From the NCBI GenBank assembly GCA_031409375.1, contig JANNXD010000073.1, positions 3,486-67,485 on the forward strand: a DNA stretch of 64,000 bases, read 5' to 3'. The notes under the pieces are model-generated. The model was not told the origin of the DNA. It made no database searches and worked only from the letters and a program-made list of their open reading frames with translations. The position numbers and the translations under genes were made by a program. This DNA comes from Gammaproteobacteria bacterium (GTDB taxonomy: Bacteria > Pseudomonadota > Gammaproteobacteria > Pseudomonadales > JANQJO01). Shown here in pieces: positions 1-64,000 of this stretch (positions are counted from its first letter, which is position 1; the number at the start of each line of letters is the position of its first letter).

Positions 1-153
1 ACCACATTTGCCTTCAGCATTGGTAGCCAACTGCATGCTTGCAGTAACATCTTGACTTACAAAAGGATTAACTTCTGCGTGAACCACTGCTGACATTGCC
101 GAAACCATGACTGCAGCACCAACGATACTACCAAACTGTATTTTCTTAGACAT
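1..153 (-). CDS. 5' part of a small secreted Cys-motif peptide; HvfA-like RiPP metallophore precursor candidate (runs off the window start)
   Basis: Reverse-strand ATG at 153-151 is preceded by GAGGGA. Translation is MSKKIQFGSIVGAAVMVSAMSAVVHA/EVNPFVSQDVTASMQLATNAEGKCG: a signal peptide, an NPF motif, then EGKCG exactly at the window edge. It is absent from the ORF track because it is truncated. Confidence 0.4.
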   Translation of the reverse strand, partial: MSKKIQFGSIVGAAVMVSAMSAVVHAEVNPFVSQDVTASMQLATNAEGKCG

Positions 154-300
154 GCTTCATCCCTCAAAAACAAACATAACAAAATCTGCTTCACCTCACA
201 AATCAAGAAGATCCACAAATCGACCCGAATACAGACACGCCAAAATGCATGCCTGCACTTTTTCTAGCAGGGTTTCGTTAACAATAATTCAACCCACTAC

Positions 301-338
301 TAAGAAACTCATTAACCGCTAAGAAACTCATTAACCGC
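301..338. repeat. Perfect 19-bp tandem direct repeat (TAAGAAACTCATTAACCGC x2) in an intergenic region
   Basis: Read directly: 301-319 and 320-338 are identical. It lies about 150-185 bp upstream of the minus-strand peptide gene start at 153 and downstream of the KAS III-like gene stop at 453. Confidence 0.9.
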
Positions 339-452
339 GATTGATTATAGATGAACTTGCCATTCATTTTGCATTTTCAATTTGAGAAGTGTACGACAAT
401 TGATGACAAACTTAATAATGGCACGTCTTGCATTAAGAAAACTGTAACACCT

Positions 453-1580
453 TTAAAAGGCCGTCTGCTCCAAAACCAAACAAGCTGCCGAGTAGCCCGC
501 GCCAAAAGAGCTGAGCATACCCAATTCACCAACTTGAAAATCATGTTGATATTCATGAAAAGCCACTAACGAACCCGCAGAGCTGGTATTAGCAAAACGA
601 TCCAAAATAATTGGCGCTCGCAACGCCTCAGGATCATAACCCAATATTTTTTTCATAATCAACAAATTCATATTGAGATTCGCCTGATGCAACCAAAAGC
701 GTTTAATTTGCGAGGGCAATAACTGTTGCCGCAATAAATGCTCCGCCAATAACTCTGAAACCCATGCCACAACATCTTTAAATGCTTTACGACCATTTTG
801 ATAAAACGTTTTGTCACGAGCTTGCTGCGATTGGGGCGTGCAACGATTTAAAAAACCAAAATTATTGCGAATATTACTGGAGAACTGTGTTGACAACTGC
901 TGCGATCGAATTTTAAAAGCCCGTGAAAGACGAACTTCATCTTTATGTTGCACAACCATCGCTGCAGCAACATCGCCAAAAATAAAATGGCAATCTCGAT
1001 CTCGCCATTCTTGATGCCCTGAAGTGATTTCTGGACTGATCACCAATACATTACGCGCAGTGCCAGAAAAAATTGCAGTATAAGCATTGTGCAAACCAAA
1101 AGTACCTGACGAGCAAGCGACATTCATGTCATATGCAAAACCACGACAACCTAATGCCGCTTGCACTTCAATCGCAATGGCAGGATAAGCACGCTGCAAG
1201 TTAGAACAAGCCACAATAACACCATCAATTTTATCTGCTGACAAATCGGCATTATGGAGCGCTTGGCGAGCGGCATTGACCGCAAACTCAGCCTGCAAAC
1301 TCAAAGCTTCATCCGGTCTTTCAGCAAACAACGGATGCATAACGAGCGGATTCAAAATGCCATTTTTTTCAATCACAAACCGATTTTTTATACCCGATGC
1401 TTTTTCAATAAACTCAGAGCTCGATGGCTGGAGTGTTTCGCGTTCTCCCGATGCAATTTCTGTTGCATAACGATGATTGCATTGCTGAACATACTGATTA
1501 AAGGCTGCAACTAACTCTTCATTACTAATCTGATACTCAGGTACAGCAACACCCGAGGCCGCAATAAAAACCTCAGCCAT
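453..1580 (-). CDS. Beta-ketoacyl-ACP synthase III-like (FabH family, long form)
   Basis: Thiolase-fold KAS III motifs are present: NVACSSG (active-site Cys), WLHQANLNMN (His) and FANTSSAGS (Asn). The ATG at 1580 has AAGGAG 8 nt upstream, so it is preferred over the GTG at 1589. Confidence 0.8.
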   Translation of the reverse strand: MAEVFIAASGVAVPEYQISNEELVAAFNQYVQQCNHRYATEIASGERETLQPSSSEFIEKASGIKNRFVIEKNGILNPLVMHPLFAERPDEALSLQAEFAVNAARQALHNADLSADKIDGVIVACSNLQRAYPAIAIEVQAALGCRGFAYDMNVACSSGTFGLHNAYTAIFSGTARNVLVISPEITSGHQEWRDRDCHFIFGDVAAAMVVQHKDEVRLSRAFKIRSQQLSTQFSSNIRNNFGFLNRCTPQSQQARDKTFYQNGRKAFKDVVAWVSELLAEHLLRQQLLPSQIKRFWLHQANLNMNLLIMKKILGYDPEALRAPIILDRFANTSSAGSLVAFHEYQHDFQVGELGMLSSFGAGYSAACLVLEQTAF

Positions 1581-1618
1581 GATGACCACTCCTTTTATTC
1601 ACTTTACGATCATTCACT

Positions 1619-3403
1619 TTAAGCTGGCACGCGCAACATTTTTCTAAGAATTTTGCCGACATTTGATTTTGGTAGCTCTTGACGGAATTCCACATACTTA
1701 GGCACTTTATACGCCACCAGTCGCTGACGCGCATATTGAATGACATCTTGTTGACTTAAAGTACTTCTTGACGCCACCACAAACACCTTGACCACTTCGC
1801 CACTTTTTTCATCCGCAACACCAATGGCTGCACATTCACGAATATCGGGATGAGTAACCAGTTCATCTTCAATTTCATTAGGATACACATTAAAGCCAGA
1901 CACCAAAATCATGTCTTTAAGACGATCAACAATCCGAATATAACCATCTGCTTGAATAACGGCGATATCACCTGTTTTTAACCAACCTTCTTTATCAAAA
2001 ATCTTAATGGTCTCATCATCCCGCTGCCAATACCCTTTCATGACTTGCGGACCCTTCACACAAAGCTCACCAGGCATGTCAACACCCAGAACAACACCAT
2101 TCTCATCAACGACTCTAACATGTGTGTCTTGCACAGGAAGACCAACAGAACCAATTTGAATAGCCTCAGGAGGATTAACAGAAACAACAGGTGCCGTTTC
2201 TGTCATACCAAATCCTTCACATATCTGACAATGGGTGATCGCTTGCCATTTTTCAGCAACCGATTTCTGCAATGCCATCCCACCTGCAACCGTTATTTTT
2301 AAATGTGAAAAATCGACTGAAGCAAAATCAGGATGCTCGCATAGCGCCAAAAATAAAGTATTTAAACCCGCAAATGCTGTGAACGGCCATTTTTTCATTT
2401 CCTCAATAAAACCTGCCAAATCGCGCGGATTGGTGATTAGCACACTATGATTACCAGACTCGATCATCGCCATGCAATTAACTGTAAAAGAAAAAATATG
2501 ATAAAGCGGCAAAGGCGTCATCATAATTTCTTTGCCTTCTCGAAAATTGCTCCAAACACCCCGAATCTGTAGCATATTCGCAATTAAATTACGATGCGTC
2601 AGCTCTGCGCCTTTCGATATGCCCGTTGTGCCACCGGTATATTGCAACACAGCAGTTACATCCGCATTTTCAGGACAATAACGAACCAACCGATGTTTGC
2701 GCCCCTGAAGCAGCGCACTGTTTAACGTGATTGCCGTGGGCAGTTCATATTTCGGCACCATTTTTTTGACATATTTGACAGCGGCATTAATCAATCTGTT
2801 TTTAGGAAAAGGGAGTAGATCCGCCAGCTCAGTCACTATCACTGTTTTAATCAATGTATCGGGAAGTGATTGCTCAACACGATCGCCAAAATTCGCTAGC
2901 ACGACCAAGGCTGTCACACCAGCGTCATTAAACTGATGCACCATTTCACGCACCGTGTAGAGTGGATTGGTGTTGACGACAATTAAACCTGCACGCATCG
3001 CTCCCAACACACACACAGGAAATTGCAGCACATTCGGTAATTGAATCGCGATGCGATCACCTGGTTTCAAATGCGTATAGTTTTGCAAATACACGGCAAA
3101 CTGACGCGTCAGCTTTTCTAAGCGTCGAAAACTAATGGTATAACCCAAATTAGAAAATGCTGGCTTATGCGCAAATTTTTCACACGCGGTTTCTAACACT
3201 TCAACAATTGACTGGTAGCGATTCAGATCCATGTAAGTATGCAACGCAGATGAAAGGTGATTGGTTGGCTTGATTGTATTAATCACTTCACTTTCTCGCT
3301 TAGATTTTGATTGAGAAGCATCGATTATCTTCAACACCCCCTGTTGCGCCCAATTTCCTGCCGCCTTCATACTAGCCATCCCTAGTGACCCAATAAATCG
3401 CAC
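1619..3403 (-). CDS. fadD: Long-chain fatty-acid--CoA ligase (FadD-like)
   Basis: AMP-binding motifs YTGGTTGISKGA, GFGMTE, TGD and the C-terminal KSNVGKILRK are present, and NRYQSIVEVLE resembles the FadD N-terminus. The start is uncertain (GTG 3403, ATG 3379 or ATG 3370). Confidence 0.8.
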   Translation of the reverse strand: MRFIGSLGMASMKAAGNWAQQGVLKIIDASQSKSKRESEVINTIKPTNHLSSALHTYMDLNRYQSIVEVLETACEKFAHKPAFSNLGYTISFRRLEKLTRQFAVYLQNYTHLKPGDRIAIQLPNVLQFPVCVLGAMRAGLIVVNTNPLYTVREMVHQFNDAGVTALVVLANFGDRVEQSLPDTLIKTVIVTELADLLPFPKNRLINAAVKYVKKMVPKYELPTAITLNSALLQGRKHRLVRYCPENADVTAVLQYTGGTTGISKGAELTHRNLIANMLQIRGVWSNFREGKEIMMTPLPLYHIFSFTVNCMAMIESGNHSVLITNPRDLAGFIEEMKKWPFTAFAGLNTLFLALCEHPDFASVDFSHLKITVAGGMALQKSVAEKWQAITHCQICEGFGMTETAPVVSVNPPEAIQIGSVGLPVQDTHVRVVDENGVVLGVDMPGELCVKGPQVMKGYWQRDDETIKIFDKEGWLKTGDIAVIQADGYIRIVDRLKDMILVSGFNVYPNEIEDELVTHPDIRECAAIGVADEKSGEVVKVFVVASRSTLSQQDVIQYARQRLVAYKVPKYVEFRQELPKSNVGKILRKMLRVPA

Positions 3404-3568
3404 CGTACCCTATCAGTTTTGATTCAGCACGACAAGCTTCAAGCTTTTATGTTGTAATAGTTATCGACAAGATAAGTTTAAATCAATCAATACGCTTATA
3501 AAAACTACAATCAATCCCGTCTTGCATATACTCTATGACTTTTATCACCAGATACCGAGGGGTTAACC

Positions 3569-4399
3569 ATGAGCTTTAACAATAAAACCGTATTCATAAC
3601 TGGCGCTAGCCGTGGCATCGGCAAAGCGATTGGTTTAAAGCTAGCATCACAGGGCGCCAATATTGTCATCGCGGCCAAAACATCGGAACCCAACGCCAAA
3701 CTACCCGGCACAATATACTCTGCCGCTGACGAAATCGAAGCTGCTGGCGGAAAAGCTCTGCCGCTAATGGTCGACATTCGGGATGAGGCCGCCGTGCAGC
3801 AAGCCGTACAACAAGCCGCCGAACATTTTGGTGGCATCGATATTTTAATTAACAATGCCAGCGCCATTCAGTTAACCAACACCGAATACACGCCCATGAA
3901 ACGCTTTGACTTGATGATGTCCGTCAATGCACGCGGGACTTATTTATGCTCACAAACCTGCCTGCCTTATCTCAAAAAATCCAGCAATCCGCATATCTTA
4001 ATGATGTCCCCGCCGCTCGTCATGCAAGCACGCTGGTTTAAAAACCATGTCGCCTACACCATGGCTAAGTACGGTATGAGCATGTGCGTTCTGGGTATGG
4101 CAGAAGAATTTAAAGCGTTCGGCGTTGCTGTCAATGCTTTATGGCCACGCACAGCAATTGCCACAGCAGCGGTCAAAAATTTATTAGGGGGTGATGGCTC
4201 CATACAAAAAAGCCGCACACCTGAAATTGTTGCCGACGCAGCTTTTCATATTTTGCAACAACCCGCAAAAACCTGTACCGGTAATTTTTTTATCGACGAA
4301 GCCATTATTGCGCAATATATAGGCGGCGATTTGAGTCATTATCAAGTAGACCCAAGCGTGCCTAGCAATCAACTGATTGAAGATTTCTTTTTACCCTAA
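3569..4399 (+). CDS. SDR family NAD(P)-dependent oxidoreductase
   Basis: TGASRGIG cofactor motif, NNAS, and YTMAK (YxxxK) catalytic motif. Confidence 0.85.
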   Translation: MSFNNKTVFITGASRGIGKAIGLKLASQGANIVIAAKTSEPNAKLPGTIYSAADEIEAAGGKALPLMVDIRDEAAVQQAVQQAAEHFGGIDILINNASAIQLTNTEYTPMKRFDLMMSVNARGTYLCSQTCLPYLKKSSNPHILMMSPPLVMQARWFKNHVAYTMAKYGMSMCVLGMAEEFKAFGVAVNALWPRTAIATAAVKNLLGGDGSIQKSRTPEIVADAAFHILQQPAKTCTGNFFIDEAIIAQYIGGDLSHYQVDPSVPSNQLIEDFFLP

Positions 4400-4415
4400 G
4401 CGCATTGCGAACTTT

Positions 4416-5447
4416 ATGATCACGCCAAACCAAGCTTCAGACATGACGACGCATCGTTTTTGCGTTGCGCCCATGATCGACTGGACGGATCGGCATTTTC
4501 GTTTTTTGTTTCGGCTGATCTCTCGTCATGCGTGGCTGTACACGGAAATGCTGACCTGGCAAGCGATCCTCTATGGCAAGCAAGATAACCTGCTAGCATT
4601 TGATCCCAGCGAGCACCCCATTGCTTGCCAATTGGGCGGCGCTGATCCTGAACAATTAGCCAAAGCTGCAAAAATTGCTGAGACATATGGTTATGATGAA
4701 ATTAATCTGAATATTGGCTGCCCCAGTGATCGTGTGCAGCAAGGTGAGTTTGGCGCCTGCTTAATGCGATCACCGCAGCGTGTTGCCGACTGCGTGGCCG
4801 CGATTCGTGCGCAATGCAATCTACCCGTCACCATCAAGACGCGTACTGGCGTTGACCATCAGGACAGCTGGGATTTTTTACTGGACTTTATCGGGCCACA
4901 AATTGAACAAGGCGCAGCGGCGATTATTGTGCATGCGCGCAAAGCTTGGTTATCGGGATTAAGCCCAAAACAAAATCGTGAGATCCCCCCGTTAGAGTAC
5001 GATAAAGTTTATCGACTCAAACAATGTTTTCCCAATACACCGATGATTATCAATGGTGGCTTACGATCCATTGACAGCATCGAACAACATCTACAAATTC
5101 ACATTCATGAACAGCCAAAGCATAATGCACAGCTCGATGGCGTAATGATAGGTCGCGCCTGCTACCAACATCCTTATGAATTCTCTACCATCGATCAACG
5201 CTTGTTTGCTGATACCAGTCCACGATTGACTCAGTTAGAAATTATTAGTGCTTATGAAGAATATATCGCCAAGCAACTACAACAAAACGTTAGGCTACAC
5301 ACCATGACACGACATTTGTTGACATTATTTCAAAACTGCAAAGGTGCGCGCCAATGGCGTCGTCACCTGAGCGAGCAAGCCCCTCAAAGACCTTGCGATA
5401 TAAAAGTGATTGCAGAAGCGAAACAATTGATCACACGAGAAAGTTAA
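4416..5447 (+). CDS. dusA: tRNA dihydrouridine synthase A
   Basis: RFCVAPMIDWTDRHFRF and NLNIGCPSDRV are typical DusA motifs. The start is uncertain: the track ORF begins at TTG 4377, and ATGs occur at 4416 and 4443. Confidence 0.85.
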   Translation: MITPNQASDMTTHRFCVAPMIDWTDRHFRFLFRLISRHAWLYTEMLTWQAILYGKQDNLLAFDPSEHPIACQLGGADPEQLAKAAKIAETYGYDEINLNIGCPSDRVQQGEFGACLMRSPQRVADCVAAIRAQCNLPVTIKTRTGVDHQDSWDFLLDFIGPQIEQGAAAIIVHARKAWLSGLSPKQNREIPPLEYDKVYRLKQCFPNTPMIINGGLRSIDSIEQHLQIHIHEQPKHNAQLDGVMIGRACYQHPYEFSTIDQRLFADTSPRLTQLEIISAYEEYIAKQLQQNVRLHTMTRHLLTLFQNCKGARQWRRHLSEQAPQRPCDIKVIAEAKQLITRES

Positions 5448-5546
5448 CGAGGACAATCACGAATTAAAAAATGGCAGAGCATTCATAACTTAAAATGCTA
5501 ATATATCGCGGTCTATTATTTTACGATTCAATTACTGACACCGACC

Positions 5547-6209
5547 ATGACCCGACTTGCTATCTTTGATCTTGACGACACCTTGCTCCACGGCGACAGC
5601 GACCACGCATGGGGTGAATTTATCATTGAACAAGGCTTAGTAGATGCCGATTGGTATCGCACCCACAACGATAATTTTTATCACGACTACCAACAAGGCA
5701 CCTTAGACATCGTTGCCTACCAGTGTTTTGTTTTACAAGCGTTGCTACCCATCGAAACCACTCGACTGTTTGCGTTGCGCGAACAATTTGTTAGAGAAAA
5801 AATACAACCCATCTTTTGTCAACAAGCCCTAGGACTTATGCATCAGCACCAACTGCAAGGTGACACCACGATTATCGTTACGGCAACCAATGCGTTTATT
5901 ACCGAACCCATTGCAGCCCTCACGCCTGCTGTCGCATTGCTCGCAACGTTACCTGAATATCGCAACGGCAAGCTCACCGGTAACATCACCGGCATCCCCA
6001 GTTTTCAAGATGGTAAAATTTTGCGTTTGCACGAATGGATCAACGGCCGTGACATGCCATTAAGGCAAGCGTATTTTTATAGTGATTCGTTTAATGACTT
6101 GCCATTGCTCAATGAAGTTGGTTTCCCACACGCAGTGAATCCCGACGACAAACTAAGAACATTCGCGCTGGAACAGAAATGGCCAGTTTTAGACTTCAGT
6201 CCTCGATAA
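5547..6209 (+). CDS. HAD-IB family hydrolase
   Basis: LAIFDLDDTLL (DxDxT motif I), VTATN (motif II) and YSDSFNDLPLL (motif IV). Confidence 0.75.
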   Translation: MTRLAIFDLDDTLLHGDSDHAWGEFIIEQGLVDADWYRTHNDNFYHDYQQGTLDIVAYQCFVLQALLPIETTRLFALREQFVREKIQPIFCQQALGLMHQHQLQGDTTIIVTATNAFITEPIAALTPAVALLATLPEYRNGKLTGNITGIPSFQDGKILRLHEWINGRDMPLRQAYFYSDSFNDLPLLNEVGFPHAVNPDDKLRTFALEQKWPVLDFSPR

Positions 6210-6281
6210 GCTCAGCCACTGAGTTGAAATAACTTCGCCTGAACTGCGCAGCAGCAAACTCTATTTTTTCTTGATGCCGTG

Positions 6282-7460
6282 TTAGAACTGCTCATCACCC
6301 GTCGGCTCAATATGTGGCTCATGATTAATAGCCTGGCGCTTCTCTGCGGTCGCATGATAAACCTGATAACGGGCACGGTTTTGATTGCCAAGGGGACGAT
6401 GCGCAGCGATCGCGTGCCACGGATTAAAACGCAAACTACGGGCAAAGGCTTGTTGCTGGCTCGAATTAAAGGTTTGCATGGGAATCTCGAGCGTCGCCAC
6501 GTTAATGAAGGGCGATTCTCTTTCTAACCATTCCACCGAGGCATCTTCAATCGGCATCCGGTAGGGATCGGTTTGGAGCTGCACGGCGATATCGAAGATC
6601 ACAGAGCGTTTTTTTAAAGTTTTGATCATCGCATCGCGCAGATAGTTATCACTCAATTTGTTAAGCTTAGTTTTTTTCTCCACGCGCGGTATCATCGAAA
6701 ATTTCATCGCTTGACCCTCGCCCATTAAAAACGGCGTGCAGCTAAAATAGCGCACCTCTAGAGGATTGGCATACAAGCGGGCATACAAGCCTTGCATAAT
6801 AGCATCAAGCCAATGAGGCGCCATTGGATTGATGAAATACCAAGCGGGTGTACCCCGCCCAATTTCTTGCTGCAGAATTCGATTGGCCTGAATATTCGGC
6901 GTGGTAAAAGTTGGACAACTGATGCCGAGAAAATCTTGCGTATGCTGTTCTTCGTCCATCAGTTTTTTGCCGGGGACACGCATCACTTTAATACCCATAC
7001 TGAGAATGCCATTGTCTTGTGGATCAGGCACCACCAACGGACCAGGCCCACCAAAACGAACATAAGCCGGAAAAGTTTTTGCTTGTCGGAACAGTCCGAC
7101 TTTTAAATTTTTGGGCAAAGAATCGAGCACGGTAAATTCCGCTTTTACTACACCGTAAGTTTTAGTGTTGCCGGCACGCTCAGCAATGCGCCCGGTTTGT
7201 TGATACTGAGCTTCTAAAAAACGATTCATGCTCGCGGTAATATCGTCAACCAGCTGCTGCTCATTGGGCAAGCGACGTTCTTGGGCAATCGCCAAACACT
7301 GATCCGCCGGATGTAAGTGGGTAATGCGAATTAAACTTTGGGTGATGGCCTGTAAAGGAGCACGACAATAGGCATCAAAGGCATCACGATAATACACATC
7401 TAACGGCCGTGTTTTTGCCATAAAGGTTTCGGTCAGCCGCTGCGCTAAAACACGTATCAT
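6282..7460 (-). CDS. Catalase-fold haem protein (catalase-related, short form), paralogue A
   Basis: By-eye alignment to the catalase core: ERAGNTKTYGVVKAEFTV against ERVVHAKGAGAFGYFEV, AYVRFGG against AVRFSTV, DFLGISCPTFT against DLVGNNTPVFF, and C-terminal NRARYQVY against the proximal R...Y region. It has about 390 aa, so it lacks the extensions of true catalases. Confidence 0.6.
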   Translation of the reverse strand: MIRVLAQRLTETFMAKTRPLDVYYRDAFDAYCRAPLQAITQSLIRITHLHPADQCLAIAQERRLPNEQQLVDDITASMNRFLEAQYQQTGRIAERAGNTKTYGVVKAEFTVLDSLPKNLKVGLFRQAKTFPAYVRFGGPGPLVVPDPQDNGILSMGIKVMRVPGKKLMDEEQHTQDFLGISCPTFTTPNIQANRILQQEIGRGTPAWYFINPMAPHWLDAIMQGLYARLYANPLEVRYFSCTPFLMGEGQAMKFSMIPRVEKKTKLNKLSDNYLRDAMIKTLKKRSVIFDIAVQLQTDPYRMPIEDASVEWLERESPFINVATLEIPMQTFNSSQQQAFARSLRFNPWHAIAAHRPLGNQNRARYQVYHATAEKRQAINHEPHIEPTGDEQF

Positions 7461-7471
7461 AATAACTCTCT

Positions 7472-8923
7472 TTAACTCACCAGGTCAGTTAACAAAAACT
7501 GCAACGCCGATTTGCTCGGCAAAAAGAAATAAGCGCCACCACGGGTGCGTACAAACGCTGGCAAATCACTGACTTTTTGACGCACAGGACACGCTTGCAT
7601 GGTAAAGTCATCCGTCGCGCCGGATAAACGTTGCGCCACTCGACCCCGTGAACCAATGATCGGATCTGGATCTTGGTATAAACCATTAAAGTTTGGATTG
7701 TTCGCCCAGGTGTACTGCACAAACTCAAATTGCCGCGTGATATTGGCATTCAAACAAATAAAATGTAGGCCACGATCTTGATTGTCAACTTTACCGGCTG
7801 CAATTTTTTTTAAAAACTCCGTTGGCGACATAGAGGCATCAAACGGCGCACCATAAGCGCGGCCACGTCGTAACAAGCGATGCCGATCACTAAACGCCAT
7901 CGATTTTTCTGAACCCGGTTCAGGTGGTAAAGAGTCACGTGGGTTAGTCCGACGAATATGCGCTCCCAACGGGCAACGATAACCTTCCGGATCTTCCTGA
8001 TGATAAGCAAACGCATCCAACGCTTTTAAGTCTGGCGCATCTTCATCGGGTGCCTTCACTAAAGGCGCACCACTGGGCCAACGACCTACCATTTTGGATG
8101 CCAACTTCACTGGATCTATGTCCGCTTTTTCGCCTGCTTGTTGCAACCAGTGCCAGAAACCCGCTACATCCTGCTGCAATTGACGAAATACCAGATAAGT
8201 TCCATTTTTGCCAAGATCTTTTAACGCGCTGCCTTCAAGATCGACAGGTAAGCAGTTTTGCACATCCAGCTTCGCATCCACTTTGGGGCGCTGAGTGTAA
8301 TAGCCATACGCATTTTTATAACCCAAGACAAATTCGCCCAGCGCTACCCCCTTGGCATTGTCTTTAGCGTTCGAGTCAAATTCTGCAATATAGGGTTGGG
8401 CAATGCCGTCTTGAAAACCAAAGTGTTCCTTTTGCTGCGGCAATGATTCACTATCCAGACGCTGTTGCAAAAGCAAACCCGCTGCCGGTAAAGCCTGCTG
8501 AATCTCATCAACCGCTTTTTCTAAATGCGGCCAATCAACGGCATACAACATAATCAACAAATGCAGCGACTGCTGATGCCCCCATTGCCAATGCTCTGGC
8601 GCCTGATCACCTTCATCCCCCAAAATATGGCGACGATGCGGTGTGTTCATTCCGGCACGAAATTCATCAGCAAAACCTTTGATAATATTTTCAGGGACAC
8701 ATAGCGCCTGTAGACCTTGCGCCGTCAGCGCGATATTCATCGCCAATTGTTCAGGTTTTTGCGTGGCCACCGTTAACAACGATAGCTGCTGCGTCAAATA
8801 TTTTTTTGCTACCACGACATCGGTAATTGTAAGCAATAAATAACACGCCGATGGTAAATTACCGTAGCCTCGCACCACCAGCGCCTGTAGATCATTCCAA
8901 TCTTGATCAGATAACTGATTCAT
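7472..8923 (-). CDS. DyP-type (dye-decolorizing) haem peroxidase, long form
   Basis: EHFGFQDGIAQP (GxxDG motif, nt 8394-8429), GAHIRRTNPR (proximal His region), LLRRGRAYG, and the C-terminal GGAYFFLPS. Confidence 0.8.
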   Translation of the reverse strand: MNQLSDQDWNDLQALVVRGYGNLPSACYLLLTITDVVVAKKYLTQQLSLLTVATQKPEQLAMNIALTAQGLQALCVPENIIKGFADEFRAGMNTPHRRHILGDEGDQAPEHWQWGHQQSLHLLIMLYAVDWPHLEKAVDEIQQALPAAGLLLQQRLDSESLPQQKEHFGFQDGIAQPYIAEFDSNAKDNAKGVALGEFVLGYKNAYGYYTQRPKVDAKLDVQNCLPVDLEGSALKDLGKNGTYLVFRQLQQDVAGFWHWLQQAGEKADIDPVKLASKMVGRWPSGAPLVKAPDEDAPDLKALDAFAYHQEDPEGYRCPLGAHIRRTNPRDSLPPEPGSEKSMAFSDRHRLLRRGRAYGAPFDASMSPTEFLKKIAAGKVDNQDRGLHFICLNANITRQFEFVQYTWANNPNFNGLYQDPDPIIGSRGRVAQRLSGATDDFTMQACPVRQKVSDLPAFVRTRGGAYFFLPSKSALQFLLTDLVS

Positions 8924-9002
8924 TCAACATCCTTTTTAAATTTTTTAAATGAGTTGATCATCCACTTTATAATCTCACCAAACATTACAATCTCATAAAC
9001 CC

Positions 9003-10424
9003 TTACAATCTCGCCAACCATTGTTGCGCTTGACGTTCATTCATCTCACCTTGAAGCCCCTGACGTATCGCCGCGTTATTCGCGATATTCACAGCAGTCA
9101 AATGCCCGTAGGGCGTATACCAAACATCTGTGTCCAGTTGATGATTGCCTAAAAAATCTTTAAATTTCTGTTCGTTGCGAGCACCATCCATCACTAACCA
9201 ACGTGTTGCAGGATAACCTTGACCATTACTGAATACCAAATTTAACCCCCAAGCCACCTTGTCAACAAAATCGACCATGTAGCTTTCTAAACTACCGTCG
9301 TAATTGCTCGTAAACAACAACCGACGATCATCATCAATTAATACCCAACGGGCAAAATGAATGGTATCGACGCCTTCTAAACCTAAAAACGGCACGCCTG
9401 CTAAATTTCCTTTATTAAACACGTGACGCAAACTGGCATGCACCACTGACAAGGCAACTTTCACCGTGGTCTTACGTACCCAACCTGATTTTAAATAACC
9501 AACAGCAGAGAATTGGTTATGCGTATACACATCTTCTGGTGCACGCAACTGCGTTAAACGCAACAAAGGCGGACGCCGTCTTTCTTCTTGATCTTTTGAT
9601 TCCTTGGTTTGCAATACCAGCAGCCAGGCCAATAGTAACGGCCAAAACCATGTCACGACTAACGCACCAAGAAAAGCCAGCACCACTAAACGTAATTGTT
9701 CTTTGGCTTTCCACCAAAAAGAGGGCTGTGCGGCAGGTGCTAATGCCCATAATAAATGCGGATTTTTTTTGATAAAAGCAATAACCACTTTGCGCAGCTC
9801 ACGCGCTGAGGAAAGCATTTGTACATCGACTTGCTGCAAAAAAACTTGAATGGCTTGGCGAAGTTGATCTTCTTGCACGATTTGTTTAACACCACGGCCA
9901 ATGGTATTAATATAAAAGGCTTGTGCTGGGATCAGCTTTTCCGTTAGAAAAACTAAGCGTGTTGCATAGTTGCGTCTATCCGCTTCAGGATAACCTTCGC
10001 AAGCACCAAATACATCATCCAAACCTCGTCCGGCCTTCATTACCAGTTCGCTTAAAAAATCGTGCACCGAGCCATCCACATTTGCCATTAACACCAGGCT
10101 TGAGCCATAGCGCTCGGGGTGATCCGCACCAGGCAGAATCAGCAAGCGGGCAAAGTGTAATGAGTCCTTAAATAAACCAAAAGGTAGAGATTGATTGCGA
10201 ACCACATTTTCACTGATGCGCTTTAACGTCTCTCGCAACTTGGCTTCTTGCTCGAGGTTCAATTCAGCGCGAACCGTCAGCGGATTTTGCGGTTGCTGAT
10301 TAAACTTCTGCAGACGACTCACCAAGGGTTCTAACACACTAAAAGCTGGAATATTTAACAAGGGTTGCAAAGCGTCCACGGAAAATCCTTTTTTAACTAA
10401 ACCATTACATTTGAGCCAGTTCAA
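9003..10424 (-). CDS. Membrane protein of unknown function with an internally duplicated HFAR...DGS module
   Basis: Two related modules: LHFARLLILPG..LVLMANVDGSVHDFLSELV and IHFARWVLIDDDRRLLFTSNYDGSLESYMVDFV. They flank a hydrophobic stretch, LRLVVLAFLGALVVTWFWPLLLAWLLVL. The likely real start is GTG at 10379, which has AAGGA 7 nt upstream; the track start at 10424 is TTG. Confidence 0.55.
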   Translation of the reverse strand: MNWLKCNGLVKKGFSVDALQPLLNIPAFSVLEPLVSRLQKFNQQPQNPLTVRAELNLEQEAKLRETLKRISENVVRNQSLPFGLFKDSLHFARLLILPGADHPERYGSSLVLMANVDGSVHDFLSELVMKAGRGLDDVFGACEGYPEADRRNYATRLVFLTEKLIPAQAFYINTIGRGVKQIVQEDQLRQAIQVFLQQVDVQMLSSARELRKVVIAFIKKNPHLLWALAPAAQPSFWWKAKEQLRLVVLAFLGALVVTWFWPLLLAWLLVLQTKESKDQEERRRPPLLRLTQLRAPEDVYTHNQFSAVGYLKSGWVRKTTVKVALSVVHASLRHVFNKGNLAGVPFLGLEGVDTIHFARWVLIDDDRRLLFTSNYDGSLESYMVDFVDKVAWGLNLVFSNGQGYPATRWLVMDGARNEQKFKDFLGNHQLDTDVWYTPYGHLTAVNIANNAAIRQGLQGEMNERQAQQWLARL

Positions 10425-10480
10425 TCGATGTTGCGCAGATCAATTGCACTGATTGCGCCGTCCCCAGCTGTGTGCGTTCA

Positions 10481-10522
10481 ACCCCACCCTAGCCCTCCCC
10501 GTGTCAGAGGAGGGAATGAAGC
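10481..10522. repeat. REP-like intergenic element with a short hairpin
   Basis: ACCCCACCCTAGCCCTCCCCGTGTCAGAGGAGGGAATGAAGC. CCCTCC (10493-10498) pairs with GGAGGG (10509-10514). It resembles the GGGTGAGGG/GAGAGGG class of extragenic palindromes seen in many proteobacteria. There is one copy, inside the operon gap. Confidence 0.35.
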
Positions 10523-10570
10523 GTTTTAACACTCAAAAGCGAAGTTTTTTTGCCTGCGCATCACCTGTCA

Positions 10571-11059
10571 TTAAGCGGCATTCGCAAATGGACACGCGGA
10601 AGCTGAAGCTTCAACACAGGTTTCCAGCGCAAAATCCAATACGCGCTTGTTACCCCACCACACTTTACCTAAATACAAACCGGGTTCGACTTCTCGGATT
10701 TCATCGCGAATTTTTTGCGCAAAAAAAGAGGTTTTGGCGTAATCAATCACAATAGTTTCTTTTCCATCTAGCCAGCTAATATCACGATAAACTTTAGCCA
10801 CTATCGAATGCACACCTAAAGGTGACACTTTATTAACCAGCACACCTTTATCTTGATCAAACAAATCAAATACCTTACCTTGCCAAGCCACTCGACGCGC
10901 AAACTTCGCAAACAAATCGGGAAACGCCGCGCCAGTTAAAATCGCAGTACCACGCGTATCGCCTTGTGGAATGGCACCGGGTTTGGCTTGCTTATAAATA
11001 GTATCCAACTCTTCACGAGACATGGATAACCACTCGCTGACTTTAACATTACTGCTCAT
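10571..11059 (-). CDS. Hypothetical small protein (162 aa), translationally coupled to the upstream catalase-fold gene
   Basis: Its start overlaps the stop of the 11056..12201 gene by 4 bp (ATGA). There is no signal peptide. VAWQGKVF and IDY...IRDEIREVEPGLYLG weakly recall GXWXG/DUF4334-type proteins; that family assignment is low confidence. Confidence 0.5.
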   Translation of the reverse strand: MSSNVKVSEWLSMSREELDTIYKQAKPGAIPQGDTRGTAILTGAAFPDLFAKFARRVAWQGKVFDLFDQDKGVLVNKVSPLGVHSIVAKVYRDISWLDGKETIVIDYAKTSFFAQKIRDEIREVEPGLYLGKVWWGNKRVLDFALETCVEASASACPFANAA

Positions 11060-12201
11060 ACACTAACTCCTGTAACTGTTGGTTGTGAACTGACGGAGGG
11101 ATTGACAAGGGTTCCCAAAGGTAATGTTGATGCTGAGGGTAATAATGACGAACCTAATATAGCAGGCGGCAGCGATTGACGCCGAAATTCAGCCATCTGC
11201 GCATACACTCGTTGACGAACTCGATTAATGCCGCCCAAGGGTTGATGCGCGGGCAAACATTGCCAGGGATTAAAGCTTTGACGTTCCGCCCGTGCGAATA
11301 CCGCTTCTTGCTGAAAATCTTGCAACGGAATACGAATACGCGCTACACGGTGAAACGGCGATAAAGATTCAGACCATAACACAGAGGCATCTTCAATCGG
11401 CATACGTTCCGCATCTAATTGAAACTGCACCGCCAGATCAAAACTCACCGTAGCGTTTTGCAAATGTTGCCGCATATTTTGGCGCAAATAATCGGGGAAA
11501 ATCCGCCAAGGCAACTCACTTTGGTAGTCAGATGTTGGAATGAGTTTATATTTTACTGCCACCGATTTTTGGGTGCCTAAGCGATAAGGCGTGGTACTCC
11601 AATAAGGAATATCAAAAGGACTCGTCGCATGGGTGCGCGCTAAACTTAAAATCTGTAATGCTCGCCAATGGGGATTGCGTGGATTAACAAAATACCACCA
11701 TGGTTTGTTTTGTGCCTTTGCCTCAATAAAAGCTAAAAAATCTTGTGGCGTACCGGCAAACAACACGGGATAACTATTCAAGATAAAATCTTGGTGATCT
11801 GACTTACCCCAAAGCTTATCACCAGGAACTTGATGTACTTTAATAGAGGCACCACGCAAATCTTTTTGCATGTCATTATCAGTACTTGCCGAAGCAAAAC
11901 GCATTACAGCTGGATAATGCCCAGGTTTAGCAAACAGACCTTGCGCTAAGGATTCTGGTAAGCCTTCTAACACTTCAAACTGCACATCAAAATAACCCAG
12001 CGTTTTAGCCTGATTAAAACGCCTGATCATACCGGGCAAAATCTTGCTCTTTTTTGCACTACGCGCCGTAATACGCTCAATCAACTGCACCATGCGCTTA
12101 GCAATATAAGCTTCATCCGCCAGCGGAAATTCCGCCCCCAATTGTGGGCACAAACGTTCAAGCGGCTGCTGATGGATCCGGGACCAAGCTATTGCTGTCA
12201 T
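11056..12201 (-). CDS. Catalase-fold haem protein (catalase-related, short form), paralogue B
   Basis: It shares its layout with 6282..7460: AKTLGYFDVQFEVL, AVMRFASAS, DFILNSYPVLFAG, MPIEDASVLW, and FNPWQCLPAHQPLGGINRVRQRVY (proximal R...Y region). Confidence 0.6.
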   Translation of the reverse strand: MTAIAWSRIHQQPLERLCPQLGAEFPLADEAYIAKRMVQLIERITARSAKKSKILPGMIRRFNQAKTLGYFDVQFEVLEGLPESLAQGLFAKPGHYPAVMRFASASTDNDMQKDLRGASIKVHQVPGDKLWGKSDHQDFILNSYPVLFAGTPQDFLAFIEAKAQNKPWWYFVNPRNPHWRALQILSLARTHATSPFDIPYWSTTPYRLGTQKSVAVKYKLIPTSDYQSELPWRIFPDYLRQNMRQHLQNATVSFDLAVQFQLDAERMPIEDASVLWSESLSPFHRVARIRIPLQDFQQEAVFARAERQSFNPWQCLPAHQPLGGINRVRQRVYAQMAEFRRQSLPPAILGSSLLPSASTLPLGTLVNPSVSSQPTVTGVSV

Positions 12202-12243
12202 GGTATAACTTCCATCATCATCTCAGTATCATTGCCTCACATC

Positions 12244-15168
12244 TTAAGGCTTAAAAGCGGGATCTTGCTCAGCGCCAGCGCGTGGTTTCCAGGCCAACGA
12301 ATAATAGTCACCGCGATCACGGGCCCAAGGATCAAAGGCATTTTTAACGGGCAACAACTCTTGTTTTAACTCAGGAATGTTGCGCATCAACAAACGCTTC
12401 ATCGGCGATACCGCTACCTTATGGCCATTGACCAACTCTGGCTCCATACAAATCGATTCACCCGCTGCGGTCGTTTCCAATGGGTATGGACATCCGGCTA
12501 ATGGGCCATTGTGATTGACCCAATTGACCCCCAAGTTGGAATAAAATTCTGGGCGAAAACTCGACGTAAAGAAACGGTCGCTAAATAAACGTCGCGATGC
12601 ATTGATAATAAACACATGGAACTGGGTTTCGGAAATAGCATAACCATGGGGTCGGGTATATTCAGCCAACCAACCCACTACCGTATCAACGTCTTCAATA
12701 TTATCAACTGTGGCACCCTCTGCATGGCCTAAACAATCATTAATAAACTTGCCCTGCGCGTCTTTTTGTACCACCGAAATAATTTTACTGGCGTCACAGG
12801 TATGCGTTCCATAAATTTCACGCATCTTGGCAATCACTTTCTCTTGCGCTTTACGTGCCTGCGAACCCTCTGGTAAACGATGATCAACAAAATCGTCGTA
12901 GCTGGTTAAGGTTTTCAAACCAATCTGACGACGAAACTCGTTAAAGCGGGGAATACCGCGCTCGCGATCTCGAATTAAATCCAACGCCGCCACATCAATC
13001 TTACGCGTGGCTGAATTCAAATGTGGCATATCCAAGTTCTGCAAAAATTGCGGATGATTTTGCAACTGCAACAAAGCTAAGCGTTGCCGCCCCATACTTA
13101 AACCCCAGTTAGCCAGACCATGCTCACGCATTTGCGTCGTCGCCAAACCGCGTACCGTATCGACGACTGGGATTTTCATCGCCAATTGATTGGGTTGATT
13201 GCTGTCTCGATATTCAATCAAATCAGGTAACAGCGGGTGCAATCGATACACCGTCATAAATTCTTCAGGAAAATTAAATGGCGAGCCAAAGTGATTCACC
13301 CCCCCATTAACATGCTCAGGATTTTCTAGGCTCCAGACATCTTTTTTCCACCACAACTTGCCGGTTTCAATTTTATTACCCAAACCAAAAATACCGGCAC
13401 CCGAAGCAAACACTGAATACCAACTATTGGCATCATTTTTACTTGAACGTTTAAAGGCACCCGCCACACGATCAGAGGTACGCGCTAACACCGACTCATC
13501 TTGGCCAATGATTTTTTTCACCGCTCGACTCGAGGGGCTTTCATCTTTGGAATCAAACAAACCAAACCAGTTAGAGTTCATGCCTTTATACAGCGGTTCG
13601 CCGTACAGCAACTGCGTGGTCCATTCAATGGTATGAATTTTTGCTATCTCAGCAGTCACTACTAAACGGGCGATATTAAATAACTCTTCATCAGACACAG
13701 CACTATATAAAATGGGCTGTGTAGCAGCATCGGGCGTACGCAAGCCAGAATCATCACTCGGATGCAGTTTTTGATAAGCACGGAAGCTCGCCACAAAATT
13801 GTTATGCTCACGCACAAACACATTGTGATAGAAACTCAGTCCAATGCTCCAATTATCCGGAAACGCGGCCGCTTCTTGACCCGCCCATTGCGGCTGACTG
13901 GGAACGCATGGGATTGATTGCGTTGACGTTTGGCCAACGGCACAACTGGCCATGATTGGAAGATAGCCATTGGGTTGCAACAAGCGAGCACGATCGGCAG
14001 GATCACGCAACACCCGCTTCACGGACGTTTCATCAAAACCATAAATTTGCGAACCATCCCACCAGGCGGTGTTAAAGTTTTTAAAGGTTTTTGGCGAGCG
14101 AGCCCATTGATCCTTGCCATCTTGTTTGAAAGTCGGCGGAGCACCTTGTTGATCGACTAAGGCCGCTTCCATACGATCGCCAGAACGACAACCCGATAAT
14201 TCAGCTTGCGAAGAAGCACAACCCGTTGGCAATAAACCAGGCTGGTTGCGCCCTTCTTTCATGTGCGTCAACCAATCATGGGTCATGAATTGAATCCAAT
14301 AAGCGGCCAACACATTAAAAAAAGGTGCTGATGCATAAGGACAATCTGCTTCGGCGGAGTAACCCGGCAACCCTTTACCTTGATGACAGCTTGCACTTTC
14401 AGCAGACGCCATGCGAGTGAATAATTGACGACTAATCAGCTGCGGATCGGGGGTCATCGCGTCGATACGTCCGCCATGTCGCGCTTTGGTCAAACTCGTC
14501 AATGCTTGATCAGGAAAGGTCGCTTCAAATTGCACATTACGCGCAAAGTCCATTCCTGCAGAACCCATCAAAGGGTTGTAGATATCATTACAAATACCAT
14601 TGATGGTACGCGCACGGATCAACTCGCCTCGACAAAGCTGTTGTTTATCAGCACCACCCACTGCAGCATAATACGGATGATTGGGAGATAACCGCATTTC
14701 ATCCCAAGTTTTAACCAATCGTCCTGGTTGATCACCTTTGCCAGTGACATAAGTTTTGTAGGTATAGTTATCAAACAAATTAAATTTAATCAGTTCAATG
14801 CGCTGGAACTCAAGATCCAGCAAGGCACCATCAACACCGCGGCCATTGGGTTTTAAATGCTCACCTAATAAAGTCAGTGCTTGCGGACCATCGTGCAAAG
14901 AGCTTGCATCGCCAGTTGCCCAATAATTTGACCAATCCACCCAGGGCGTAAAACGATATTGCACCGCTTTGTCACCACCGCGACAACGCGCAGTGGCCTC
15001 ATCTACCTTGCCATTAAAACGATCAGCGCGATCTTCTGGGACTTTTAATAATCCACCTTTGACCATTTTGGCACACGCCACCGTATCGGCATCTGCCAAC
15101 ACGCATTGACTCAAAATACTGATAAATACTGCAACTGAAGCAGTCGAAACAACCAACCAAGGTCGCAT
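12244..15168 (-). CDS. Secreted haem peroxidase/cyclooxygenase-superfamily protein, alpha-dioxygenase/COX-like fatty-acid oxygenase candidate
   Basis: N-terminal signal peptide MRPWLVVSTASVAVFISILSQCVLA. LAAYWIQFMTHDW (nt 14272-14310) matches the distal-His motif of plant alpha-dioxygenases. FMTVYRLHPLLPD (nt 13231-13266) matches the catalytic Tyr / proximal His YRxH motif of COX and alpha-DOX. GICNDIYNPLMG is also present. Confidence 0.75.
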   Translation of the reverse strand: MRPWLVVSTASVAVFISILSQCVLADADTVACAKMVKGGLLKVPEDRADRFNGKVDEATARCRGGDKAVQYRFTPWVDWSNYWATGDASSLHDGPQALTLLGEHLKPNGRGVDGALLDLEFQRIELIKFNLFDNYTYKTYVTGKGDQPGRLVKTWDEMRLSPNHPYYAAVGGADKQQLCRGELIRARTINGICNDIYNPLMGSAGMDFARNVQFEATFPDQALTSLTKARHGGRIDAMTPDPQLISRQLFTRMASAESASCHQGKGLPGYSAEADCPYASAPFFNVLAAYWIQFMTHDWLTHMKEGRNQPGLLPTGCASSQAELSGCRSGDRMEAALVDQQGAPPTFKQDGKDQWARSPKTFKNFNTAWWDGSQIYGFDETSVKRVLRDPADRARLLQPNGYLPIMASCAVGQTSTQSIPCVPSQPQWAGQEAAAFPDNWSIGLSFYHNVFVREHNNFVASFRAYQKLHPSDDSGLRTPDAATQPILYSAVSDEELFNIARLVVTAEIAKIHTIEWTTQLLYGEPLYKGMNSNWFGLFDSKDESPSSRAVKKIIGQDESVLARTSDRVAGAFKRSSKNDANSWYSVFASGAGIFGLGNKIETGKLWWKKDVWSLENPEHVNGGVNHFGSPFNFPEEFMTVYRLHPLLPDLIEYRDSNQPNQLAMKIPVVDTVRGLATTQMREHGLANWGLSMGRQRLALLQLQNHPQFLQNLDMPHLNSATRKIDVAALDLIRDRERGIPRFNEFRRQIGLKTLTSYDDFVDHRLPEGSQARKAQEKVIAKMREIYGTHTCDASKIISVVQKDAQGKFINDCLGHAEGATVDNIEDVDTVVGWLAEYTRPHGYAISETQFHVFIINASRRLFSDRFFTSSFRPEFYSNLGVNWVNHNGPLAGCPYPLETTAAGESICMEPELVNGHKVAVSPMKRLLMRNIPELKQELLPVKNAFDPWARDRGDYYSLAWKPRAGAEQDPAFKP

Positions 15169-15395
15169 ACTTCACTCTCCCTGTGAGAAAAAAATGTATT
15201 TGAACATCACATCATTAATTTTTCATTGGTATCAAAGTAATCGCATCTGAAAATTTTGCAAGTGTAACAAAAGCCATTCGGTTACCATAGCGAAGATTTT
15301 TAACTAAATTTGTGCATTACTACCCATTGTTTTAATGCTTGCGATTTTATCTAACGATTAGGATTAACATCCGTCGTTTTAGCAACTGAATTTAT

Positions 15396-16637
15396 ATGAT
15401 CGCTTTTCTTGAAGCTCAACGTGCAGGCTTATGGCAGCGCCAACATTGGTTGCCGAATATTTTATCCGGTTTATTGGTCGGCGTGGTGGCGCTGCCATTA
15501 GCAATGGCATTTGCCATTGCTTCCGGCGCAAAACCTGAACAAGGTTTGTACACAGCAATTATTGCGGGCTTTGTGGTGTCTGTTTTTGGTGGCTCACGCC
15601 TGCAAATTGCAGGACCGACCGGCGCTTTTATTGCGGTTTTAGCGGCCATCACCGCAAAATTTGGTATTGATGGCTTGCAGCTGGCCACATTAATGGCGGG
15701 CATCATGCTCCTGCTGTTCGGATTGCTACGACTTGGTAAGTTAATTGAGTTTATCCCCGCGTCTGTGATCCTCGGTTTTACCAGCGGTATCGGCATCATT
15801 ATTTGGGTAAGCCAGTGGCGAGATTTTTTTGGCCTACCGGCTATCACCGGCGAACACTTTCATCAAAAGTTTTGGCACCTACTACATGCCCTACCCCAAC
15901 TGCATTTTCCAACCACAATGTTAGCCATTTTTTCTTTAATCGTAACATTGTTCGTATCACGATTACCAAAGTGCGCTCGCTTACCCGGCCCACTGATCGC
16001 GCTGATCACCGGCACATTACTTCAAAGTTACTTTCACATTCCTGGCATCGCCACCATCGGTAGCGTGTTTGGTCAACTGCCTGCAGGCTTGCCACATTGG
16101 CAATTACCGCACGTTACCTGGCCCCGCGTTTTAATGTTAATCGGGCCTGCTTTTTCCATCGCATTGTTGGGCGCCATTGAATCACTGCTATCGGCCGTCG
16201 TGGCTGATCGCATGGCCGGCACACGCCATGATGCTAATCAAGAGTTAATCGGCCAAGGATTAGCGAATGTACTCACCCCCTTGTTCGGTGGTTTTGCTGC
16301 AACCGGTGCCATTGCACGTACCGCAACCAATGTCCGCAACGGTGCAACCGGTCCCCTTGCCGGTATCGTTCACGCCGCAACATTGGCGGCAATACTATTT
16401 TTTTTAGCCCCTTTAGCGGCCAATATTCCGCTCGCAACTTTAGCAGCCATTTTATTTGTCGTCGCCTGGCATATGAGCGAATTACCCCAAGTAGTGCGCA
16501 GATTACGCCAAGCATCCAAAAGCGATAACAGCGTTCTGATCATTACTTTTACACTGACTGTGTTTAGTGATTTGATCATCGCTGTTACCGCTGGTGTGCT
16601 GTTAAGCATTGCACTGAACTCGGTTCGACAAAAATAA
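15396..16637 (+). CDS. SulP family inorganic anion transporter, short form without a STAS domain
   Basis: LSGLLVGVVALPLAMAFAIASGA and multiple TM segments are typical of the SulP core. The protein ends right after the last TM segment at 413 aa. Confidence 0.75.
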   Translation: MIAFLEAQRAGLWQRQHWLPNILSGLLVGVVALPLAMAFAIASGAKPEQGLYTAIIAGFVVSVFGGSRLQIAGPTGAFIAVLAAITAKFGIDGLQLATLMAGIMLLLFGLLRLGKLIEFIPASVILGFTSGIGIIIWVSQWRDFFGLPAITGEHFHQKFWHLLHALPQLHFPTTMLAIFSLIVTLFVSRLPKCARLPGPLIALITGTLLQSYFHIPGIATIGSVFGQLPAGLPHWQLPHVTWPRVLMLIGPAFSIALLGAIESLLSAVVADRMAGTRHDANQELIGQGLANVLTPLFGGFAATGAIARTATNVRNGATGPLAGIVHAATLAAILFFLAPLAANIPLATLAAILFVVAWHMSELPQVVRRLRQASKSDNSVLIITFTLTVFSDLIIAVTAGVLLSIALNSVRQK

Positions 16638-16783
16638 ATCTTCACCTTTGCAAGCCCACCCTAACGATTAATAGGCTAATCCTTGCACAGACAACCAATA
16701 ATCGGTGCGATCCCTCGGCAAACCCTCTATGATGCACGACCTCATTACACGCTACACAGCCATGACAATTCACGACGACTACC

Positions 16784-17536
16784 ATGATTGAAGAACCTGC
16801 AGCCCCTGAAAAATCACCCGCCGATAATCCACAGGCTTATTTTGGCTCAGCCAAATTTATGCTCAGCGTTGGGCAAATTTCGCAGTTACCCGACGATAGC
16901 GGCGGCGAAATTGCTTTTGTGGGGCGATCCAACGCGGGTAAATCCAGCGCACTAAATCTGTTATGCAACCAAAAACAGCTAGCCTTCAGCAGCAAAACAC
17001 CTGGCCGCACGCGACTATTAAATTTTTTTCAACTACCGGATGGCATGCGGTTAGTCGATTTACCCGGCTATGGTTATGCGCAAGCGGCAAAAAACGAACA
17101 ACAAGTCTGGGCCAAGCTGATCAATGACTATATGAAATACCGTGCTAGTTTATGTGGCGTGGTGTTGTTAATGGATTGCCGCCATCCGCTCAAACCCCAA
17201 GATCAGCAATTTATTGAATGGGCCAAGTATTTTCATTACCCGCTAATGGTGTTGATGACCAAAGCAGATAAACTCAGCAAAAATCAGGCTGCGCGACAAT
17301 TGTGGACCACGGGTAAACTGATGGAGCCTTTTGGGTTGGATAGACTGCAATTATTTTCGACGCTCAATAAAATCGGGGTTGATAGCTGCCGCTCACAACT
17401 TTTGGATTGGTTCAGCGCTAAAAAGTCGGCCATCAAGGCGTTGGAAGTAGGTGCCTCACTAGCAGAGACCAATATCGATCTCACTCAATCCGCCACTGCA
17501 ACCCCCAGCTCGTCCACTGAAAGTCCGGCCACTTGA
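16784..17536 (+). CDS. engB: Ribosome biogenesis GTP-binding protein YihA/EngB
   Basis: EIAFVGRSNAGKSSALN (G1), KTPGRTRLLNFF, LVDLPGYGYA (G3) and TKADK (G4). It has a C-terminal low-complexity extension. Confidence 0.85.
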   Translation: MIEEPAAPEKSPADNPQAYFGSAKFMLSVGQISQLPDDSGGEIAFVGRSNAGKSSALNLLCNQKQLAFSSKTPGRTRLLNFFQLPDGMRLVDLPGYGYAQAAKNEQQVWAKLINDYMKYRASLCGVVLLMDCRHPLKPQDQQFIEWAKYFHYPLMVLMTKADKLSKNQAARQLWTTGKLMEPFGLDRLQLFSTLNKIGVDSCRSQLLDWFSAKKSAIKALEVGASLAETNIDLTQSATATPSSSTESPAT

Positions 17537-18411
17537 GCCTGCCAAATCATCCCGGCTGGTTGCAATAACTGCGCATGACTCATCGCAAAAAAACAGGCTT
17601 GCTGCAAACTGTCTTGCTGGTTATACCGATACGGCTTGAGCTCGGCATCTACCACCAGCCCGCCTAAGCCATTTAATAACGCATCACCAGCCGCCACATC
17701 CCATTCACAAATACTGGAAAATCGCGGATATAAATGCGAACGACCATGCAATAGGTCGGCAAATTTTACCGCGCCACTACAAGGCACTGGCTGGACTACT
17801 ATCGGCAACTGTGCAATAAAATTCGCTTGCCGTTGTTGCACTACCCTGGATTGATAACGACTGATGGCCAAGCCCAAAAGCTTATCGGGCAAAGCCATTG
17901 CACTTAAACTTTGCAGCGGCTGCAAACCATCGGCAAAGTGTTGACAATATACGCCCATCCCTGGCCCGCCCCAGTAGTAGCGTTGTTGTGCCGGCAAAAT
18001 CAGCAACCCAAAAATCGGACGCTGGCAGTCAATCAACGCAATATTAACGCTGAATTCAGCCGTTTTTTGAATAAAATCTCGTGTGCCATCGAGCGGATCA
18101 ACCAACCAATACTGCGACCATAACTGCCGCTGCGCCCAATCCACAATATCGCCTTCTTCCGAAATGATCGGAACACCCGGCAGTAGCTGGACAAGCGCCT
18201 CATTAATCAGTTGATGCGCAGCAAAATCCGCCGAAGTGACCGGGCTACCATCGGGCTTATGCTGCACATCCAAAGGCAATTGCCCAGCATGATAGGCCAT
18301 GAGCATGGCTGATACCGTTGCCGCTAACATCTGCACTTGTTGTTGCCAATCGGTTGATAAGCACATTTTAATGAACGCTTGCTGTCTGGGATTTTGCCCG
18401 GGATCTCTCAT
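17485..18411 (-). CDS. cysQ: 3'(2'),5'-bisphosphate nucleotidase
   Basis: ISEE, WLVDPLDGTRDF and WDVAAGDALL are inositol-monophosphatase-superfamily motifs in the CysQ arrangement. The probable start is the internal ATG at 18366. The 3' end overlaps engB by 52 bp (convergent). Confidence 0.8.
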   Translation of the reverse strand: MRDPGQNPRQQAFIKMCLSTDWQQQVQMLAATVSAMLMAYHAGQLPLDVQHKPDGSPVTSADFAAHQLINEALVQLLPGVPIISEEGDIVDWAQRQLWSQYWLVDPLDGTRDFIQKTAEFSVNIALIDCQRPIFGLLILPAQQRYYWGGPGMGVYCQHFADGLQPLQSLSAMALPDKLLGLAISRYQSRVVQQRQANFIAQLPIVVQPVPCSGAVKFADLLHGRSHLYPRFSSICEWDVAAGDALLNGLGGLVVDAELKPYRYNQQDSLQQACFFAMSHAQLLQPAGMIWQAQVAGLSVDELGVAVAD

Positions 18412-18477
18412 ACCAACCTTAAAAAATTTTTTATGCTGAAAAAAATAGGGTATCTCTGTTCGTTTTATCGATCAATT

Positions 18478-20028
18478 TTATCGACCTTTAAAGATTGAAC
18501 CCATTACCCCGCGCAGCACCTGCCGGCCAACCTCGCGCCCAATCGCACTGGCCGCTGACTTGACCAATTGCTCACCTGGCGTCATGCGGCTACCTTTGGC
18601 GCCGCCGCCAAAGATACTCCCTAACCCGTTAACAACTGAACCCAAGAAACCACCCGCTTCGGATGCCTTATCGGTATTTGTCTGCGAAGCATTACCGCCC
18701 GCATGCACTTGTTGATGTGGCGAAGCCTTATCTGGCATTTGAGCAGCCGCTCTACCGATCAACTTTTCATAAGCCGATTCTCGATCCAGTTTTTTTTCGT
18801 ATACACCTGCAACGATAGAGCTGGTCATCAATGCTATACGCTGTTCATGGGTAATCGCGCCAATCTGCGAGGCGGGCGGCACAACGAATACCCGCTCCGT
18901 CACGCTCGGGCTGCCTTTTTCGTCCAACAAACTCATCAAGGCTTCTCCAACAGCTAACTCCGTTATCGCTGTCTCGATATCCAGTTTTGGGTTTTGCCGC
19001 ATTGTCTCTGCCGTTGCTTTGACCGCCTTTTGATCGCGAGGTGTGAAAGCGCGTAGCGCATGTTGGATACGATTGCCCAGCTGGGCGAGTACCGAGTCGG
19101 GTACATCGAGCGGATTTTGTGTCACAAAATACACACCTACTCCTTTGGAGCGTACCAAGCGAATAATAAGCTCAATCCGCTCTAGTAGAACCTTAGGCGC
19201 ATCCGCAAACAACAAATGGGCTTCATCAAAAAAGAAGACCAATTTGGGCTTCTCTAAATCGCCAACTTCAGGCAGTGTTTCATAGATTTCGGCAAGCAAC
19301 CACAGCAAAAAGGTGGCATACAAACGCGGCGCTTGCATCAATTTGTCGGCGGCTAGAATGTTGATCACGCCTTTGCCGTTCGAATCCGTTTGTATCATGT
19401 CATCGAGATTCAGGATCGGTTCGCCAAAAAACTCGGTTCCTCCCTGCGCTTCGATTTGCAACAAACCGCGCTGAATGGCACCAATGCTCGCAGCACTCAC
19501 GTTGCCGTATTCAGTCGTCAATTCGCTGCTGTGTTCGCCCACATACTGGCACATGGCGCGCAAATCTTTCATGTCTAATAAAAGTAGACCTTGGTCATCC
19601 GCCAGCTTAAATACGATTTGTAAAACGCCTGCCTGCGTTTCGTTGAGGTTCAACATACGAGAGAGCAGCAGCGGCCCCAGATCGGACACAGTGGCGCGTA
19701 GCGGATGTCCAGATTTGCCAAATACATCCCATAGAGTGGTTGGGAAAGCCGATGTGACGGGCATTTCTAGCCCTCGGTCCTTGAGCACTGCCAGAAGCTT
19801 TGGACTTGGATTTCCTAGCTGTGAGAGCCCCGCCAAGTCACCCTTCACGTCCGCCATAAAAACGGGAACGCCTGAATGAGAAAATCCTTCCGCTAATGTT
19901 TGTAAGGTAACGGTTTTGCCCGTTCCCGTTGCGCCTGTGATAAGACCATGGCGATTGGCTTTATCGAGTCGGAACTCACACTTCGCCTCCCCTTGCTGGG
20001 CAATTAAAAAAGTACTCACTATGGTCAT
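18478..20028 (-). CDS. DUF853 / HerA-like ATPase (YjgR family)
   Basis: RHGLITGATGTGKTVTLQTLAEGFSHSGVPVFMADVKGDL (Walker A) and VFFFDEAHLLF (Walker B). Confidence 0.85.
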   Translation of the reverse strand: MTIVSTFLIAQQGEAKCEFRLDKANRHGLITGATGTGKTVTLQTLAEGFSHSGVPVFMADVKGDLAGLSQLGNPSPKLLAVLKDRGLEMPVTSAFPTTLWDVFGKSGHPLRATVSDLGPLLLSRMLNLNETQAGVLQIVFKLADDQGLLLLDMKDLRAMCQYVGEHSSELTTEYGNVSAASIGAIQRGLLQIEAQGGTEFFGEPILNLDDMIQTDSNGKGVINILAADKLMQAPRLYATFLLWLLAEIYETLPEVGDLEKPKLVFFFDEAHLLFADAPKVLLERIELIIRLVRSKGVGVYFVTQNPLDVPDSVLAQLGNRIQHALRAFTPRDQKAVKATAETMRQNPKLDIETAITELAVGEALMSLLDEKGSPSVTERVFVVPPASQIGAITHEQRIALMTSSIVAGVYEKKLDRESAYEKLIGRAAAQMPDKASPHQQVHAGGNASQTNTDKASEAGGFLGSVVNGLGSIFGGGAKGSRMTPGEQLVKSAASAIGREVGRQVLRGVMGSIFKGR

Positions 20029-20251
20029 GGGATTTTCCTAGGTTTAATTTCAGTCCGCTAGAGTTTAAACTGCGCGTCACTCAAATTCATCAATCAACTT
20101 TTTTAAGAGACTTTTTTAAAAGATTTTTTGATTTTTAACAGACTTTTCATTTTGAAACTTATAGCTTGAGCATTCGTTTTATTCCCTGAATCGAATTTCG
20201 TTACTGGGAAAGCGCCAGTGCTATAGACTTTCACATCACACATGAGGTTTT

Positions 20252-20929
20252 ATGACGGTCAATTGGTCGCAGGTTAACTTGGTGCTGCTGGATATGGACG
20301 GCACGCTGCTGGACCTGCATTACGACAACTACTTTTGGCTTCAGCATCTGCCCAAGCGCTACGCCGACATTCATGGCTTAACCCTGGCGAAGGCGGAGGC
20401 GTTTTTAACAGCACGCATTGAAGCCACACGAGGGCAACTGCATTGGTACTGTATCGATGCCTGGGCGAATTATTTACAGTTGGATCTGAACACGCTCAAG
20501 CAAGAAACCGCGCATTTGATTCGCTTGCGACCCGATACCGAAACGTTTCTGCAACGTTTGCAGCAGTTACAACTGCCTTTTGTGCTCGCCACCAACGCGC
20601 ATCCCCACTCGGTGAAATTAAAATTTTCCCACACCAATCTGTCGAAATATTTTTGCGATCCTGAGTCCATCATCAGCGCCCATGATCTCGGCGCGGCCAA
20701 AGAAGCCCCTGAATTTTGGCAAGCGCTGCAACAGCAACTGGATTTTAATCCGACGCATACGCTGTTTATTGATGACAATTTATCGGTGCTCACCCAAGCC
20801 AAAGCCTTTGGCATTGGTCAGGTGATCGCCGTTGCCAATCCTGACAGTCAACAACCGGCACGCTTGCTACCGGGCTTTACGAATATCCATGACTTCTCCG
20901 AGTTATTCAGCCAACAGGTCGATCATTAG
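20252..20929 (+). CDS. yrfG: HAD family GMP/IMP nucleotidase YrfG-like
   Basis: LVLLDMDGTLLDLHYDNYFW, LHWYCIDAWANYL, LATNAHPHS and LFIDD closely parallel E. coli YrfG. Confidence 0.8.
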   Translation: MTVNWSQVNLVLLDMDGTLLDLHYDNYFWLQHLPKRYADIHGLTLAKAEAFLTARIEATRGQLHWYCIDAWANYLQLDLNTLKQETAHLIRLRPDTETFLQRLQQLQLPFVLATNAHPHSVKLKFSHTNLSKYFCDPESIISAHDLGAAKEAPEFWQALQQQLDFNPTHTLFIDDNLSVLTQAKAFGIGQVIAVANPDSQQPARLLPGFTNIHDFSELFSQQVDH

Positions 20930-22902
<1,973 letters not shown>

Positions 22903-23028
22903 GGTGAAAAATTTTCAAATGCCATTTTGCATTTAAGCGAGTAGCATCAATACCCAATCGGGTACCGTGGCAACGCCGTAGCCAAAGCTGCTATACCCAT
23001 AGCGTCAACGAACTCGGGGCTAGAAATC

Positions 23029-23598
23029 ATGCATCTAAAAGCACTCTTTATCTATGGTTCATCCGAAGGGCATACTTCCAAAATCACGCACTACCTTGCT
23101 CAACAAGCACGCAATCTGGGCTGTGAAACGCAATTAAAAAATATTGCTGCTTTACGAGATTTAACGGCTTTACAACGTTTTTTGGTTCACGCCGATTGCA
23201 TTATTATTGGCGCCTCCGTACATTTGGGACAACATCAACTAAAAATTAAGCAGCTATTAAAAGATCAGAAAGCGCTCATCAAAACCAAACCCACGGTTTT
23301 TTTTTCGGTGAGCCTAATGGCCGCCAGTAGCCATGAAAAGGATCGCGATCTGGCGCGACAACAAGCTTTAGACTTTGTACAAACGAACGACTGGAAACCC
23401 GAACAAGTTTGGACGGTTCCAGGTGCGCTGCAATACACGCGTTATAACTGGCTCACGCGCTTGCTTATGAAATGGATGGTACAAAAACACCATGGCGATA
23501 TCGATACTTCTCGCGATTACGTTTATACCGATTGGATAGATTTAGAAAATAAATTAATGCACTTCTTGACGAATGTCGCGAAGACACAAATTAACTAA
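23029..23598 (+). CDS. hemG: Flavodoxin-like protoporphyrinogen IX dehydrogenase (HemG-like)
   Basis: It is co-linear with E. coli HemG: ALFIYGSSEGHTSKI, IIIGASVHLGQH, GALQYTRYNWLTRLLMKWM and YVYTDW. Confidence 0.75.
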   Translation: MHLKALFIYGSSEGHTSKITHYLAQQARNLGCETQLKNIAALRDLTALQRFLVHADCIIIGASVHLGQHQLKIKQLLKDQKALIKTKPTVFFSVSLMAASSHEKDRDLARQQALDFVQTNDWKPEQVWTVPGALQYTRYNWLTRLLMKWMVQKHHGDIDTSRDYVYTDWIDLENKLMHFLTNVAKTQIN

Positions 23599-23649
23599 GT
23601 ACTAACAACAATCACCACAATAAAACCATCAGTTTTTTAAGGTTTTTTT

Positions 23650-24324
23650 ATGCCATTAAACCGTTTAAACGGTGTTAGCGATTCATATCGTCAACATTAT
23701 GCTGCCGCTAACACTCCACACAATAGCCGTGCTGAAGCGGGTCGCATGCCCCAAGTGCGCGCGGCTTATCTTGCACCCAGTAATCCCGCTTATACCGTGA
23801 TTCACAGTATGAGAGATCCAAGGCCAATGAGCCCGCCCCCCTCTCTTTTTACTGAGCAATATTTAGAAGGTATCGCATCGCATACTGCTAAAAGTACGGC
23901 GCAAGCTGTACAAGCGCAAGATACGGCATGCATTGCAAGCCCCTATCTGCCCGAAAGTCCCGAGGATGATGCGCTAGGACTGCTGCATCTGATCGATCAA
24001 AAACCACACCTAAATCCTCAGCATCATGTTTCAATACCTGCGCCAGCTGTTCAGGACGCAACCCTACCCTATCTGCCCGAAAAGCTAGAAGATGATGCAC
24101 TATGGCACCTGCATTTTATTTATCTACAACAAATTCACCCGTCTCTTCAGCATAATGATTCTGTACCCGCGCAAGCTGAATCACCGCATGAGGCTCTCGA
24201 TGCGAATAAACAAGAACTGTTCGACATAAACAACCATGATGATGTTCAGTCGGACCAATACGTTCTTCAATCAGAAGAGCTAGATGCAATTGAATGGCTA
24301 TCAAACGAGCTTAAGAATGGTTGA
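23650..24324 (+). CDS. Hypothetical protein with a 42-aa tandem repeat
   Basis: PYLPE(S/K)xEDDALxxLHxI occurs twice. At DNA level the 16-mer CCCTATCTGCCCGAAA occurs at 23941 and 24067, 126 bp apart. I recognise no family. Confidence 0.5.
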   Translation: MPLNRLNGVSDSYRQHYAAANTPHNSRAEAGRMPQVRAAYLAPSNPAYTVIHSMRDPRPMSPPPSLFTEQYLEGIASHTAKSTAQAVQAQDTACIASPYLPESPEDDALGLLHLIDQKPHLNPQHHVSIPAPAVQDATLPYLPEKLEDDALWHLHFIYLQQIHPSLQHNDSVPAQAESPHEALDANKQELFDINNHDDVQSDQYVLQSEELDAIEWLSNELKNG

Positions 24325-24351
24325 CCGCCTTGTACAACAAAACTGGTGCAA

Positions 24352-26247
24352 TTAGAAACGATCACCTCGTAGATTTTTAACCCTCATAAACAAATAATCC
24401 GCACTCACCTGATGAGGGGGGATCATATCGCCAATCACGGCATGGATACGAGCACCCAACTTTTTTGGAATCTTCCGAAAAGCGCCTTTTCCAGAACGAC
24501 TAAAAAAGCTACCCCATAATCCACAAAGTGCAATCGGCACAACAGGTACCGGAGTGGTTTGGATAATTTGCTCGATGCCTTTTTTAAACTCATTCATTTC
24601 ACCGTTGAGCGTAATTTTTCCTTCTGGAAAAATGGCCAGTAGATCACCGGCTTCTAATGCAGTAGCGATTTCTATAAAAGCTCGTTGAAAAGTTGCTGAA
24701 TCCACATGACGCGAATGAATCGGAATGGCTTTACCGGTACGAAAAATAAAATTGAGCACCGGAATATCATAAATCGGTTTAAACATCACAAAACGAATCG
24801 GCCTGGGTGTGATGCCGGCTAAGATCAACGCATCCACATAACTGACATGATTGCAGACGATAACCGCCGCACCATGCTCGGGAATTTTCTCCACACCATC
24901 AATGCGAATACGATAAAAACTGTGCATCAATGCCCATACCAAAAAGCGCATCGCAAACTCTGGCACCCGATTAAAAATATAAATCGCCACCAGCAAATTC
25001 AATAGCGCGAGCACACCCAGAAAAGTGGGGATGGATAACTGAGCAATGCCTAACCCCACTACACCCAAGAGTGCTGCCAGCACCATAAAAATGGCATTCA
25101 TAATATTGTTAGCAGCAATCATTTGTGCGCGATCACGCTCCTCAGCTTGTTGCTGCAACATAGCATACAAAGGCACGATGTAAAAACCACCAAAAACACC
25201 CAAACCAAAAAAATCCACCACCACTCGCCAGCTCGCCGAATGCGACAGCATTTCACGAAAATTCTGCAATGTGATGGGCATAGAAGCAGTGGGCATAAAA
25301 ACATCACCAGCCCACCATAAATCCAGACCAAAAAAACTTAACCCCAATGCACCAAAAGGTACTAAACCAATTTCCACTTTTTTACCGGATAAGCGTTCAC
25401 ACAACAAGGAGCCACATGCCACACCGAAGGTGAACATGCATAACAATAAAGTGACCACCGTGTTATCGCCTAATAACACAGCTTTGGTATAAGTCGGAAT
25501 TTGCGTTAAATAAGCGGCACCCAATAACCAAAACCAAGAAATGCCGAGAATAATTAAAAACACCGTTTTATTATGTTTGGCTTTACCTAATAAACGAAAA
25601 GTTAACGTAAACCAATTGCCGGGAATATAACTGGCGACGCCCAAGGATGGCGCCGGTGGAATGTAGCGACTGGCCAAATAACCACTCACTGAAAAAAACA
25701 GCACACACACTGCCAGCGCCCATTCAGCATGCGGCAAACTGATCAGCAGCCCACCCACCAAAGTACCGAATAAAATGGCAACAAAGGTACCCATTTCGAC
25801 CAGTGCATTGCCTCCCAACAATTCTTGTGAACCTAGATGCTGCGGCAGCAATGCATACTTAACCGGGCCAAAAAAAGCCGCTTGGGTTCCAAGTAAAAAC
25901 AGCACTAGCAACATGCCCCATAGGCTCTGCAACATAAAGGCCAGCACACCCACCAACATCACCAAGATTTCAGCAAATTTTACGCGCCGCATAATGGCCG
26001 ATTTTTCATAGCGATCCGCCCACACGCCTGCCATGGCTGAAAACAAAAAAAACGGTAGTATAAAAAGGCCTGCAGCAACATTTACCCATATTGCGGTATG
26101 TTCACCAATCATCGCCACACCCGAAAACGTCATCCACACAATCAGCGTATTTTTAAACACATTATCGTTAAAGGCACCGGTGAACTGTGCAATAAAAAAT
26201 GGCAAAAAACGCCGATTTTTTAACAGAGAGAACTGGTTATGACTCAT
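24352..26247 (-). CDS. Lysophospholipid transporter (LplT-like MFS) fused to a PlsC-type acyltransferase
   Basis: About 12 TM segments of MFS type in the N-terminal part. The C-terminal part has VCNHVSYVDALIL (HX4D acyltransferase motif) and IFPEGK. Confidence 0.8.
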   Translation of the reverse strand: MSHNQFSLLKNRRFLPFFIAQFTGAFNDNVFKNTLIVWMTFSGVAMIGEHTAIWVNVAAGLFILPFFLFSAMAGVWADRYEKSAIMRRVKFAEILVMLVGVLAFMLQSLWGMLLVLFLLGTQAAFFGPVKYALLPQHLGSQELLGGNALVEMGTFVAILFGTLVGGLLISLPHAEWALAVCVLFFSVSGYLASRYIPPAPSLGVASYIPGNWFTLTFRLLGKAKHNKTVFLIILGISWFWLLGAAYLTQIPTYTKAVLLGDNTVVTLLLCMFTFGVACGSLLCERLSGKKVEIGLVPFGALGLSFFGLDLWWAGDVFMPTASMPITLQNFREMLSHSASWRVVVDFFGLGVFGGFYIVPLYAMLQQQAEERDRAQMIAANNIMNAIFMVLAALLGVVGLGIAQLSIPTFLGVLALLNLLVAIYIFNRVPEFAMRFLVWALMHSFYRIRIDGVEKIPEHGAAVIVCNHVSYVDALILAGITPRPIRFVMFKPIYDIPVLNFIFRTGKAIPIHSRHVDSATFQRAFIEIATALEAGDLLAIFPEGKITLNGEMNEFKKGIEQIIQTTPVPVVPIALCGLWGSFFSRSGKGAFRKIPKKLGARIHAVIGDMIPPHQVSADYLFMRVKNLRGDRF

Positions 26248-26373
26248 AGAATTGACTCGAAGTTAAACGAAACTGCTACTAAGCTTAGATCAGTACACCC
26301 GTAAAATGACAGATTGAATCTTCTTGGCCTTCAGCGCGATAATGTGCTGAAGTTAACTACCACAGCGACTCAT

Positions 26374-27270
26374 ATGATGACAACCACAATCCCCACTGAT
26401 GATTTCAAACTGAGCGCTGAAGACCGTCTGTTTAAAAACGCTGGGCCTGTTACCTCGACGCCGACGCAAGCGAAAACACCAAAAACAACTGTTATTTTAT
26501 TCACACTAGTCATCGGTCTGTGCGTCAGTCAAGCCTGGCTATGGCAGCACATGACCAACCAGAATCAAGAGACTTCACATAAAGTCAATTCACTACAATC
26601 CACTCTCGAAAATTCACGCACGCAAGTTGGCATCATCGATCAACAGCTCAATGAAACTTTTTTACAGGGCTCGTCACAAATAAAATTATTAGCTGAAAAA
26701 ATTGTGCAACTGGAAAAGTATCAAGCTGCACTGCCAACCATTACGGTAGAACCCACGACCGATCCATCTTCCACTGTCGTGCAAACACTATCGATTAAAG
26801 TTGATGAAGTCACGACGAATTACAAAGCATTACAACAAGCGCAAGTTCAACTTGAAAAAGTGCAAAGTGAATTACAACAAGACTTGACCACCTTAAAAGC
26901 CGCTAGCAGCGCCTTTCAATCCGCACAAACGGAACAGCAAACGTTAACCAGCAAACTGGAAGATCTGACACAACAAGTGAGCGATCTAAAATCGCTAACA
27001 CAAACTCAACAACAAAACGAGCAATCGCTGCAATCACTAGAGTCCCATCTAAAAACCGTCCAATCTAATGTGCAAGAACTGACGTTACAGGTTTCGACTT
27101 TGGCCGATGATACGACGCCTTCAACGAACGCCGCTGCAGCTGCCACCAACTCAGACGAAGCAACACGCAGTTTGGATTTATATCGCCAACAAGTAAATGA
27201 ACGTTTGGATCAACTCACCGAAACGGTCAGAAAACTAAAATACCCACAATCAGGGCAAGCAAATCCTTAA
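26374..27270 (+). CDS. Membrane-anchored Gln-rich coiled-coil protein, function unknown
   Basis: One N-terminal TM segment (TTVILFTLVIGLCVSQAWLW) followed by long heptad-like Q/L/T-rich sequence. The ATG at 26374 is preferred over the TTG at 26314. Confidence 0.55.
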   Translation: MMTTTIPTDDFKLSAEDRLFKNAGPVTSTPTQAKTPKTTVILFTLVIGLCVSQAWLWQHMTNQNQETSHKVNSLQSTLENSRTQVGIIDQQLNETFLQGSSQIKLLAEKIVQLEKYQAALPTITVEPTTDPSSTVVQTLSIKVDEVTTNYKALQQAQVQLEKVQSELQQDLTTLKAASSAFQSAQTEQQTLTSKLEDLTQQVSDLKSLTQTQQQNEQSLQSLESHLKTVQSNVQELTLQVSTLADDTTPSTNAAAAATNSDEATRSLDLYRQQVNERLDQLTETVRKLKYPQSGQANP

Positions 27271-27392
27271 CAAGCCGCGACAAACTCAAGTGACGATACA
27301 GCGTATTGCGAATCAATCGATCCATAGGCCGTGAAAAAACGTCTAGGCCCATTTAAAAACATTAGCATCACCTTTAGTCGAGCTTGCGTTTG

Positions 27393-27650
27393 ATGCAAGC
27401 TTACGCCGGAAGTCGGTATCAATCGATACCCAAAAGAAGCGTAATCGCCTTGATGTCTGCTTTGGCTTATTTTGTGATTCCAATGGATGCCAGTCCTGAT
27501 TTTATTACTGGCATCGGTTTATTCGATGACATGGCATTACTGAGGTGAGTACTGAAATCCATTAAAACGGATTTAGATAAATTTCAACAATCGGAACCAC
27601 AATTTAATACGGTAGAAGAACCGAATGCATTAGATAAAAATGACCAGTAA
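27393..27650 (+). pseudogene. DUF1232 (YkvA-like) gene remnant interrupted by an in-frame TGA
   Basis: ALAYFVIPMDASPDFITGIGLFDDMALLR matches the DUF1232 core. A TGA at 27546-27548 is followed in the same frame by VLKSIKTDLDKF... up to the TAA at 27648-27650. The N-terminal part appears frameshifted or truncated. Confidence 0.45.
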
Positions 27651-27720
27651 AAAAAATGGGTTGCCATTGCTTTGGCAACCCATCTCTGAAAAACCAACCA
27701 GTAAAATTAATTACCGTATT

Positions 27721-29922
27721 TTAGCTGTTGATTTCCAGCGCAAACGATGCGGTTTCCCAATAATCGTAGCCAGTTATACGACCACTGCCGGTATAGTGTT
27801 TTGCAGCTACATGAAGCGTGACACTGAATGTACATTTATTCAGGACTACTGTGCTGCTATCTGGTAATGTTTTGGTCAGCATGGTTTGAAATGTTTCGCT
27901 GCCAGAAGCCACTGCGCCACCTGTTTCGCCAACATCCGTATGATTGTTGCCGCCTGAGGGCGCTGCACCTAATGAACCTGTGCTGCCATTTAAACCGCGC
28001 TGCCACGAAATGCCGTATTGGTACATAAACGAATTACTATCACCATTGCCCGCATGTTCAACACCGTGAACATGATAGGCTCGCATTCCAATTGCAAAGG
28101 TGGTGCTGTTACTGCCGGTCATATACTGACATTCCGCCGTATTGGCAATACCATTTTTGCGCAGATCAACTATGTCGCCTCCCACCGGGGTGTTATCCAC
28201 CCAGAAAATATGGGCAGCATCGGCAAAAGGTACTGGGTCAGTATCTACAGATGAAGCCCAACGGCGGAATTGGAAATTCTGTGCAGTACCAGGGCCACTG
28301 GCACCATTAGGCTTAATGCGATTACCAGCACCATCAAATACTTCAATGACCAACATATATTTGCCATCGGGGAATTTAGTTTGCGCGGTATTCCAGTATT
28401 GATGGAATTGTCCACTCAAATAAAGATGGTTGGGTGAATTCCAATAAGGCACTTTAAATAAATCAGTTTCAGTGCCGACTGTATTGGGTCCTAGGGTTTC
28501 AGGGGCACGCACAACATCTCCAGAAATATAAAGGAATTTATCCCAAGTGACCGTATCATTTAATACCATCGGTGCGCCAACCGCTGCGCCCAGTTCATTC
28601 ACGGCAAAAACTTTTAGTCGGTAATATTTAACGATGGGCTCCAATTCGGGTGAAAACCACAGGCGTAGTCCTAAGCTTGAGCCCCACGGGCAATCAGGCG
28701 CGTAAAAAGTGGTAAAGGTTCCATCATTGGCATCCAACGCAGCGACGTGTGACACAGCCGTTTGTGTCGGGAAATTAAAGTGGAAGCTACCATAGTCGCC
28801 AATATGTTCGAGCATCACGAATGGTAGGCCATCATTAGGTGGCGTATCACCAGGACCGTCGGCGCAGACTCGTGCTCGTGGGTTATAGACGCTGATGGTC
28901 GCCGATCCACTCGTATTAAAATACTGATGTGCGGCGATACCGTCATAAACAATTGTCCACTTACCATCGATCATTTGCTTAACTTTATAGGCATAAGTCG
29001 TGGTGCAATGGTGGCGATAAGGAGCTCGTAGATAGCAAAAATCAAAATTCCCACCCGGTTGAATAAAAGTTTCACCAACTTTTTGCACTGAGCAATTACA
29101 AAAAAGTGGGTAAAGATAATCACGCTCCATTACATAATATCGCGCATCCTCACTGGACATGTTACGCAATGCCAAATAATCCTGGTGCAGGTTTTGTGGT
29201 GGAATGGCACTAAAATCGATAGCGGTTTTACGGGCTTGAATATCACGCGCTTTGGATTTTAATAACAGCGGCGTGAAGGACGCAGGATCCGGGCCAGGAA
29301 TCGGGTCCGGAAAAGGCTCTGGTAAGGGTATTGGTAAGTAATCAAGAATATCATGTAGTTTGTCGATCAAGTCGGGAATATGAATGTGATGGCAACAGCA
29401 AACACGCTCATAAATTTCGATAATACCATCGCAAATCGGTTGGCAATTTAATGGAAAAATCAAATGAGGTTGTATTTCTGCAGTAATGGATTTAATTCGT
29501 GTTGTTTGTGCAAGTTGAAACATGGGAGCTAACTGAATTTCATTTAATATGTCCCAATACCATGGCCGACATTTTTGTACACTTCCGGTGACGCAAACAT
29601 AACTTAAGTGCAGGCGGCTCCAATTCTCTGGTGCTAATACAAGGCCTTCCTTGCGCCATGCTTCCAGTTTTTGATCAACGCGGTACAGCGTTAAACTCTC
29701 TTTCGGTAAGGTTTTGAAATCTTCAACTTCAGGACCAATCGCAACTACATTAGCTGAGCTGATATCCAGTTTTAAAAGCTTGCCATCATAGCTTCCAAGT
29801 TTACTTATTGGCTTGCCGGAGGTGTCAATTTGATAAGCTGCGAAGCGAGGTATTGCATCATTTTCATCAAAATCTACAAAAGTTACTTTAAGCTCGATGG
29901 GTTTTTCATTCCGTGACGACAT
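27721..29922 (-). CDS. Orphan 733-aa Cys-rich cytoplasmic protein, function unknown
   Basis: Long uninterrupted ORF. The ATG at 29922 has GGGAG 7 nt upstream. There is no signal peptide. It contains a CCCHHIH cluster and a Pro-rich linker, LPIPLPEPFPDPIPGPDP. I recognise no family. Confidence 0.6.
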   Translation of the reverse strand: MSSRNEKPIELKVTFVDFDENDAIPRFAAYQIDTSGKPISKLGSYDGKLLKLDISSANVVAIGPEVEDFKTLPKESLTLYRVDQKLEAWRKEGLVLAPENWSRLHLSYVCVTGSVQKCRPWYWDILNEIQLAPMFQLAQTTRIKSITAEIQPHLIFPLNCQPICDGIIEIYERVCCCHHIHIPDLIDKLHDILDYLPIPLPEPFPDPIPGPDPASFTPLLLKSKARDIQARKTAIDFSAIPPQNLHQDYLALRNMSSEDARYYVMERDYLYPLFCNCSVQKVGETFIQPGGNFDFCYLRAPYRHHCTTTYAYKVKQMIDGKWTIVYDGIAAHQYFNTSGSATISVYNPRARVCADGPGDTPPNDGLPFVMLEHIGDYGSFHFNFPTQTAVSHVAALDANDGTFTTFYAPDCPWGSSLGLRLWFSPELEPIVKYYRLKVFAVNELGAAVGAPMVLNDTVTWDKFLYISGDVVRAPETLGPNTVGTETDLFKVPYWNSPNHLYLSGQFHQYWNTAQTKFPDGKYMLVIEVFDGAGNRIKPNGASGPGTAQNFQFRRWASSVDTDPVPFADAAHIFWVDNTPVGGDIVDLRKNGIANTAECQYMTGSNSTTFAIGMRAYHVHGVEHAGNGDSNSFMYQYGISWQRGLNGSTGSLGAAPSGGNNHTDVGETGGAVASGSETFQTMLTKTLPDSSTVVLNKCTFSVTLHVAAKHYTGSGRITGYDYWETASFALEINS

Positions 29923-30289
29923 GTTGCACTCCCTAGTAAATAAAAGGATAAAAGACAAATGGCCAAATAACTAAATAAATGGCCATCTGCAATTAGGAAA
30001 AACGGTGCAAAAATTCTTGAAAATTACACCTCCTTATTTTATTCAATCAAGGTGCTTATTAAACAACGGACTCAATGGTAAGTTCCGACAGACGGGGAGT
30101 GCAATGAACAATAATGAGTGAAAATACCGATTTATAGCTAAACTCATAATCATGAAACATAGCCGCAATGTTCAAACCATGATTCGCAGTCGTATTAAGG
30201 GAATTCATCAAAACCTATCTTCAAATACTTCTCAAACAGTTAAAATTTTTGCCACTTCCGAATAATAAGTGGTTAATTTATCCGCGATT

Positions 30290-31075
30290 ACTTCATGTGT
30301 TACACCGCATTCCAACAGCTCATTTATGGTTTCTCTTATATCAAGTGAAAGCGGGGCTAGCATCCTTCGCAACAGCGATTAATTAAAAATTATCGAGTTA
30401 CCACCGGTAAAAAGCCCGACGGCCAGCTTGGACATGAGCCTACGAATTTAACACCCATTGCCAACCCAGATCAGATAGAAAACATTCTGCTTGATACGCA
30501 ATCCTTGCCTTCTGGAAATTATAGAGTCGCAGGTTATGAAGCACGACAAGAAATTCAATTACGACTCAAATGCCACGTTATCGAAATTCGTGCGCAGATT
30601 TTGGTAAATGAAAATGGTAAGTGTTTTGTCGCAAAATTTCCGCAAGACCTATCGCGACCGGTGCAATATGGCGCCTCGGTGAAAGCGCATACCGTTTATC
30701 TCTCCGCTTTCCAAATACTGCCTTTTGATCGCATCTTAATTTATCCAATCAATATTGAACGCGCTGATGACCCCTCATGAAAAACGCGGTGCTAAAGCAA
30801 TCAAAGAAATTGGCATTTTGCCTAACTATGGCGGTCATTTAGCACATGATCATTAGAAATGTTTATTTTCGTTTTCTTTGCTTGCACGCGTTGTGTAACG
30901 CACATCATTTGCGTGAGTTAACACATGCGTTTGAACTGGGGCAGGCTTAAGAAATAAATGATCAATAGTCGATCTTATCTTTCGACTTGTCAAAAACAGG
31001 GCGTTGATAGCACTGTTGCGCTTGATCTGCTTTTCAATGGTAAATGGCCTGATTTCATTCAGATCATTATTGATG
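30290..31075 (+). pseudogene. Decayed IS66-family transposase (multiple frameshifts, stops and internal deletion)
   Basis: Fragments lie in different frames: GKKPDGQLGHEPTNL...YGASVKAH (30396-30780), HEKRGAKAIKEIGILPNYGGHLAHDH, CNAHHLRELTHAFE and SYLSTCQKQGVDSTVALDLLFNG. Together they follow the order of an IS66 transposase but span only about 0.7 kb. Confidence 0.6.
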
Positions 31076-31205
31076 CACATATCGGCATTCTCGGGATGCT
31101 GAATAGATACCAAATATCTACATGTGCTTACTGCAAAATGTTAAAAGCTATTTAAGCTTAACTATAGTCAGCTAACCCATAGTGTTTATCTCGGAGTATT
31201 AGGCA

Positions 31206-32564
31206 ATGATTTTATCAACATTCTCCAAAACGTTATTATCAATCAGTTTAGTATTTGTATTGATTGGCTCGACAGCGATTGCTAGCGAGGGGGGGGTGAA
31301 TTCACCGCCGCAGGCAAAAAATTCAGTTATTCAATTAGCTAAAATGAAAAATACACATGATACTGAAGCGGTGTCATTACTTTCGTCAGGCTTTACTTCA
31401 GGCCATTTTGTTACCACATCAGACGGTTTGCAACGCGGACTTTCTCTTCAGGGCAATGCTTTAATGGCGCGATCCACTAAGTCGACGGAAGTTAGTTTAC
31501 AAATTTTTGGTTTGCCTCAAGGCGGTCAGTTTATGTCGCATGTACATAATCTGCCATGTGGTACACAAGCGGGCGGCAGCCATTACAAAATTGATCCTGC
31601 CGTGACCGATGCTCAAGAAGCGAATGAAATTTGGTTCACACTCTCAACTTCCACCAATGGTTATGCGATTGGCGTAAAGAAAATTGCCAGCGTGGCACGT
31701 CCTGAAGCACAGTCGATTGTCATTCATGATACCGATGGTGTGCGTATTGCCTGTGCGGATCTTTATCAAAGCGATGCAGATGAGGTGATCGTTAAACAGG
31801 GTAAACTTAAATCATTAGGCACAACAGTGATTGATGGTTCTGGCCAGATGTCCATTTCTGCCTCAGGTTCACAAGTACAGTTATTGGCAAAAGGGCTTAC
31901 ACCCGATACCATTTATCCGGCCCATGTACATACCTTACCTTGTAAGGTGCAAAGTGGTGGCGGGCATTATAAAATTGATCCCAATATTACCAGCACCTTT
32001 GACACCAATGAAGTATGGTTGAGCTTAACCGCGAATGCCGATGGCATCTCACAGTCAAACGTCAGTATTCCACAGAAGATACGTCCTGAAGGACAAAGCA
32101 TAGTGATTCATGATGCCACTTCAGGTCAACGCTTAGCCTGTGTGGATTTGTTGGCGCCGAATGAAAATTATAGTGTTAATTTACATGCTAGATTTGCAGT
32201 AACCGTCGCAGGTTATAAATATGGATATGAAAATGTCAGCGGCAATGCAGATTTAAATCGCTCAATATTTGCTGGTACCAGTGCCATGGCAACAGTATCA
32301 GGTTTAAAACCTAATACCCAATATATGGGGCACTTGCATGATTCGCTTTGTTCATTAGGTGGCGGCGGTCATTACAAAATTGATCCGACGCTTACCACTG
32401 CTGAAGAATCAAATGAAATGTGGTTTACTTTTCGTACCAATCGAAATGGTTATGCAAAAGCGTATACGAGACATGTAAATCACATTGCCCGATCCGATGC
32501 ACGTTCAATTGTGATTCACGATGCAGATGATCCAAAGGTGCGAGTTGCATGCGCCAACTTCTAG
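31206..32564 (+). CDS. Secreted protein with three tandem Cu,Zn-SOD-fold domains (Cu-only-SOD-like repeats)
   Basis: Signal peptide, then three modules of about 125 aa (roughly nt 31389-31763, 31782-32150 and 32169-32561). Each has H(V/L)H...C, GG(S/G)HYKIDP, SIVIHD and R(I/L/V)AC(A/V)(D/N)(L/F). This parallels SOD1 HVH, H63, H120, R143 and the disulfide Cys pair. Confidence 0.65.
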   Translation: MILSTFSKTLLSISLVFVLIGSTAIASEGGVNSPPQAKNSVIQLAKMKNTHDTEAVSLLSSGFTSGHFVTTSDGLQRGLSLQGNALMARSTKSTEVSLQIFGLPQGGQFMSHVHNLPCGTQAGGSHYKIDPAVTDAQEANEIWFTLSTSTNGYAIGVKKIASVARPEAQSIVIHDTDGVRIACADLYQSDADEVIVKQGKLKSLGTTVIDGSGQMSISASGSQVQLLAKGLTPDTIYPAHVHTLPCKVQSGGGHYKIDPNITSTFDTNEVWLSLTANADGISQSNVSIPQKIRPEGQSIVIHDATSGQRLACVDLLAPNENYSVNLHARFAVTVAGYKYGYENVSGNADLNRSIFAGTSAMATVSGLKPNTQYMGHLHDSLCSLGGGGHYKIDPTLTTAEESNEMWFTFRTNRNGYAKAYTRHVNHIARSDARSIVIHDADDPKVRVACANF

Positions 32565-32573
32565 TTGATTGAT

Positions 32574-32603
32574 GCGTTCCTTCCCTTTGTCAGGAGGGAA
32601 CGC
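32574..32603. terminator. Hairpin between convergent genes (candidate bidirectional terminator)
   Basis: GCGTTCCTTCC-CTTTGTCA-GGAGGGAACGC: an 11-bp stem with one mismatch, followed by ACTTTGGTTT. It lies between the stops at 32564 (+) and 32621 (-). Confidence 0.5.
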
Positions 32604-32620
32604 ACTTTGGTTTACTTGAA

Positions 32621-32983
32621 TTAAGAAATCTTCACATCCGACCAAACTGCGTACTCATTACCATTGGGATCAGCAAAATGAAAACGCTGGCCGCCGGGAA
32701 AATTAAATAAGGGTTTGATAATCGCCCCGCCCGCTTCTTCAATTTTAATTTGGGTGGCGAATAGATCTTTGCTGTAAAACACAATCAACACACTCCCTGC
32801 TTTGGTGGTGACGCATAAATCACTTTTATAAAATCCACCATTAATACCCGCATCATTAAAAGCTATATAGTCAGGGCCATAGTCCACAAAAGACCACGCA
32901 AATACCTGGTTAAAAAAATCTTTAGTTTGCTGCAGATTTTTTGAGGGCAACTCTAAGTAATCAATTTTTTCGTGTCGAGCCAT
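32621..32983 (-). CDS. VOC (glyoxalase/bleomycin-resistance fold) family protein
   Basis: The size (120 aa) and pattern fit small VOC proteins: IDYLELPSKNLQQTKDFF...FGW-like, and GGQRFHFADPNGNEYAVW. Confidence 0.65.
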   Translation of the reverse strand: MARHEKIDYLELPSKNLQQTKDFFNQVFAWSFVDYGPDYIAFNDAGINGGFYKSDLCVTTKAGSVLIVFYSKDLFATQIKIEEAGGAIIKPLFNFPGGQRFHFADPNGNEYAVWSDVKIS

Positions 32984-33036
32984 GGCTTCTCCGTCAGTCG
33001 TATTTTACAATCTCGATCTACCTAATTCGCAATTGC

Positions 33037-34488
33037 TTACTCAATTCCCAATTGCCGATAAAACGCCACCACAGCAGCATCCGCTCGAACATCTCGCATA
33101 GCGATTGGCTGAATTAAAGTAATGCCCTCTAGTGTTTTCGCACGCGATAAGGCCACATAAGTTTGACCTTCACAAAATGCGCCCCGCCCCAGATCTAACT
33201 GCAAACGCTCCAAGGTTAAACCTTGCGATTTATGAATGGTAATAGCCCAACCTAACGCTAAAGGAAACTGCTGAAACGATCCCACTTCTTGCTTTTCAAT
33301 TTTTTGCGTTGCGTAATTATAAGTGTATTGGTATTTGATCCATACTTCTCTGGCCACCAGCAAGACATTATCACTGGCATGTTTTTTTACCCGAATGTGC
33401 TCATCATCAAACCCCATGACTTCACCCAAATCACCATTTACCCATTGCGGTTTTTTGTTTTTCAGAAAAATTACTTGTGCGCCGACTTTTAATTCCAATC
33501 GGTCCGGCACGGTGAGCTTCCATTGATTGGCCGATAATTCTCCCGTAATTGCCGCTTGATAAATCCGCACTTCAGCCGACAAGGCATCGAGCTCACGAGT
33601 ATTAATTTGTTTCGCCGATTGATTGGTCGGCACCAGATAAATCCCCCTCTTTTCCGCTTTCCCATTATTGCGTAAATAGTGATCCCGAAAACAGCGGCGA
33701 TTAAACAAGGCCACCGAATTCCGTGGTTGATCATTTAAACGAATGCGATTAAGGGCCTCTATAAACTCCGCATCCGCTTGCCGCCTGACTTTGGCGAGAT
33801 TCACGGGAATAATCGCTTGCTGTTTAAAAATGTCTGCTGAAAAAAAATGATAGGTGCGATACCGATGCGAGAAGTACACCATTTCTTCTTTGGAACTGAC
33901 CACAGGTGGTAGCTGCAATAAGTCGCCTACAAAGATGGTGGCCACGCCGCCAAAAGGTTGTGCATTGCGCCGCACGCGTTGCAGCGTGCGATCCATAACA
34001 TCCACCAGATTCGGCAACACCATCGACACTTCATCAATAATCAAATATCGAATATTTTCTAATACCAGTCGTGTTTTATCTTTAACGATGATTTGATCAT
34101 CGGGGTCAATATGCGTCGGTGGTAAACCAAAAAACGCATGCAGCGTATCACCCTGCACATTCACCGCCGCAATCGCCGTTGGCGCAACAACAGCACAACC
34201 TGGTAACTGCTGACACAACCATTGGATCAAAGTCGATTTACCAGTACCGGCTTTACCCGTCACAAAAATCGAAGGACAGCCTTGCTGCAACGCCTGCAGA
34301 ATAAATTGGTATTCAGGCAGAATTTCAATATCCGTCAATGGTTCAGCAAACGACGAATATTTTTTCTGCTGCCGCTGCCCCTGTTCAGGAATAATACTGG
34401 CTTCAATAATGGCAAAATTCTGCGGTGTTAGTGCATCGTCACCCAAAATATCTTGCGCGAGCGTGGTAATGGAATCCCAAACAGTCAT
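33037..34488 (-). CDS. Pif1/RecD-like SF1 DNA helicase
   Basis: VTGKAGTGKSTLI (Walker A), LIIDEVSMV (Walker B), GDLLQLPPV, and AITIHKSQGLTL with YVALSRA. Confidence 0.8.
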   Translation of the reverse strand: MTVWDSITTLAQDILGDDALTPQNFAIIEASIIPEQGQRQQKKYSSFAEPLTDIEILPEYQFILQALQQGCPSIFVTGKAGTGKSTLIQWLCQQLPGCAVVAPTAIAAVNVQGDTLHAFFGLPPTHIDPDDQIIVKDKTRLVLENIRYLIIDEVSMVLPNLVDVMDRTLQRVRRNAQPFGGVATIFVGDLLQLPPVVSSKEEMVYFSHRYRTYHFFSADIFKQQAIIPVNLAKVRRQADAEFIEALNRIRLNDQPRNSVALFNRRCFRDHYLRNNGKAEKRGIYLVPTNQSAKQINTRELDALSAEVRIYQAAITGELSANQWKLTVPDRLELKVGAQVIFLKNKKPQWVNGDLGEVMGFDDEHIRVKKHASDNVLLVAREVWIKYQYTYNYATQKIEKQEVGSFQQFPLALGWAITIHKSQGLTLERLQLDLGRGAFCEGQTYVALSRAKTLEGITLIQPIAMRDVRADAAVVAFYRQLGIE

Positions 34489-34528
34489 AGAGTTGCCTAA
34501 GTAGCGTCTTCTTATTTCACAGTGGGCG

Positions 34529-36967
34529 TTACTGATTTCTCAGCGGCAATTCTTGATTGACCGCAGAACCATCCGTGCCCGTGCCTGCACTGGTTTTTGG
34601 CGGCAAAGGGTTATATGGCTCATCTTTGGTGCGCACCACCACTTCCCGTTGCGGGAAGGACATTTGTATGCTGTTGGCCCGCAGCGCCGCTTCAATGGCA
34701 AAGTTAATTTCACTGATGACGGATAATCGATCCCGAATTTCGCGCACAAAACAGCGTAACTCAAATTCTAACGCGGTGTCGCCAAAGGCTTTAAATAACA
34801 CCAAAGGCCCTGGCACACCAAAGGGATTAGATTTGGGGAAAACGTTGCTATTTTCTTCAGCAACTTTTAACAACAAGGCTTTTATCTGCTGAGTATTGCT
34901 GTCCTGTGCGACTTTTAACGACACAATAATTCGACCGAATGAATCATTCAACGTTAAATTCGTCACCTCAGAGGCAATAAATGCCGAGTTGGGTACGATG
35001 ACATCAAACCGATCCCAGGTTTGAATTTCCGTCGAGCGCACTCGAATATTTTTAACAATGCCTTCGGTATTACCCACCTTAACCCAATCGCCACGACGAA
35101 TCGGTCGCTCAAATAATAAAATAATCCCAGAGACAAAATTATTAACGATATTTTGCAAACCAAAACCAATACCCACTGACAAGGCACCAGCAATAATCGC
35201 TAAATTGCTAAAGTCAAAACCGGCGACCGACAAGCCGACCAGCAATGCAATCGCAAACCCCAGATATCCAATCAATTTCACTAAGGTTTCACGCGCATTG
35301 CGATCCATGCGCTCGGTGAACAAGCTCGCACTATCTATTCGCTGACCGACCCAACCAAAAAATGACGATAACGCCGTAAATAACACAATACCGATTAAGA
35401 TTTGGTAAGGCACAATCTGCAATTTACCAATCGCAAAACCATCAATCCAATATTGCCTTACCATCAACCCACCGCTGCTGGCAAAGCCCCAGATGTTCAA
35501 TGTAAAAGCAACGGCAGCCCCTAATAAGGTGATCACCGACAACAACCGCAACCAAAACAAGCCAGGAAATAAAGCGTCCGACTCCAGCTGCATACGTTGT
35601 TTTAAACGTTGCACCCAAGGTTGCTTGCCTTGATCCAACTCGCTAAAAAATTGGTGCGTCAAGGCGTTGATTAGCCATAACACCACCCCCAATAAAATAC
35701 TTTGGGCCAAACCAATCACGACATAATTGACCAGCCGCAAATACCCCAAGCCTTCAGCAATCACCAGTGACAACAACCCCACTTGCACCAACAAACTGAG
35801 CAACATCACCCGACGTGTTTGGCTGATGACGCGCACCAAATTCACCAAGCTGACAAAATTCAGCAAACCAAAACACACCCCGATTAAACGCGCCATGGCT
35901 ACAGCACTGTCCGGCCATTGCCAATATTGCAAGCTGATCCAAATAATGCCGCCGATCAGCAACAATGAATAAAAATTACGCAGCCGCCGATACAAGGCAC
36001 GCGCAAAAGCTGGTGGCCAGGCGATTAACGGGATAGCGGGTATTGGCGGTGCTAACAGTGCCGCAGTACTGCCGAGCAATAAAGCCATCAGCGCCACGGC
36101 ATAACCCAAATGACTTAGCCAGGAGTGATCCGGCCACAGTGCCTCGGCAGCCAACCCAATGGATAAACTGATCCAGCCCAGCGGAGCGTAACGTTCAATG
36201 CTGCACCAGACAGACAACAACACTTGATTCGAAAACCGGTCGGGTATGGCTGCCGGTCGATGGCGACGCAACCAAAGCCGGCCAAAAATTGCAATGGTCA
36301 TACTCAGCACCATGATGGCCGACAACATGAGCCATTGTTGCGGCGAAGCCTGACGAGCGCCTTGGGTCAGAGGGTCTAAATCCTGTCGCCAGAGATGATG
36401 AATAAAATCTGGCAAACTGCTCAGGTCCGTCCACAATTGCAAGACTACTTGACGCGCATCAGCATCACGCTGGGTGATCGTCACCAACAAGGCCGCTTGC
36501 TCCGCTTCATTTAATTGCGTGACCAATTGGGTCGATTGTTGTAATAACAAACGGCACGCCACCAATTCGCTTTCAAGCGTCTCAATCTGCTGCTGGATTT
36601 CTTGCACACCACTTTTAATCAATGGCTGATTGGGGGTTGGCAACTTCAAAACAGGCAAAGGCAAAGGTGTGGCCACCGAACTAATGGGCGCTTGATCGAC
36701 CAACAAGGCTTTTTGTTGCACCAACGACTCTTCGATCTGAGTCACGCATTGATTGCTGCTGGTGCGAATATCCACGGCTTGTATCAAAGCTTCTTGCAAC
36801 TCACCACGATCCAAACGCTGGCGCTTTAATGCCTGCTGCGTTTTTTCTACCCATTGACGACTCGCTTGACGAACAACCTCAGCAGTTGGCTGAACATCGG
36901 CCAACACCGATTGCGTCATCAAAATCACGCCCAACACAATCGAAATTAACTTTATGAAAAACTTCAT
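34529..36967 (-). CDS. MscK/KefA-like mechanosensitive channel (MscS family, large form)
   Basis: Signal peptide, periplasmic coiled-coil region, about 10 TM segments, and an MscS core (GFGLQNIVNNFVSGIILLFERPIRRGDWV). Confidence 0.85.
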   Translation of the reverse strand: MKFFIKLISIVLGVILMTQSVLADVQPTAEVVRQASRQWVEKTQQALKRQRLDRGELQEALIQAVDIRTSSNQCVTQIEESLVQQKALLVDQAPISSVATPLPLPVLKLPTPNQPLIKSGVQEIQQQIETLESELVACRLLLQQSTQLVTQLNEAEQAALLVTITQRDADARQVVLQLWTDLSSLPDFIHHLWRQDLDPLTQGARQASPQQWLMLSAIMVLSMTIAIFGRLWLRRHRPAAIPDRFSNQVLLSVWCSIERYAPLGWISLSIGLAAEALWPDHSWLSHLGYAVALMALLLGSTAALLAPPIPAIPLIAWPPAFARALYRRLRNFYSLLLIGGIIWISLQYWQWPDSAVAMARLIGVCFGLLNFVSLVNLVRVISQTRRVMLLSLLVQVGLLSLVIAEGLGYLRLVNYVVIGLAQSILLGVVLWLINALTHQFFSELDQGKQPWVQRLKQRMQLESDALFPGLFWLRLLSVITLLGAAVAFTLNIWGFASSGGLMVRQYWIDGFAIGKLQIVPYQILIGIVLFTALSSFFGWVGQRIDSASLFTERMDRNARETLVKLIGYLGFAIALLVGLSVAGFDFSNLAIIAGALSVGIGFGLQNIVNNFVSGIILLFERPIRRGDWVKVGNTEGIVKNIRVRSTEIQTWDRFDVIVPNSAFIASEVTNLTLNDSFGRIIVSLKVAQDSNTQQIKALLLKVAEENSNVFPKSNPFGVPGPLVLFKAFGDTALEFELRCFVREIRDRLSVISEINFAIEAALRANSIQMSFPQREVVVRTKDEPYNPLPPKTSAGTGTDGSAVNQELPLRNQ

Positions 36968-37035
36968 AGCAATTCTCTTAAAAACATTTTTTTAATAACA
37001 AGCGATTAATGGATCGACCTACGAATTAAAATACA

Positions 37036-37887
37036 TTATTTGAATGCCTTAGCTTTTGCCGCCAATAAACCGCGCAATAACTGCAACTCCATTTTATCGG
37101 GCTGCGCACGTAAAAATAAACGCGTTAAACGCGCCACAATTTGCTTGGGATTTTCGGGATCGTAAAATCCCCATTCAACCGCCAACTGCGTGAGGTGCTC
37201 AACAAAATAATGCAGCTCTTGACTGGTAGCCAAATCGGCATCCCAACGACACGCCGCCAACGGCATAAGTTTCCCACGGCTATTGCGTTCGCTTACCTGG
37301 TTTTGTTCATCTAACTGTGTTTTTTCAATTGAATCTGCTTGCTCGGTTAAATGAATTTGCAAAGCTTGCCAAATTTCATAGCTAATGACCTGCACGGCCA
37401 TGGCAATATTTAACACACCATACTCAGGATTACTGGGAATTTGCACATGGTAATGACAGCGCATCAGCTCTTCATTGGTCAAACCGCTGGCTTCACGACC
37501 GAAAACTAAAGCAATTTTTGTTGGCATTTGCGTTAAGCGTTCTAGGATCATCTCCGCACAAGCTTTCGGTGAGACCACCGGCCAAGGAATGCTGCGAGAG
37601 CGGGCTGAAGCTCCAAATACCCATTGCTTATCCGCCACAGCCTCATCAAAAGTGGACACCACTTGCGCATGATCCAAAACATCATCCGCCCCAGAAGCCA
37701 AGTGATAAGCCTGATCGGCGGGAAACTGATCAGGCGACACTAAAATTAGACGGCTTAAGCCCATGGTTTTCATGGCCCTTGCCACTGAGCCGATATTACC
37801 CGGATGTGACGTATTCACCAGAATCACACTGACATGCTCGGCCAAAATACTTGGCGCGAGCGACGATGATAAAGAAGTATTAGTCAT
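37036..37887 (-). CDS. trmJ: tRNA (cytidine/uridine-2'-O-)-methyltransferase TrmJ
   Basis: VILVNTSHPGNIGSVARAMKTMGLSRLILVSP and LVFGREASGLTNEE (SpoU/TrmH fold). It is divergent from suhB, as in enterobacteria. Confidence 0.85.
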   Translation of the reverse strand: MTNTSLSSSLAPSILAEHVSVILVNTSHPGNIGSVARAMKTMGLSRLILVSPDQFPADQAYHLASGADDVLDHAQVVSTFDEAVADKQWVFGASARSRSIPWPVVSPKACAEMILERLTQMPTKIALVFGREASGLTNEELMRCHYHVQIPSNPEYGVLNIAMAVQVISYEIWQALQIHLTEQADSIEKTQLDEQNQVSERNSRGKLMPLAACRWDADLATSQELHYFVEHLTQLAVEWGFYDPENPKQIVARLTRLFLRAQPDKMELQLLRGLLAAKAKAFK

Positions 37888-37958
37888 GCAAACTACTCAA
37901 GCAAAACTGCTATCATAGCGGACCCTTCCTATTGAAAACAGCATTGGAATCATCTGTC

Positions 37959-38771
37959 ATGTCGCAATCGCTTGCTCCGTTATTAAATATCGCCGTCAGC
38001 GCTGCTGAAGCTGCAGGCGCTTATATTGTTCGCCAGGCTTACTTAGGCAAATTAGAAGTCGCCGAAAAAGGTCTGCATGATTTTGTCACCCAAGTTGACC
38101 GCACGGCTGAAGCCATGATCATTGATCATATTCGCAAGCATTATCCACAGCACGGCATCCTCGCCGAAGAATCTGGACAGCACGACACGCAACATGAAAC
38201 CCAGTGGATTATTGATCCAATTGACGGTACCACCAACTTCATTCACAGCATTCCCCACTACTGCATTTCCATTGGGATCAGTGAAGCTGGCAAAGTCATG
38301 CATGGTGTAGTACTGGATCCGATCAAACAAGAAACCTTTATCGCCAGCCGTGGCCGTGGCGCTTTTATGAACAACAAACGCATGCGCGTGAGTAATAAGC
38401 AACAACTCGCCGGTGCATTATTGGCGACCGGCATTCCCTTTGGCGAAGCCTGTTATCGTCCACAATTTGCCACTTATATGGAAATGTTAAAACGTTTTAT
38501 GCCACAACTCGCCGGCATACGGCGATTAGGTTCTGCCGCGTTAGATCTGGCTTATGTTGCTTGTGGTCGCTATGACGGCTATTGGGAACTGAATCTGAAA
38601 CCGTGGGACATGGCGGCTGGCACTTTATTGGTACAGGAGGCTGGTGGTTTAATCAGCGATTTAAATGGCGAGCATCAATACATGAAATCCGGCGATATTG
38701 TCGCCGCCAATCCGAAAGTTTTTAAAGCCATGCTGCAAACGATGCACAATGAATCAAATACTGCCGCCTAA
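37959..38771 (+). CDS. suhB: Inositol-1-monophosphatase SuhB
   Basis: LLNIAVSAAEAAG, ILAEE, WIIDPIDGTTNF and WDMAAG. The ATG at 37959 is preferred over the TTG at 37932. Confidence 0.9.
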   Translation: MSQSLAPLLNIAVSAAEAAGAYIVRQAYLGKLEVAEKGLHDFVTQVDRTAEAMIIDHIRKHYPQHGILAEESGQHDTQHETQWIIDPIDGTTNFIHSIPHYCISIGISEAGKVMHGVVLDPIKQETFIASRGRGAFMNNKRMRVSNKQQLAGALLATGIPFGEACYRPQFATYMEMLKRFMPQLAGIRRLGSAALDLAYVACGRYDGYWELNLKPWDMAAGTLLVQEAGGLISDLNGEHQYMKSGDIVAANPKVFKAMLQTMHNESNTAA

Positions 38772-38913
38772 AAGTGAAGATAGGGACCTTCCTAGACTAT
38801 TTATTCTAAACTTTTACGGTAATCTGCAAGTATCTGTCTATACTGGTTGAGCGCAATTGTGTGCATACATCGAGCATTGACGGAACATCACGATCATACA
38901 GAGGATATTACAG

Positions 38914-39339
38914 ATGAACGATTTAACCGCAAAAGTTTCTGATCAAATGGAAAAAACCACCGATAAAATTAAAGATCAGATGGAACAAATGAACGAATCA
39001 CTAAGCCAATTGGTTTGCGCAAGTAAAGGGTTGATGTTAAAAATCACCGAAACCAGCAACAAACAATTTAACGAATTAGTGAAAGCTGGCGAAGGCAAAA
39101 ACTTTGCTGCAGAAATCAAAAGCGCATTGCCAAAAATCTCTGATACCAAAAGTTCAATTAAACAATTAAAGTCAGCGACCATCGGCTTAATCAGCAAAAG
39201 CAAAGAATTCAGCAGCCGCTATTTTAATGAGCTGATCAAACAAGGTGAATGCCAAACCAATCAAACCACCAAATCGATCAATCCCAACACAATCAACACC
39301 AATTCCAGCAATCGTCCTAAAACAAAAACAGCCGCTTAA
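38914..39339 (+). CDS. Phasin-like (PHA granule-associated, PhaF/PhaI N-domain-like) protein
   Basis: NKQFNELVKAGEGK and SSRYFNELIKQGE resemble the F..LVK.GE signature of granule-associated phasins. The protein is small, helical and low in complexity. Confidence 0.4.
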   Translation: MNDLTAKVSDQMEKTTDKIKDQMEQMNESLSQLVCASKGLMLKITETSNKQFNELVKAGEGKNFAAEIKSALPKISDTKSSIKQLKSATIGLISKSKEFSSRYFNELIKQGECQTNQTTKSINPNTINTNSSNRPKTKTAA

Positions 39340-39371
39340 TATCTACCTTTCATCCCTTTTTTACATCAATT

Positions 39372-39408
39372 GAAAACCTGCATTCGTACCCTCATCAAGC
39401 AGGTTTTC
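39372..39408 (+). terminator. Candidate terminator hairpin after the phasin-like gene
   Basis: GAAAACCTGC (39372-39381) and GCAGGTTTTC (39399-39408) form a perfect 10-bp inverted repeat with a 17-nt loop. The downstream T-tract is weak. Confidence 0.4.
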
Positions 39409-39625
39409 ATTGATTAGCAGAAAAAGGGGTGAACTTTTCTTTCTTCTGTAGTCTTTCTTGCACTGATGTGTTTTTTTTTGGGTTTGCAAATAAGCGTTTT
39501 CGACTATTCTTAGTCATACGGTCTTTGGCTCACCACTAAAATGCCACTGCTGAACACTTACCGATCACGACGGTACACGCGCAGTCAGTCTTACGAAAGC
39601 CAGTATTACAGCAGGAGCTGCGAAA

Positions 39626-40126
39626 ATGAGCCATTTACATCAATATCGCGTCTTAGAACGCGAAAAACAAAATAAACGATTATTAGAAAGCCGACTGTTA
39701 TTACGGGCATTTCAACGCTTATGCGAGCACTGGGATCTATCTCGCAAAGAAGGTTTTGAAATACTCGGGTTAAATTCGCTCCATCAATTGAGCTCATGGC
39801 AATCTAGCACAGTCGACACCTTGCTCACCGACTCACAAATTGAGCGATTAAGTTTTCTGCTCAGCATTCATCAAACACTAGATCAACACCTCGCAACCCA
39901 AGTATTGCTGATCCAATGGTTACGCGATCCCAATAGTTTAAGCTCACTAACAGTAGATCCCAAATTCATTCCAGAAAAAGACATCATACCCCTGGAGTTG
40001 TTTCGCTGTGCCAACAAACAACAACTGCGGCATATTGCTCAGCAAATTATTGATGCCGATCCCGCAACCCTGTTTGTTCATGTGCCTCGGCATCAACTAG
40101 CCACCAGCAACAACAAGCGCTGTTGA
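39626..40126 (+). CDS. Hypothetical protein with an Xre/MbcA/ParS-like antitoxin (DUF2384-like) pattern
   Basis: [15 protein letters not shown]...[23 protein letters not shown]...IQWLRDPN resembles the toxin-binding domain layout. Its 3' end overlaps the dxs 3' end by 34 bp (convergent). Confidence 0.35.
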
Positions 40127-42102
40127 ATGCTTCTTAAAACACCAGCTGCATCTAATCCACAGTCCGCCAGTAGATCTTCCGGCTGGCCCTGCTCAATAAA
40201 CTGATCGGGCAAGCCCAAATTTAATACCCCAACTTCAAAGCGCTGTGCCATAAAATATTCATTGACCGCAGAACCTGCACCACCAGCAATCACATTTTCT
40301 TCTATTGTTACAATCAACTGATGGCTCGCCACCATCTGTTGCATCATCAGTTGATCTAATGGCTTCACAAAACGCATGTCCACCACGCTGGCATTTAAGG
40401 TTTCTGCGACCACTAAGGCCACCTGCACCATGGAGCCAAATGCCAGGATCGCGACCTGCTCTCCTTGCCTGCGCAGCACCGCGCGACCAATCGGCAGTAC
40501 TTGCAGCGTAGATGTCGTATCAGCACCGACACCTTGACCACGTGGATAACGCACAGCGGCAGGACCCGCATGCTGATAACCGGTATATAAAAGTAAACGC
40601 GTTTCTTGTTCATCGGACGGCGCCATCACCAGCAAATTGGGAATACAGCGCAAAAAACTCAAGTCAAAACTACCCGCGTGCGTGGCCCCATCTTGGCCAA
40701 CCAACCCGGCTCGATCAATTGCGAATAAAACATCTAAGCTTTGAATGGCGACATCATGAATCAGTTGATCATAAGCACGCTGTAAAAAGGTCGAATAAAT
40801 CGCAACTACAGGTTTAAAACCTTCACAGGCAAGACCAGCAGCAAAGGTCACGCTATGCTGTTCGGCAATCGCCACATCAAAATACTGATCCGGAAAACGT
40901 TGTGAAAATTCTACCATGCCTGAACCTTCACGCATTGCGGGTGTAATGGCCATTAAACGCCCATCTTGCTCAGCCATCTGGCACAACCAATCACCAAAAA
41001 CTTGCGAATACTTTTGCGGCTTGAGCACTGGCTTTGGCGCAAGGGGCACAGCTACACTCTCAGCGACTAAAATCTCAGCTAATAAATCCCCAGCAACCAC
41101 TAAACACCCAGCTAGAGACGCTTGCGTCGCAGATTGATCAGCAGTATTTGCAGATTTTCCTGCAGTTTTGGGCTCAATTTTAGATAGCGCGTGATACCCA
41201 ACCGGATCCGACTCAGCGGGCGCATACCCTTTACCCTTTTGCGTGACCACATGCAGTAACTGCGGCCCTTTTAACAGTTTAATTCGCTCAAAATAGTCAA
41301 CCAATTGCGGTAAGTTATGGCCATCAATCGGGCCAATATAATTAAACCCCAACTCCTCAAATAAAGTGCCGGGCGATACCAAACCCTTCATATGCTCTTC
41401 GGTGCGCTTGGCCAGATTCATCGCATAAGGCAGATCTTTTAACGCTTTTTTACTACCTTCTCGTAATGCGTTATATGTCCGACTGGCCCAAATACGCGCA
41501 AAATAATTGGATAAGCCACCAATATTTTCCGAGATCGACATGCGATTATCGTTTAACACCACCAACATGTTCGGACGCAGATGGGCTGCATGATTCAGCG
41601 CCTCAAATGCCATACCGGCCGTCATCGCACCATCCCCGATAATTGCCACGGTATGCCGATCCCGCGTTTGCTGCGCCAACGCCATACCCAAAGCCGCACT
41701 GATTGAAGTACTGGAATGACCAACGCCAAAGGTATCAAATGGACTTTCGTCCCGAGAGGGGAAGCCTTTTAAACCACCCTGCTGACGTAAGCTATTCATG
41801 CGCTCACGACGTCCGGTAAGAATTTTATGCGGATAGGTTTGATGGCCCACATCCCAAACCAAGCGATCATCTGGCGTTTGAAAGCAGTAATGCAATGCAA
41901 TGGTCAGCTCAACAACCCCTAAGCCCGCCCCAAAATGACCACCAGTTTGGCCAACACTAAATAACAAAAAGGCGCGTAATTCTTCAGCCAATAAAGGCAA
42001 CTGATCGGCGGCCAGTTGACGTAATTGGCCGGGGTGATCAATGGCGTCCAACAAAGGTGTACGAGGGCGAAATTCTGGGATTTTATTGATCATGGGCGTC
42101 AT
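40093..42102 (-). CDS. dxs: 1-deoxy-D-xylulose-5-phosphate synthase
   Basis: [33 protein letters not shown] and [18 protein letters not shown]. It carries an insertion of about 45 aa in the domain I/II linker relative to E. coli Dxs. Confidence 0.95.
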
Positions 42103-42120
42103 AACTTCTCATCAAGCGCA

Positions 42121-43107
42121 CTAGTACGAACGTTCTATCAGCGCGGTAGCCAATGCCTGTAAAAGGCGAGTATCGGCTTGCGGTACCCGCAACAATGCTT
42201 GCTGCGCTCGTTGCAAGCATTGTTGCGCCAGTTGCTTTGCGCCCTCAAGACCAATGAATGCCGGATAGGTCAGCTTCGCCAACGACTGATCAGCGCCGAC
42301 CGTTTTACCGAGCACTTCAGTTGTGCTGGTGATATCCAGAATATCGTCTTGAATTTGAAAACCCAGACCAATAGCATGACCAAACTCCTCCAGCGCTTGC
42401 AAAGTACCGAGATTGCCGACATCAACACCAGCCGCTAACGCACCTAACCCAACACTTAAGGCAATCAAGCAACCGGTTTTATGTCGGTGAATACTCTCCA
42501 ATTGTTCAGCGTTTACTAAAAATGGTTCAGGGGTTGCTAATGGTTGAGGGGTTGGTGAAGAAGGCTTCAAAATTTCCAACGACTGCAGCTGCCCTGTTGC
42601 CGCCAGGTCCAACGCTTGTCCACCAACCATACCTTGGGCACCACTGGCCTGAGCCAACATGCTCACCATTTTCACCACCTGCACCGCAGGCAATGCACTT
42701 TCAGCCATCACCTCAAACGCTAAAGATTGCATAGCATCACCCACTAAAATTGCTGTCGCGGGATCAAATGCGACATGACAAGTCGGCAACCCCCGGCGCA
42801 GCACATCATTATCCATCGCCGGTAAATCATCATGGACTAAAGAGTACGCATGCATTAATTCCACTGCCATGGCGACTGGATCGACTACCTGCCAATCATC
42901 TGCAAACGCCAAATAACTGGCATAAACCAACGCCGGTCTTAAGCGTTTGCCACCCGACAACACCGAGTAACGCATCGCCTCCGCCAATCGCGGTGCTACC
43001 GATAACACGGCCGGCTCAAAACGTAACTGCAATTGTGCTTGCACACGCGCCTGAACCTGCACCATAAATTCGGCAAGGGGCAAACCAGAGGCTTTATTCA
43101 TCAACAT
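42121..43107 (-). CDS. ispA: Farnesyl diphosphate synthase
   Basis: LVHDDLPAMDND (first DDxxD) and FQIQDDILD (second DDxxD). It has a Pro-rich insertion of about 20 aa before RHKTG. Confidence 0.9.
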   Translation of the reverse strand: MLMNKASGLPLAEFMVQVQARVQAQLQLRFEPAVLSVAPRLAEAMRYSVLSGGKRLRPALVYASYLAFADDWQVVDPVAMAVELMHAYSLVHDDLPAMDNDVLRRGLPTCHVAFDPATAILVGDAMQSLAFEVMAESALPAVQVVKMVSMLAQASGAQGMVGGQALDLAATGQLQSLEILKPSSPTPQPLATPEPFLVNAEQLESIHRHKTGCLIALSVGLGALAAGVDVGNLGTLQALEEFGHAIGLGFQIQDDILDITSTTEVLGKTVGADQSLAKLTYPAFIGLEGAKQLAQQCLQRAQQALLRVPQADTRLLQALATALIERSY

Positions 43108-43110
43108 TGA

Positions 43111-43386
43111 TTAACTGTCTTCCCCGTCAAAATCAACAAACACACCTGCCCCTGGCTCCGAGTGATCAAGGTCTAACGATTCATGATCAACGGACGAATC
43201 CAATAAAATCTGCACCCGTTGTTCGGCTCGCTGCAGAGCGTCCTGGCATTGTCGTGTCAAACCAACACCTTTTTCAAACGCCTTGAGGGCATCATCCAAG
43301 CTCAAATTACCAACTTCTAAATCTTCAACCAGCGATGCCAGCTCGGTCATGGCCCGCTCAAAATGTATCTTTTTTTTGATCACCAA
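43111..43386 (-). CDS. xseB: Exodeoxyribonuclease VII small subunit
   Basis: [55 protein letters not shown] is co-linear with E. coli XseB. It uses a TTG or GTG start, and the xseB-ispA-dxs order is conserved. Confidence 0.85.
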
Positions 43387-43621
43387 GTGATTACTCTCTC
43401 GTCATCCAGCTTAATAAAGGAACAGCGCTGCATTGTACTGTAATGCCAAGGCGCAGAGTACTGCAACGCCATCGCACAGACACATTTATCAGCAACAATT
43501 CACTACGAATTCGCAGCATTTTTATCAACCCGACGTTTGGTCGGAATTCCAAGATTGGTCCATACTCTCAACAGATGCTATAGCATACCCAAATGCATAA
43601 ACGACCCACAGGAACATATCA

Positions 43622-44185
43622 ATGATCAATACGCTGGAAAGACGGCGCTATATACGAATAACTGATACCCTAAAACTGCGCTACTGGTTCGCCGCCAGTA
43701 CTCAGACGCCCCCTTCCAATGCCGATCAACAACACATCCAATTTATGAGCATCGAAAGCCAAGTACAACTTCTACTACGCCATCTGCCGACACAAGCCCA
43801 TAAGTTTTCTGAGTTACTTCAGCTCATCAATCAGAAACTTAACTTGTTAGAAATGCGGATTAACTTACCCATACCGGCCTTTGAACAAAGACAAGTGAAT
43901 TTAAGCGGCTGCGGAATCGCCTTTGCAATTAGTGAGGTGGAAAAAAAAGAGGTATATGTCATCGGCAGCGTGATGCAAGTTGAAATGATTCTGGCACCTT
44001 ACGACAGCCCAGTTTGTTTTTCAGCAGAAGTGATCAGCTGTGGCGTTGAAGCCGAGCTACCTCAACAACTCACACTCCGTTTAGAATTTAGAAACATGCC
44101 TTCGCATATGGAAGATTTACTGGTGCATTACATTCTCAAACGTCAAAGCCAGCTCTTAAAAATAAGCCGCTCGCAAACCATGTGA
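43622..44185 (+). CDS. PilZ domain-containing protein (c-di-GMP receptor candidate)
   Basis: RRRYIRI (RxxxR) near the N-terminus and NLSGCGIAF ((D/N)xSxxG). Confidence 0.65.
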   Translation: MINTLERRRYIRITDTLKLRYWFAASTQTPPSNADQQHIQFMSIESQVQLLLRHLPTQAHKFSELLQLINQKLNLLEMRINLPIPAFEQRQVNLSGCGIAFAISEVEKKEVYVIGSVMQVEMILAPYDSPVCFSAEVISCGVEAELPQQLTLRLEFRNMPSHMEDLLVHYILKRQSQLLKISRSQTM

Positions 44186-44287
44186 TCTAGTTCCTATTTT
44201 TTTAGTGATACTTTCACACATCCGTAATAATGCCTACCTATCCTGCCACCCATCAGAAATTCATATTAATAGCACGGGGTAGGCAAT

Positions 44288-45277
44288 ATGTTGGCAGTAA
44301 AAAAACAAAGCACTTTTGGCACATATCCTTCAGCTTCACCAAAACAAATTGGTCATTCCAATCAGCACAATGTCTGCGATAATTTTTTAAGCGGCATTCG
44401 AACACTTTTTGCTCACGCACTTCCACCCAAAGCTAATATCATCGAAGACCCACGCTCACCGATTTCTTGCTCGCAATTTTCGATTTCTCGCTCAAGCACA
44501 GAAACAACAGCATCCATGTCCTTCATTGAACCAGTAGAAGTATTTCGACTCATGCAACCAGTCACGATGAATATTGATAGCATTCGTCGATCCCTAAATG
44601 AAGGCATGGAACCCAAAGAAATTATTACTTCGACGTTAAAAGAACAACAAATCCCAGAGAGTTATGTTCAAATATTAACTGAAAAAGCATTAGCTGATTA
44701 TAATTTACAAAAAAGATCAACGCCTCTAAAAACCCTTCCAGGTGCGAAAAATTTTATTCAATTGCTCCAAAAAAATAATATTGATTTTTGTTTTTGCACC
44801 AATGCAGGCAAAGAAAAAACCAAAAATCAGCTTAAAAAAGCGTTTAATCAAGATTTTACTGTTTTTGGAAAATGCCACAAAGGTAAAGACAAAAAATCAC
44901 AGATCACCGCCAGAATGCTCAGCAATCAATACCCAAGAAAAATATTAATAGTCATTGGTAATGAATTAAATGACTTTAAATTCAACCAAGACTTACAGCG
45001 TATAGGCGCCAAAGCTCGGTGCATCTTAGTTGGCGAGCATTCAAAAAGACCCATTACAAACATTGACATCCTTAAAGACCCACCATATTTTTCGTTTAAT
45101 GTGCACGATTATGAAAACGGTTTCAATGCAGCAAAAAAATTAATTGAAGGTTATGGTGCGGACAATGTAGCAGTCATTATGGACGTACATGGCACCGTTT
45201 TAGACACTGCTGATCTATTAAAAACAGTTACAACTAATATCATTGAACAACAGTATGACCCGATTAACTTTCAATAA
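44288..45277 (+). CDS. Hypothetical protein, AT-rich gene, degenerate HAD-like core
   Basis: LPGAKNFIQLLQKNNIDFCFCTNAG (motif II-like) and VIGNELND (motif IV-like, with N in place of D). The only DxxxT-like string (IMDVHGTVLD) lies near the C-terminus. The gene is visibly richer in A/T than its neighbours. Confidence 0.45.
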   Translation: MLAVKKQSTFGTYPSASPKQIGHSNQHNVCDNFLSGIRTLFAHALPPKANIIEDPRSPISCSQFSISRSSTETTASMSFIEPVEVFRLMQPVTMNIDSIRRSLNEGMEPKEIITSTLKEQQIPESYVQILTEKALADYNLQKRSTPLKTLPGAKNFIQLLQKNNIDFCFCTNAGKEKTKNQLKKAFNQDFTVFGKCHKGKDKKSQITARMLSNQYPRKILIVIGNELNDFKFNQDLQRIGAKARCILVGEHSKRPITNIDILKDPPYFSFNVHDYENGFNAAKKLIEGYGADNVAVIMDVHGTVLDTADLLKTVTTNIIEQQYDPINFQ

Positions 45278-45349
45278 TACACAACCCCATAGCGCGGGTA
45301 TACCAAAGACTAGGAAGGTGTGATATTTTCAGTGCACAAGTGAATCCCC

Positions 45350-46741
45350 TTACATTAATCGATAAAAACCATTCAATGCTGCGACCCGATAAGCTTCTGC
45401 CATAGTCGGATAATTAAAAGTTGTTTTTATAAAATACTCCAAGGTATTGGCTTTGCCTTCTTGATTCATGATGGCCTGACCAATATGCACAATTTCAGCT
45501 GCCTGCTCACCAAAGCAATGAATACCCAGAATTTCATATGTCTCTCTATGAAATAAAATTTTTAACACCCCCACCATGGTTCCACTGATTTGCGCACGCG
45601 CTAAGGTTTTAAAGTGCGCTTTTCCAATTTCATAAGGTACTTTATCGCGCGTGAGTTCTTGCTCGGTACGCCCTAACGAACTAATTTCAGGTATGGTATA
45701 AATGCCGGTAGGCACACTCGACACGAAATAATTTTCATCCGGATCAGTGATTACGCCGCCCAAAGCCCTGCCTTGATCATACGCAGAACTGGCCAATGCT
45801 GGCCAACCGATGACATCACCGGCCGCATAAATGTGAGGTACTGAGGTTTGATAATGTTGATCAACCGTCAATTGGCCGCGATTATTGGGTTGCAAGCCAC
45901 ACTTTTCGATATCCATATTGTCGGTATTACCGACACGACCATTACACCATAACAAGGCATCAGCTTTTAATCGCTTGCCTGATTTCAGCACCAACTCAAC
46001 GCGATCTTTACTGGTATGAACGGCCTCATACTCTTCACTATGACGGATCAATACGCCAATATCTCGCAAATGATAACTAAGCGCATCCGAAATTTCGTGA
46101 TCAAGAAAATCCAACAAACGCCCGCGCGTATCAATCAATTCAACCCGTACACCTAAGCCACAAAAAATGGAGGCGTATTCGCAACCAATAACACCAGCAC
46201 CATAAATAATAATTTTGCGCGGCGTATGACTGAGTTGCAAAATAGTATCACTGTCGTACACCCGCTCATTTTCAAAATCAACATCCGGCGGGTGATAGGG
46301 CCGTGAACCTGTGCAAATCATCACTTTTTCTGCCAACAAGGTTTCAGAAATCCCTTCCCCCGTCACCACTTCAACTTTATGGGCATCTACAAACCGCGCC
46401 CGACCAAAATACAGTTTGATACGATTTTTAGCGTAAAAAGTAGTACGCAGCTGCACCTGTTTTTGAATGATGCTGGCAGCACGACTCAACACCTTGGGGA
46501 ATGGGAAAAACCGTGGTTCACCAATCTCGCGAAACAAGGGATCGGTATTAAAACGAATGATTTGCTCAACCGCAGAACGCAACGCTTTGGATGGAATGGT
46601 ACCCAAATGCGCACAATTACCACCCACCATGCCTTTTTCATCAATCACAGCAACCTTAACCCCCAAACGACTGGCGCGCATGGCGCAACCCTCACCCGCA
46701 GGGCCTGCCCCAATAATAACCAGATCAAAATGTGTTGGCAT
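45350..46741 (-). CDS. sthA: Soluble pyridine nucleotide transhydrogenase (Si-specific)
   Basis: [46 protein letters not shown] and a C-terminal dimerisation domain. It is co-linear with E. coli SthA. Confidence 0.9.
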
Positions 46742-46897
46742 AAGCTGACTTTTGCATCCCTATTTTTAATTGATCGTGAGCGGTTTTATTTTTCGTGAAT
46801 TGTAAAACTAAGAATAGAATATCCGCCCCATAAAATCTGCTAACATGTTCGGCCATGCAATTGACATCATTCAATTGAGCGTCTGGAGACAATACTG

Positions 46898-49153
46898 ATG
46901 AAACCTGCCATCAAACGAGTATTATGGATTACGCTGCTGTTAATCGGCATACCACTAGCCATGGCAGCAATCGCCATTGTGGTGTTAACCCAGATCAATC
47001 CAAACACTTACAAAGAGCGTGTCACACAAACCATTTCTCAACAAACGGGTTTAGTGGTCAATATTGGCAAAATTAGCTGGTCATTTTTTCCTTGGCTCGG
47101 CATGCAAGCGGAGAATATCAGCCTTCAAAACCCACAATTAACAATAGATGACCCCGCACGTCAATTATTACAAATGCGTAAGGCTGACATTAAAATTAAA
47201 GTGATGCCGTTATTTTCCGGCAATGTACAGATCGGCACCTTACGCTTTGACCAACCCAAGGTTATTTATTATCTGAGCAGCAATGGCAAATCCAATTGGC
47301 AACGATTGGAAAATCCCGCTTCACCACCGGAAATTGCATCAAACAGCACAGCACCACCGCTGAATATGATTGATGTCGAAGCGCTTGTCATTGATCAAGC
47401 CGAAATCAGCTATCGAGATCCAACACAACACTGGCAACTCAAACCAGTGAATATTACGCTTGCGGATATTCGGCTACAAAATCAAATTTTATTACAGCCA
47501 GTACATATCAAGCTTGAGGCTCACGCCGAAGATAAAAACATCGCGAAAACAGAAATCGATATACAACTCAACTCGCCCTTGTCGTTACAAGTTCCACAAC
47601 AAGACTTTAATCAGCTGATCGCCCAAATGTCGCCGCTTTCTTTGCAAGTGAATTATAGAGACAGCGCTTTTCCCCAAGGTTTAAAAGCAAAAATAAACAA
47701 CAATCTTCACCTTGATTTAAGCAAAAACCAATTAACACTGACTGAGCTACAACTGGATGTTGCTGATGCCAAACTCACTGGAAACGCAACTGTGAATGCA
47801 TTAACGCAGCAACCTCAAATAACCGCTCTTCTTAATTTGGCCCCATTAAATTTAGCTAACTGGTTGCAAAAAAATCTACAGCTCTCACTGAATTTACCCA
47901 GCGATAGATTGCAGCAAGTTAGCTTCAACGGGGAGCTTAAAACGGATGGTAAAAATTTGAGCATTCAACCGCTACAACTTCGTCTCGATGAGAGCACGAT
48001 TAATGGCGATCTAGTTATCAGCAATTTACAACAACCCATCATGCAAGCCAACTTGCAAATCGATCACCTTAATCTCGATCAATATCTGCCACCTTCAGCG
48101 CCAGCTACATCCACCCATACAGAATCTCCTCCCAATGCAACTAGTAATAATAGCGAACTTTTTCCCGTCGCTACGCTGCGCGAATTAAACGTAAAAACCA
48201 ATCTCACTATTGATCAACTTCAGTATCGCAATCTCGATATAAAAAATACCCAGCTAAAGTTGGATGCGCGTAATGGTTTAATCAAGATCACCCAGTTACG
48301 CGCTAACTTGTTGCAAGGATCAGTGGATGCAGTAGGCGCATTAGATGTTCGAGGGACAACACCAACTCTTAATTTCAAACCAAAAGTTCAGGGTCTACAA
48401 ATTCAACCTTTGCTCAGCGCTTTACAACAAAAGCCCATGTTCAGTGGTGAATTGAATATGGATGGCGAAGCCAATACTCAGGGGCAAACTGTGTCGCAAT
48501 TGACCCAAGGATTAATGTCGCAACTTAACGTGAACGTGAATAAAGGTGCATTAAAAGACATTAATATTCTCCAAAAAATTCAAGAAGCATTGAATACCTT
48601 GGTACCCTTAGTCAGCGCGCTGTTACCCAATCAATCTTTTCCTAAAATGCCGGCGGCTTTAAGCAATGACACAGAGTTTAAACAACTCTTAGCCAGTGCC
48701 ACCATTGAAAATGGCATCGTCAAAACACAACAATTAAATATAGGCTTGGATCAAGCACAACTGCATGGTGACGCCAACTGGTCTTTGGTGAATGATCAAG
48801 GTAACCTTCATTTCCAAGTCACGCTTGCCGATAGCCTAGTGAATGCGAAACTGGCCGCCATACAATGGCCAGTGAATTGCCAAATCAATCTGGTCAGCCT
48901 TCCCAAATGCGGGATTGACATTGGTCCGATTCGTCAGCAGATAGAAAAATCATTAGCCTCGGCAGCCAAAGATAACGCCAAACAGAAACTCAATGAAGAA
49001 TTAAACAAACGGCTAGGACTCGAAGGAGGTGCCAACGCTGAAGCGGCCGCAAAAGAATCGGCTAAAGCCGCTCTGCAACAACAAGAAATAGACGCAAAAC
49101 AAAAAGCCGAAGAGAAAATTAACAAGGTGCTGAACAAATTCTTTAAACAATAA
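46898..49153 (+). CDS. asmA: AsmA family outer-membrane biogenesis protein
   Basis: N-terminal anchor, then NPNTYKERVTQTISQQTGLVVNIGKISWSFFPWLGM, which is typical of AsmA, followed by a long beta-rich region. Confidence 0.8.
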   Translation: MKPAIKRVLWITLLLIGIPLAMAAIAIVVLTQINPNTYKERVTQTISQQTGLVVNIGKISWSFFPWLGMQAENISLQNPQLTIDDPARQLLQMRKADIKIKVMPLFSGNVQIGTLRFDQPKVIYYLSSNGKSNWQRLENPASPPEIASNSTAPPLNMIDVEALVIDQAEISYRDPTQHWQLKPVNITLADIRLQNQILLQPVHIKLEAHAEDKNIAKTEIDIQLNSPLSLQVPQQDFNQLIAQMSPLSLQVNYRDSAFPQGLKAKINNNLHLDLSKNQLTLTELQLDVADAKLTGNATVNALTQQPQITALLNLAPLNLANWLQKNLQLSLNLPSDRLQQVSFNGELKTDGKNLSIQPLQLRLDESTINGDLVISNLQQPIMQANLQIDHLNLDQYLPPSAPATSTHTESPPNATSNNSELFPVATLRELNVKTNLTIDQLQYRNLDIKNTQLKLDARNGLIKITQLRANLLQGSVDAVGALDVRGTTPTLNFKPKVQGLQIQPLLSALQQKPMFSGELNMDGEANTQGQTVSQLTQGLMSQLNVNVNKGALKDINILQKIQEALNTLVPLVSALLPNQSFPKMPAALSNDTEFKQLLASATIENGIVKTQQLNIGLDQAQLHGDANWSLVNDQGNLHFQVTLADSLVNAKLAAIQWPVNCQINLVSLPKCGIDIGPIRQQIEKSLASAAKDNAKQKLNEELNKRLGLEGGANAEAAAKESAKAALQQQEIDAKQKAEEKINKVLNKFFKQ

Positions 49154-49164
49154 TAAATACTCGT

Positions 49165-50430
49165 TTATTTATTAGCTGCTAATCCACTCGCCAAGGTGGC
49201 TCCGCAATGGGTATTGGCTTTAGCGGGCAGCTTGCCATAAAAACTTGGGCCTACGGTATAAGGAAAAACCGGCGCACCCTCTTCATCAAGCGTAACGTGA
49301 TAATGATACCCATGCACGGCATCTGCATGCCCGTTATGCTCATCTAAATATTCATCACCTTGCTCGGTTAAACGCTCATCCCAATAATAATCTTCATAAT
49401 AAAATCCCGATTCAGCAATAAACGTATTTTCAGAGGCCACAACCACTTGGGTACTGGTTCTGGGACCAGCTGAAGAAATAACGGTTCGGTCATGTGCCGC
49501 ATCCAGCGGATTATCAAGCAGACAAGTACGTACACCCGAAGCACCGCAACCCGTATCTGAGTTAGCATCCGCATAATCTCTTTTTACCCATGAACTTTTT
49601 GCCATGGTACCCGTAGTTTCCCAAGGGCCGTATATAGGATACCCATCAGCAGCATAACCATAAATTGGAGAATGTCCTGTTTCAGTTTCTCCAGCCACTT
49701 CAGCTAAGCAACTAGAATACGCGTGATGATGATAATCACCATCACGCGCATGGCCATTGCAAATATCCACATCATATTGTTCGATGATCGGTGCCAACTC
49801 ATGCCAAATATCTCGATCATTATAACTGCTGCCCGCTAGCCAGCCATAAATCGAAGTGCCATTGACCCATAAACCAATACTGCCCTCACCCACTGCACAA
49901 GGCTCCGTTGCGGTATCGGGTGTAGGTTTTCGCGTAAAATACACCTCATGCGCCTGCTTTTCTGGACAACCTGAGCTTGTCGGCCAAAAACCATAACCCG
50001 CATTTGCATTACAAGTCGTGTCGCTGTTAAAGCCGATGTCTTCACCAAAACCAAGTATTTGATCAACAATAATGTTGGGAATGCCTCCCTCAAAATCACT
50101 CGCGGCATTCGGGCGAGCATTGAGCATTTCTATGAGCTCTGAAGTTACCGTCACTGCATAATTGGGTATGCCGCTAGCGTTAACCATCACATAGTCACCG
50201 CTTTTTTGAACACTCTGCACGTTGACTAGAAGTGCACCTTGATTGCCTTTAAGGAAAGCCGATTTTTCTGTTGAATTTTGTACCCAAACATCGCATAAAT
50301 CGGTACCAGCAGCACAGTTGATTGCCGTACCTAAACCACCACCAGTAAAGCCATTGCCACCACTCTCGCCCCCACAAGCATTTAATAACAACAGGCCAAT
50401 GCTGAATATTATTTTGGGTTGCACCTTCAT
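49165..50430 (-). CDS. YHYH-domain lipoprotein
   Basis: Lipobox LLLNAC. DGDYHHHAY and HGYHYHV motifs are typical of YHYH domain proteins. Confidence 0.6.
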   Translation of the reverse strand: MKVQPKIIFSIGLLLLNACGGESGGNGFTGGGLGTAINCAAGTDLCDVWVQNSTEKSAFLKGNQGALLVNVQSVQKSGDYVMVNASGIPNYAVTVTSELIEMLNARPNAASDFEGGIPNIIVDQILGFGEDIGFNSDTTCNANAGYGFWPTSSGCPEKQAHEVYFTRKPTPDTATEPCAVGEGSIGLWVNGTSIYGWLAGSSYNDRDIWHELAPIIEQYDVDICNGHARDGDYHHHAYSSCLAEVAGETETGHSPIYGYAADGYPIYGPWETTGTMAKSSWVKRDYADANSDTGCGASGVRTCLLDNPLDAAHDRTVISSAGPRTSTQVVVASENTFIAESGFYYEDYYWDERLTEQGDEYLDEHNGHADAVHGYHYHVTLDEEGAPVFPYTVGPSFYGKLPAKANTHCGATLASGLAANK

Positions 50431-50454
50431 GGCTGAATTCCTCTCTAAACGATG

Positions 50455-51102
50455 TTAACCAACTGATGCACTCTTAATAGCCCGCAATTGCTGATCATGT
50501 AAGCTTGATAAAAAAAACAAACCCATTATGGCACCAAAGAGTGCAAACGCCATGTCTGATTGTGTATCCCATATATAACCTTGCGTGCCGAGAAAGGATT
50601 CCGCTGCTTCGCCAGACGTTAATGCAGCAATCCATTCTATTAATTCATACACCGCGCTCAGCGCTAAACACAAACACACCACCAAAAAATTTAACCATTT
50701 CTTACCGTTGACTACTTGCTTACGCTGCAAAATTTCTCGCGCTACTATCGCTGGAATAAATCCTTGCGCAAAATGCCCAAGCTTGTCGTACTGATTGCGA
50801 GTTGAATCGAATAACCAATTGAACTGGTCAAAGCCAGGCACTAAGGCATAGGTGTAATGACCACCGATCATTAAAATAACGCTATGAATTAAAATTAGCC
50901 AATACACTAAAGGCGTAAGCGGAAATGTTCGATAAGTCATCATTAATACAAGCAGACCCATTAATGCAGGCAACACCTCTAACCACCAAGTTAGTCGATC
51001 ATAGGGATAAATGCTGGACCAGATCAATGCGCTGAAATATACCAACAACCAAAGACACTTAGCTAGGTTCGACCAATAATTTGAACTACACGAGTGCAGC
51101 AT
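50455..51102 (-). CDS. DUF2238 (YjdF-like) inner membrane protein
   Basis: About 6 TM segments in 215 aa, and a QYDKLGHFAQGF-like motif. It starts 10 bp downstream of the megasynthase stop. Confidence 0.5.
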   Translation of the reverse strand: MLHSCSSNYWSNLAKCLWLLVYFSALIWSSIYPYDRLTWWLEVLPALMGLLVLMMTYRTFPLTPLVYWLILIHSVILMIGGHYTYALVPGFDQFNWLFDSTRNQYDKLGHFAQGFIPAIVAREILQRKQVVNGKKWLNFLVVCLCLALSAVYELIEWIAALTSGEAAESFLGTQGYIWDTQSDMAFALFGAIMGLFFLSSLHDQQLRAIKSASVG

Positions 51103-51112
51103 AAAATCATCC

Positions 51113-54100
51113 TTAAAGTGCTTTGTTAACTTGTATGCTATGTCCTTTTTTAAACCATGAAACGATTTTAGATTTTAATGTCAACTTGTTTTCTGTTGAC
51201 GCTGTAACTGATAAGGATGTCGCTTTAACCACGCCCAACTGTGGATAGACCGCTGCTAAGGTTTTCAAATCCATCATCACCCACTCACGTAACGTCATGT
51301 TGATGTCGTGCTCTAAACGAATGCGGGCGATGGATTCCATGGCTAACAAGGAATGGCCGCCGATTTCAAAAAAATTGTGATGACGATTTATGTCATTGCG
51401 CACCAATACGTGCTGCCAAATTTGCGCCAAATATTCTTCAGCCGAGTTTTCCCAGATGGTCGCGGATGGCGTGGTTTGCCATTTGACTTGCGCCGCTAGC
51501 GCGTTGCGATTGAGCTTGCCGTTAGGCAAACGCGGTAAATGCTCGAGACGCTGCCAATGCGTTGGCAACATATATCCCGGCAAATGGGGCTGCAGTTGTT
51601 GGCGTAATACCGTGCTGTCCAAATCGGATGCCGATTCATAAAACGCCACTAAGCGCAGATCTTGTTCGCTCACCGCAATTAAACTCACCGCAACAGCGGT
51701 GATGCCCACACAACGCTGGAGTTGATTTTCAATTTCACCCAACTCAATGCGAAATCCACGCAGTTTAATTTGATTATCAATACGACCGACCCATCGCAAA
51801 CGTTGCTCGGAGGTGACCTGCACCCGATCGCCGGTGCGATACCAACGGCCACGTTTGCCATGTATGTCCAACTCAACAAAACGCTCATCCGTCATTTGCG
51901 GTTGATCACGATAACCGGCCGCCAGACCAACACCACCAATATACAACTCGCCAAAAGCGCCCATTAAACTCGGTTGTTGGCTTTGATCGAGCACAGCCAG
52001 TTCGGTGTGATCGAGCGCATCGCCAGGATCACACACTTGCTCAGGTGCGGTAATTGGTCGACACGCCGACCAAACCGCTGTCTCGGTCGGGCCATACATA
52101 TTCCATAACTGACAACCCTTTGCTAATAACTGCTGCGCTAAATTTGGCGACATGGCTTCACCGCCACATAAGGCTTTAAATTCAGGCGCAGGTGTCCAAC
52201 CGGCAGCTAATAATAATTGCCAGGTCGTCGGCGTCGCTTGTAATGCCGTCGCTTTTGTACTCACTAACAATTGTTTGAGTTTGTCGCCATCTTGCGCTGT
52301 CAAACGATCCGCAATCACGGTTTGAGCGCCCACCCACAGAGGTAAAAACAATTCCAGCACAGCAATATCAAAAGAGATGGTGGTGACCGCGACCAACACA
52401 TCATCGGCACGCAAACCAGGCGCACGCTGCATCGATTGCAGAAAATTCACCACGCTCAAACGTTTGATGGCCACGCCTTTAGGAACACCAGTAGAGCCGG
52501 AGGTGTAAATCACATACGCCAATTGCGATTGGATGCGCGTTAAACTTGACTGAGGTACTGAAGGTAATTGATCAATGCTCAGAACCTTTCTGCCGGTGAA
52601 ATCATCAGCTCGAAAGCGATCGGTAATAATCACACTGGGTTTGGCGTGATCCAGCATATAAGCAATACGATCGGCTGGATAATCCGGATCCACCGGCACG
52701 TAAGCTTTACCGGCTTGCCACACCGTGAGCAACGCCACCAGCAAATCCAATCCCCGATCCAAACACACGGCAATCACATCGCTGGGTGCATTCAACACAT
52801 GCGGCAGTAAAACATCAATCTGCTGCTGCAGCTGCTGATACGTCAAGCGATGTTGTTGAAACACCACCGCCGTGCGTGCATAAAATTGCTGACGTTTTTC
52901 CTGTAACAGTTCGCCAAGATCAGCGTTGGGCAAAACCGGTGTTGGCCCCTGCCAATAAAACCGATTGTCCGGCAACGCCAGCGGCACTTGTGTGAGCGGA
53001 CTTTGCCAACTGATGGTGCCACTGGTCAGTCCGCGCATCAGATCGCGCCACTCATACAAACGTCTTTGCCAGGTTGGCTCGAACCACAGATCGGTATTAA
53101 AGGTACATTGCGCTTGTAAGGCGTGATCACTCAACATTAGATTCAACGTGCATTCAAAATTATCAAAATGCCGAGGATTCACCGCCAACTGCACATCAAC
53201 TTCGGGATAAGCATAAGGCTCAGAACGCATCACATCGATATTAAATAACAGCGGCAACAAGGGAATTCGACCGGGATCGCGTGACAAGGGCAAATGTTTT
53301 AACAGCTGACCAAAGGTTAACGCTTGATGTTCATAGGCTTCTAATAATTTTAATCGCACCAATTGCAAAGCCGACAGCGCACTGCCCTGCCCATCCAACG
53401 GCAACCGCAAGGGCAGTACATTCACACAATGACCAATTAACTGCGATTGACCACTGGCGGCTTGTCCTGAGGCGGGCAAACCCACCAGTAAATCATCCTG
53501 TTGCGTCCAGCGCTGCAACACCATTAAAAAGGTGGTTAATAACCAAGTGACCACACTGACATTGTGTTTGATGGCATCGTCCCGAATGGCTTGTACCAGA
53601 TCAGCACCTAAATCCAGATCCAAGCGCTTGGCGTGATAAGTGCGCTCAACTTGACGCGGCTTATCCGTCGGAAGGTCCATCTGTGGAATATTATCCAGCG
53701 GATATTGTGTTAGCCAGTAGGTCAGTGATTGTTGCTGAGCGGTGCGTGCCTCAACGTCATACTGCGCTTTGGCGTAATCGGCAAATTGTGGGGGCCACGG
53801 TAATTGAGCGGCCAGCTGCTGTGGATTGACGGCTTGTTTTAACGCCGCCGCATATAAATGTCCCAACTCGCGCACCATCACCGAATACGACCAACCATCA
53901 CATAAAATATGATGCGCACATAACAACAGCTCATGATAATCCTCATGCACCTGCACCAAGATCACTTTAAATAACGGGCCAGTTAATAAATTATAGGGCT
54001 GTGTCACTGATTGTATTTTTAATTGCGCCAAACGATCGCTGACATCACCCGCACGCAAATCAATAAACGCATAGACCAATTGCGGATGATGCGGAATTAA

Positions 54101-57100
54101 CAATTGCTGACCGGCGTGCGTGAATGTCGCCACCAGTAATGGATGACGCAAAATCATGGCGTTTAATGCCAGTTGCAATGCGTCCTGCTGCAAATTCCCA
54201 GTAATTTTTAAAGCAATCGATTCATTAAAAGAACAGTTAGAATCATCACCCATTTGTACCGCAGCATAAATTTCTTGTTGCGGCTCAGTACTGGCAATCA
54301 CATCATTGAACTTCATGGCCGGCGATAACAATTGCGGCATTTTTTTTGGCAACAAGTCTTGTTGTTGTAACCTAACAATCGATTGTTCAAACGCAGCTAG
54401 TAACATATTCAGCTCGGCTTCACCATGCGCCAACGTCATAAACCAGGTGCGGCCTTCATAAATATGAATACCGTGCAAACGCATAGCGATATAAAACAGA
54501 CCAGGCAACGTAAATGACTCATCCCATTCAATCCGAAAAGCAGAACTAAAATAAGCAATTTTTAACGGCGCTTGTAAGCGCTCGGCTAAACGCTGCAATC
54601 GTTGTAAAAATAATTCACAACGATGATTTAGCTCCGCTTGGAGTTGCGGCCCCTGCTGTTCCAGAAACGCAAGCGTTGCACAGCAAGCGGCCAACGTGAG
54701 CGGATGCCGCACAAAAGTACCGGCAAAATAGGTGACGCCAACTTCAGGCCGTGAATCATCACCATATTGCCAACGGCCGCCATCGAGTGCATCCATATAT
54801 TTTGCACAGCCAGCGATGGCACCAATCGGTAAACCACCACCGATAATTTTGCCATAGGTCGCAATATCTGCCCGCACACCAAAATAGGCTTGCGCACCAC
54901 CTTGGTGGCAACGAAAACCGGTGATTACCTCATCAAAAATGAGCGCGATATCCTGTGCACGCGTGAGGGTACGCAACGCTTGCACAAACGCACGCGGCTG
55001 CCAATGTAAGCGTCGACTTTGCACCGGCTCGACCACCACGGCGGCAATTTCATCGGCATGTTCTGCAATAAAATCTAGACTATCCGCGTCGCCATAAGCC
55101 AATACCCAAACTTCTTGGGTTTGGCTAAACGGAATTCCCGCCACCGCCGGTATACCTTGCGCGTCCGCACCGGCACGCACGATGACTTCATCAAAAATAC
55201 CGTGGTAATCATCAGTGAAGATGACGATGCGATCACGACCCGTGACCGTCCGCGCAATGCGCAATGCACCCATGACCGCTTCGGAGCCGGTATTACAAAA
55301 AGCTACGCGCTCATGCCCCGTCATGCGACACATGGCTTGTACCGCATAGGCTACTTTCGGATGCTGCGGACCAATTTCCACGCCGTCTTGCAACTGGGCG
55401 ATTAACGCTTGTTTGACGATATCGGGATTATGCCCGAGTAAAATCGCGCCAAAACCACTGGTGACATCCAGATATCGATGGCCATCAATATCGGTAAAAT
55501 ACGCACCTTGCGATTGCTGAATTACCAGCGGATAAACTGCTTCTTTTAAAGTCGGATTAAACCCCGACACCGCACGAGGATCGGCAAGCTGAGCACGATT
55601 GTCGGCCGTAAATTTTTTTGAGCGGGCGGTTTTCTGAATATAAAGCGTCAGCAGTTCGTTAATCGCTTGCTGCTGCGTTTCACTCATCACCTGACGTTGT
55701 AATTGAATGCGCGTCTGCGCACCAAAAGCTTTGGCTGGTGTCGTACTTTGCGTTGTACTTTGTGTTTGTGTTGCTGGGGAGTGGTTTTTATCGCGCACTG
55801 GTTTTGATGCGGCAGGAGGAGTTGCGCTAGAGAGCGATGGCGCACGTTCCGCAATCAATTCTGCCAACGCCTGCACCGTCGGATGCGTGTCCATGAGTTC
55901 ACGCAAACCAATCGCCACTTTAAATTGACGTTTTAACTGCGCCCCCAACTGCGTCAATAATAACGAATCCAGCCCGAGTGCAATCAATGGCTGTTGATAA
56001 TCATCAACATGCAATTGAATACCCGAAACCTTACTAATTTCTGCCGCAATCTGTTGCGACACGTCCGGTTCTTGCACTTGACGATTTTCTAGGGGCGAAT
56101 GATCATTCGCCCTCGCGCTCTGCAACGGTTCAGCCGTTATCGGTGGCGCACTGCTATCGGCTATCTGCGTACCCACTGCCGACATTTGCGAACCAGCACC
56201 CAACATGGGTGCAGCACCTTCCAGCGCCGGCGCTTCAATCCAAAACCGCTGACGTTGAAACACATAGGTTGGCAACGGCACACGTCGACGCTGTTCCGCT
56301 AAATACAAACCACTGTAATCGATGTTTTGGCCCACCTGCCATAACTGTCCCACGGCTTGCAACCAAGTACTGACACTCTGCGCAAAGTGTTTCGGATGCG
56401 GCTGACTGGCGACGATCAAATAATTCTGAGCGTTCAATGCGCTTTGCGCCTGTCCTTGCGACAGCCCTTGCGACAAAACCCGATGCGGCCCGACCTCTAA
56501 CCAAATGGCTTGTGGACAATGCGCTTGTGCCGTGGCAATGGCCGGGGCAAATTGTACCGCATGAATAATTTGCTGCGACCAATAGCTGGGTTCACACCAA
56601 GTCATCGGCATGATCGCTTGCCCGCTGGCAGACGAAATCGCCGCCGCTTGTGCGGGATGACGCGAGACAGCGGCCACTACCGCCTCAAATTCTGCCAGCA
56701 TCGGCAACATCATCGGCGAATGAAACGCGTGTGACGTATGTAAGCGTTGGCTTTCTAACCGCAGTTCGGTTTGCAAACGCTGCTGCACCTGTTCAATGGC
56801 GTCAAACGTTCCCGACAATACACAGCGAGTTGGTGTATTGATCGCCGCTAACGACACGTCTGGTGATAAATAGGGTTGTAATTGTTCTGGCGTTGCCATG
56901 ACAGCGAGCATGGCACCGGCTGGCATGGACTGCATCAGCTTGCCGCGCAGCGCGACCAGTGATAACGCATCTTCTAAACTGAACACCCCAGCTAAGGTCG
57001 CTGCCACCCATTCACCAATGCTGTGACCGATCATCAGATCCGCCGTGACGCCAATACTTTGCCACAGCTTGGCCAGCGCATACTCGACCACAAACAAAGC

Positions 57101-60100
57101 CGGTTGCACTTCAACGGTGGCTTGCCAGGCAATGAGTTCATCATCACGATTCATCAAACGAGCGAATAAATCGAGATCACAACGTTGTTTTAAAAACTCG
57201 CAACAGGTATCGATTATATTTTTAAACACGTCATAGGTTTGATATAAGCCGTGCGCCATCCCCAAGGATTGACTGCCTTGTCCGGGAAATAAAAACACCA
57301 CAGGCGCATCCGTTAACACTGGCAATACCAAGCTTGTTTCAGTGGCAGTCGTTAGCTGCTGCTGTAAATCACCCAGTGTATTCGCAACAAAATGCACCCC
57401 ATAAGCAAAGCGATGCCGCCCCACCTGTAAGGTGTAAGCCAGTTGTGCCAAATTTAGTTCAGGATGCCGGGGAATAAACTCGGCAAAACTTTGCAGCAAG
57501 GCCTGCAAGGCTTGTGGTGTTTTGGCTGTGAAACTGCACACTTGCGGATTTGTTGAGTCGGCAATTTTTTCAAACACAGGCGATTGCGCTAACACAATAT
57601 GCGCATTGGTCCCGCCCAAGCCAAACGCACTCACGCCAGCCAGCCTTTGCTCACTCAACCAAGGTTGCGTTTGTTGATTAACGACAAAACCATTTTTTTG
57701 CCACTCAATATCAGGATTGGGTTGATCGCAATGCAAACTGGCGGGCATCTGCGCATGCTGCAACATCAAGCTGGTTTTAATGACACTGGCTACTGCAGCG
57801 CCGGCATCCAGATGACCAATATTACTTTTCAAGGAACCGATACGACACAGCGGCAGACCCGTATCACGCGATCCATAAGCACGACTTAATCCGGCCATTT
57901 CAATGGGATCACCCAAACGCGTTGCCGTACCATGGGTTTCCACATAACCAATGTCGTGCGCTTGAACACCGGCTTGTTGTAACGCCGCTTGAATCACGGT
58001 GGCTTGGCCGTGCACGCTGGGGGCAGTAAAACCAATTTTATTGGCACCATCATTATTAATCGCTGAGCCTTTAATAACAGCACGAATACAATCACCATCC
58101 GCGAGTGCATCCGCTAAGCGCTTGATCACCAACATCGACATGCCACTGCCACGCACCATGCCGGAAGCCTGCGCATCAAAGGCACGCGTTTGGCCATTGG
58201 CCGATAACGGCCCACCTTCTACCGATAGATAACCGACACGATGCGGCACCAATACACGACCACCGCCCACCAAAGCGGCATCACATTCCCCTTGTCGCAA
58301 ACTGTTGCACGCCAAATGCAAAGCAACCGCTGAACTCGAGCAAGCGGTTTGCACATTCACCGCCGGACCCTGCAGATTGAACTTAAACGCCACGCGGGTC
58401 GCGGGAAAATCTTTTTCATTTCCCAGCAAGCCCAGATAATCCCGACAACCGTCCCGCAACTGCGGATTCGCCGCTAAGTGATGCAATAAATAACCGTTAT
58501 GCGCCACGCCGGCAAATACCCCAACCAAACCTGGCACCTGCAAGGGATCATAACCCGCATCTTCCAATGCCCACCAAGCTACTTCGAGCAGCAATCGTTG
58601 TTGTGGATCCATCCATTGCACTTCTTTGGGGGTATAACCAAAAAAACTGGCATCAAAACTTTCAATATCTGTTAACGGCGCACACCATTTAACATAATTA
58701 GTTTCTTGCCATATCGCTGGATCAACACCCGCTTTGGCCAGCGCCTCAAAAACCACCGGCTCTAAACTACTGCGTGCGGCAAGTAAATTCGCCCAAAATT
58801 GTTCGATTGAGTCCGCGCCTGGAAAACGCCCCGCCATGCCGACAATCGCAATTTCAGAATTTTTCTGAAAACTGGTTTTGCGCTGGGCTTGCTGTTTTTG
58901 AACTTGTTGAAGATTGTCCCTCGTAATCGCAACCTGATAAATTTCCGGTAGCACCTCACGGTGTTGCGTCAACAACACTTGGCTATACGCACGAATGGTG
59001 GGATCCGCAAAAAAATCGGCCATGCTAAGTTTCGTATCAAGCGATTTGGCCAGTGCACCAATAAACTCAATCGCTAATAACGACGTGCCGCCCAATTCAA
59101 AAAATCGATCTAGAACCCCAATGCCTTGCAACTGCAATAATGCTTGCCATTGGTTTAATAACCACTGCTCAAGGGCATTTTTGGCCGGCACATAAGCGGT
59201 GTTTAAATCAGGACGCTCATGACGCGGGGACGGCAGAGCGCGTCTATCCACTTTACCATTGGCATTTAAGGGTAAGCTGGACATTTCCATCCATAGAGTT
59301 GGCAACATATAGTCGGGCAATGTTGCTTGCAAATCAGCGCGCAACCTGGAAATCGAAATTTTGCTTTTCCAAACAATATAAGCTGCCAGCTGTGAAGCCG
59401 TTTCTTGGGTAGCGATAACCGCCGCATTTTCAATGGCCGGATGATTAATGAGAGCCTGCTCAATTTCACCCAGTTCGATCCGAAAACCACGAATTTTGAC
59501 CTGATGATCGCGTCGACCGCAATACAACAAATCACCACTCGGTAAGCGCTTAACTAAATCACCCGTCAGATAAATCCGCCCCAACTGGGCATGCTGAATA
59601 AATTTTTCTTGCGTGAGATCGGGATTTTTGGGATAGCCCGCGCCGACGCCAATGCCACCAACCGCACACTCGCCCATCTCATCATCGTCAATCGGCTGCA
59701 ACTGATCATTCAGCACAGTTAACACCATCTGTGGAATAGCTTTACCAATCGGCGCTTGTTGATCATCAGGAAAATTTTTTGGGACGATAAAAAAACTCAC
59801 AACATCACTACATTCAGTCGGCCCATAACTATTGACAAGCTGCGTTTGGCATTGCGGATGCTGAAACCACGCCTTAAATGGCGCTAAATATAAAGCTTCA
59901 CCGCCAAGAAAAACCCAGCGCAAAGATACCAAGGCTAATGGCTTGTGATCATCAATTCCCAGCATCAAGCCTTTCATGGCGGTGGGTGTGCAATTCAAAC
60001 TGGTAATCTGGCATTCGTGAATCTGCGTTAATAAATCTTGCGCATCATAATGTTCACAATTCGGCAAATATAAACAAGCACCCTGCCGCCATGCAGTCCA

Positions 60101-60724
60101 AATATTCTTTTGCGTTAGATCAAACCCAATCGACGACATTAACAAAGGTCGCCAGCTGGCATCAAACTGGCCGATCTCGGCATACCACGCGTAAAGATTT
60201 TCAGCGCCAGCCCGCAGAACCACGGCACCTTTTGGCTGTCCAGTGGAACCGGACGTGTAAATGGTATAAAACGGCTGATCCGCACTCAGCGCCAACTGCG
60301 GATTATGCGCAGAACCCTGCAGTTCATCGATCAACCATATTGGCTGATGACTTGTCACAGATAACAGGTCGGTGGTCTGCATCAGCCGCACCTGCATCGC
60401 AACATCATCCACCAAGCAGCCCAAACATCCACTATCCTGCAAAATCGTCATGAGTCGTTGCGTCGGCATTTCAGGATCCAACGGCAAATAACCAGCCCCC
60501 GTTTTAGCAACTGCCAGCAAGGCAATCATTTGCGCAAAACCTCGATGCGCCAACACAGCTACCGTTTGCCCCGCACCCACGCCTTTAGCCAACAAACCGT
60601 GCGCCACTTGATTCGCATGGCAATTTAATTCGGCATAGGTCAGATACTTTTGTCGATGGAACACCGCGAGCGCACTGGGTGCCGAAGCAGCATGATCTTC
60701 GATTTGACTAATTAGGCTCGTCAT
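51113..60724 (-). CDS. Hybrid NRPS-PKS megasynthase (A-T-KS-AT-T-aminotransferase-C-A-T), 3203 aa
   Basis: All core motifs were located by eye; see the domain features below. The AT carries GHSIGE plus HAFH (malonyl type). The A2 pocket reads DILQLGMVWK (Gly-like). No TE or R domain follows the last carrier. Confidence 0.9.
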   Translation of the reverse strand: MTSLISQIEDHAASAPSALAVFHRQKYLTYAELNCHANQVAHGLLAKGVGAGQTVAVLAHRGFAQMIALLAVAKTGAGYLPLDPEMPTQRLMTILQDSGCLGCLVDDVAMQVRLMQTTDLLSVTSHQPIWLIDELQGSAHNPQLALSADQPFYTIYTSGSTGQPKGAVVLRAGAENLYAWYAEIGQFDASWRPLLMSSIGFDLTQKNIWTAWRQGACLYLPNCEHYDAQDLLTQIHECQITSLNCTPTAMKGLMLGIDDHKPLALVSLRWVFLGGEALYLAPFKAWFQHPQCQTQLVNSYGPTECSDVVSFFIVPKNFPDDQQAPIGKAIPQMVLTVLNDQLQPIDDDEMGECAVGGIGVGAGYPKNPDLTQEKFIQHAQLGRIYLTGDLVKRLPSGDLLYCGRRDHQVKIRGFRIELGEIEQALINHPAIENAAVIATQETASQLAAYIVWKSKISISRLRADLQATLPDYMLPTLWMEMSSLPLNANGKVDRRALPSPRHERPDLNTAYVPAKNALEQWLLNQWQALLQLQGIGVLDRFFELGGTSLLAIEFIGALAKSLDTKLSMADFFADPTIRAYSQVLLTQHREVLPEIYQVAITRDNLQQVQKQQAQRKTSFQKNSEIAIVGMAGRFPGADSIEQFWANLLAARSSLEPVVFEALAKAGVDPAIWQETNYVKWCAPLTDIESFDASFFGYTPKEVQWMDPQQRLLLEVAWWALEDAGYDPLQVPGLVGVFAGVAHNGYLLHHLAANPQLRDGCRDYLGLLGNEKDFPATRVAFKFNLQGPAVNVQTACSSSAVALHLACNSLRQGECDAALVGGGRVLVPHRVGYLSVEGGPLSANGQTRAFDAQASGMVRGSGMSMLVIKRLADALADGDCIRAVIKGSAINNDGANKIGFTAPSVHGQATVIQAALQQAGVQAHDIGYVETHGTATRLGDPIEMAGLSRAYGSRDTGLPLCRIGSLKSNIGHLDAGAAVASVIKTSLMLQHAQMPASLHCDQPNPDIEWQKNGFVVNQQTQPWLSEQRLAGVSAFGLGGTNAHIVLAQSPVFEKIADSTNPQVCSFTAKTPQALQALLQSFAEFIPRHPELNLAQLAYTLQVGRHRFAYGVHFVANTLGDLQQQLTTATETSLVLPVLTDAPVVFLFPGQGSQSLGMAHGLYQTYDVFKNIIDTCCEFLKQRCDLDLFARLMNRDDELIAWQATVEVQPALFVVEYALAKLWQSIGVTADLMIGHSIGEWVAATLAGVFSLEDALSLVALRGKLMQSMPAGAMLAVMATPEQLQPYLSPDVSLAAINTPTRCVLSGTFDAIEQVQQRLQTELRLESQRLHTSHAFHSPMMLPMLAEFEAVVAAVSRHPAQAAAISSASGQAIMPMTWCEPSYWSQQIIHAVQFAPAIATAQAHCPQAIWLEVGPHRVLSQGLSQGQAQSALNAQNYLIVASQPHPKHFAQSVSTWLQAVGQLWQVGQNIDYSGLYLAEQRRRVPLPTYVFQRQRFWIEAPALEGAAPMLGAGSQMSAVGTQIADSSAPPITAEPLQSARANDHSPLENRQVQEPDVSQQIAAEISKVSGIQLHVDDYQQPLIALGLDSLLLTQLGAQLKRQFKVAIGLRELMDTHPTVQALAELIAERAPSLSSATPPAASKPVRDKNHSPATQTQSTTQSTTPAKAFGAQTRIQLQRQVMSETQQQAINELLTLYIQKTARSKKFTADNRAQLADPRAVSGFNPTLKEAVYPLVIQQSQGAYFTDIDGHRYLDVTSGFGAILLGHNPDIVKQALIAQLQDGVEIGPQHPKVAYAVQAMCRMTGHERVAFCNTGSEAVMGALRIARTVTGRDRIVIFTDDYHGIFDEVIVRAGADAQGIPAVAGIPFSQTQEVWVLAYGDADSLDFIAEHADEIAAVVVEPVQSRRLHWQPRAFVQALRTLTRAQDIALIFDEVITGFRCHQGGAQAYFGVRADIATYGKIIGGGLPIGAIAGCAKYMDALDGGRWQYGDDSRPEVGVTYFAGTFVRHPLTLAACCATLAFLEQQGPQLQAELNHRCELFLQRLQRLAERLQAPLKIAYFSSAFRIEWDESFTLPGLFYIAMRLHGIHIYEGRTWFMTLAHGEAELNMLLAAFEQSIVRLQQQDLLPKKMPQLLSPAMKFNDVIASTEPQQEIYAAVQMGDDSNCSFNESIALKITGNLQQDALQLALNAMILRHPLLVATFTHAGQQLLIPHHPQLVYAFIDLRAGDVSDRLAQLKIQSVTQPYNLLTGPLFKVILVQVHEDYHELLLCAHHILCDGWSYSVMVRELGHLYAAALKQAVNPQQLAAQLPWPPQFADYAKAQYDVEARTAQQQSLTYWLTQYPLDNIPQMDLPTDKPRQVERTYHAKRLDLDLGADLVQAIRDDAIKHNVSVVTWLLTTFLMVLQRWTQQDDLLVGLPASGQAASGQSQLIGHCVNVLPLRLPLDGQGSALSALQLVRLKLLEAYEHQALTFGQLLKHLPLSRDPGRIPLLPLLFNIDVMRSEPYAYPEVDVQLAVNPRHFDNFECTLNLMLSDHALQAQCTFNTDLWFEPTWQRRLYEWRDLMRGLTSGTISWQSPLTQVPLALPDNRFYWQGPTPVLPNADLGELLQEKRQQFYARTAVVFQQHRLTYQQLQQQIDVLLPHVLNAPSDVIAVCLDRGLDLLVALLTVWQAGKAYVPVDPDYPADRIAYMLDHAKPSVIITDRFRADDFTGRKVLSIDQLPSVPQSSLTRIQSQLAYVIYTSGSTGVPKGVAIKRLSVVNFLQSMQRAPGLRADDVLVAVTTISFDIAVLELFLPLWVGAQTVIADRLTAQDGDKLKQLLVSTKATALQATPTTWQLLLAAGWTPAPEFKALCGGEAMSPNLAQQLLAKGCQLWNMYGPTETAVWSACRPITAPEQVCDPGDALDHTELAVLDQSQQPSLMGAFGELYIGGVGLAAGYRDQPQMTDERFVELDIHGKRGRWYRTGDRVQVTSEQRLRWVGRIDNQIKLRGFRIELGEIENQLQRCVGITAVAVSLIAVSEQDLRLVAFYESASDLDSTVLRQQLQPHLPGYMLPTHWQRLEHLPRLPNGKLNRNALAAQVKWQTTPSATIWENSAEEYLAQIWQHVLVRNDINRHHNFFEIGGHSLLAMESIARIRLEHDINMTLREWVMMDLKTLAAVYPQLGVVKATSLSVTASTENKLTLKSKIVSWFKKGHSIQVNKAL
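51250..51440 (-). other. Carrier domain T3 (terminal)
   Basis: FFEIGGHSLLAME at 51337-51373. Only about 45 aa follow before the stop. Confidence 0.75.
51480..52925 (-). other. NRPS adenylation domain 2, predicted Gly
   Basis: YTSGSTGVPKG, NMYGPTE, YRTGD, GRIDNQIKLRGFRIELGEIE and NGKLNRNAL (51498-51532). The by-eye pocket code DILQLGMVWK is close to the canonical Gly code DILQLGLIWK. Confidence 0.7.
52990..54290 (-). other. NRPS condensation domain
   Basis: CAHHILCDGWSYS (53882-53920). Confidence 0.8.
54365..55735 (-). other. PLP-dependent class III aminotransferase domain (GSA-aminomutase-like)
   Basis: CNTGSEAVMGALRIAR, IFDEVITGFR, and ATYGKIIGGG with the Schiff-base Lys (54841-54870). 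Confidence 0.8.
55900..56080 (-). other. Carrier domain T2 (ACP)
   Basis: LIALGLDSLLLTQL at 55962-56000. Confidence 0.75.
56250..57300 (-). other. Acyltransferase domain, malonyl-CoA type
   Basis: FLFPGQGSQ (57259-57300), GHSIGEW (57007-57033), and the HAFHS motif (HAFH marks malonyl specificity in established PKS rules). Confidence 0.8.
57590..58860 (-). other. Ketosynthase domain
   Basis: EIAIVGMAGRFP (58821-58856), TACSSS active-site Cys (about 58329-58360), ETHGTAT, and GLGGTNAH (about 57598-57640). Confidence 0.85.
58990..59190 (-). other. Carrier domain T1
   Basis: FFELGGTSLLAIE at 59066-59107. Confidence 0.75.
59225..60724 (-). other. NRPS adenylation domain 1 (loading)
   Basis: YTSGSTGQPKG, NSYGPTE, YLTGD, GRRDHQVKIRGFRIELGEIE and NGKVDRRAL (59225-59263). 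The by-eye pocket code is D-L-K-N-F-G-S-D-V-K. Asp235 is retained, so the substrate is probably amino-acid-like. Confidence 0.75.
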
Positions 60725-60811
60725 AGGGAGAACAACTCAAGATAAAACCATACTAATGCAGGACAAGAAAGCCACACTAATCGAAATTGTGTTTTATGAA
60801 AATAGCATTTA

Positions 60812-63601
60812 TCAACTTAATCGCTTGCGATCAGTATTATTATAAACGCGAAAGGTTGGAGCTGAGGTGGGCATTTTACGGATAGAATATTCACTGCGCT
60901 TAAACCAATTCATTAATACATCGATCGGAACAGGACGTGCGATGTAATAACCTTGACCAATGTCACAACCCAAGTCTAATAAAGCTTGATAGGTTTTTTC
61001 GTCTTCAATGCCTTCAGCAACCACCTCTTTACCCAAATTATGACTCATATTCAGCGTGGTGCGCACAATTACTTGATCATCACTCTCCTGGCACATCTCG
61101 GTGACAAACGAACGATCAATTTTAATTTCGGATACTGGCAAGCTTTTTAAATACGACAAAGATGAATAACCAGTACCAAAATCATCAATTGATAAACGAA
61201 TACCACACTCATTCAAAGCCAAAATATTACGCATTGATCGAGAGGGATCCATCATCATCGCGGTTTCGGTGATTTCAAAACAGAGTAAGTCAGCTGGAAT
61301 CGCATATTTCTGCAAGCTCGCTAATACAGAATTGGGCAACTCCATTTCCTGTAAATTTTTAGCTGACAAATTTATCGATACGCGCATCGAAAAACCCTGC
61401 TGATAAAAACGCTGCGCTTGCTGCATAGCCTCATCAATAACCCATGCCGTTAATTGACGAATAACCCCTGTTTTTTCGGCTACTGGAATAAATTCATGTG
61501 GCGGAATAAAACCATGCACGCGATGTCGCCATCGAATTAAAGCTTCTACACCAATGACTTCACGCAACCGCAGGTCGACTTGCGGCTGATAATATAATTG
61601 CAAATCACCGACACGTAGGGCGTGTTTCAATTCAGAAACCAAGGTTAAACGTCTGGCACTGTAAGGATCTAACTCGGCGCTGTAAAAAACCACCTGCTGA
61701 TCACGCAATTGCGCAATTTCAATCGCGACATGTGCATGCTGCAATATATCAGCGCTTGTACTGCCATGCTCTGGATAACAAGCAATACCTAAAAATCCGG
61801 TAATATCTAAAGACATCAGCTGACACTCGAATGGCTGATTTAAACACTGTTGTACATGCTCACTGATACTGATTAATGTTGACTGGTCGACAGATTCCAG
61901 CAAAGCGCCAAATATCACCCCTTCAAGTGCCGCCAGATGCGCAACTTTAGCTTCACGCACCTCTAAATTCACCACGCCAGGTAATTGGATGACCACCTCA
62001 TTCAAACGCAGGGCAATACGTTTTAATAATTCATCCCCATTATGATGGCCGAGTGTGTTATTAATTTCTTTAAAATGTCCCAGATAAATTAACATTAAAC
62101 CATATTGACCATTCGGATCATGATCAATTTTTTTTTCAAGAACCCGCTGCAATGCTTTACGATTTGGACAACCGGTTAATGCATCATAAAGCGTATGCTG
62201 AACTTTCTGCTGATCGGCTAAACGTTGCTGATGCGCAGCTTCAATCGCGCTGAGTTTTTCTTTTAAGCGCGTTGACAGCATCTGCCTAACTTCAATAAAA
62301 CTGCCACAAACAATAAACAGTAAATGCGACATGATACCCAGCGTTAAAGCATTACTGCGTTCAAAACTATTGACATCGATAACACTCAACCAACCACTAT
62401 GACGCGCATACCCCAGCAACCCCATCGCAAAACCGATCATCATGAAACGAAATGACATGTGCTTCCACACGTTAAGGGCACATAAAGTAAGCAGGCCAAT
62501 GGTCATATTGGCAACACCCAGGAAATAGACCAGCTGCTGCAATAATAAAGAATTTAAAAAAGTCAGTAACGTGACCACAGCAATGATCACTAAGGCAGCA
62601 ACGTAATACAGGCGAGTGACGATAGTGGGCATATAGGCAAAAGTCATCACCCGTATTAACGACAGGCCCAGTGCGAACACAAATCCGCTTAAACAAAAAC
62701 TGATTTGATTAATCCACAATTGATTTTCTGGCCAGAAAAATTTCTGAATAAACCCTTGGCTCGTTAAATGGACGCTTAATGACAGCACAATATAGAGCAA
62801 TTGCACATAAATAGTACCGTGACGCGTCACCAACCCTGTAGCAATTAAAATCGCCACGAGCAATAGGCACCCGCCTAAAAAAGCACCGTAAGTGAACATT
62901 TGACGACTTTGATAACCAGCTAAGATGCCTTCATTCCAAACTTCTAATTGTAAAAATGGCTGATGTTGCCCGCTTACCCATAAATAAATATCGGTTGGCT
63001 GATCTGCCGTTAAGAATAATGGCAATGTCGTATCTAAACTGTCAGTCGTTGAAAGAATCGTGCTGGGTCTCGACAAATCCTCGGTTTGAACCAATTTACC
63101 GCGCATAACGACAAATAACTGTGCCTGATCGATCGTAGCATCACTAAATTTAAGTACCCATTTTGATGAGTCGCGGGAAAACACACGCAAGCGCAACCAA
63201 AACGGCTGCGCGTGAACGAATGGATTATGCGGCTGCCATCCCAACCAATCTGGACTGGCTTTGGCCTGCGAAAAATTAAGCGGATACTTTGATGTCAAGA
63301 CTTGCAGCTGCTTGTCAACGACATAAAAGCCCTCAGAAGGACTTAATGACAATATTGAGTCCACCACGCCTGTACGCGCAGCTGACGGCATAACAGAATT
63401 ATTGGCAAATACAGATGCAGAGAAGATCAACAGTATGATTTTTAAGATTGAAAAAAAACAGCACTCGCAATTGCGGGTAGGTAGAAAAAAACACGATGCG
63501 AACAAGGCAAACCCCAGCAGAATAATGCGGTTATTAAGTAGACAGTAGATCGAGATAAGAAATACGTCAAAAAAAAACCGCTTACTGGTGTCCAAAAACA
63601 A
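60812..63601 (-). CDS. 7TMR-DISM-type membrane sensor with a degenerate GGDEF and an intact EAL domain (c-di-GMP phosphodiesterase candidate)
   Basis: Periplasmic DISMED2-like region, 7 TM segments, and a GGDEF fold with GHHNGDELL but LEGVIF (61898-61934) in place of GGDEF. EAL motifs are present: EALIRW (61529-61558), DDFGTGYSSL, EGIED and GQGYY. The true start is uncertain: the track start is a TTG inside a tandem repeat, and a signal-like segment KIILLIFSASVFA lies about 50 aa downstream. Confidence 0.8.
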   Translation of the reverse strand: MFLDTSKRFFFDVFLISIYCLLNNRIILLGFALFASCFFLPTRNCECCFFSILKIILLIFSASVFANNSVMPSAARTGVVDSILSLSPSEGFYVVDKQLQVLTSKYPLNFSQAKASPDWLGWQPHNPFVHAQPFWLRLRVFSRDSSKWVLKFSDATIDQAQLFVVMRGKLVQTEDLSRPSTILSTTDSLDTTLPLFLTADQPTDIYLWVSGQHQPFLQLEVWNEGILAGYQSRQMFTYGAFLGGCLLLVAILIATGLVTRHGTIYVQLLYIVLSLSVHLTSQGFIQKFFWPENQLWINQISFCLSGFVFALGLSLIRVMTFAYMPTIVTRLYYVAALVIIAVVTLLTFLNSLLLQQLVYFLGVANMTIGLLTLCALNVWKHMSFRFMMIGFAMGLLGYARHSGWLSVIDVNSFERSNALTLGIMSHLLFIVCGSFIEVRQMLSTRLKEKLSAIEAAHQQRLADQQKVQHTLYDALTGCPNRKALQRVLEKKIDHDPNGQYGLMLIYLGHFKEINNTLGHHNGDELLKRIALRLNEVVIQLPGVVNLEVREAKVAHLAALEGVIFGALLESVDQSTLISISEHVQQCLNQPFECQLMSLDITGFLGIACYPEHGSTSADILQHAHVAIEIAQLRDQQVVFYSAELDPYSARRLTLVSELKHALRVGDLQLYYQPQVDLRLREVIGVEALIRWRHRVHGFIPPHEFIPVAEKTGVIRQLTAWVIDEAMQQAQRFYQQGFSMRVSINLSAKNLQEMELPNSVLASLQKYAIPADLLCFEITETAMMMDPSRSMRNILALNECGIRLSIDDFGTGYSSLSYLKSLPVSEIKIDRSFVTEMCQESDDQVIVRTTLNMSHNLGKEVVAEGIEDEKTYQALLDLGCDIGQGYYIARPVPIDVLMNWFKRSEYSIRKMPTSAPTFRVYNNTDRKRLS

Positions 63602-63627
63602 TGCTCAAAAAAACAATGCTCAAAAAA
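63594..63627. repeat. Tandem direct repeat CAATGCTCAAAAAA(A) x2 at the 5' end of the sensor gene
   Basis: Read directly: 63599-63613 and 63614-63627. Nearby homopolymers are A8 around 63452, A7 around 63485 and A9 at 63569-63577. Confidence 0.85.
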
Positions 63628-63661
63628 GGAATGTACGAAGATCTTGCGTATTAGTGAGTTC

Positions 63662-64000
63662 TTAAGCCTGCCTAAGCAACGAATAAGAGCTGCCTGAAGC
63701 GATAGCATCATTTAAATCGAACTCAATTGCCACTATCTGCTCCACCATCTGAACAGCATCCGGTAAAGAACGCAATGCATCTAAACCCATCGCCATAAAC
63801 GAATATAAAGCACGAAAACCAGCAGCGTAAGCAGGCGCTTTGGCAAGCTTAAATGCGATCAACAACTTCTTATTTCGTGCTTGTCGATCTAAAGCCTGTG
63901 TAAGCGTCAAAATCAATGTCAGCTGTTGCTGACGGAATGCCACACCACCGACGCTTAAAAATGCCTTAATGTAATCAGCTTCATTGATATCAACAATCCC
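63662..64000 (-). CDS. Hypothetical protein, 3' part (open to the window end)
   Basis: The reading frame stays open from 64000 down to the stop at 63662 (GIVDINEADYIKAFLSVGGVAFRQQQLT...). The track start at 63943 is a GTG. I cannot assign a family confidently. Confidence 0.4.
   Translation of the reverse strand, partial: GIVDINEADYIKAFLSVGGVAFRQQQLTLILTLTQALDRQARNKKLLIAFKLAKAPAYAAGFRALYSFMAMGLDALRSLPDAVQMVEQIVAIEFDLNDAIASGSSYSLLRQA

Follow-up and report, generated by a model that had tools for sequence, protein, structure and literature searches.

The locus described here raises the question of whether six neighbouring genes act on a common substrate and, if so, which kind of substrate that would be. 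Positions 6282-15168 of the window—the whole 64,000-nucleotide stretch of DNA that was analysed—hold six open reading frames, all on the minus strand, which are named g1 to g6 in transcript order (Table 1). The original prediction described six tightly packed genes on one strand, and the ORF listing bears this out: g1 and g2 are 42 bp apart, g2 and g3 overlap by 4 bp (ATGA), the g3-g4 spacer measures 146 bp if g4 starts at TTG or 191 bp if it starts at GTG, and g4-g5 and g5-g6 are separated by 79 bp and 11 bp. Pfam and NCBIfam models gave no match for g3, g4, or g6, and consensus scans of the predicted operon returned nothing informative. No published description of the six-gene combination was found, and the set appears to be new to the literature. 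Our answer, given with restrained confidence, is that the genes probably encode a modular lipid-oxidation pathway built from separable modules, with free fatty acids as the most likely substrates.

Table 1. Features of the six-gene locus, in transcript order (positions are those of the window).
Feature	Position	Strand	Length and basis
g1, alpha-dioxygenase-like haem protein, peroxidase-cyclooxygenase superfamily, predicted exported	12244..15168	-	974 aa; PF03098
g2, catalase-related protein	11056..12201	-	381 aa; family profile vs PDB
g3, predicted calycin (lipocalin/FABP-like) beta-barrel protein	10571..11059	-	162 aa; AlphaFold2 + Foldseek
~160 bp insertion, g3-g4 spacer (predicted as a 'REP-like element')	10422..10581	-	absent from L081
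g4, predicted membrane-anchored double ABM-type protein	9003..10379 (GTG start) or 9003-10424	-	458 aa from GTG; AlphaFold2 + Foldseek
g5, DyP-type peroxidase, long C/D-type	7472..8923	-	483 aa; TIGR01413
g6, catalase-fold paralogue of g2	6282..7460	-	392 aa; hhalign vs g2 family

The first gene had been called COX/alpha-dioxygenase-like. A profile search matched g1 to PF03098 (1e-61), and its best solved relatives are the rice and Arabidopsis alpha-dioxygenases (alpha-DOX; 3e-58); the same search of solved relatives gave no COX match. The motifs WIQFMTHDW (residues 291-299) and YRLHPLL (641-647) align with the distal His and with Tyr379/His382 of rice alpha-DOX, and their predicted homology to the catalytic residues thus holds. 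Across 77 relatives, distal His297, catalytic Tyr641, and proximal His644 are invariant or very nearly so (at least 99%), as are ten Cys and the carboxylate-binding residues His512 (equivalent to His311), Arg859, and Arg860 (equivalent to Arg558/559); His311 and Arg559 are key alpha-DOX residues according to the title of a paper cited in PMC8720084. Set against the plant and cyanobacterial alpha-DOX/PIOX enzymes of the same superfamily (PDB 4HHR, 4KVJ; CalDOX/LepDOX, PMC8720084), g1 therefore keeps every one of these catalytic and substrate-binding positions; however, it is longer (974 aa vs ~620-650 aa), carries several insertions and a conserved Cys-rich N-terminal extension of ~280 aa along with the ten invariant Cys, and shares a predicted operon with five partner genes. 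Another difference is the N-terminus, which is hydrophobic over residues 4-25 and then reads VLA|DA, a predicted signal peptide; the gene is preceded by the ribosome-binding site GGGAGAG, and the protein appears to be exported, whether periplasmic or secreted. Members of the alpha-DOX family that await characterisation have already been noted in Proteobacteria and Acidobacteria (PMC8720084).

Two catalase-fold genes had been predicted, and both are upheld, each by an indirect route. By itself g2 matches PF00199 weakly (3.8e-5, under the cut-off), whereas its family profile finds coral allene oxide synthase (cAOS, 1u5u; 9e-12, the best match), catalase A (1.5e-9), and MAP-2744c (3e4w; 2.5e-8) in the PDB. 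For g6, no direct profile match to the catalase fold was found; it is a full-length homologue of the g2 family (hhalign probability 100%, E 3e-77, 356 columns). The Tyr-ligated haem site is kept in g2, with R61, R101, N142, R329, Y333, and R340 invariant in its family, and g6 keeps proximal Tyr368 and the Arg residues; from these conserved ligands we infer that both proteins bind haem, and four haem enzymes in the locus are plausible. The distal His is gone from both, replaced by Gln64 in g2 (RFNQxK, aligned with catalase eRrpHAK) and by Asn98 in g6 (RGGNTK, aligned with g2 RFNQxK and catalase RrpHAK), and g6 has lost the distal Asn as well. Because the His is retained in 124 of 152 aligned sequences of the wider catalase-fold superfamily, its loss is a derived trait. 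These missing residues make the reactivity of g2 and g6 with peroxides uncertain, and instead of being enzymes the two could be partners that bind haem or a ligand.

The same substitutions bear on the claim that this operon extends a known two-gene logic. In Nostoc punctiforme, a linoleate 10S-dioxygenase gene adjoins that of a catalase-related 10S-hydroperoxide lyase (Brash et al. 2014, as cited in PMC13049297 and PMC9579011); going by those descriptions, the arrangement is shared, in that the gene of a COX-family dioxygenase comes before one for a small catalase-related haemoprotein, but the dioxygenase is of the 10S type there and of the alpha-DOX type (carboxylate-proximal oxygenation) here, and g2 has Gln instead of the distal His. 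Coral cAOS (PDB 1U5U/3DY5) and the related hydroperoxide lyase, like other catalase-related hydroperoxide enzymes, use the distal His and a neighbouring Thr (PMC5617202). Equivalents of cAOS R64, R102, R360, N137, and Y353 are kept in g2 (the Asn is missing from g6); T66-H67, however, becomes N63-Q64 in g2 and G-N98 in g6, and neither protein is fused to a lipoxygenase. Since both catalase folds lack the His and its Thr neighbour, the likeness is one of analogy, not of family membership.

With four of six proteins in peroxidase or catalase superfamilies, the locus might instead be an island for defence against peroxides and peroxidised lipids, or for their detoxification, without a dedicated product—g1 and g5 would then be peroxidases, g2 and g6 peroxide scavengers or haem buffers, and g3 a scavenger of oxidised lipids. 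Marine and algal-associated hosts encounter oxylipins, an exposure that would fit such a role, as would the behaviour of the cluster as an accessory island that moves among unrelated genomes with varied flanks. We nonetheless consider detoxification improbable: catalase turnover depends on the distal His, which g2 and g6 lack and most of the wider family keeps, and g1 retains a radical Tyr and a substrate carboxylate site that are typical of dioxygenases rather than peroxidases. Furthermore, neither a regulator of the OxyR or PerR type nor a thiol peroxidase was found linked to the g1 loci; the one regulator that recurs there, in Methylococcales, is of the LuxR type.

A lipid substrate is also suggested by g3, which is predicted to be translationally coupled to g2 through the ATGA overlap. 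It has 2582 homologues, every one unnamed, and no Pfam match; its AlphaFold2 model, of moderate confidence (pLDDT 74, pTM 0.73), has 4mve as its top Foldseek match (E 3e-5, TM 0.59-0.64), followed by a bile-acid-binding protein, lipocalins, and FABPs. The spacer between g3 and g4 carries an insertion of ~160 bp relative to L081, an 87%-identical relative in which the spacer is 21 bp. It had been read as a REP-like element, a reading that is not confirmed: the insertion occurs once in the window and has one 8-bp GC hairpin (10482-10514), and its fold scores no higher than those of shuffled versions (z -0.66).

Translation of g4 most likely begins with the GTG at 10379, for a protein of 458 aa; an AAGGA ribosome-binding site precedes it and is conserved in L081. 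The protein has 2876 homologues and no Pfam match; its AlphaFold2 model (pLDDT 84, pTM 0.84) shows two ABM-type ferredoxin-like alpha+beta halves with a long hydrophobic helical hairpin between them (hydrophobic segment at residues 242-273, in the numbering of the 473-aa ORF) and an HFAR(F/W) motif with an invariant His in each half. Foldseek places WhiE-ORFI, an ABM/SchA-like protein (9lmn, E 1.6e-5), first, then the tandem ABM proteins 3mcs and 3f44. TM-scores to these dimeric alpha+beta-barrel proteins (9LMN, 3MCS, 3F44) are modest at 0.39-0.47 and a profile search found no family match at the sequence level; unlike them, g4 has the inserted hairpin (~40 residues) and the invariant motif in each half. 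WhiE-ORFI belongs to a polyketide pigment cluster, not to lipid metabolism. No profile relation was found between g4 and DyP.

The prediction of a DyP with a GxxDG motif is confirmed, g5 being a canonical member (TIGR01413, 3e-34) in which the motif reads GFQDG and D172 (its Asp), proximal H322, R352, and R353 are invariant in the family. It matches the long C/D-type DyPs over its full length (8RE3, 6e-77; also the ancestral D-type DyP 7ANV, AnaPX 5C2I, and DyP2 4G2C). Unlike these, it always has a His-less catalase-fold partner and follows g4; in loci L075 and L076 the DyP and g6 form a single ORF of 875-877 aa, and DyP+catalase-like fusions recur across the wider family. Catalase-like+RoxA-like fusions also exist.

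Together these matches allow a second alternative, namely that g3-g6, and perhaps the whole operon, handle aromatic, quinone, or polyketide-type substrates: an oxidase or dioxygenase would supply peroxide to the DyP as in lignin or dye oxidation, the ABM protein would work as an oxygenase that needs no cofactor, and the barrel protein would bind small molecules. It would account for the best structural match of g4 in a polyketide spore-pigment cluster, and for the 'putative monooxygenase' tandem ABM proteins behind it, and for the closeness of g5 to dye and phenolic oxidisers. Fungal GMC oxidase/peroxidase systems pair an H2O2-producing oxidase with a peroxidase, and a GMC oxidoreductase in place of g1/g2 in Marinobacter and Hahella resembles such a pairing. 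We regard aromatic substrates as unlikely all the same, given that every fatty-acid carboxylate-binding residue of alpha-DOX is kept in g1, the fold matches of g3 are lipid binders, and a membrane hairpin is part of g4. Among the neighbours, it is lipases, phospholipases, and a FadL-type porin that recur, not aromatic-catabolic genes. The GMC-type loci of Marinobacter and Hahella are flanked by alpha/beta-hydrolases and a DUF676-like protein, with a FadL-type porin gene ~6.5 kb upstream in Hahella, and solo g1 genes in Acidobacteriota adjoin genes for an ABHD18-like hydrolase or a Tle1-like phospholipase. Such neighbours in variant loci, together with the lipocalin-like g3, support the lipid context first proposed.

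Whether the six genes belong together was addressed in 80 genomes or loci with a g1 relative. The complete set occurs in 18 of these, always in the order g1-g2-g3-g4-g5-g6, across Gammaproteobacteria (including Methylococcales) and Campylobacterota and with unrelated flanks; 5 further loci are cut by contig ends. A contig-truncated Desulfuromusa locus has g1-g4. The expected co-conservation is thus strong and spans phyla, yet it is modular. The six genes do not form one obligatory unit; they fall into separable blocks—g1, g1-g2-g3, and g3-g4-g5-g6—with interchangeable partners. In 45 of the 80 loci none of g2-g6 lies near g1, whose neighbours there are often lipase or phospholipase genes; g2 is directly downstream in 31, nearly always so in Proteobacteria. 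The block g1-g2-g3 occurs without g4-g6 in 7/80; six of these seven, and two related loci, have a tandem pair of RoxA-like dihaem cytochromes c (2 x CXXCH) as an alternative back end, absent from the window. An analogue, by protein class, is the oleate-diol synthase operon PA2077/PA2078 of P. aeruginosa, whose two enzymes are of the dihaem cytochrome c peroxidase family (PMC4496055). Conversely, g3-g6 occurs without g1/g2, alone in Scytonema and behind the GMC oxidase in Marinobacter and Hahella.

This modularity could mean that two or three independent units (g1 or g1-g2-g3; g3/g4-g5-g6) lie side by side by chance, with no common substrate. Every block is found by itself elsewhere, g4-g6 of the window is nearer to the g1-less Hahella/Marinobacter versions (55-59% identity) than to other six-gene loci (33-48%), and the ~160-bp insertion falls between g3 and g4. 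We think chance adjacency rather improbable, however, because the identical order recurs in those 18 loci of different orders and phyla, both of two deeply divergent back-end versions are found attached to g1-g2-g3, g3 is common to both blocks, and the intergenic distances are short.

The modular lipid-oxidation pathway that we favour would have four steps. In the first, for which homology argues strongly, g1 would be exported via its Sec signal peptide, stabilised by about five disulfides, and bind haem b through His644; His512, Arg859, and Arg860 would grip the carboxylate of a free fatty acid while a Tyr641 radical places O2 on C-2, in the manner of plant alpha-dioxygenases, yielding a 2-hydroperoxy fatty acid that would break down to a one-carbon-shorter aldehyde and CO2 or be reduced to a 2-hydroxy acid. 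In the second, argued with moderate strength, the Tyr-ligated haemoprotein g2 would take or channel the g1 peroxide or its product, by a chemistry without the usual distal His, since Gln substitutes there. Third, going by its predicted fold, g3 may carry the hydrophobic intermediate. The weakest step has g4, g5, and g6 as a separable peroxide-consuming unit at the membrane surface, in which the hairpin-anchored double-ABM protein, the DyP, and the His-less g6 might further oxidise the lipid product. The g3-g6 cassette would be fed by interchangeable oxygen-activating front ends—alpha-DOX plus g2 here, a GMC oxidase in Marinobacter and Hahella.

Sequence prediction found no export signal in g2, g3, g5, or g6; with a signal peptide and ten invariant Cys in g1, direct hand-over of the hydroperoxide is not assured. 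The unstable 2-hydroperoxide from g1 would need to cross a membrane. This compartment mismatch and the His-less catalase folds speak against the locus simply copying the Nostoc or coral system. If the proposed pathway is correct, its physiological role could be to break down exogenous lipids through alpha-oxidation, or to produce an oxylipin or aldehyde signal.

Six head-to-tail open reading frames lie on the minus strand within 6282-15168; in transcription order, these encode an alpha-dioxygenase-like protein (g1), a catalase-fold protein (g2), a lipocalin-like protein (g3), a membrane-anchored ABM-type protein (g4), a DyP peroxidase (g5), and a second catalase-fold protein (g6). Their coordinates are listed in the table, along with those of other features in the window and of variant loci in relatives' genomes. 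The spacings given in the original prediction hold: 42 bp, an ATGA stop/start overlap, 146 or 191 bp, 79 bp, and 11 bp. The GTG codon is most likely the start of g4—the resulting 458-aa form is the entry in the protein collection, the g4 of an 87%-identical relative (L081) is likewise 458 aa, and the AAGGA-N7-GTG context is kept between the two.

Coordinates of the operon genes, other features of the window, and variant loci fetched from relatives' genomes
Sequence	Feature	Position	Strand	Length
Window	g1	12244-15168	-	974 aa
Window	g2	11056-12201	-	381 aa
Window	g3	10571-11059	-	162 aa
Window	g4	9003-10424 (TTG) or 9003-10379 (GTG)	-	473 or 458 aa
Window	g5	7472-8923	-	483 aa
Window	g6	6282-7460	-	392 aa
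Window	Insertion in g3-g4 spacer	about 10422-10581		~160 bp
Window	SulP-family transporter	15396-16637		
Window	KAS III-like condensing enzyme and long-chain acyl-CoA synthetase	453-3403	-	
Window	MFS transporter-acyltransferase domain fusion	24352-26247	-	631 aa
Window	ORF, Pfam search at 1e-5 without a match	27721-29958	-	745 aa
Window	Hybrid PKS/NRPS	51113-60724	-	3203 aa
L075	g5-g6 fusion	5642-8269		875-877 aa
L076	g5-g6 fusion	5639-8272		875-877 aa
L085 (Marinobacter caseinilyticus)	GMC-g3-g4-g5-g6 variant	4275-14696		
L086 (Hahella ganghwensis)	GMC-g3-g4-g5-g6 variant	3143-14649		

The g3-g4 spacer of the window carries an insertion that is absent from L081. It contains one 8-bp GC hairpin, is present as a single copy in 64 kb, and folds no better than shuffled sequence; the REP-like element proposed for this spacer is therefore unverified, and MITE status was set aside on the same two observations. 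The insertion may represent a small mobile element, or else a regulatory site internal to the operon; either would call into question the co-transcription of g4-g6 with g1-g3 here. Promoter and terminator scans gave counts at or below shuffle expectation and were uninformative, and an Rfam search of the window found no RNA family.

The operon is bordered upstream by a divergent SulP-family transporter gene, which was considered as a member of the system and rejected because it is conserved in the two closest relatives only, and downstream by a convergent HAD hydrolase gene. Additionally, two neighbours with a tie to lipids, the KAS III-like condensing enzyme and long-chain acyl-CoA synthetase genes, lie 3-6 kb downstream, a linkage that is not conserved in the other loci. 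Elsewhere in the window, the domains of the hybrid PKS/NRPS run in the order AMP-binding (acyl ligase), carrier, KS, AT, carrier, class-III aminotransferase, condensation, adenylation, and carrier, as is typical of iturin/mycosubtilin-type beta-amino-fatty-acid lipopeptide starters; the MFS transporter-acyltransferase fusion resembles lysophospholipid transporter/acyltransferase pairs.

The first gene was described in the original prediction as COX/alpha-dioxygenase-like, and it is the alpha-dioxygenase (alpha-DOX) part of this description that stands. The g1 protein matches the animal haem peroxidase family (PF03098, 1e-61), but its strong matches among solved structures are plant alpha-dioxygenases only (rice 4kvj, 3e-58; Arabidopsis 4hhr, 2.5e-54), with no cyclooxygenase matched. 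The motif WIQFMTHDW aligns to WIQFMVHDW in the distal-His helix of the rice enzyme, and YRLHP aligns to YRMHS of 4kvj (rice Tyr379/His382), with the proximal His at the third position after the Tyr; in 4kvl, the entry for the rice Y379F mutant, it is exactly this catalytic-Tyr column that differs. The homology of the Tyr/His motifs to the catalytic residues of alpha-dioxygenases is thus upheld by alignment, and by the conservation of His297, Tyr641, and His644 in 77 of 77 relatives. The site with which alpha-DOX binds the carboxylate of its fatty acid is also present: AKIHTIEW and ASRRLF of g1 have their counterparts in AKVHTIDW (His311) and ASRRLE (Arg558/Arg559) of the rice enzyme, and the corresponding His512, Arg859, and Arg860 are again kept in all 77. 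His311 and Arg559 are named as key to alpha-DOX in the title of a paper cited by PMC8720084.

All six key residues and ten cysteines are 100% conserved in the alignment of these relatives, and the protein opens with what looks like a Sec signal peptide: MRP, then 20 residues of hydrophobic core, then VLA|DA. A 280-residue extension, absent from the plant enzymes, is conserved as well as the catalytic domain. From the residue conservation, the ten cysteines, and the signal peptide, g1 is best taken for an alpha-dioxygenase-type enzyme that is exported and rich in disulfides. A MopA-type Mn-oxidising peroxidase was provisionally set aside as an identity for g1, on what is established about MopA, because the alpha-DOX Tyr and carboxylate site are retained.

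Both proposed catalase-fold proteins were recovered, g2 by profile search and g6 through its homology to g2. Against the Pfam Catalase family (PF00199), g2 scores below the gathering threshold; a profile of 19 g2 orthologues matches coral allene oxide synthase (cAOS; 1u5u, 9e-12), yeast catalase A (1a4e, 1.5e-9), and a mycobacterial catalase-related protein (3e4w, 2.5e-8). Direct searches with g6 against PF00199, Pfam, and the PDB found no match, and its tie to the catalase fold rests on homology to g2 along its full length (hhalign probability 100%, E 3e-77). The haem-binding Arg residues of g2 (R61, R101, R329, and R340) and its proximal Tyr333 are invariant, as are Tyr368 and the Arg residues of g6, and both proteins would bind haem. 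The distal Asn142 of g2, which corresponds to Asn137 of cAOS, is invariant; g6 has Ile, Val, Cys, or Thr at this position.

The surprise in these proteins lies at the distal His, which is essential in catalases. The His of the catalase motif eRrpHAK aligns to an invariant Gln64 in the g2 clade (RFNQxK), preceded by Asn, and to an invariant Asn98 in the g6 clade (RGGNTK), preceded by Gly; for coral cAOS, the distal residues are listed as Thr66-His67 (PMC5617202). Judged by alignment, neither g2 nor g6 has the distal His of cAOS/cHPL-type catalase-related enzymes, or the distal His-Asn pair with which true monofunctional catalases dismutate H2O2—a result that counts against the rival explanation that the operon serves peroxide detoxification. 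Among 1.84 billion representatives scanned, 3595 proved to be relatives of g2; in an alignment of the best 150 of these with g2 and g6 of the window (152 sequences), the distal-His column holds His in 124, Gln in 14, and Asn in 5, and the Arg and Tyr ligands are kept almost without exception. This distribution argues that loss of the His is a derived trait, specific to the two operon-linked clades. The His-less catalase folds may react with peroxides in a homolytic or non-canonical manner, or may have a binding role only.

The two clades also differ in their partners; g2 is directly downstream of the fatty-acid dioxygenase gene g1 in 31 of 80 loci, and g6 is instead linked or fused to the DyP. 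Long proteins in the wider g2 superfamily join a catalase-like domain to RoxA-like dihaem cytochromes c (four cases) or to a DyP (two cases), the same two alternative back-end partners as are found in g1 loci. The recurrent pairing or fusion of a small catalase-related protein with a DyP or RoxA-like dihaem enzyme suggests a general partnership of two haem enzymes. The fusions among the collected homologues are P0426, P0448, P0461, and P0481 (and P0465 and P0472); in another, the eukaryote-like P0375, ankyrin and LsmAD domains are joined to a catalase-like domain.

The DyP with a GxxDG motif is borne out in g5, which scores 118.7 bits against TIGR01413 (cut-off 100.5) and matches 8re3 over its full length (6e-77). 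The Asp172 of its GFQDG motif, the proximal His322, Arg352, and Arg353 are all invariant, and by sequence g5 is a canonical long DyP.

The remaining two proteins belong to families without Pfam models. For g3 there are 2582 homologues, none of which has a name; NCBIfam gave no match, and 39 members found none in Pfam at E up to 1, so that membership of a known Pfam family was rejected; no sequence-level match was found in the PDB. The AlphaFold2 model of g3 (pLDDT 74, pTM 0.73) is a beta-barrel following helices, for which Foldseek gives a sole match at E<0.001, the uncharacterised 4mve (E 3e-5, TM about 0.6). A bile-acid-binding protein, lipocalins, and FABPs come next, with lipocalin/FABP probabilities of 0.9-0.98 but TM scores of 0.35-0.45. 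Going by this model, g3 would bind a ligand and is plausibly a lipid carrier.

The g4 family has 2876 homologues and likewise no Pfam match. Its model (pLDDT 84, pTM 0.84) consists of two ferredoxin-like alpha+beta halves with a long helical hairpin between them, and the sole hydrophobic segment of the protein coincides with this hairpin. Foldseek leads to ABM-type proteins—WhiE-ORFI (9lmn, E 1.6e-5, probability 1.0) and the tandem-ABM 3mcs and 3f44—and g4 is predicted, at fold level only, to be a dimeric alpha+beta barrel of the ABM kind. An HFAR(F/W) motif whose His is invariant is present in each half. These motifs resemble the C-terminal strands of DyPs, and g4 was therefore considered as a degenerate DyP; the idea was rejected, with a profile-profile probability of 0.1% against the g5 family, and with Foldseek leading to ABM proteins and giving chlorite dismutase as a marginal match.

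With one genome scanned per species, a relative of g1 turned up in at least 279 genomes, the best at 65% identity, and 80 loci were fetched and compared by tblastn and ORF clustering. The relatives hint at a marine gammaproteobacterium as the possible source of the window. All six genes surround g1 in 18 of the 80 loci (16 in the same colinear order), which confirms that the set is conserved together; these complete loci come from Pseudomonadales, Cellvibrionaceae, Methylococcales, Crenothrix, Parahaliea, Halomonadaceae, and Sulfurovum, and their flanks are mutually unrelated. Five loci have a partial set at a contig end, one has g1-g5, seven have g1-g2-g3 only, two have g1-g2 only, and 45 have none of g2-g6 within 10 kb of g1. 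The complete sets speak against, and the solitary g1 genes for, the rival explanation that the six genes are independent units that happen to adjoin. The solo g1 of Acidobacteriota often adjoins an ABHD18-like hydrolase, a Tle1-like phospholipase, an FAD-linked oxidase, or a metallo-beta-lactamase-fold protein. In Methylococcales only, a LuxR-family gene (GerE domain, ~356 aa) lies divergently upstream of the cluster (L021, L024, L031, L037, L045, and L052) and is a candidate for a dedicated regulator.

The variants of the set show where it comes apart. In Halomonas salifodinae and Bisbaumannia pacifica (L075 and L076) it falls into two divergent units, g1-g2-g3 and g4-g5-g6, with g5 and g6 fused into one ORF. 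Six of the seven g1-g2-g3-only loci (in Alteromonas, Arenicellales, and Kangiellaceae) continue into two tandem RoxA-like dihaem cytochromes c, each with two CXXCH motifs and an N-terminal anchor; the dihaem back end of these alternative clusters must be periplasmic. The back end also occurs without g1 and g2: g3-g4-g5-g6 stands alone in Scytonema hofmannii, and Reticulibacter has g3-g4-g5 with no g6 homologue, beside a short animal-peroxidase homologue. In Marinobacter caseinilyticus and Hahella ganghwensis, g3-g6 follows a GMC oxidoreductase gene whose stop overlaps the g3 start. Both loci begin with three unknown genes, conserved between them and of about 150-270 aa, and continue with an alpha/beta-hydrolase, the GMC oxidoreductase, g3-g6, and a DUF676-like protein; alpha/beta-hydrolases and the DUF676-like protein flank g3-g6, and in Hahella, a FadL/Toluene_X porin gene lies about 6.5 kb upstream. 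The g3-g6 proteins of the window are 55-73% identical to these g1-less versions, and g4-g6 are 33-48% identical to those of other six-gene loci; thus, two deeply diverged back ends have each been joined to g1-g2-g3. The one component common to the g1-g2-g3 and g3-g6 blocks is g3.

What the analysis shows is homology, the conservation of residues, the order of the genes, their fusions, and the predicted folds, and the most economical reading is a lipid-oxidising pathway put together from modules, for which all of the chemistry, haem binding by g2 and g6, ligand binding by g3, and the localisation of the six proteins are inferred. At the front end, the exported g1 would produce 2-hydroperoxy fatty acids, a step that draws on strong homology including the carboxylate site; under a rival explanation, the operon would act on aromatic or quinone substrates. 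In established alpha-DOX chemistry, 2-hydroperoxy fatty acids decay to Cn-1 aldehydes (PMC8720084). In the lipid-oxidising pathway, g2 would be the dedicated catalase-fold partner of g1, and g3 would carry lipid, shared between the front and back blocks. At the back end, g4-g5-g6 would form a peroxide-using unit at the membrane surface, with input from differing oxygen-activating enzymes, and the DyP/g6 fusions argue that g5 and g6 work as a pair. We caution against a simple cascade, since the catalase folds are His-less and since g1 is apparently periplasmic and g2, g3, g5, and g6 apparently cytoplasmic.

The operon was originally seen as an extension of a known two-gene logic, and this holds as an analogy of arrangement: g1-g2 is analogous to coral AOS-LOX and to the Nostoc 10S-DOX/catalase-related lyase pair, the latter as cited in PMC13049297 and PMC9579011. 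However, g2 lacks the distal His of the catalase-related hydroperoxide-enzyme family. A dioxygenase with a catalase-related partner is already of a known kind, and several of the components here are new. A full-text literature search, incomplete in coverage, found no paper on this gene combination, in keeping with the view that it is not a described system, and none on the g3 and g4 families or on DyP-linked His-less catalase-related proteins.

We advance only tentatively, and at less than even confidence, the broader view that this is an undescribed and widespread lipid-oxidation system with a g3-g6 core and swappable front ends, leading to new oxylipins or aldehydes or to an alpha-oxidation route, and to new His-less peroxide chemistry. 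Its core would comprise a carrier of lipocalin-like fold, a double-ABM protein anchored by its hairpin, a DyP, and a haemoprotein of catalase fold with Asn or Gln for His; oxygen would be activated at the front end either by a GMC oxidase or by an exported alpha-dioxygenase that has a His-less catalase partner to itself. The signature families have about 2,500-2,900 homologues each. We see a realistic, though less than even, likelihood of the g3-g6 cassette being a separate new system. Cultured carriers include Methylomonas, Halomonas salifodinae, Parahaliea, and Alteromonas, and Hahella, Marinobacter, and Scytonema carry the back end alone.

Alpha-DOX-family sequences have been noted in Proteobacteria and Acidobacteria, with the cyanobacterial ones alone characterised (Kim et al., PMC8720084); this locus points to a first proteobacterial alpha-dioxygenase, and to one that is exported. 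The two His-losing clades offer a test of what the catalase fold is capable of without its catalytic His, and three families that number thousands of members but have neither a Pfam nor an NCBIfam model (g3, g4, and g6) gain fold assignments and a genomic context. Alpha-DOX enzymes are of practical interest for fatty aldehyde production. Bacterial oxylipin biology is thinly explored, with few characterised systems known—three alpha-DOXs from cyanobacteria, the diol synthase pair of P. aeruginosa, and the 10S-DOX/lyase pair of Nostoc—and the locus provides it with a concrete and widely distributed candidate pathway.

Follow-up and report, generated by a model that had tools for sequence, protein, structure and literature searches.

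A homoserine-code NRPS-PKS synthetase with an in-line aminotransferase and no release domain, predicted to build a 3,4-diamino acyl-glycine

Introduction

In-line aminotransferase (AMT) domains have been described in the biosynthesis of lipopeptides and toxins, in which they make beta-amino fatty acids. MycA is started by a fatty-acyl ligase and carries a long-chain fatty acid that is coupled to Asn; it heads a multi-subunit synthetase that terminates in a thioesterase (TE). In McyE and NdaF, which have the order KS-AT-ACP-AMT-C-A-T and contribute to microcystin and nodularin, respectively, the in-line AMT makes the beta-amino group of Adda before the NRPS condensation. McyE further comprises a C-methyltransferase and an extra C domain, and accepts a long polyketide made by the PKS modules ahead of it.

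In the synthetase described here, which is encoded in a 64-kb window (the whole stretch of DNA that was analysed), in-line AMT chemistry appears to be applied to an amino-acid starter and would give a 3,4-diamino acid, a building block for which no assembly-line precedent was found in the literature searched. The most likely reading, with a probability of about 0.55, is that the synthetase is a functional, self-contained, three-module hybrid line leading to 3,4-diamino-6-hydroxyhexanoyl-glycine. Its substrates, order of chemistry and product are predicted from sequence signatures, and no principle of NRPS/PKS enzymology is overturned by them.

Domain architecture

Pfam profiles on the 3,203-aa protein recover AMP-binding with AMP-binding_C, a second AMP-binding, three PP-binding domains, ketoacyl-synt N and C, the KS-AT linker, Acyl_transf_1, Aminotran_3 (residues 1731-2052) and Condensation (residues 2142-2568), all with E <= 1e-11. 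Together with the motif positions (Table 1), they confirm the order A-T-KS-AT-T-AMT-C-A-T that the preliminary description had read from core motifs. The A and carrier domains, the KS with its Cys-His-His residues, the AT with GHSxG and the C domain with HHxxxDG are those of a modular type I NRPS-PKS hybrid. Motif inspection of the whole protein found every catalytic motif intact, including the A10 lysines of both A domains (NGKVDR 489, NGKLNR 3068), and the KS, AMT and carrier residues whose loss was a specific concern (Cys795, Lys1959 and Ser547/Ser1586/Ser3125) are all present. The AT was correctly called malonyl-type from its HAFH motif. No KR, DH, ER, thioesterase or reductase family matches anywhere in the synthetase, in agreement with the earlier claim that the reductive domains are absent.

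Table 1. Features of the synthetase locus. Nucleotide positions refer to the window and residue numbers to the synthetase.
Feature	Position	Strand	Details
Megasynthase ORF, A-T-KS-AT-T-AMT-C-A-T	51113..60724	(-)	ATG start, 3,203 aa, stop codon inside end coordinate
A1 adenylation	59225..60724	(-)	aa 1-500, code DLKNFGSDVK
T1 carrier	58955..59182	(-)	aa 515-590; Ser547 in LGGTSLL, GGTS 544-547
KS	57605..58882	(-)	aa 615-1040; Cys795 (TACSSS 793), His931 (HGTAT 931), His971 (NIGH 968)
AT	56360..57313	(-)	aa 1138-1455; GHSIGE 1233 with Ser1235, malonyl motif HAFH 1332
T2 (ACP)	55829..56083	(-)	aa 1548-1632; Ser1586 in LGLDSLL, GLDS 1584
AMT, class-III PLP aminotransferase	54344..55681	(-)	aa 1682-2127; Lys1959 in YGKIIGGG 1957, DEVITGFR 1931
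C domain	53000..54313	(-)	aa 2138-2575; HHILCDG 2271
A2 adenylation	51425..52957	(-)	aa 2590-3100, code DILQLGMVWK (Gly-like)
T3 carrier	51230..51424	(-)	aa 3101-3165; Ser3125 in IGGHSLL, GGHS 3122-3125
C-terminal tail, 38 aa, no release domain	51116..51229	(-)	basic amphipathic LKSKIVSWFKK
DUF2238 membrane protein	50455..51102	(-)	start 10 nt past synthetase stop, AAGGA ahead
YHYH-family lipoprotein, lipobox LLNAC	49165..50430	(-)	last gene of same-strand run
Promoter-like site TTGATA, 18 nt, CACAAT	60786..60815	(-)	consensus match only; in or beside 87-bp gap upstream of ORF

Predicted substrates and product

Both pocket codes given in the preliminary description were reproduced exactly. The A1 letters, which had been left without a substrate, can be assigned: DLKNFGSDVK is the signature reported for the homoserine modules of the laxaphycin/scytocyclamide synthetases (PMC7524897), with which A1 is identical at 10 of 10 positions, and the related Hse/Hsl signatures DLKNVGSDVK and DLKNLGTDVK have been listed as well (PMC12283262). 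The A1 code thus fits the signature DLKN[FVL]G[ST]DVK. The best PDB matches of A1 are the NRPS A domains of LgrA, PvdL and TycA, aligned from end to end, and the presence of the Asp235 and Lys517 equivalents marks it as a true amino-acid A domain rather than a fatty-acyl-AMP ligase starter of the MycA/ItuA kind. A1 is therefore predicted to activate homoserine. Loading of another amino acid (e.g., serine, threonine or 2,4-diaminobutyrate), which would lead to a different 3,4-diamino acid, is quite improbable given the complete code match, the tie of this code to homoserine residues in known structures and the conservation of DLKN[FVY]G[ST]D[IV]K throughout the surrounding clade. Nonetheless, a signature is an indirect predictor, the nearest relatives of A1 share only about 41% identity with it and few systems underlie the homoserine code biochemically.

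The code of A2 fits the glycine signature DILQLGxxWK, and the domain strongly matches Acinetobacter baumannii AB3403 (4zxh), whose A domain we take to be glycine-specific. Both observations uphold the glycine pocket proposed before, and A2 is predicted to activate glycine. The AMT was likewise rightly recognized as an in-line PLP aminotransferase: besides the Aminotran_3 profile, its best PDB match is the AMT domain of MycA itself (6KFM, E 8e-107), with the PLP lysine aligned. It sits directly after the ACP of a KR-less module and directly before a C domain, i.e., in the position known for beta-amination in MycA/ItuA.

According to the most likely reading, L-homoserine would be activated by A1 and loaded on T1. 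The AT would transfer malonate onto T2, and the KS would catalyze one decarboxylative condensation to 4-amino-6-hydroxy-3-oxohexanoyl-S-T2. In the absence of KR, DH and ER action, the MycA-type AMT would turn the 3-keto group into a 3-amine, generating a vicinal (3,4) diamine, after which the C domain would join the diamino acyl group to T3-bound glycine. The resulting thioester would be 3,4-diamino-6-hydroxyhexanoyl-glycyl-S-T3, with C8H17N3O4 (219.122 Da) as the free acid. The earlier suggestion of a 3-amino, probably 3,4-diamino, acyl-glycine is thereby supported and, because the A1 pocket equals a published homoserine signature, refined to a predicted product that can be named. As a counterpoint to this pathway, the free 4-amino group lies near the thioester and could detach the chain prematurely from T2 by closing a gamma-lactam.

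Purifying selection in a close ortholog

A relative with about 90% identity (L005) carries the same gene, and the ortholog is 92% identical over 1,476 aa. Between the two, dN/dS is 0.10 overall (1,476 codons, dS 0.43), with neither frameshifts nor stop codons; purifying selection acts on the synthetase. By domain, dN/dS amounts to 0.06 for the AMT, 0.09 for C and 0.08 for A2. The L005 ortholog likewise stops soon after T3 and has no TE, and the overall ratio argues that a synthetase of this kind is probably functional despite its missing release domain. There is a very slight chance that the synthetase has lost its TE and survives as a decaying or silent relic without a product. The missing TE, the lack of a nearby PPTase and of tailoring genes, and the poor Shine-Dalgarno sequence would fit such decay, but the selection on an undisrupted frame, the intact catalytic motifs and the independent recurrence of TE-less forms in the family all point the other way.

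Domain-wise selection also bears on the fate of the chain on T2. Gamma-amino thioesters lactamise readily, other pathways protect such amines, and here no N-terminal C domain or acyl cap masks the amine. The chain might accordingly exit at this stage as a tetramate-like ring or a 4-amino-gamma-lactam, leaving C-A-T idle or otherwise used. This outcome is highly doubtful, since C, A2 and T3 (dN/dS 0.08-0.13) are selected as strongly as the AMT and C-A(Gly)-T is retained throughout the family.

C-terminal end and release

The protein ends 78 residues after the T3 serine. The claim that it has no release domain stands: no TE or R family is found by Pfam, and tblastn with the TE domains of relatives over the 64-kb window detects no TE remnants (best E 1.8). 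Neither search reveals a cryptic release domain in the C-terminal tail. As TE, R and terminal C domains are all lacking, release may proceed by self-cyclisation or through a hydrolase in trans. In the first case, the 3-amine would attack the glycyl thioester to form a seven-membered 1,4-diazepane-2,5-dione (C8H15N3O3, 201.111 Da); in the second, a hydrolase encoded elsewhere in the genome would act on the chain. Both routes are speculative. Since the closest homoserine/glycine relatives do carry a TE (L001, L002 and L069), release in this group may as a rule depend on catalysis.

TE-less relatives often end in a short basic amphipathic tail, and the stretch in the synthetase is partly kept in the L005 ortholog (KEKLISWFK). 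Speculatively, this tail may anchor the enzyme to the membrane or attract a release partner; its hydrophobic moment of 0.54 is not above background (mean 0.47, 95th percentile 0.72).

Genomic neighbourhood

The DUF2238 gene is probably co-transcribed with the synthetase, given the short distance between stop and start and the AAGGA ahead of it. The order synthetase-DUF2238-YHYH is the same in L005. Nevertheless, the two genes are probably not part of the pathway: in a more distant relative (L006/L007), another ORF, not of NRPS type, lies directly ahead of the DUF2238-YHYH pair, and both genes are missing from related synthetase clusters. A neighbouring gene has its best named relatives in marine Gammaproteobacteria, at about 50% identity. 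The synthetase has a GC content of 0.50 and a GC3 of 0.48, compared to a GC3 of 0.36-0.42 for its immediate neighbours; horizontal transfer is not claimed because these values lie within the range of other window genes (0.40-0.55). An Rfam scan of the window gave no match.

As had been noted before, the window contains no gene for a PPTase, an MbtH-like protein or a thioesterase. This holds for tblastn searches of the full 64 kb for a PPTase and, with an approximate probe sequence, for an MbtH-like protein, as well as for Pfam searches with every ORF of 150 aa or more, which yielded no thioesterase. The window contains no other NRPS/PKS genes either, which matters for the question whether the synthetase is one subunit of a longer, dispersed line in which the T3-bound chain is passed on and the tail serves as a docking element. 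Further C or C-A modules do come after the KS-AT-T-AMT-C-A-T protein in L022, L037, L064, P0258 and P0277, only 3.3 kb is visible 5' of the gene and a TE is lacking. Such an arrangement is still unlikely: no NRPS/PKS gene occurs in the 51 kb on one side, a GGDEF-EAL gene lies on the other, the downstream neighbours in L005 are equally non-NRPS, and the tails of multi-subunit relatives are acidic while that of the synthetase is basic.

A widespread family of amino-acid-primed synthetases

The layout is not singular: amino-acid-primed A-T-KS-AT-T-AMT-C-A-T systems, whole or split, are frequent in public data. An A-T-KS start is found in 16 of 127 AMT-containing proteins, the best T-AMT-C representatives. 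Domain-sized queries gave matches of up to about 1,000 aa, not including the synthetase itself, and long relatives were drawn from a search of protein representatives and from the genomic contexts of short matches. A whole-protein scan of genome and metagenome contig collections returned no close relative. A 2013 survey (Milano et al.) already listed such layouts as orphans, described as A-CP-KS-AT-CP-AMT(-C-A-CP), for instance in Pedobacter heparinus (C6XWU5, predicted 'Nrp-Mal-Gly') and Salinisphaera (F7QBN5) (PMC3870968).

The combination of a homoserine-type A-T with KS-AT-T-AMT-C-A(Gly)-T recurs in Verrucomicrobiota and Nitrococcus as well as in metagenomes, in both split and fused forms, some of which have a TE. 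The synthetase fits the layout of five such loci (L001, L002, L037, L061 and L069), and its KS shares 56-58% identity with those of homoserine-type relatives. L045 is a single fused protein that lacks a TE and ends in a basic tail. Because a TE is absent from both L005 and L045, the terminal TE is a variable rather than a strict feature of the family. Per domain, the synthetase is only 41-58% identical to relatives outside its own lineage, so specificities could have drifted. No characterised product of a homoserine-malonate-AMT-glycine architecture was found in the literature searched, which covered few subscription journals.

With the odds against it, we tentatively consider a broader reading, in which the synthetase and its relatives form a widespread, chemically unexplored class making vicinal-diamine dipeptides with a beta,gamma-diamino acid. 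Their building blocks would be an amino acid, malonate, nitrogen introduced by transamination, and glycine. TE-less members would release them without a dedicated domain, either by self-cyclisation to a diazepanedione or by hand-off at the membrane via a C-terminal amphipathic anchor akin to the membrane-targeting sequence of MinD/FtsA. As a small enzyme that is complete in a single polypeptide and clearly selected for, the synthetase is a convenient test case for three questions: what a common orphan family produces, how a chain is released without a TE, R or terminal C domain, and how a free gamma-amine is guarded from premature cyclisation.

Comparison with known systems

The synthetase resembles MycA/ItuA of Bacillus (mycosubtilin, iturin). 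In both, a class-III PLP AMT stands between the ACP of a PKS module lacking KR and a C-A-T unit, the conversion of a beta-keto group to a beta-amine ahead of amide bond formation is predicted for the synthetase as in MycA/ItuA, and the MycA AMT is the closest solved relative of the AMT studied here. Unlike MycA, the synthetase starts with a homoserine-code A domain, has glycine as the predicted partner and stands alone within the 64-kb window, which encodes no multi-subunit lipopeptide synthetase with a TE. With McyE/NdaF, it has the order KS-AT-ACP-AMT-C-A-T in common; judging by Pfam, it differs in having no C-methyltransferase, no preceding PKS modules and no further C domain at its end.

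The orphan proteins and the loci L001, L002, L037, L045, L061 and L069 resemble the synthetase in being primed with an amino acid, either in cis or from a neighbouring A-T protein, followed by a single malonyl extension, an AMT and a mostly glycine-specific module. They differ in sequence, at the per-domain identities given above, and in many of them a TE, an additional methyltransferase or more modules are present.

Two more distant systems are alike in chemistry. In biotin synthesis, BioF forms an alpha-amino ketone from an amino acid in a Claisen-type condensation, and the class-III aminotransferase BioA transaminates it to a vicinal diamine (KAPA to DAPA). Both enzymes stand free, their substrates are not carrier-bound and the chain grows the opposite way, so that this is a resemblance and not membership. 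In AnaPS-like two-module fungal NRPSs, which use anthranilate, a beta-amino dipeptidyl thioester can leave without a TE as a seven-membered diazepinedione. Being fungal, using an aromatic beta-amino acid and having no PKS or AMT, they offer a precedent for the release route only.

Architecture and integrity of the synthetase

The synthetase is encoded by one open reading frame with an ATG start. Pfam profiles place AMP-binding and AMP-binding_C, PP-binding, the N- and C-terminal ketoacyl-synt families with KS-AT linker families, Acyl_transf_1, PP-binding, Aminotran_3, Condensation, AMP-binding and PP-binding along the protein, corresponding to A1-T1-KS-AT-T2-AMT-C-A2-T3 (AMT, PLP aminotransferase). 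No KR, DH, ER, methyltransferase, thioesterase or reductase domain is found by Pfam, and the AT-to-T2 spacing of only ~90 residues leaves no space for a concealed reductive domain. The catalytic signatures comprise the KS triad (Cys795, His931 and His971), GHSIGE and the malonyl-type HAFH in the AT, DEVITGFR and the PLP lysine Lys1959 (in YGKIIGGG) in the AMT, HHILCDG in the C domain, the carrier serines 547, 1586 and 3125, and motifs A3, A5, A7, A8 and A10 in A1 and A2 alike. As the Pfam order is accompanied by every catalytic signature, the domain order proposed in the preliminary description is correct, and no KS, AMT or carrier domain is inactivated by loss of its Cys, Lys or Ser.

In a different assembly (GCA_031374325.1), contig L005, ~90% identical to the window at the DNA level, holds the last 1,477 codons of an ortholog and, downstream of these, DUF2238 and YHYH genes as in the window. 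The two synthetase proteins are 92% identical, with a dN/dS of 0.10 at a dS of 0.43 (Nei-Gojobori); by domain, dN/dS amounts to 0.06 (AMT), 0.09 (C), 0.08 (A2) and 0.13 (T3). Since dN/dS is low and the L005 ortholog likewise stops shortly past T3, selection maintains the TE-less enzyme in at least two lineages. The observation is genuine and had been read correctly: the synthetase is an intact orphan NRPS-PKS-AMT-NRPS enzyme without a thioesterase (TE) domain, under selection.

The C-terminus and neighboring genes

The preliminary description saw neither a release domain nor an MbtH, PPTase or thioesterase gene, and both absences hold. Past the T3 serine, 78 residues remain, ~40 of which belong to the carrier fold, leaving a tail of only 38 residues; neither Pfam nor tblastn of the window with the TE domains of relatives (best E 1.8) reveals a release domain or a TE remnant. 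In the window, a PPTase query from a related cluster and an approximate MbtH probe gave no match, and Pfam scans of the ORFs of at least 150 aa showed no thioesterase.

The L005 tail has diverged from that of the window protein, except for a K-x-K-[IL]-[IV]-S-W-F-K stretch (KSKIVSWFKK in the window protein, KEKLISWFK in the ortholog). Many TE-less relatives terminate in a short basic amphipathic motif, namely P0270 (RRKSGILGRLLGRQLF), P0305 (KGKLGIIRRFLRRQ), P0308 (KKSGLLNKLIQKLKH), P0348 (RRSLFSRIFRKRA), P0355, P0258 (RGLFGRLLSRFGKRW) and L045 (RKGWLSKLLERK), while relatives continuing into further subunits carry acidic tails instead. The basic tails resemble the helices by which MinD and FtsA are targeted to membranes. 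Taken alone, the tail of the window protein has a hydrophobic moment not above background. The tail remains a lead: it could be a sign that the enzyme associates with the membrane, or the place where a partner for release docks.

The 39 window ORFs of at least 150 aa are mainly housekeeping-type genes by Pfam. A 7TMR-DISM GGDEF-EAL protein gene lies upstream of the synthetase. Downstream and on the same strand are genes for a DUF2238 membrane protein, starting 10 nt past the synthetase stop with AAGGA ahead of its start, and a YHYH-family lipoprotein. In the lineage of the window, represented by the window itself and L005, this conserved pair directly follows the synthetase. In both fused TE-less forms (n = 2; the window protein and L045), the synthetase gene is followed by one for a polytopic membrane protein. 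DUF2238 and YHYH were nevertheless not assigned to the pathway, because the neighbor families differ (DUF2238 versus Rce1/CPBP-like in L045) and a different, non-NRPS ORF directly precedes the pair in a more distant relative (L006/L007).

Other regions of the window are listed in the table. The genes at its start may form a small acyl-lipid or fatty-acid-derived pathway, and the region of lower GC could be an islet of the mobile or defence type; here PADLOC gives weak matches, of the helicase to PDC-S68 and RecD-like and, faintly, of a 318-aa ORF to LmuB/JetC. The fusion of an MFS transporter to an acyltransferase is an arrangement known in lysophospholipid transporter/acyltransferase (LplT-Aas) fusions. 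A partner toxin for the Xre-like ORF was not found.

Coordinates of the synthetase and other features in the window and in related loci (L numbers)
Sequence	Position (strand)	Feature
Window	51113..60724 (-)	Synthetase, 3,203 codons
Window	51116-51229 (-)	Synthetase tail
Window	49165-51102 (-)	DUF2238 and YHYH lipoprotein pair (His-rich motifs)
L005	4501-6117	DUF2238-YHYH pair
L006	339-2197	DUF2238-YHYH pair
L008	130-1338	DUF2238-YHYH pair
L045	9431-19420	Fused TE-less synthetase with basic tail
L045	19417-20328	Rce1/CPBP-like polytopic membrane protein gene, overlapping the synthetase by 4 nt (Verrucomicrobiaceae MAG)
L001	21021-21881	SAM-methyltransferase (gene or fused C-terminal domain)
L002	1683-3972	SAM-methyltransferase (same)
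L045	8260-9345	SAM-methyltransferase (same)
L061	9150-10145	SAM-methyltransferase (same)
Window	453-4399	KAS III-like protein, 594-aa AMP-binding enzyme and divergently oriented short-chain dehydrogenase, ~47 kb from the synthetase
Window	6282-12201 (-)	ORF run without Pfam match
Window	7472-8923	ORF of this run, weak DyP_N match
Window	12244-15168 (-)	974-aa animal-haem-peroxidase-family protein, beside the ORF run
Window	24352-26247 (-)	MFS transporter fused to acyltransferase domain
Window	26314-34488	Lower GC (0.41-0.44); three large ORFs without Pfam match and PIF1/RecD-like helicase
Window	39626-40126 (+)	166-aa ORF with Xre-like antitoxin HTH domain, overlapping the 3' end of dxs

Substrate specificity of the adenylation domains

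The ten pocket residues were located by their position relative to motifs A4, A5 and A10 and then by alignment, which reproduced exactly the codes read by eye before: DLKNFGSDVK for A1 and DILQLGMVWK for A2. A1 is a genuine amino-acid-activating domain, aligning over its full length with its best solved relatives, the A domains of LgrA, PvdL and tyrocidine synthetase. Its pocket, previously left unassigned, is that of the homoserine (Hse)-incorporating modules of laxaphycin/scytocyclamide, where antiSMASH 4.1 called it the Stachelhaus code for Hse (PMC7524897). Two similar codes, DLKNVGSDVK and DLKNLGTDVK, are given for domains activating Hse/Hsl in a 2025 survey (PMC12283262), and a large clade of the nearest database relatives of A1 keeps DLKN[FVY]G[ST]D[IV]K. 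From these codes, homoserine is now the predicted starter. A2 shows only conservative changes compared to the canonical glycine code DILQLGLIWK, and the A. baumannii AB3403 A domain is a strong match.

Distribution of the design

A full HMMER search with the T2-AMT-C region against 1.84 billion representatives yielded 29,225 matches at E <= 1e-30, none above 44% identity. Domain layouts were mapped locally for the best 150, of which 127 contain an AMT: 55 start with KS, 16 with A-T-KS and 7 with (C)-A-T-KS, 14 have an unassigned N-terminus of ~580-690 aa (possibly a fatty-acyl ligase) and 35 are fragments or others. Several of the proteins (P0274, P0270, P0305 and P0365) are single-protein A-T-KS-AT-T-AMT-C-A-T forms without release domain, with Pro- or Val-like A1 codes. 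The A domain following the AMT-C pair is most commonly Gly-like (28/116 among the best 150 mapped).

The closest relatives of A1 are free-standing A-T proteins whose genes immediately precede KS-AT-T-AMT-C-A(Gly)-T-TE genes (L001 and L002); in L001 these are accompanied by an Sfp-type PPTase, a methyltransferase and a MATE exporter. Scanning genomes with aligned sequences of the A1 pocket region gave 79 loci. An Hse-type A domain followed by KS-AT-T-AMT-C-A occurs in Akkermansiaceae, Luteolibacter and other Verrucomicrobiota (L021-L023, L034, L037, L045, L064 and L069) and in a Nitrococcus MAG (L061). Among these, L045 is a fused protein of 3,329 aa without TE; a TE is present in L069, and L061 has a methyltransferase domain at its end. 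Many free-standing A-T-TE (~900 aa) and A-T (~610-660 aa) proteins with the Hse-like code DLKN[FV]GTDIK also occur, notably in Verrucomicrobiota (P0138-P0156 and others). SAM-methyltransferases recur beside Hse-type PKS-AMT clusters; as none is found near the window gene, its product may be an unmethylated version. A-CP-KS-AT-CP-AMT layouts with predicted 'Nrp-Mal-Gly' products were already catalogued as orphans in a 2013 survey (PMC3870968), and no published product was found for such systems in the literature, which was incompletely covered. The synthetase is a member of a common but uncharacterised family.

Proposed mechanism and comparison with known systems

In the best-supported reading, homoserine would be loaded and extended once with malonyl to a 4-amino-3-oxo acyl chain, transamination would give the 3,4-diamine, condensation with glycine would yield 3,4-diamino-6-hydroxyhexanoyl-glycyl-S-T3, and the product would then be released. 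Premature off-loading from T2, with lactam formation, would bypass the last module, and is argued against because C-A2-T3 is under strong purifying selection. Release from T3, the weak point of the five-step mechanism, might proceed by cyclisation, in which the 3-amine attacks the thioester and a seven-membered 1,4-diazepane-2,5-dione forms, by a thioesterase acting in trans and encoded elsewhere, or by chain transfer to another synthetase. A precedent for release by diazepane-type ring closure is set by fungal two-module NRPSs that use anthranilate; glycine, the favoured partner in the family, would ease such closure. Nothing in the synthetase contradicts known assembly-line logic, and its product class and release route are readily testable.

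Among solved structures, the aminotransferase domain of mycosubtilin synthase subunit A (MycA; 6KFM/6KFU, E 8e-107) is closest to the AMT (residues 1682-2127), with the PLP lysines aligned; glutamate-1-semialdehyde aminomutases follow far behind (E ~1e-53). The assigned function of the MycA domain is the conversion of a beta-keto group to a beta-amine on an ACP-bound chain, and the match lends direct support to the same step predicted here. A parallel, by resemblance only, is found in the BioF/BioA steps of biotin synthesis, in which a class-III aminotransferase turns an alpha-amino ketone into a vicinal diamine. The synthetase would work like the MycA module, but differs from it in two defining features, the fatty-acyl starter and the multi-subunit, TE-terminated line.
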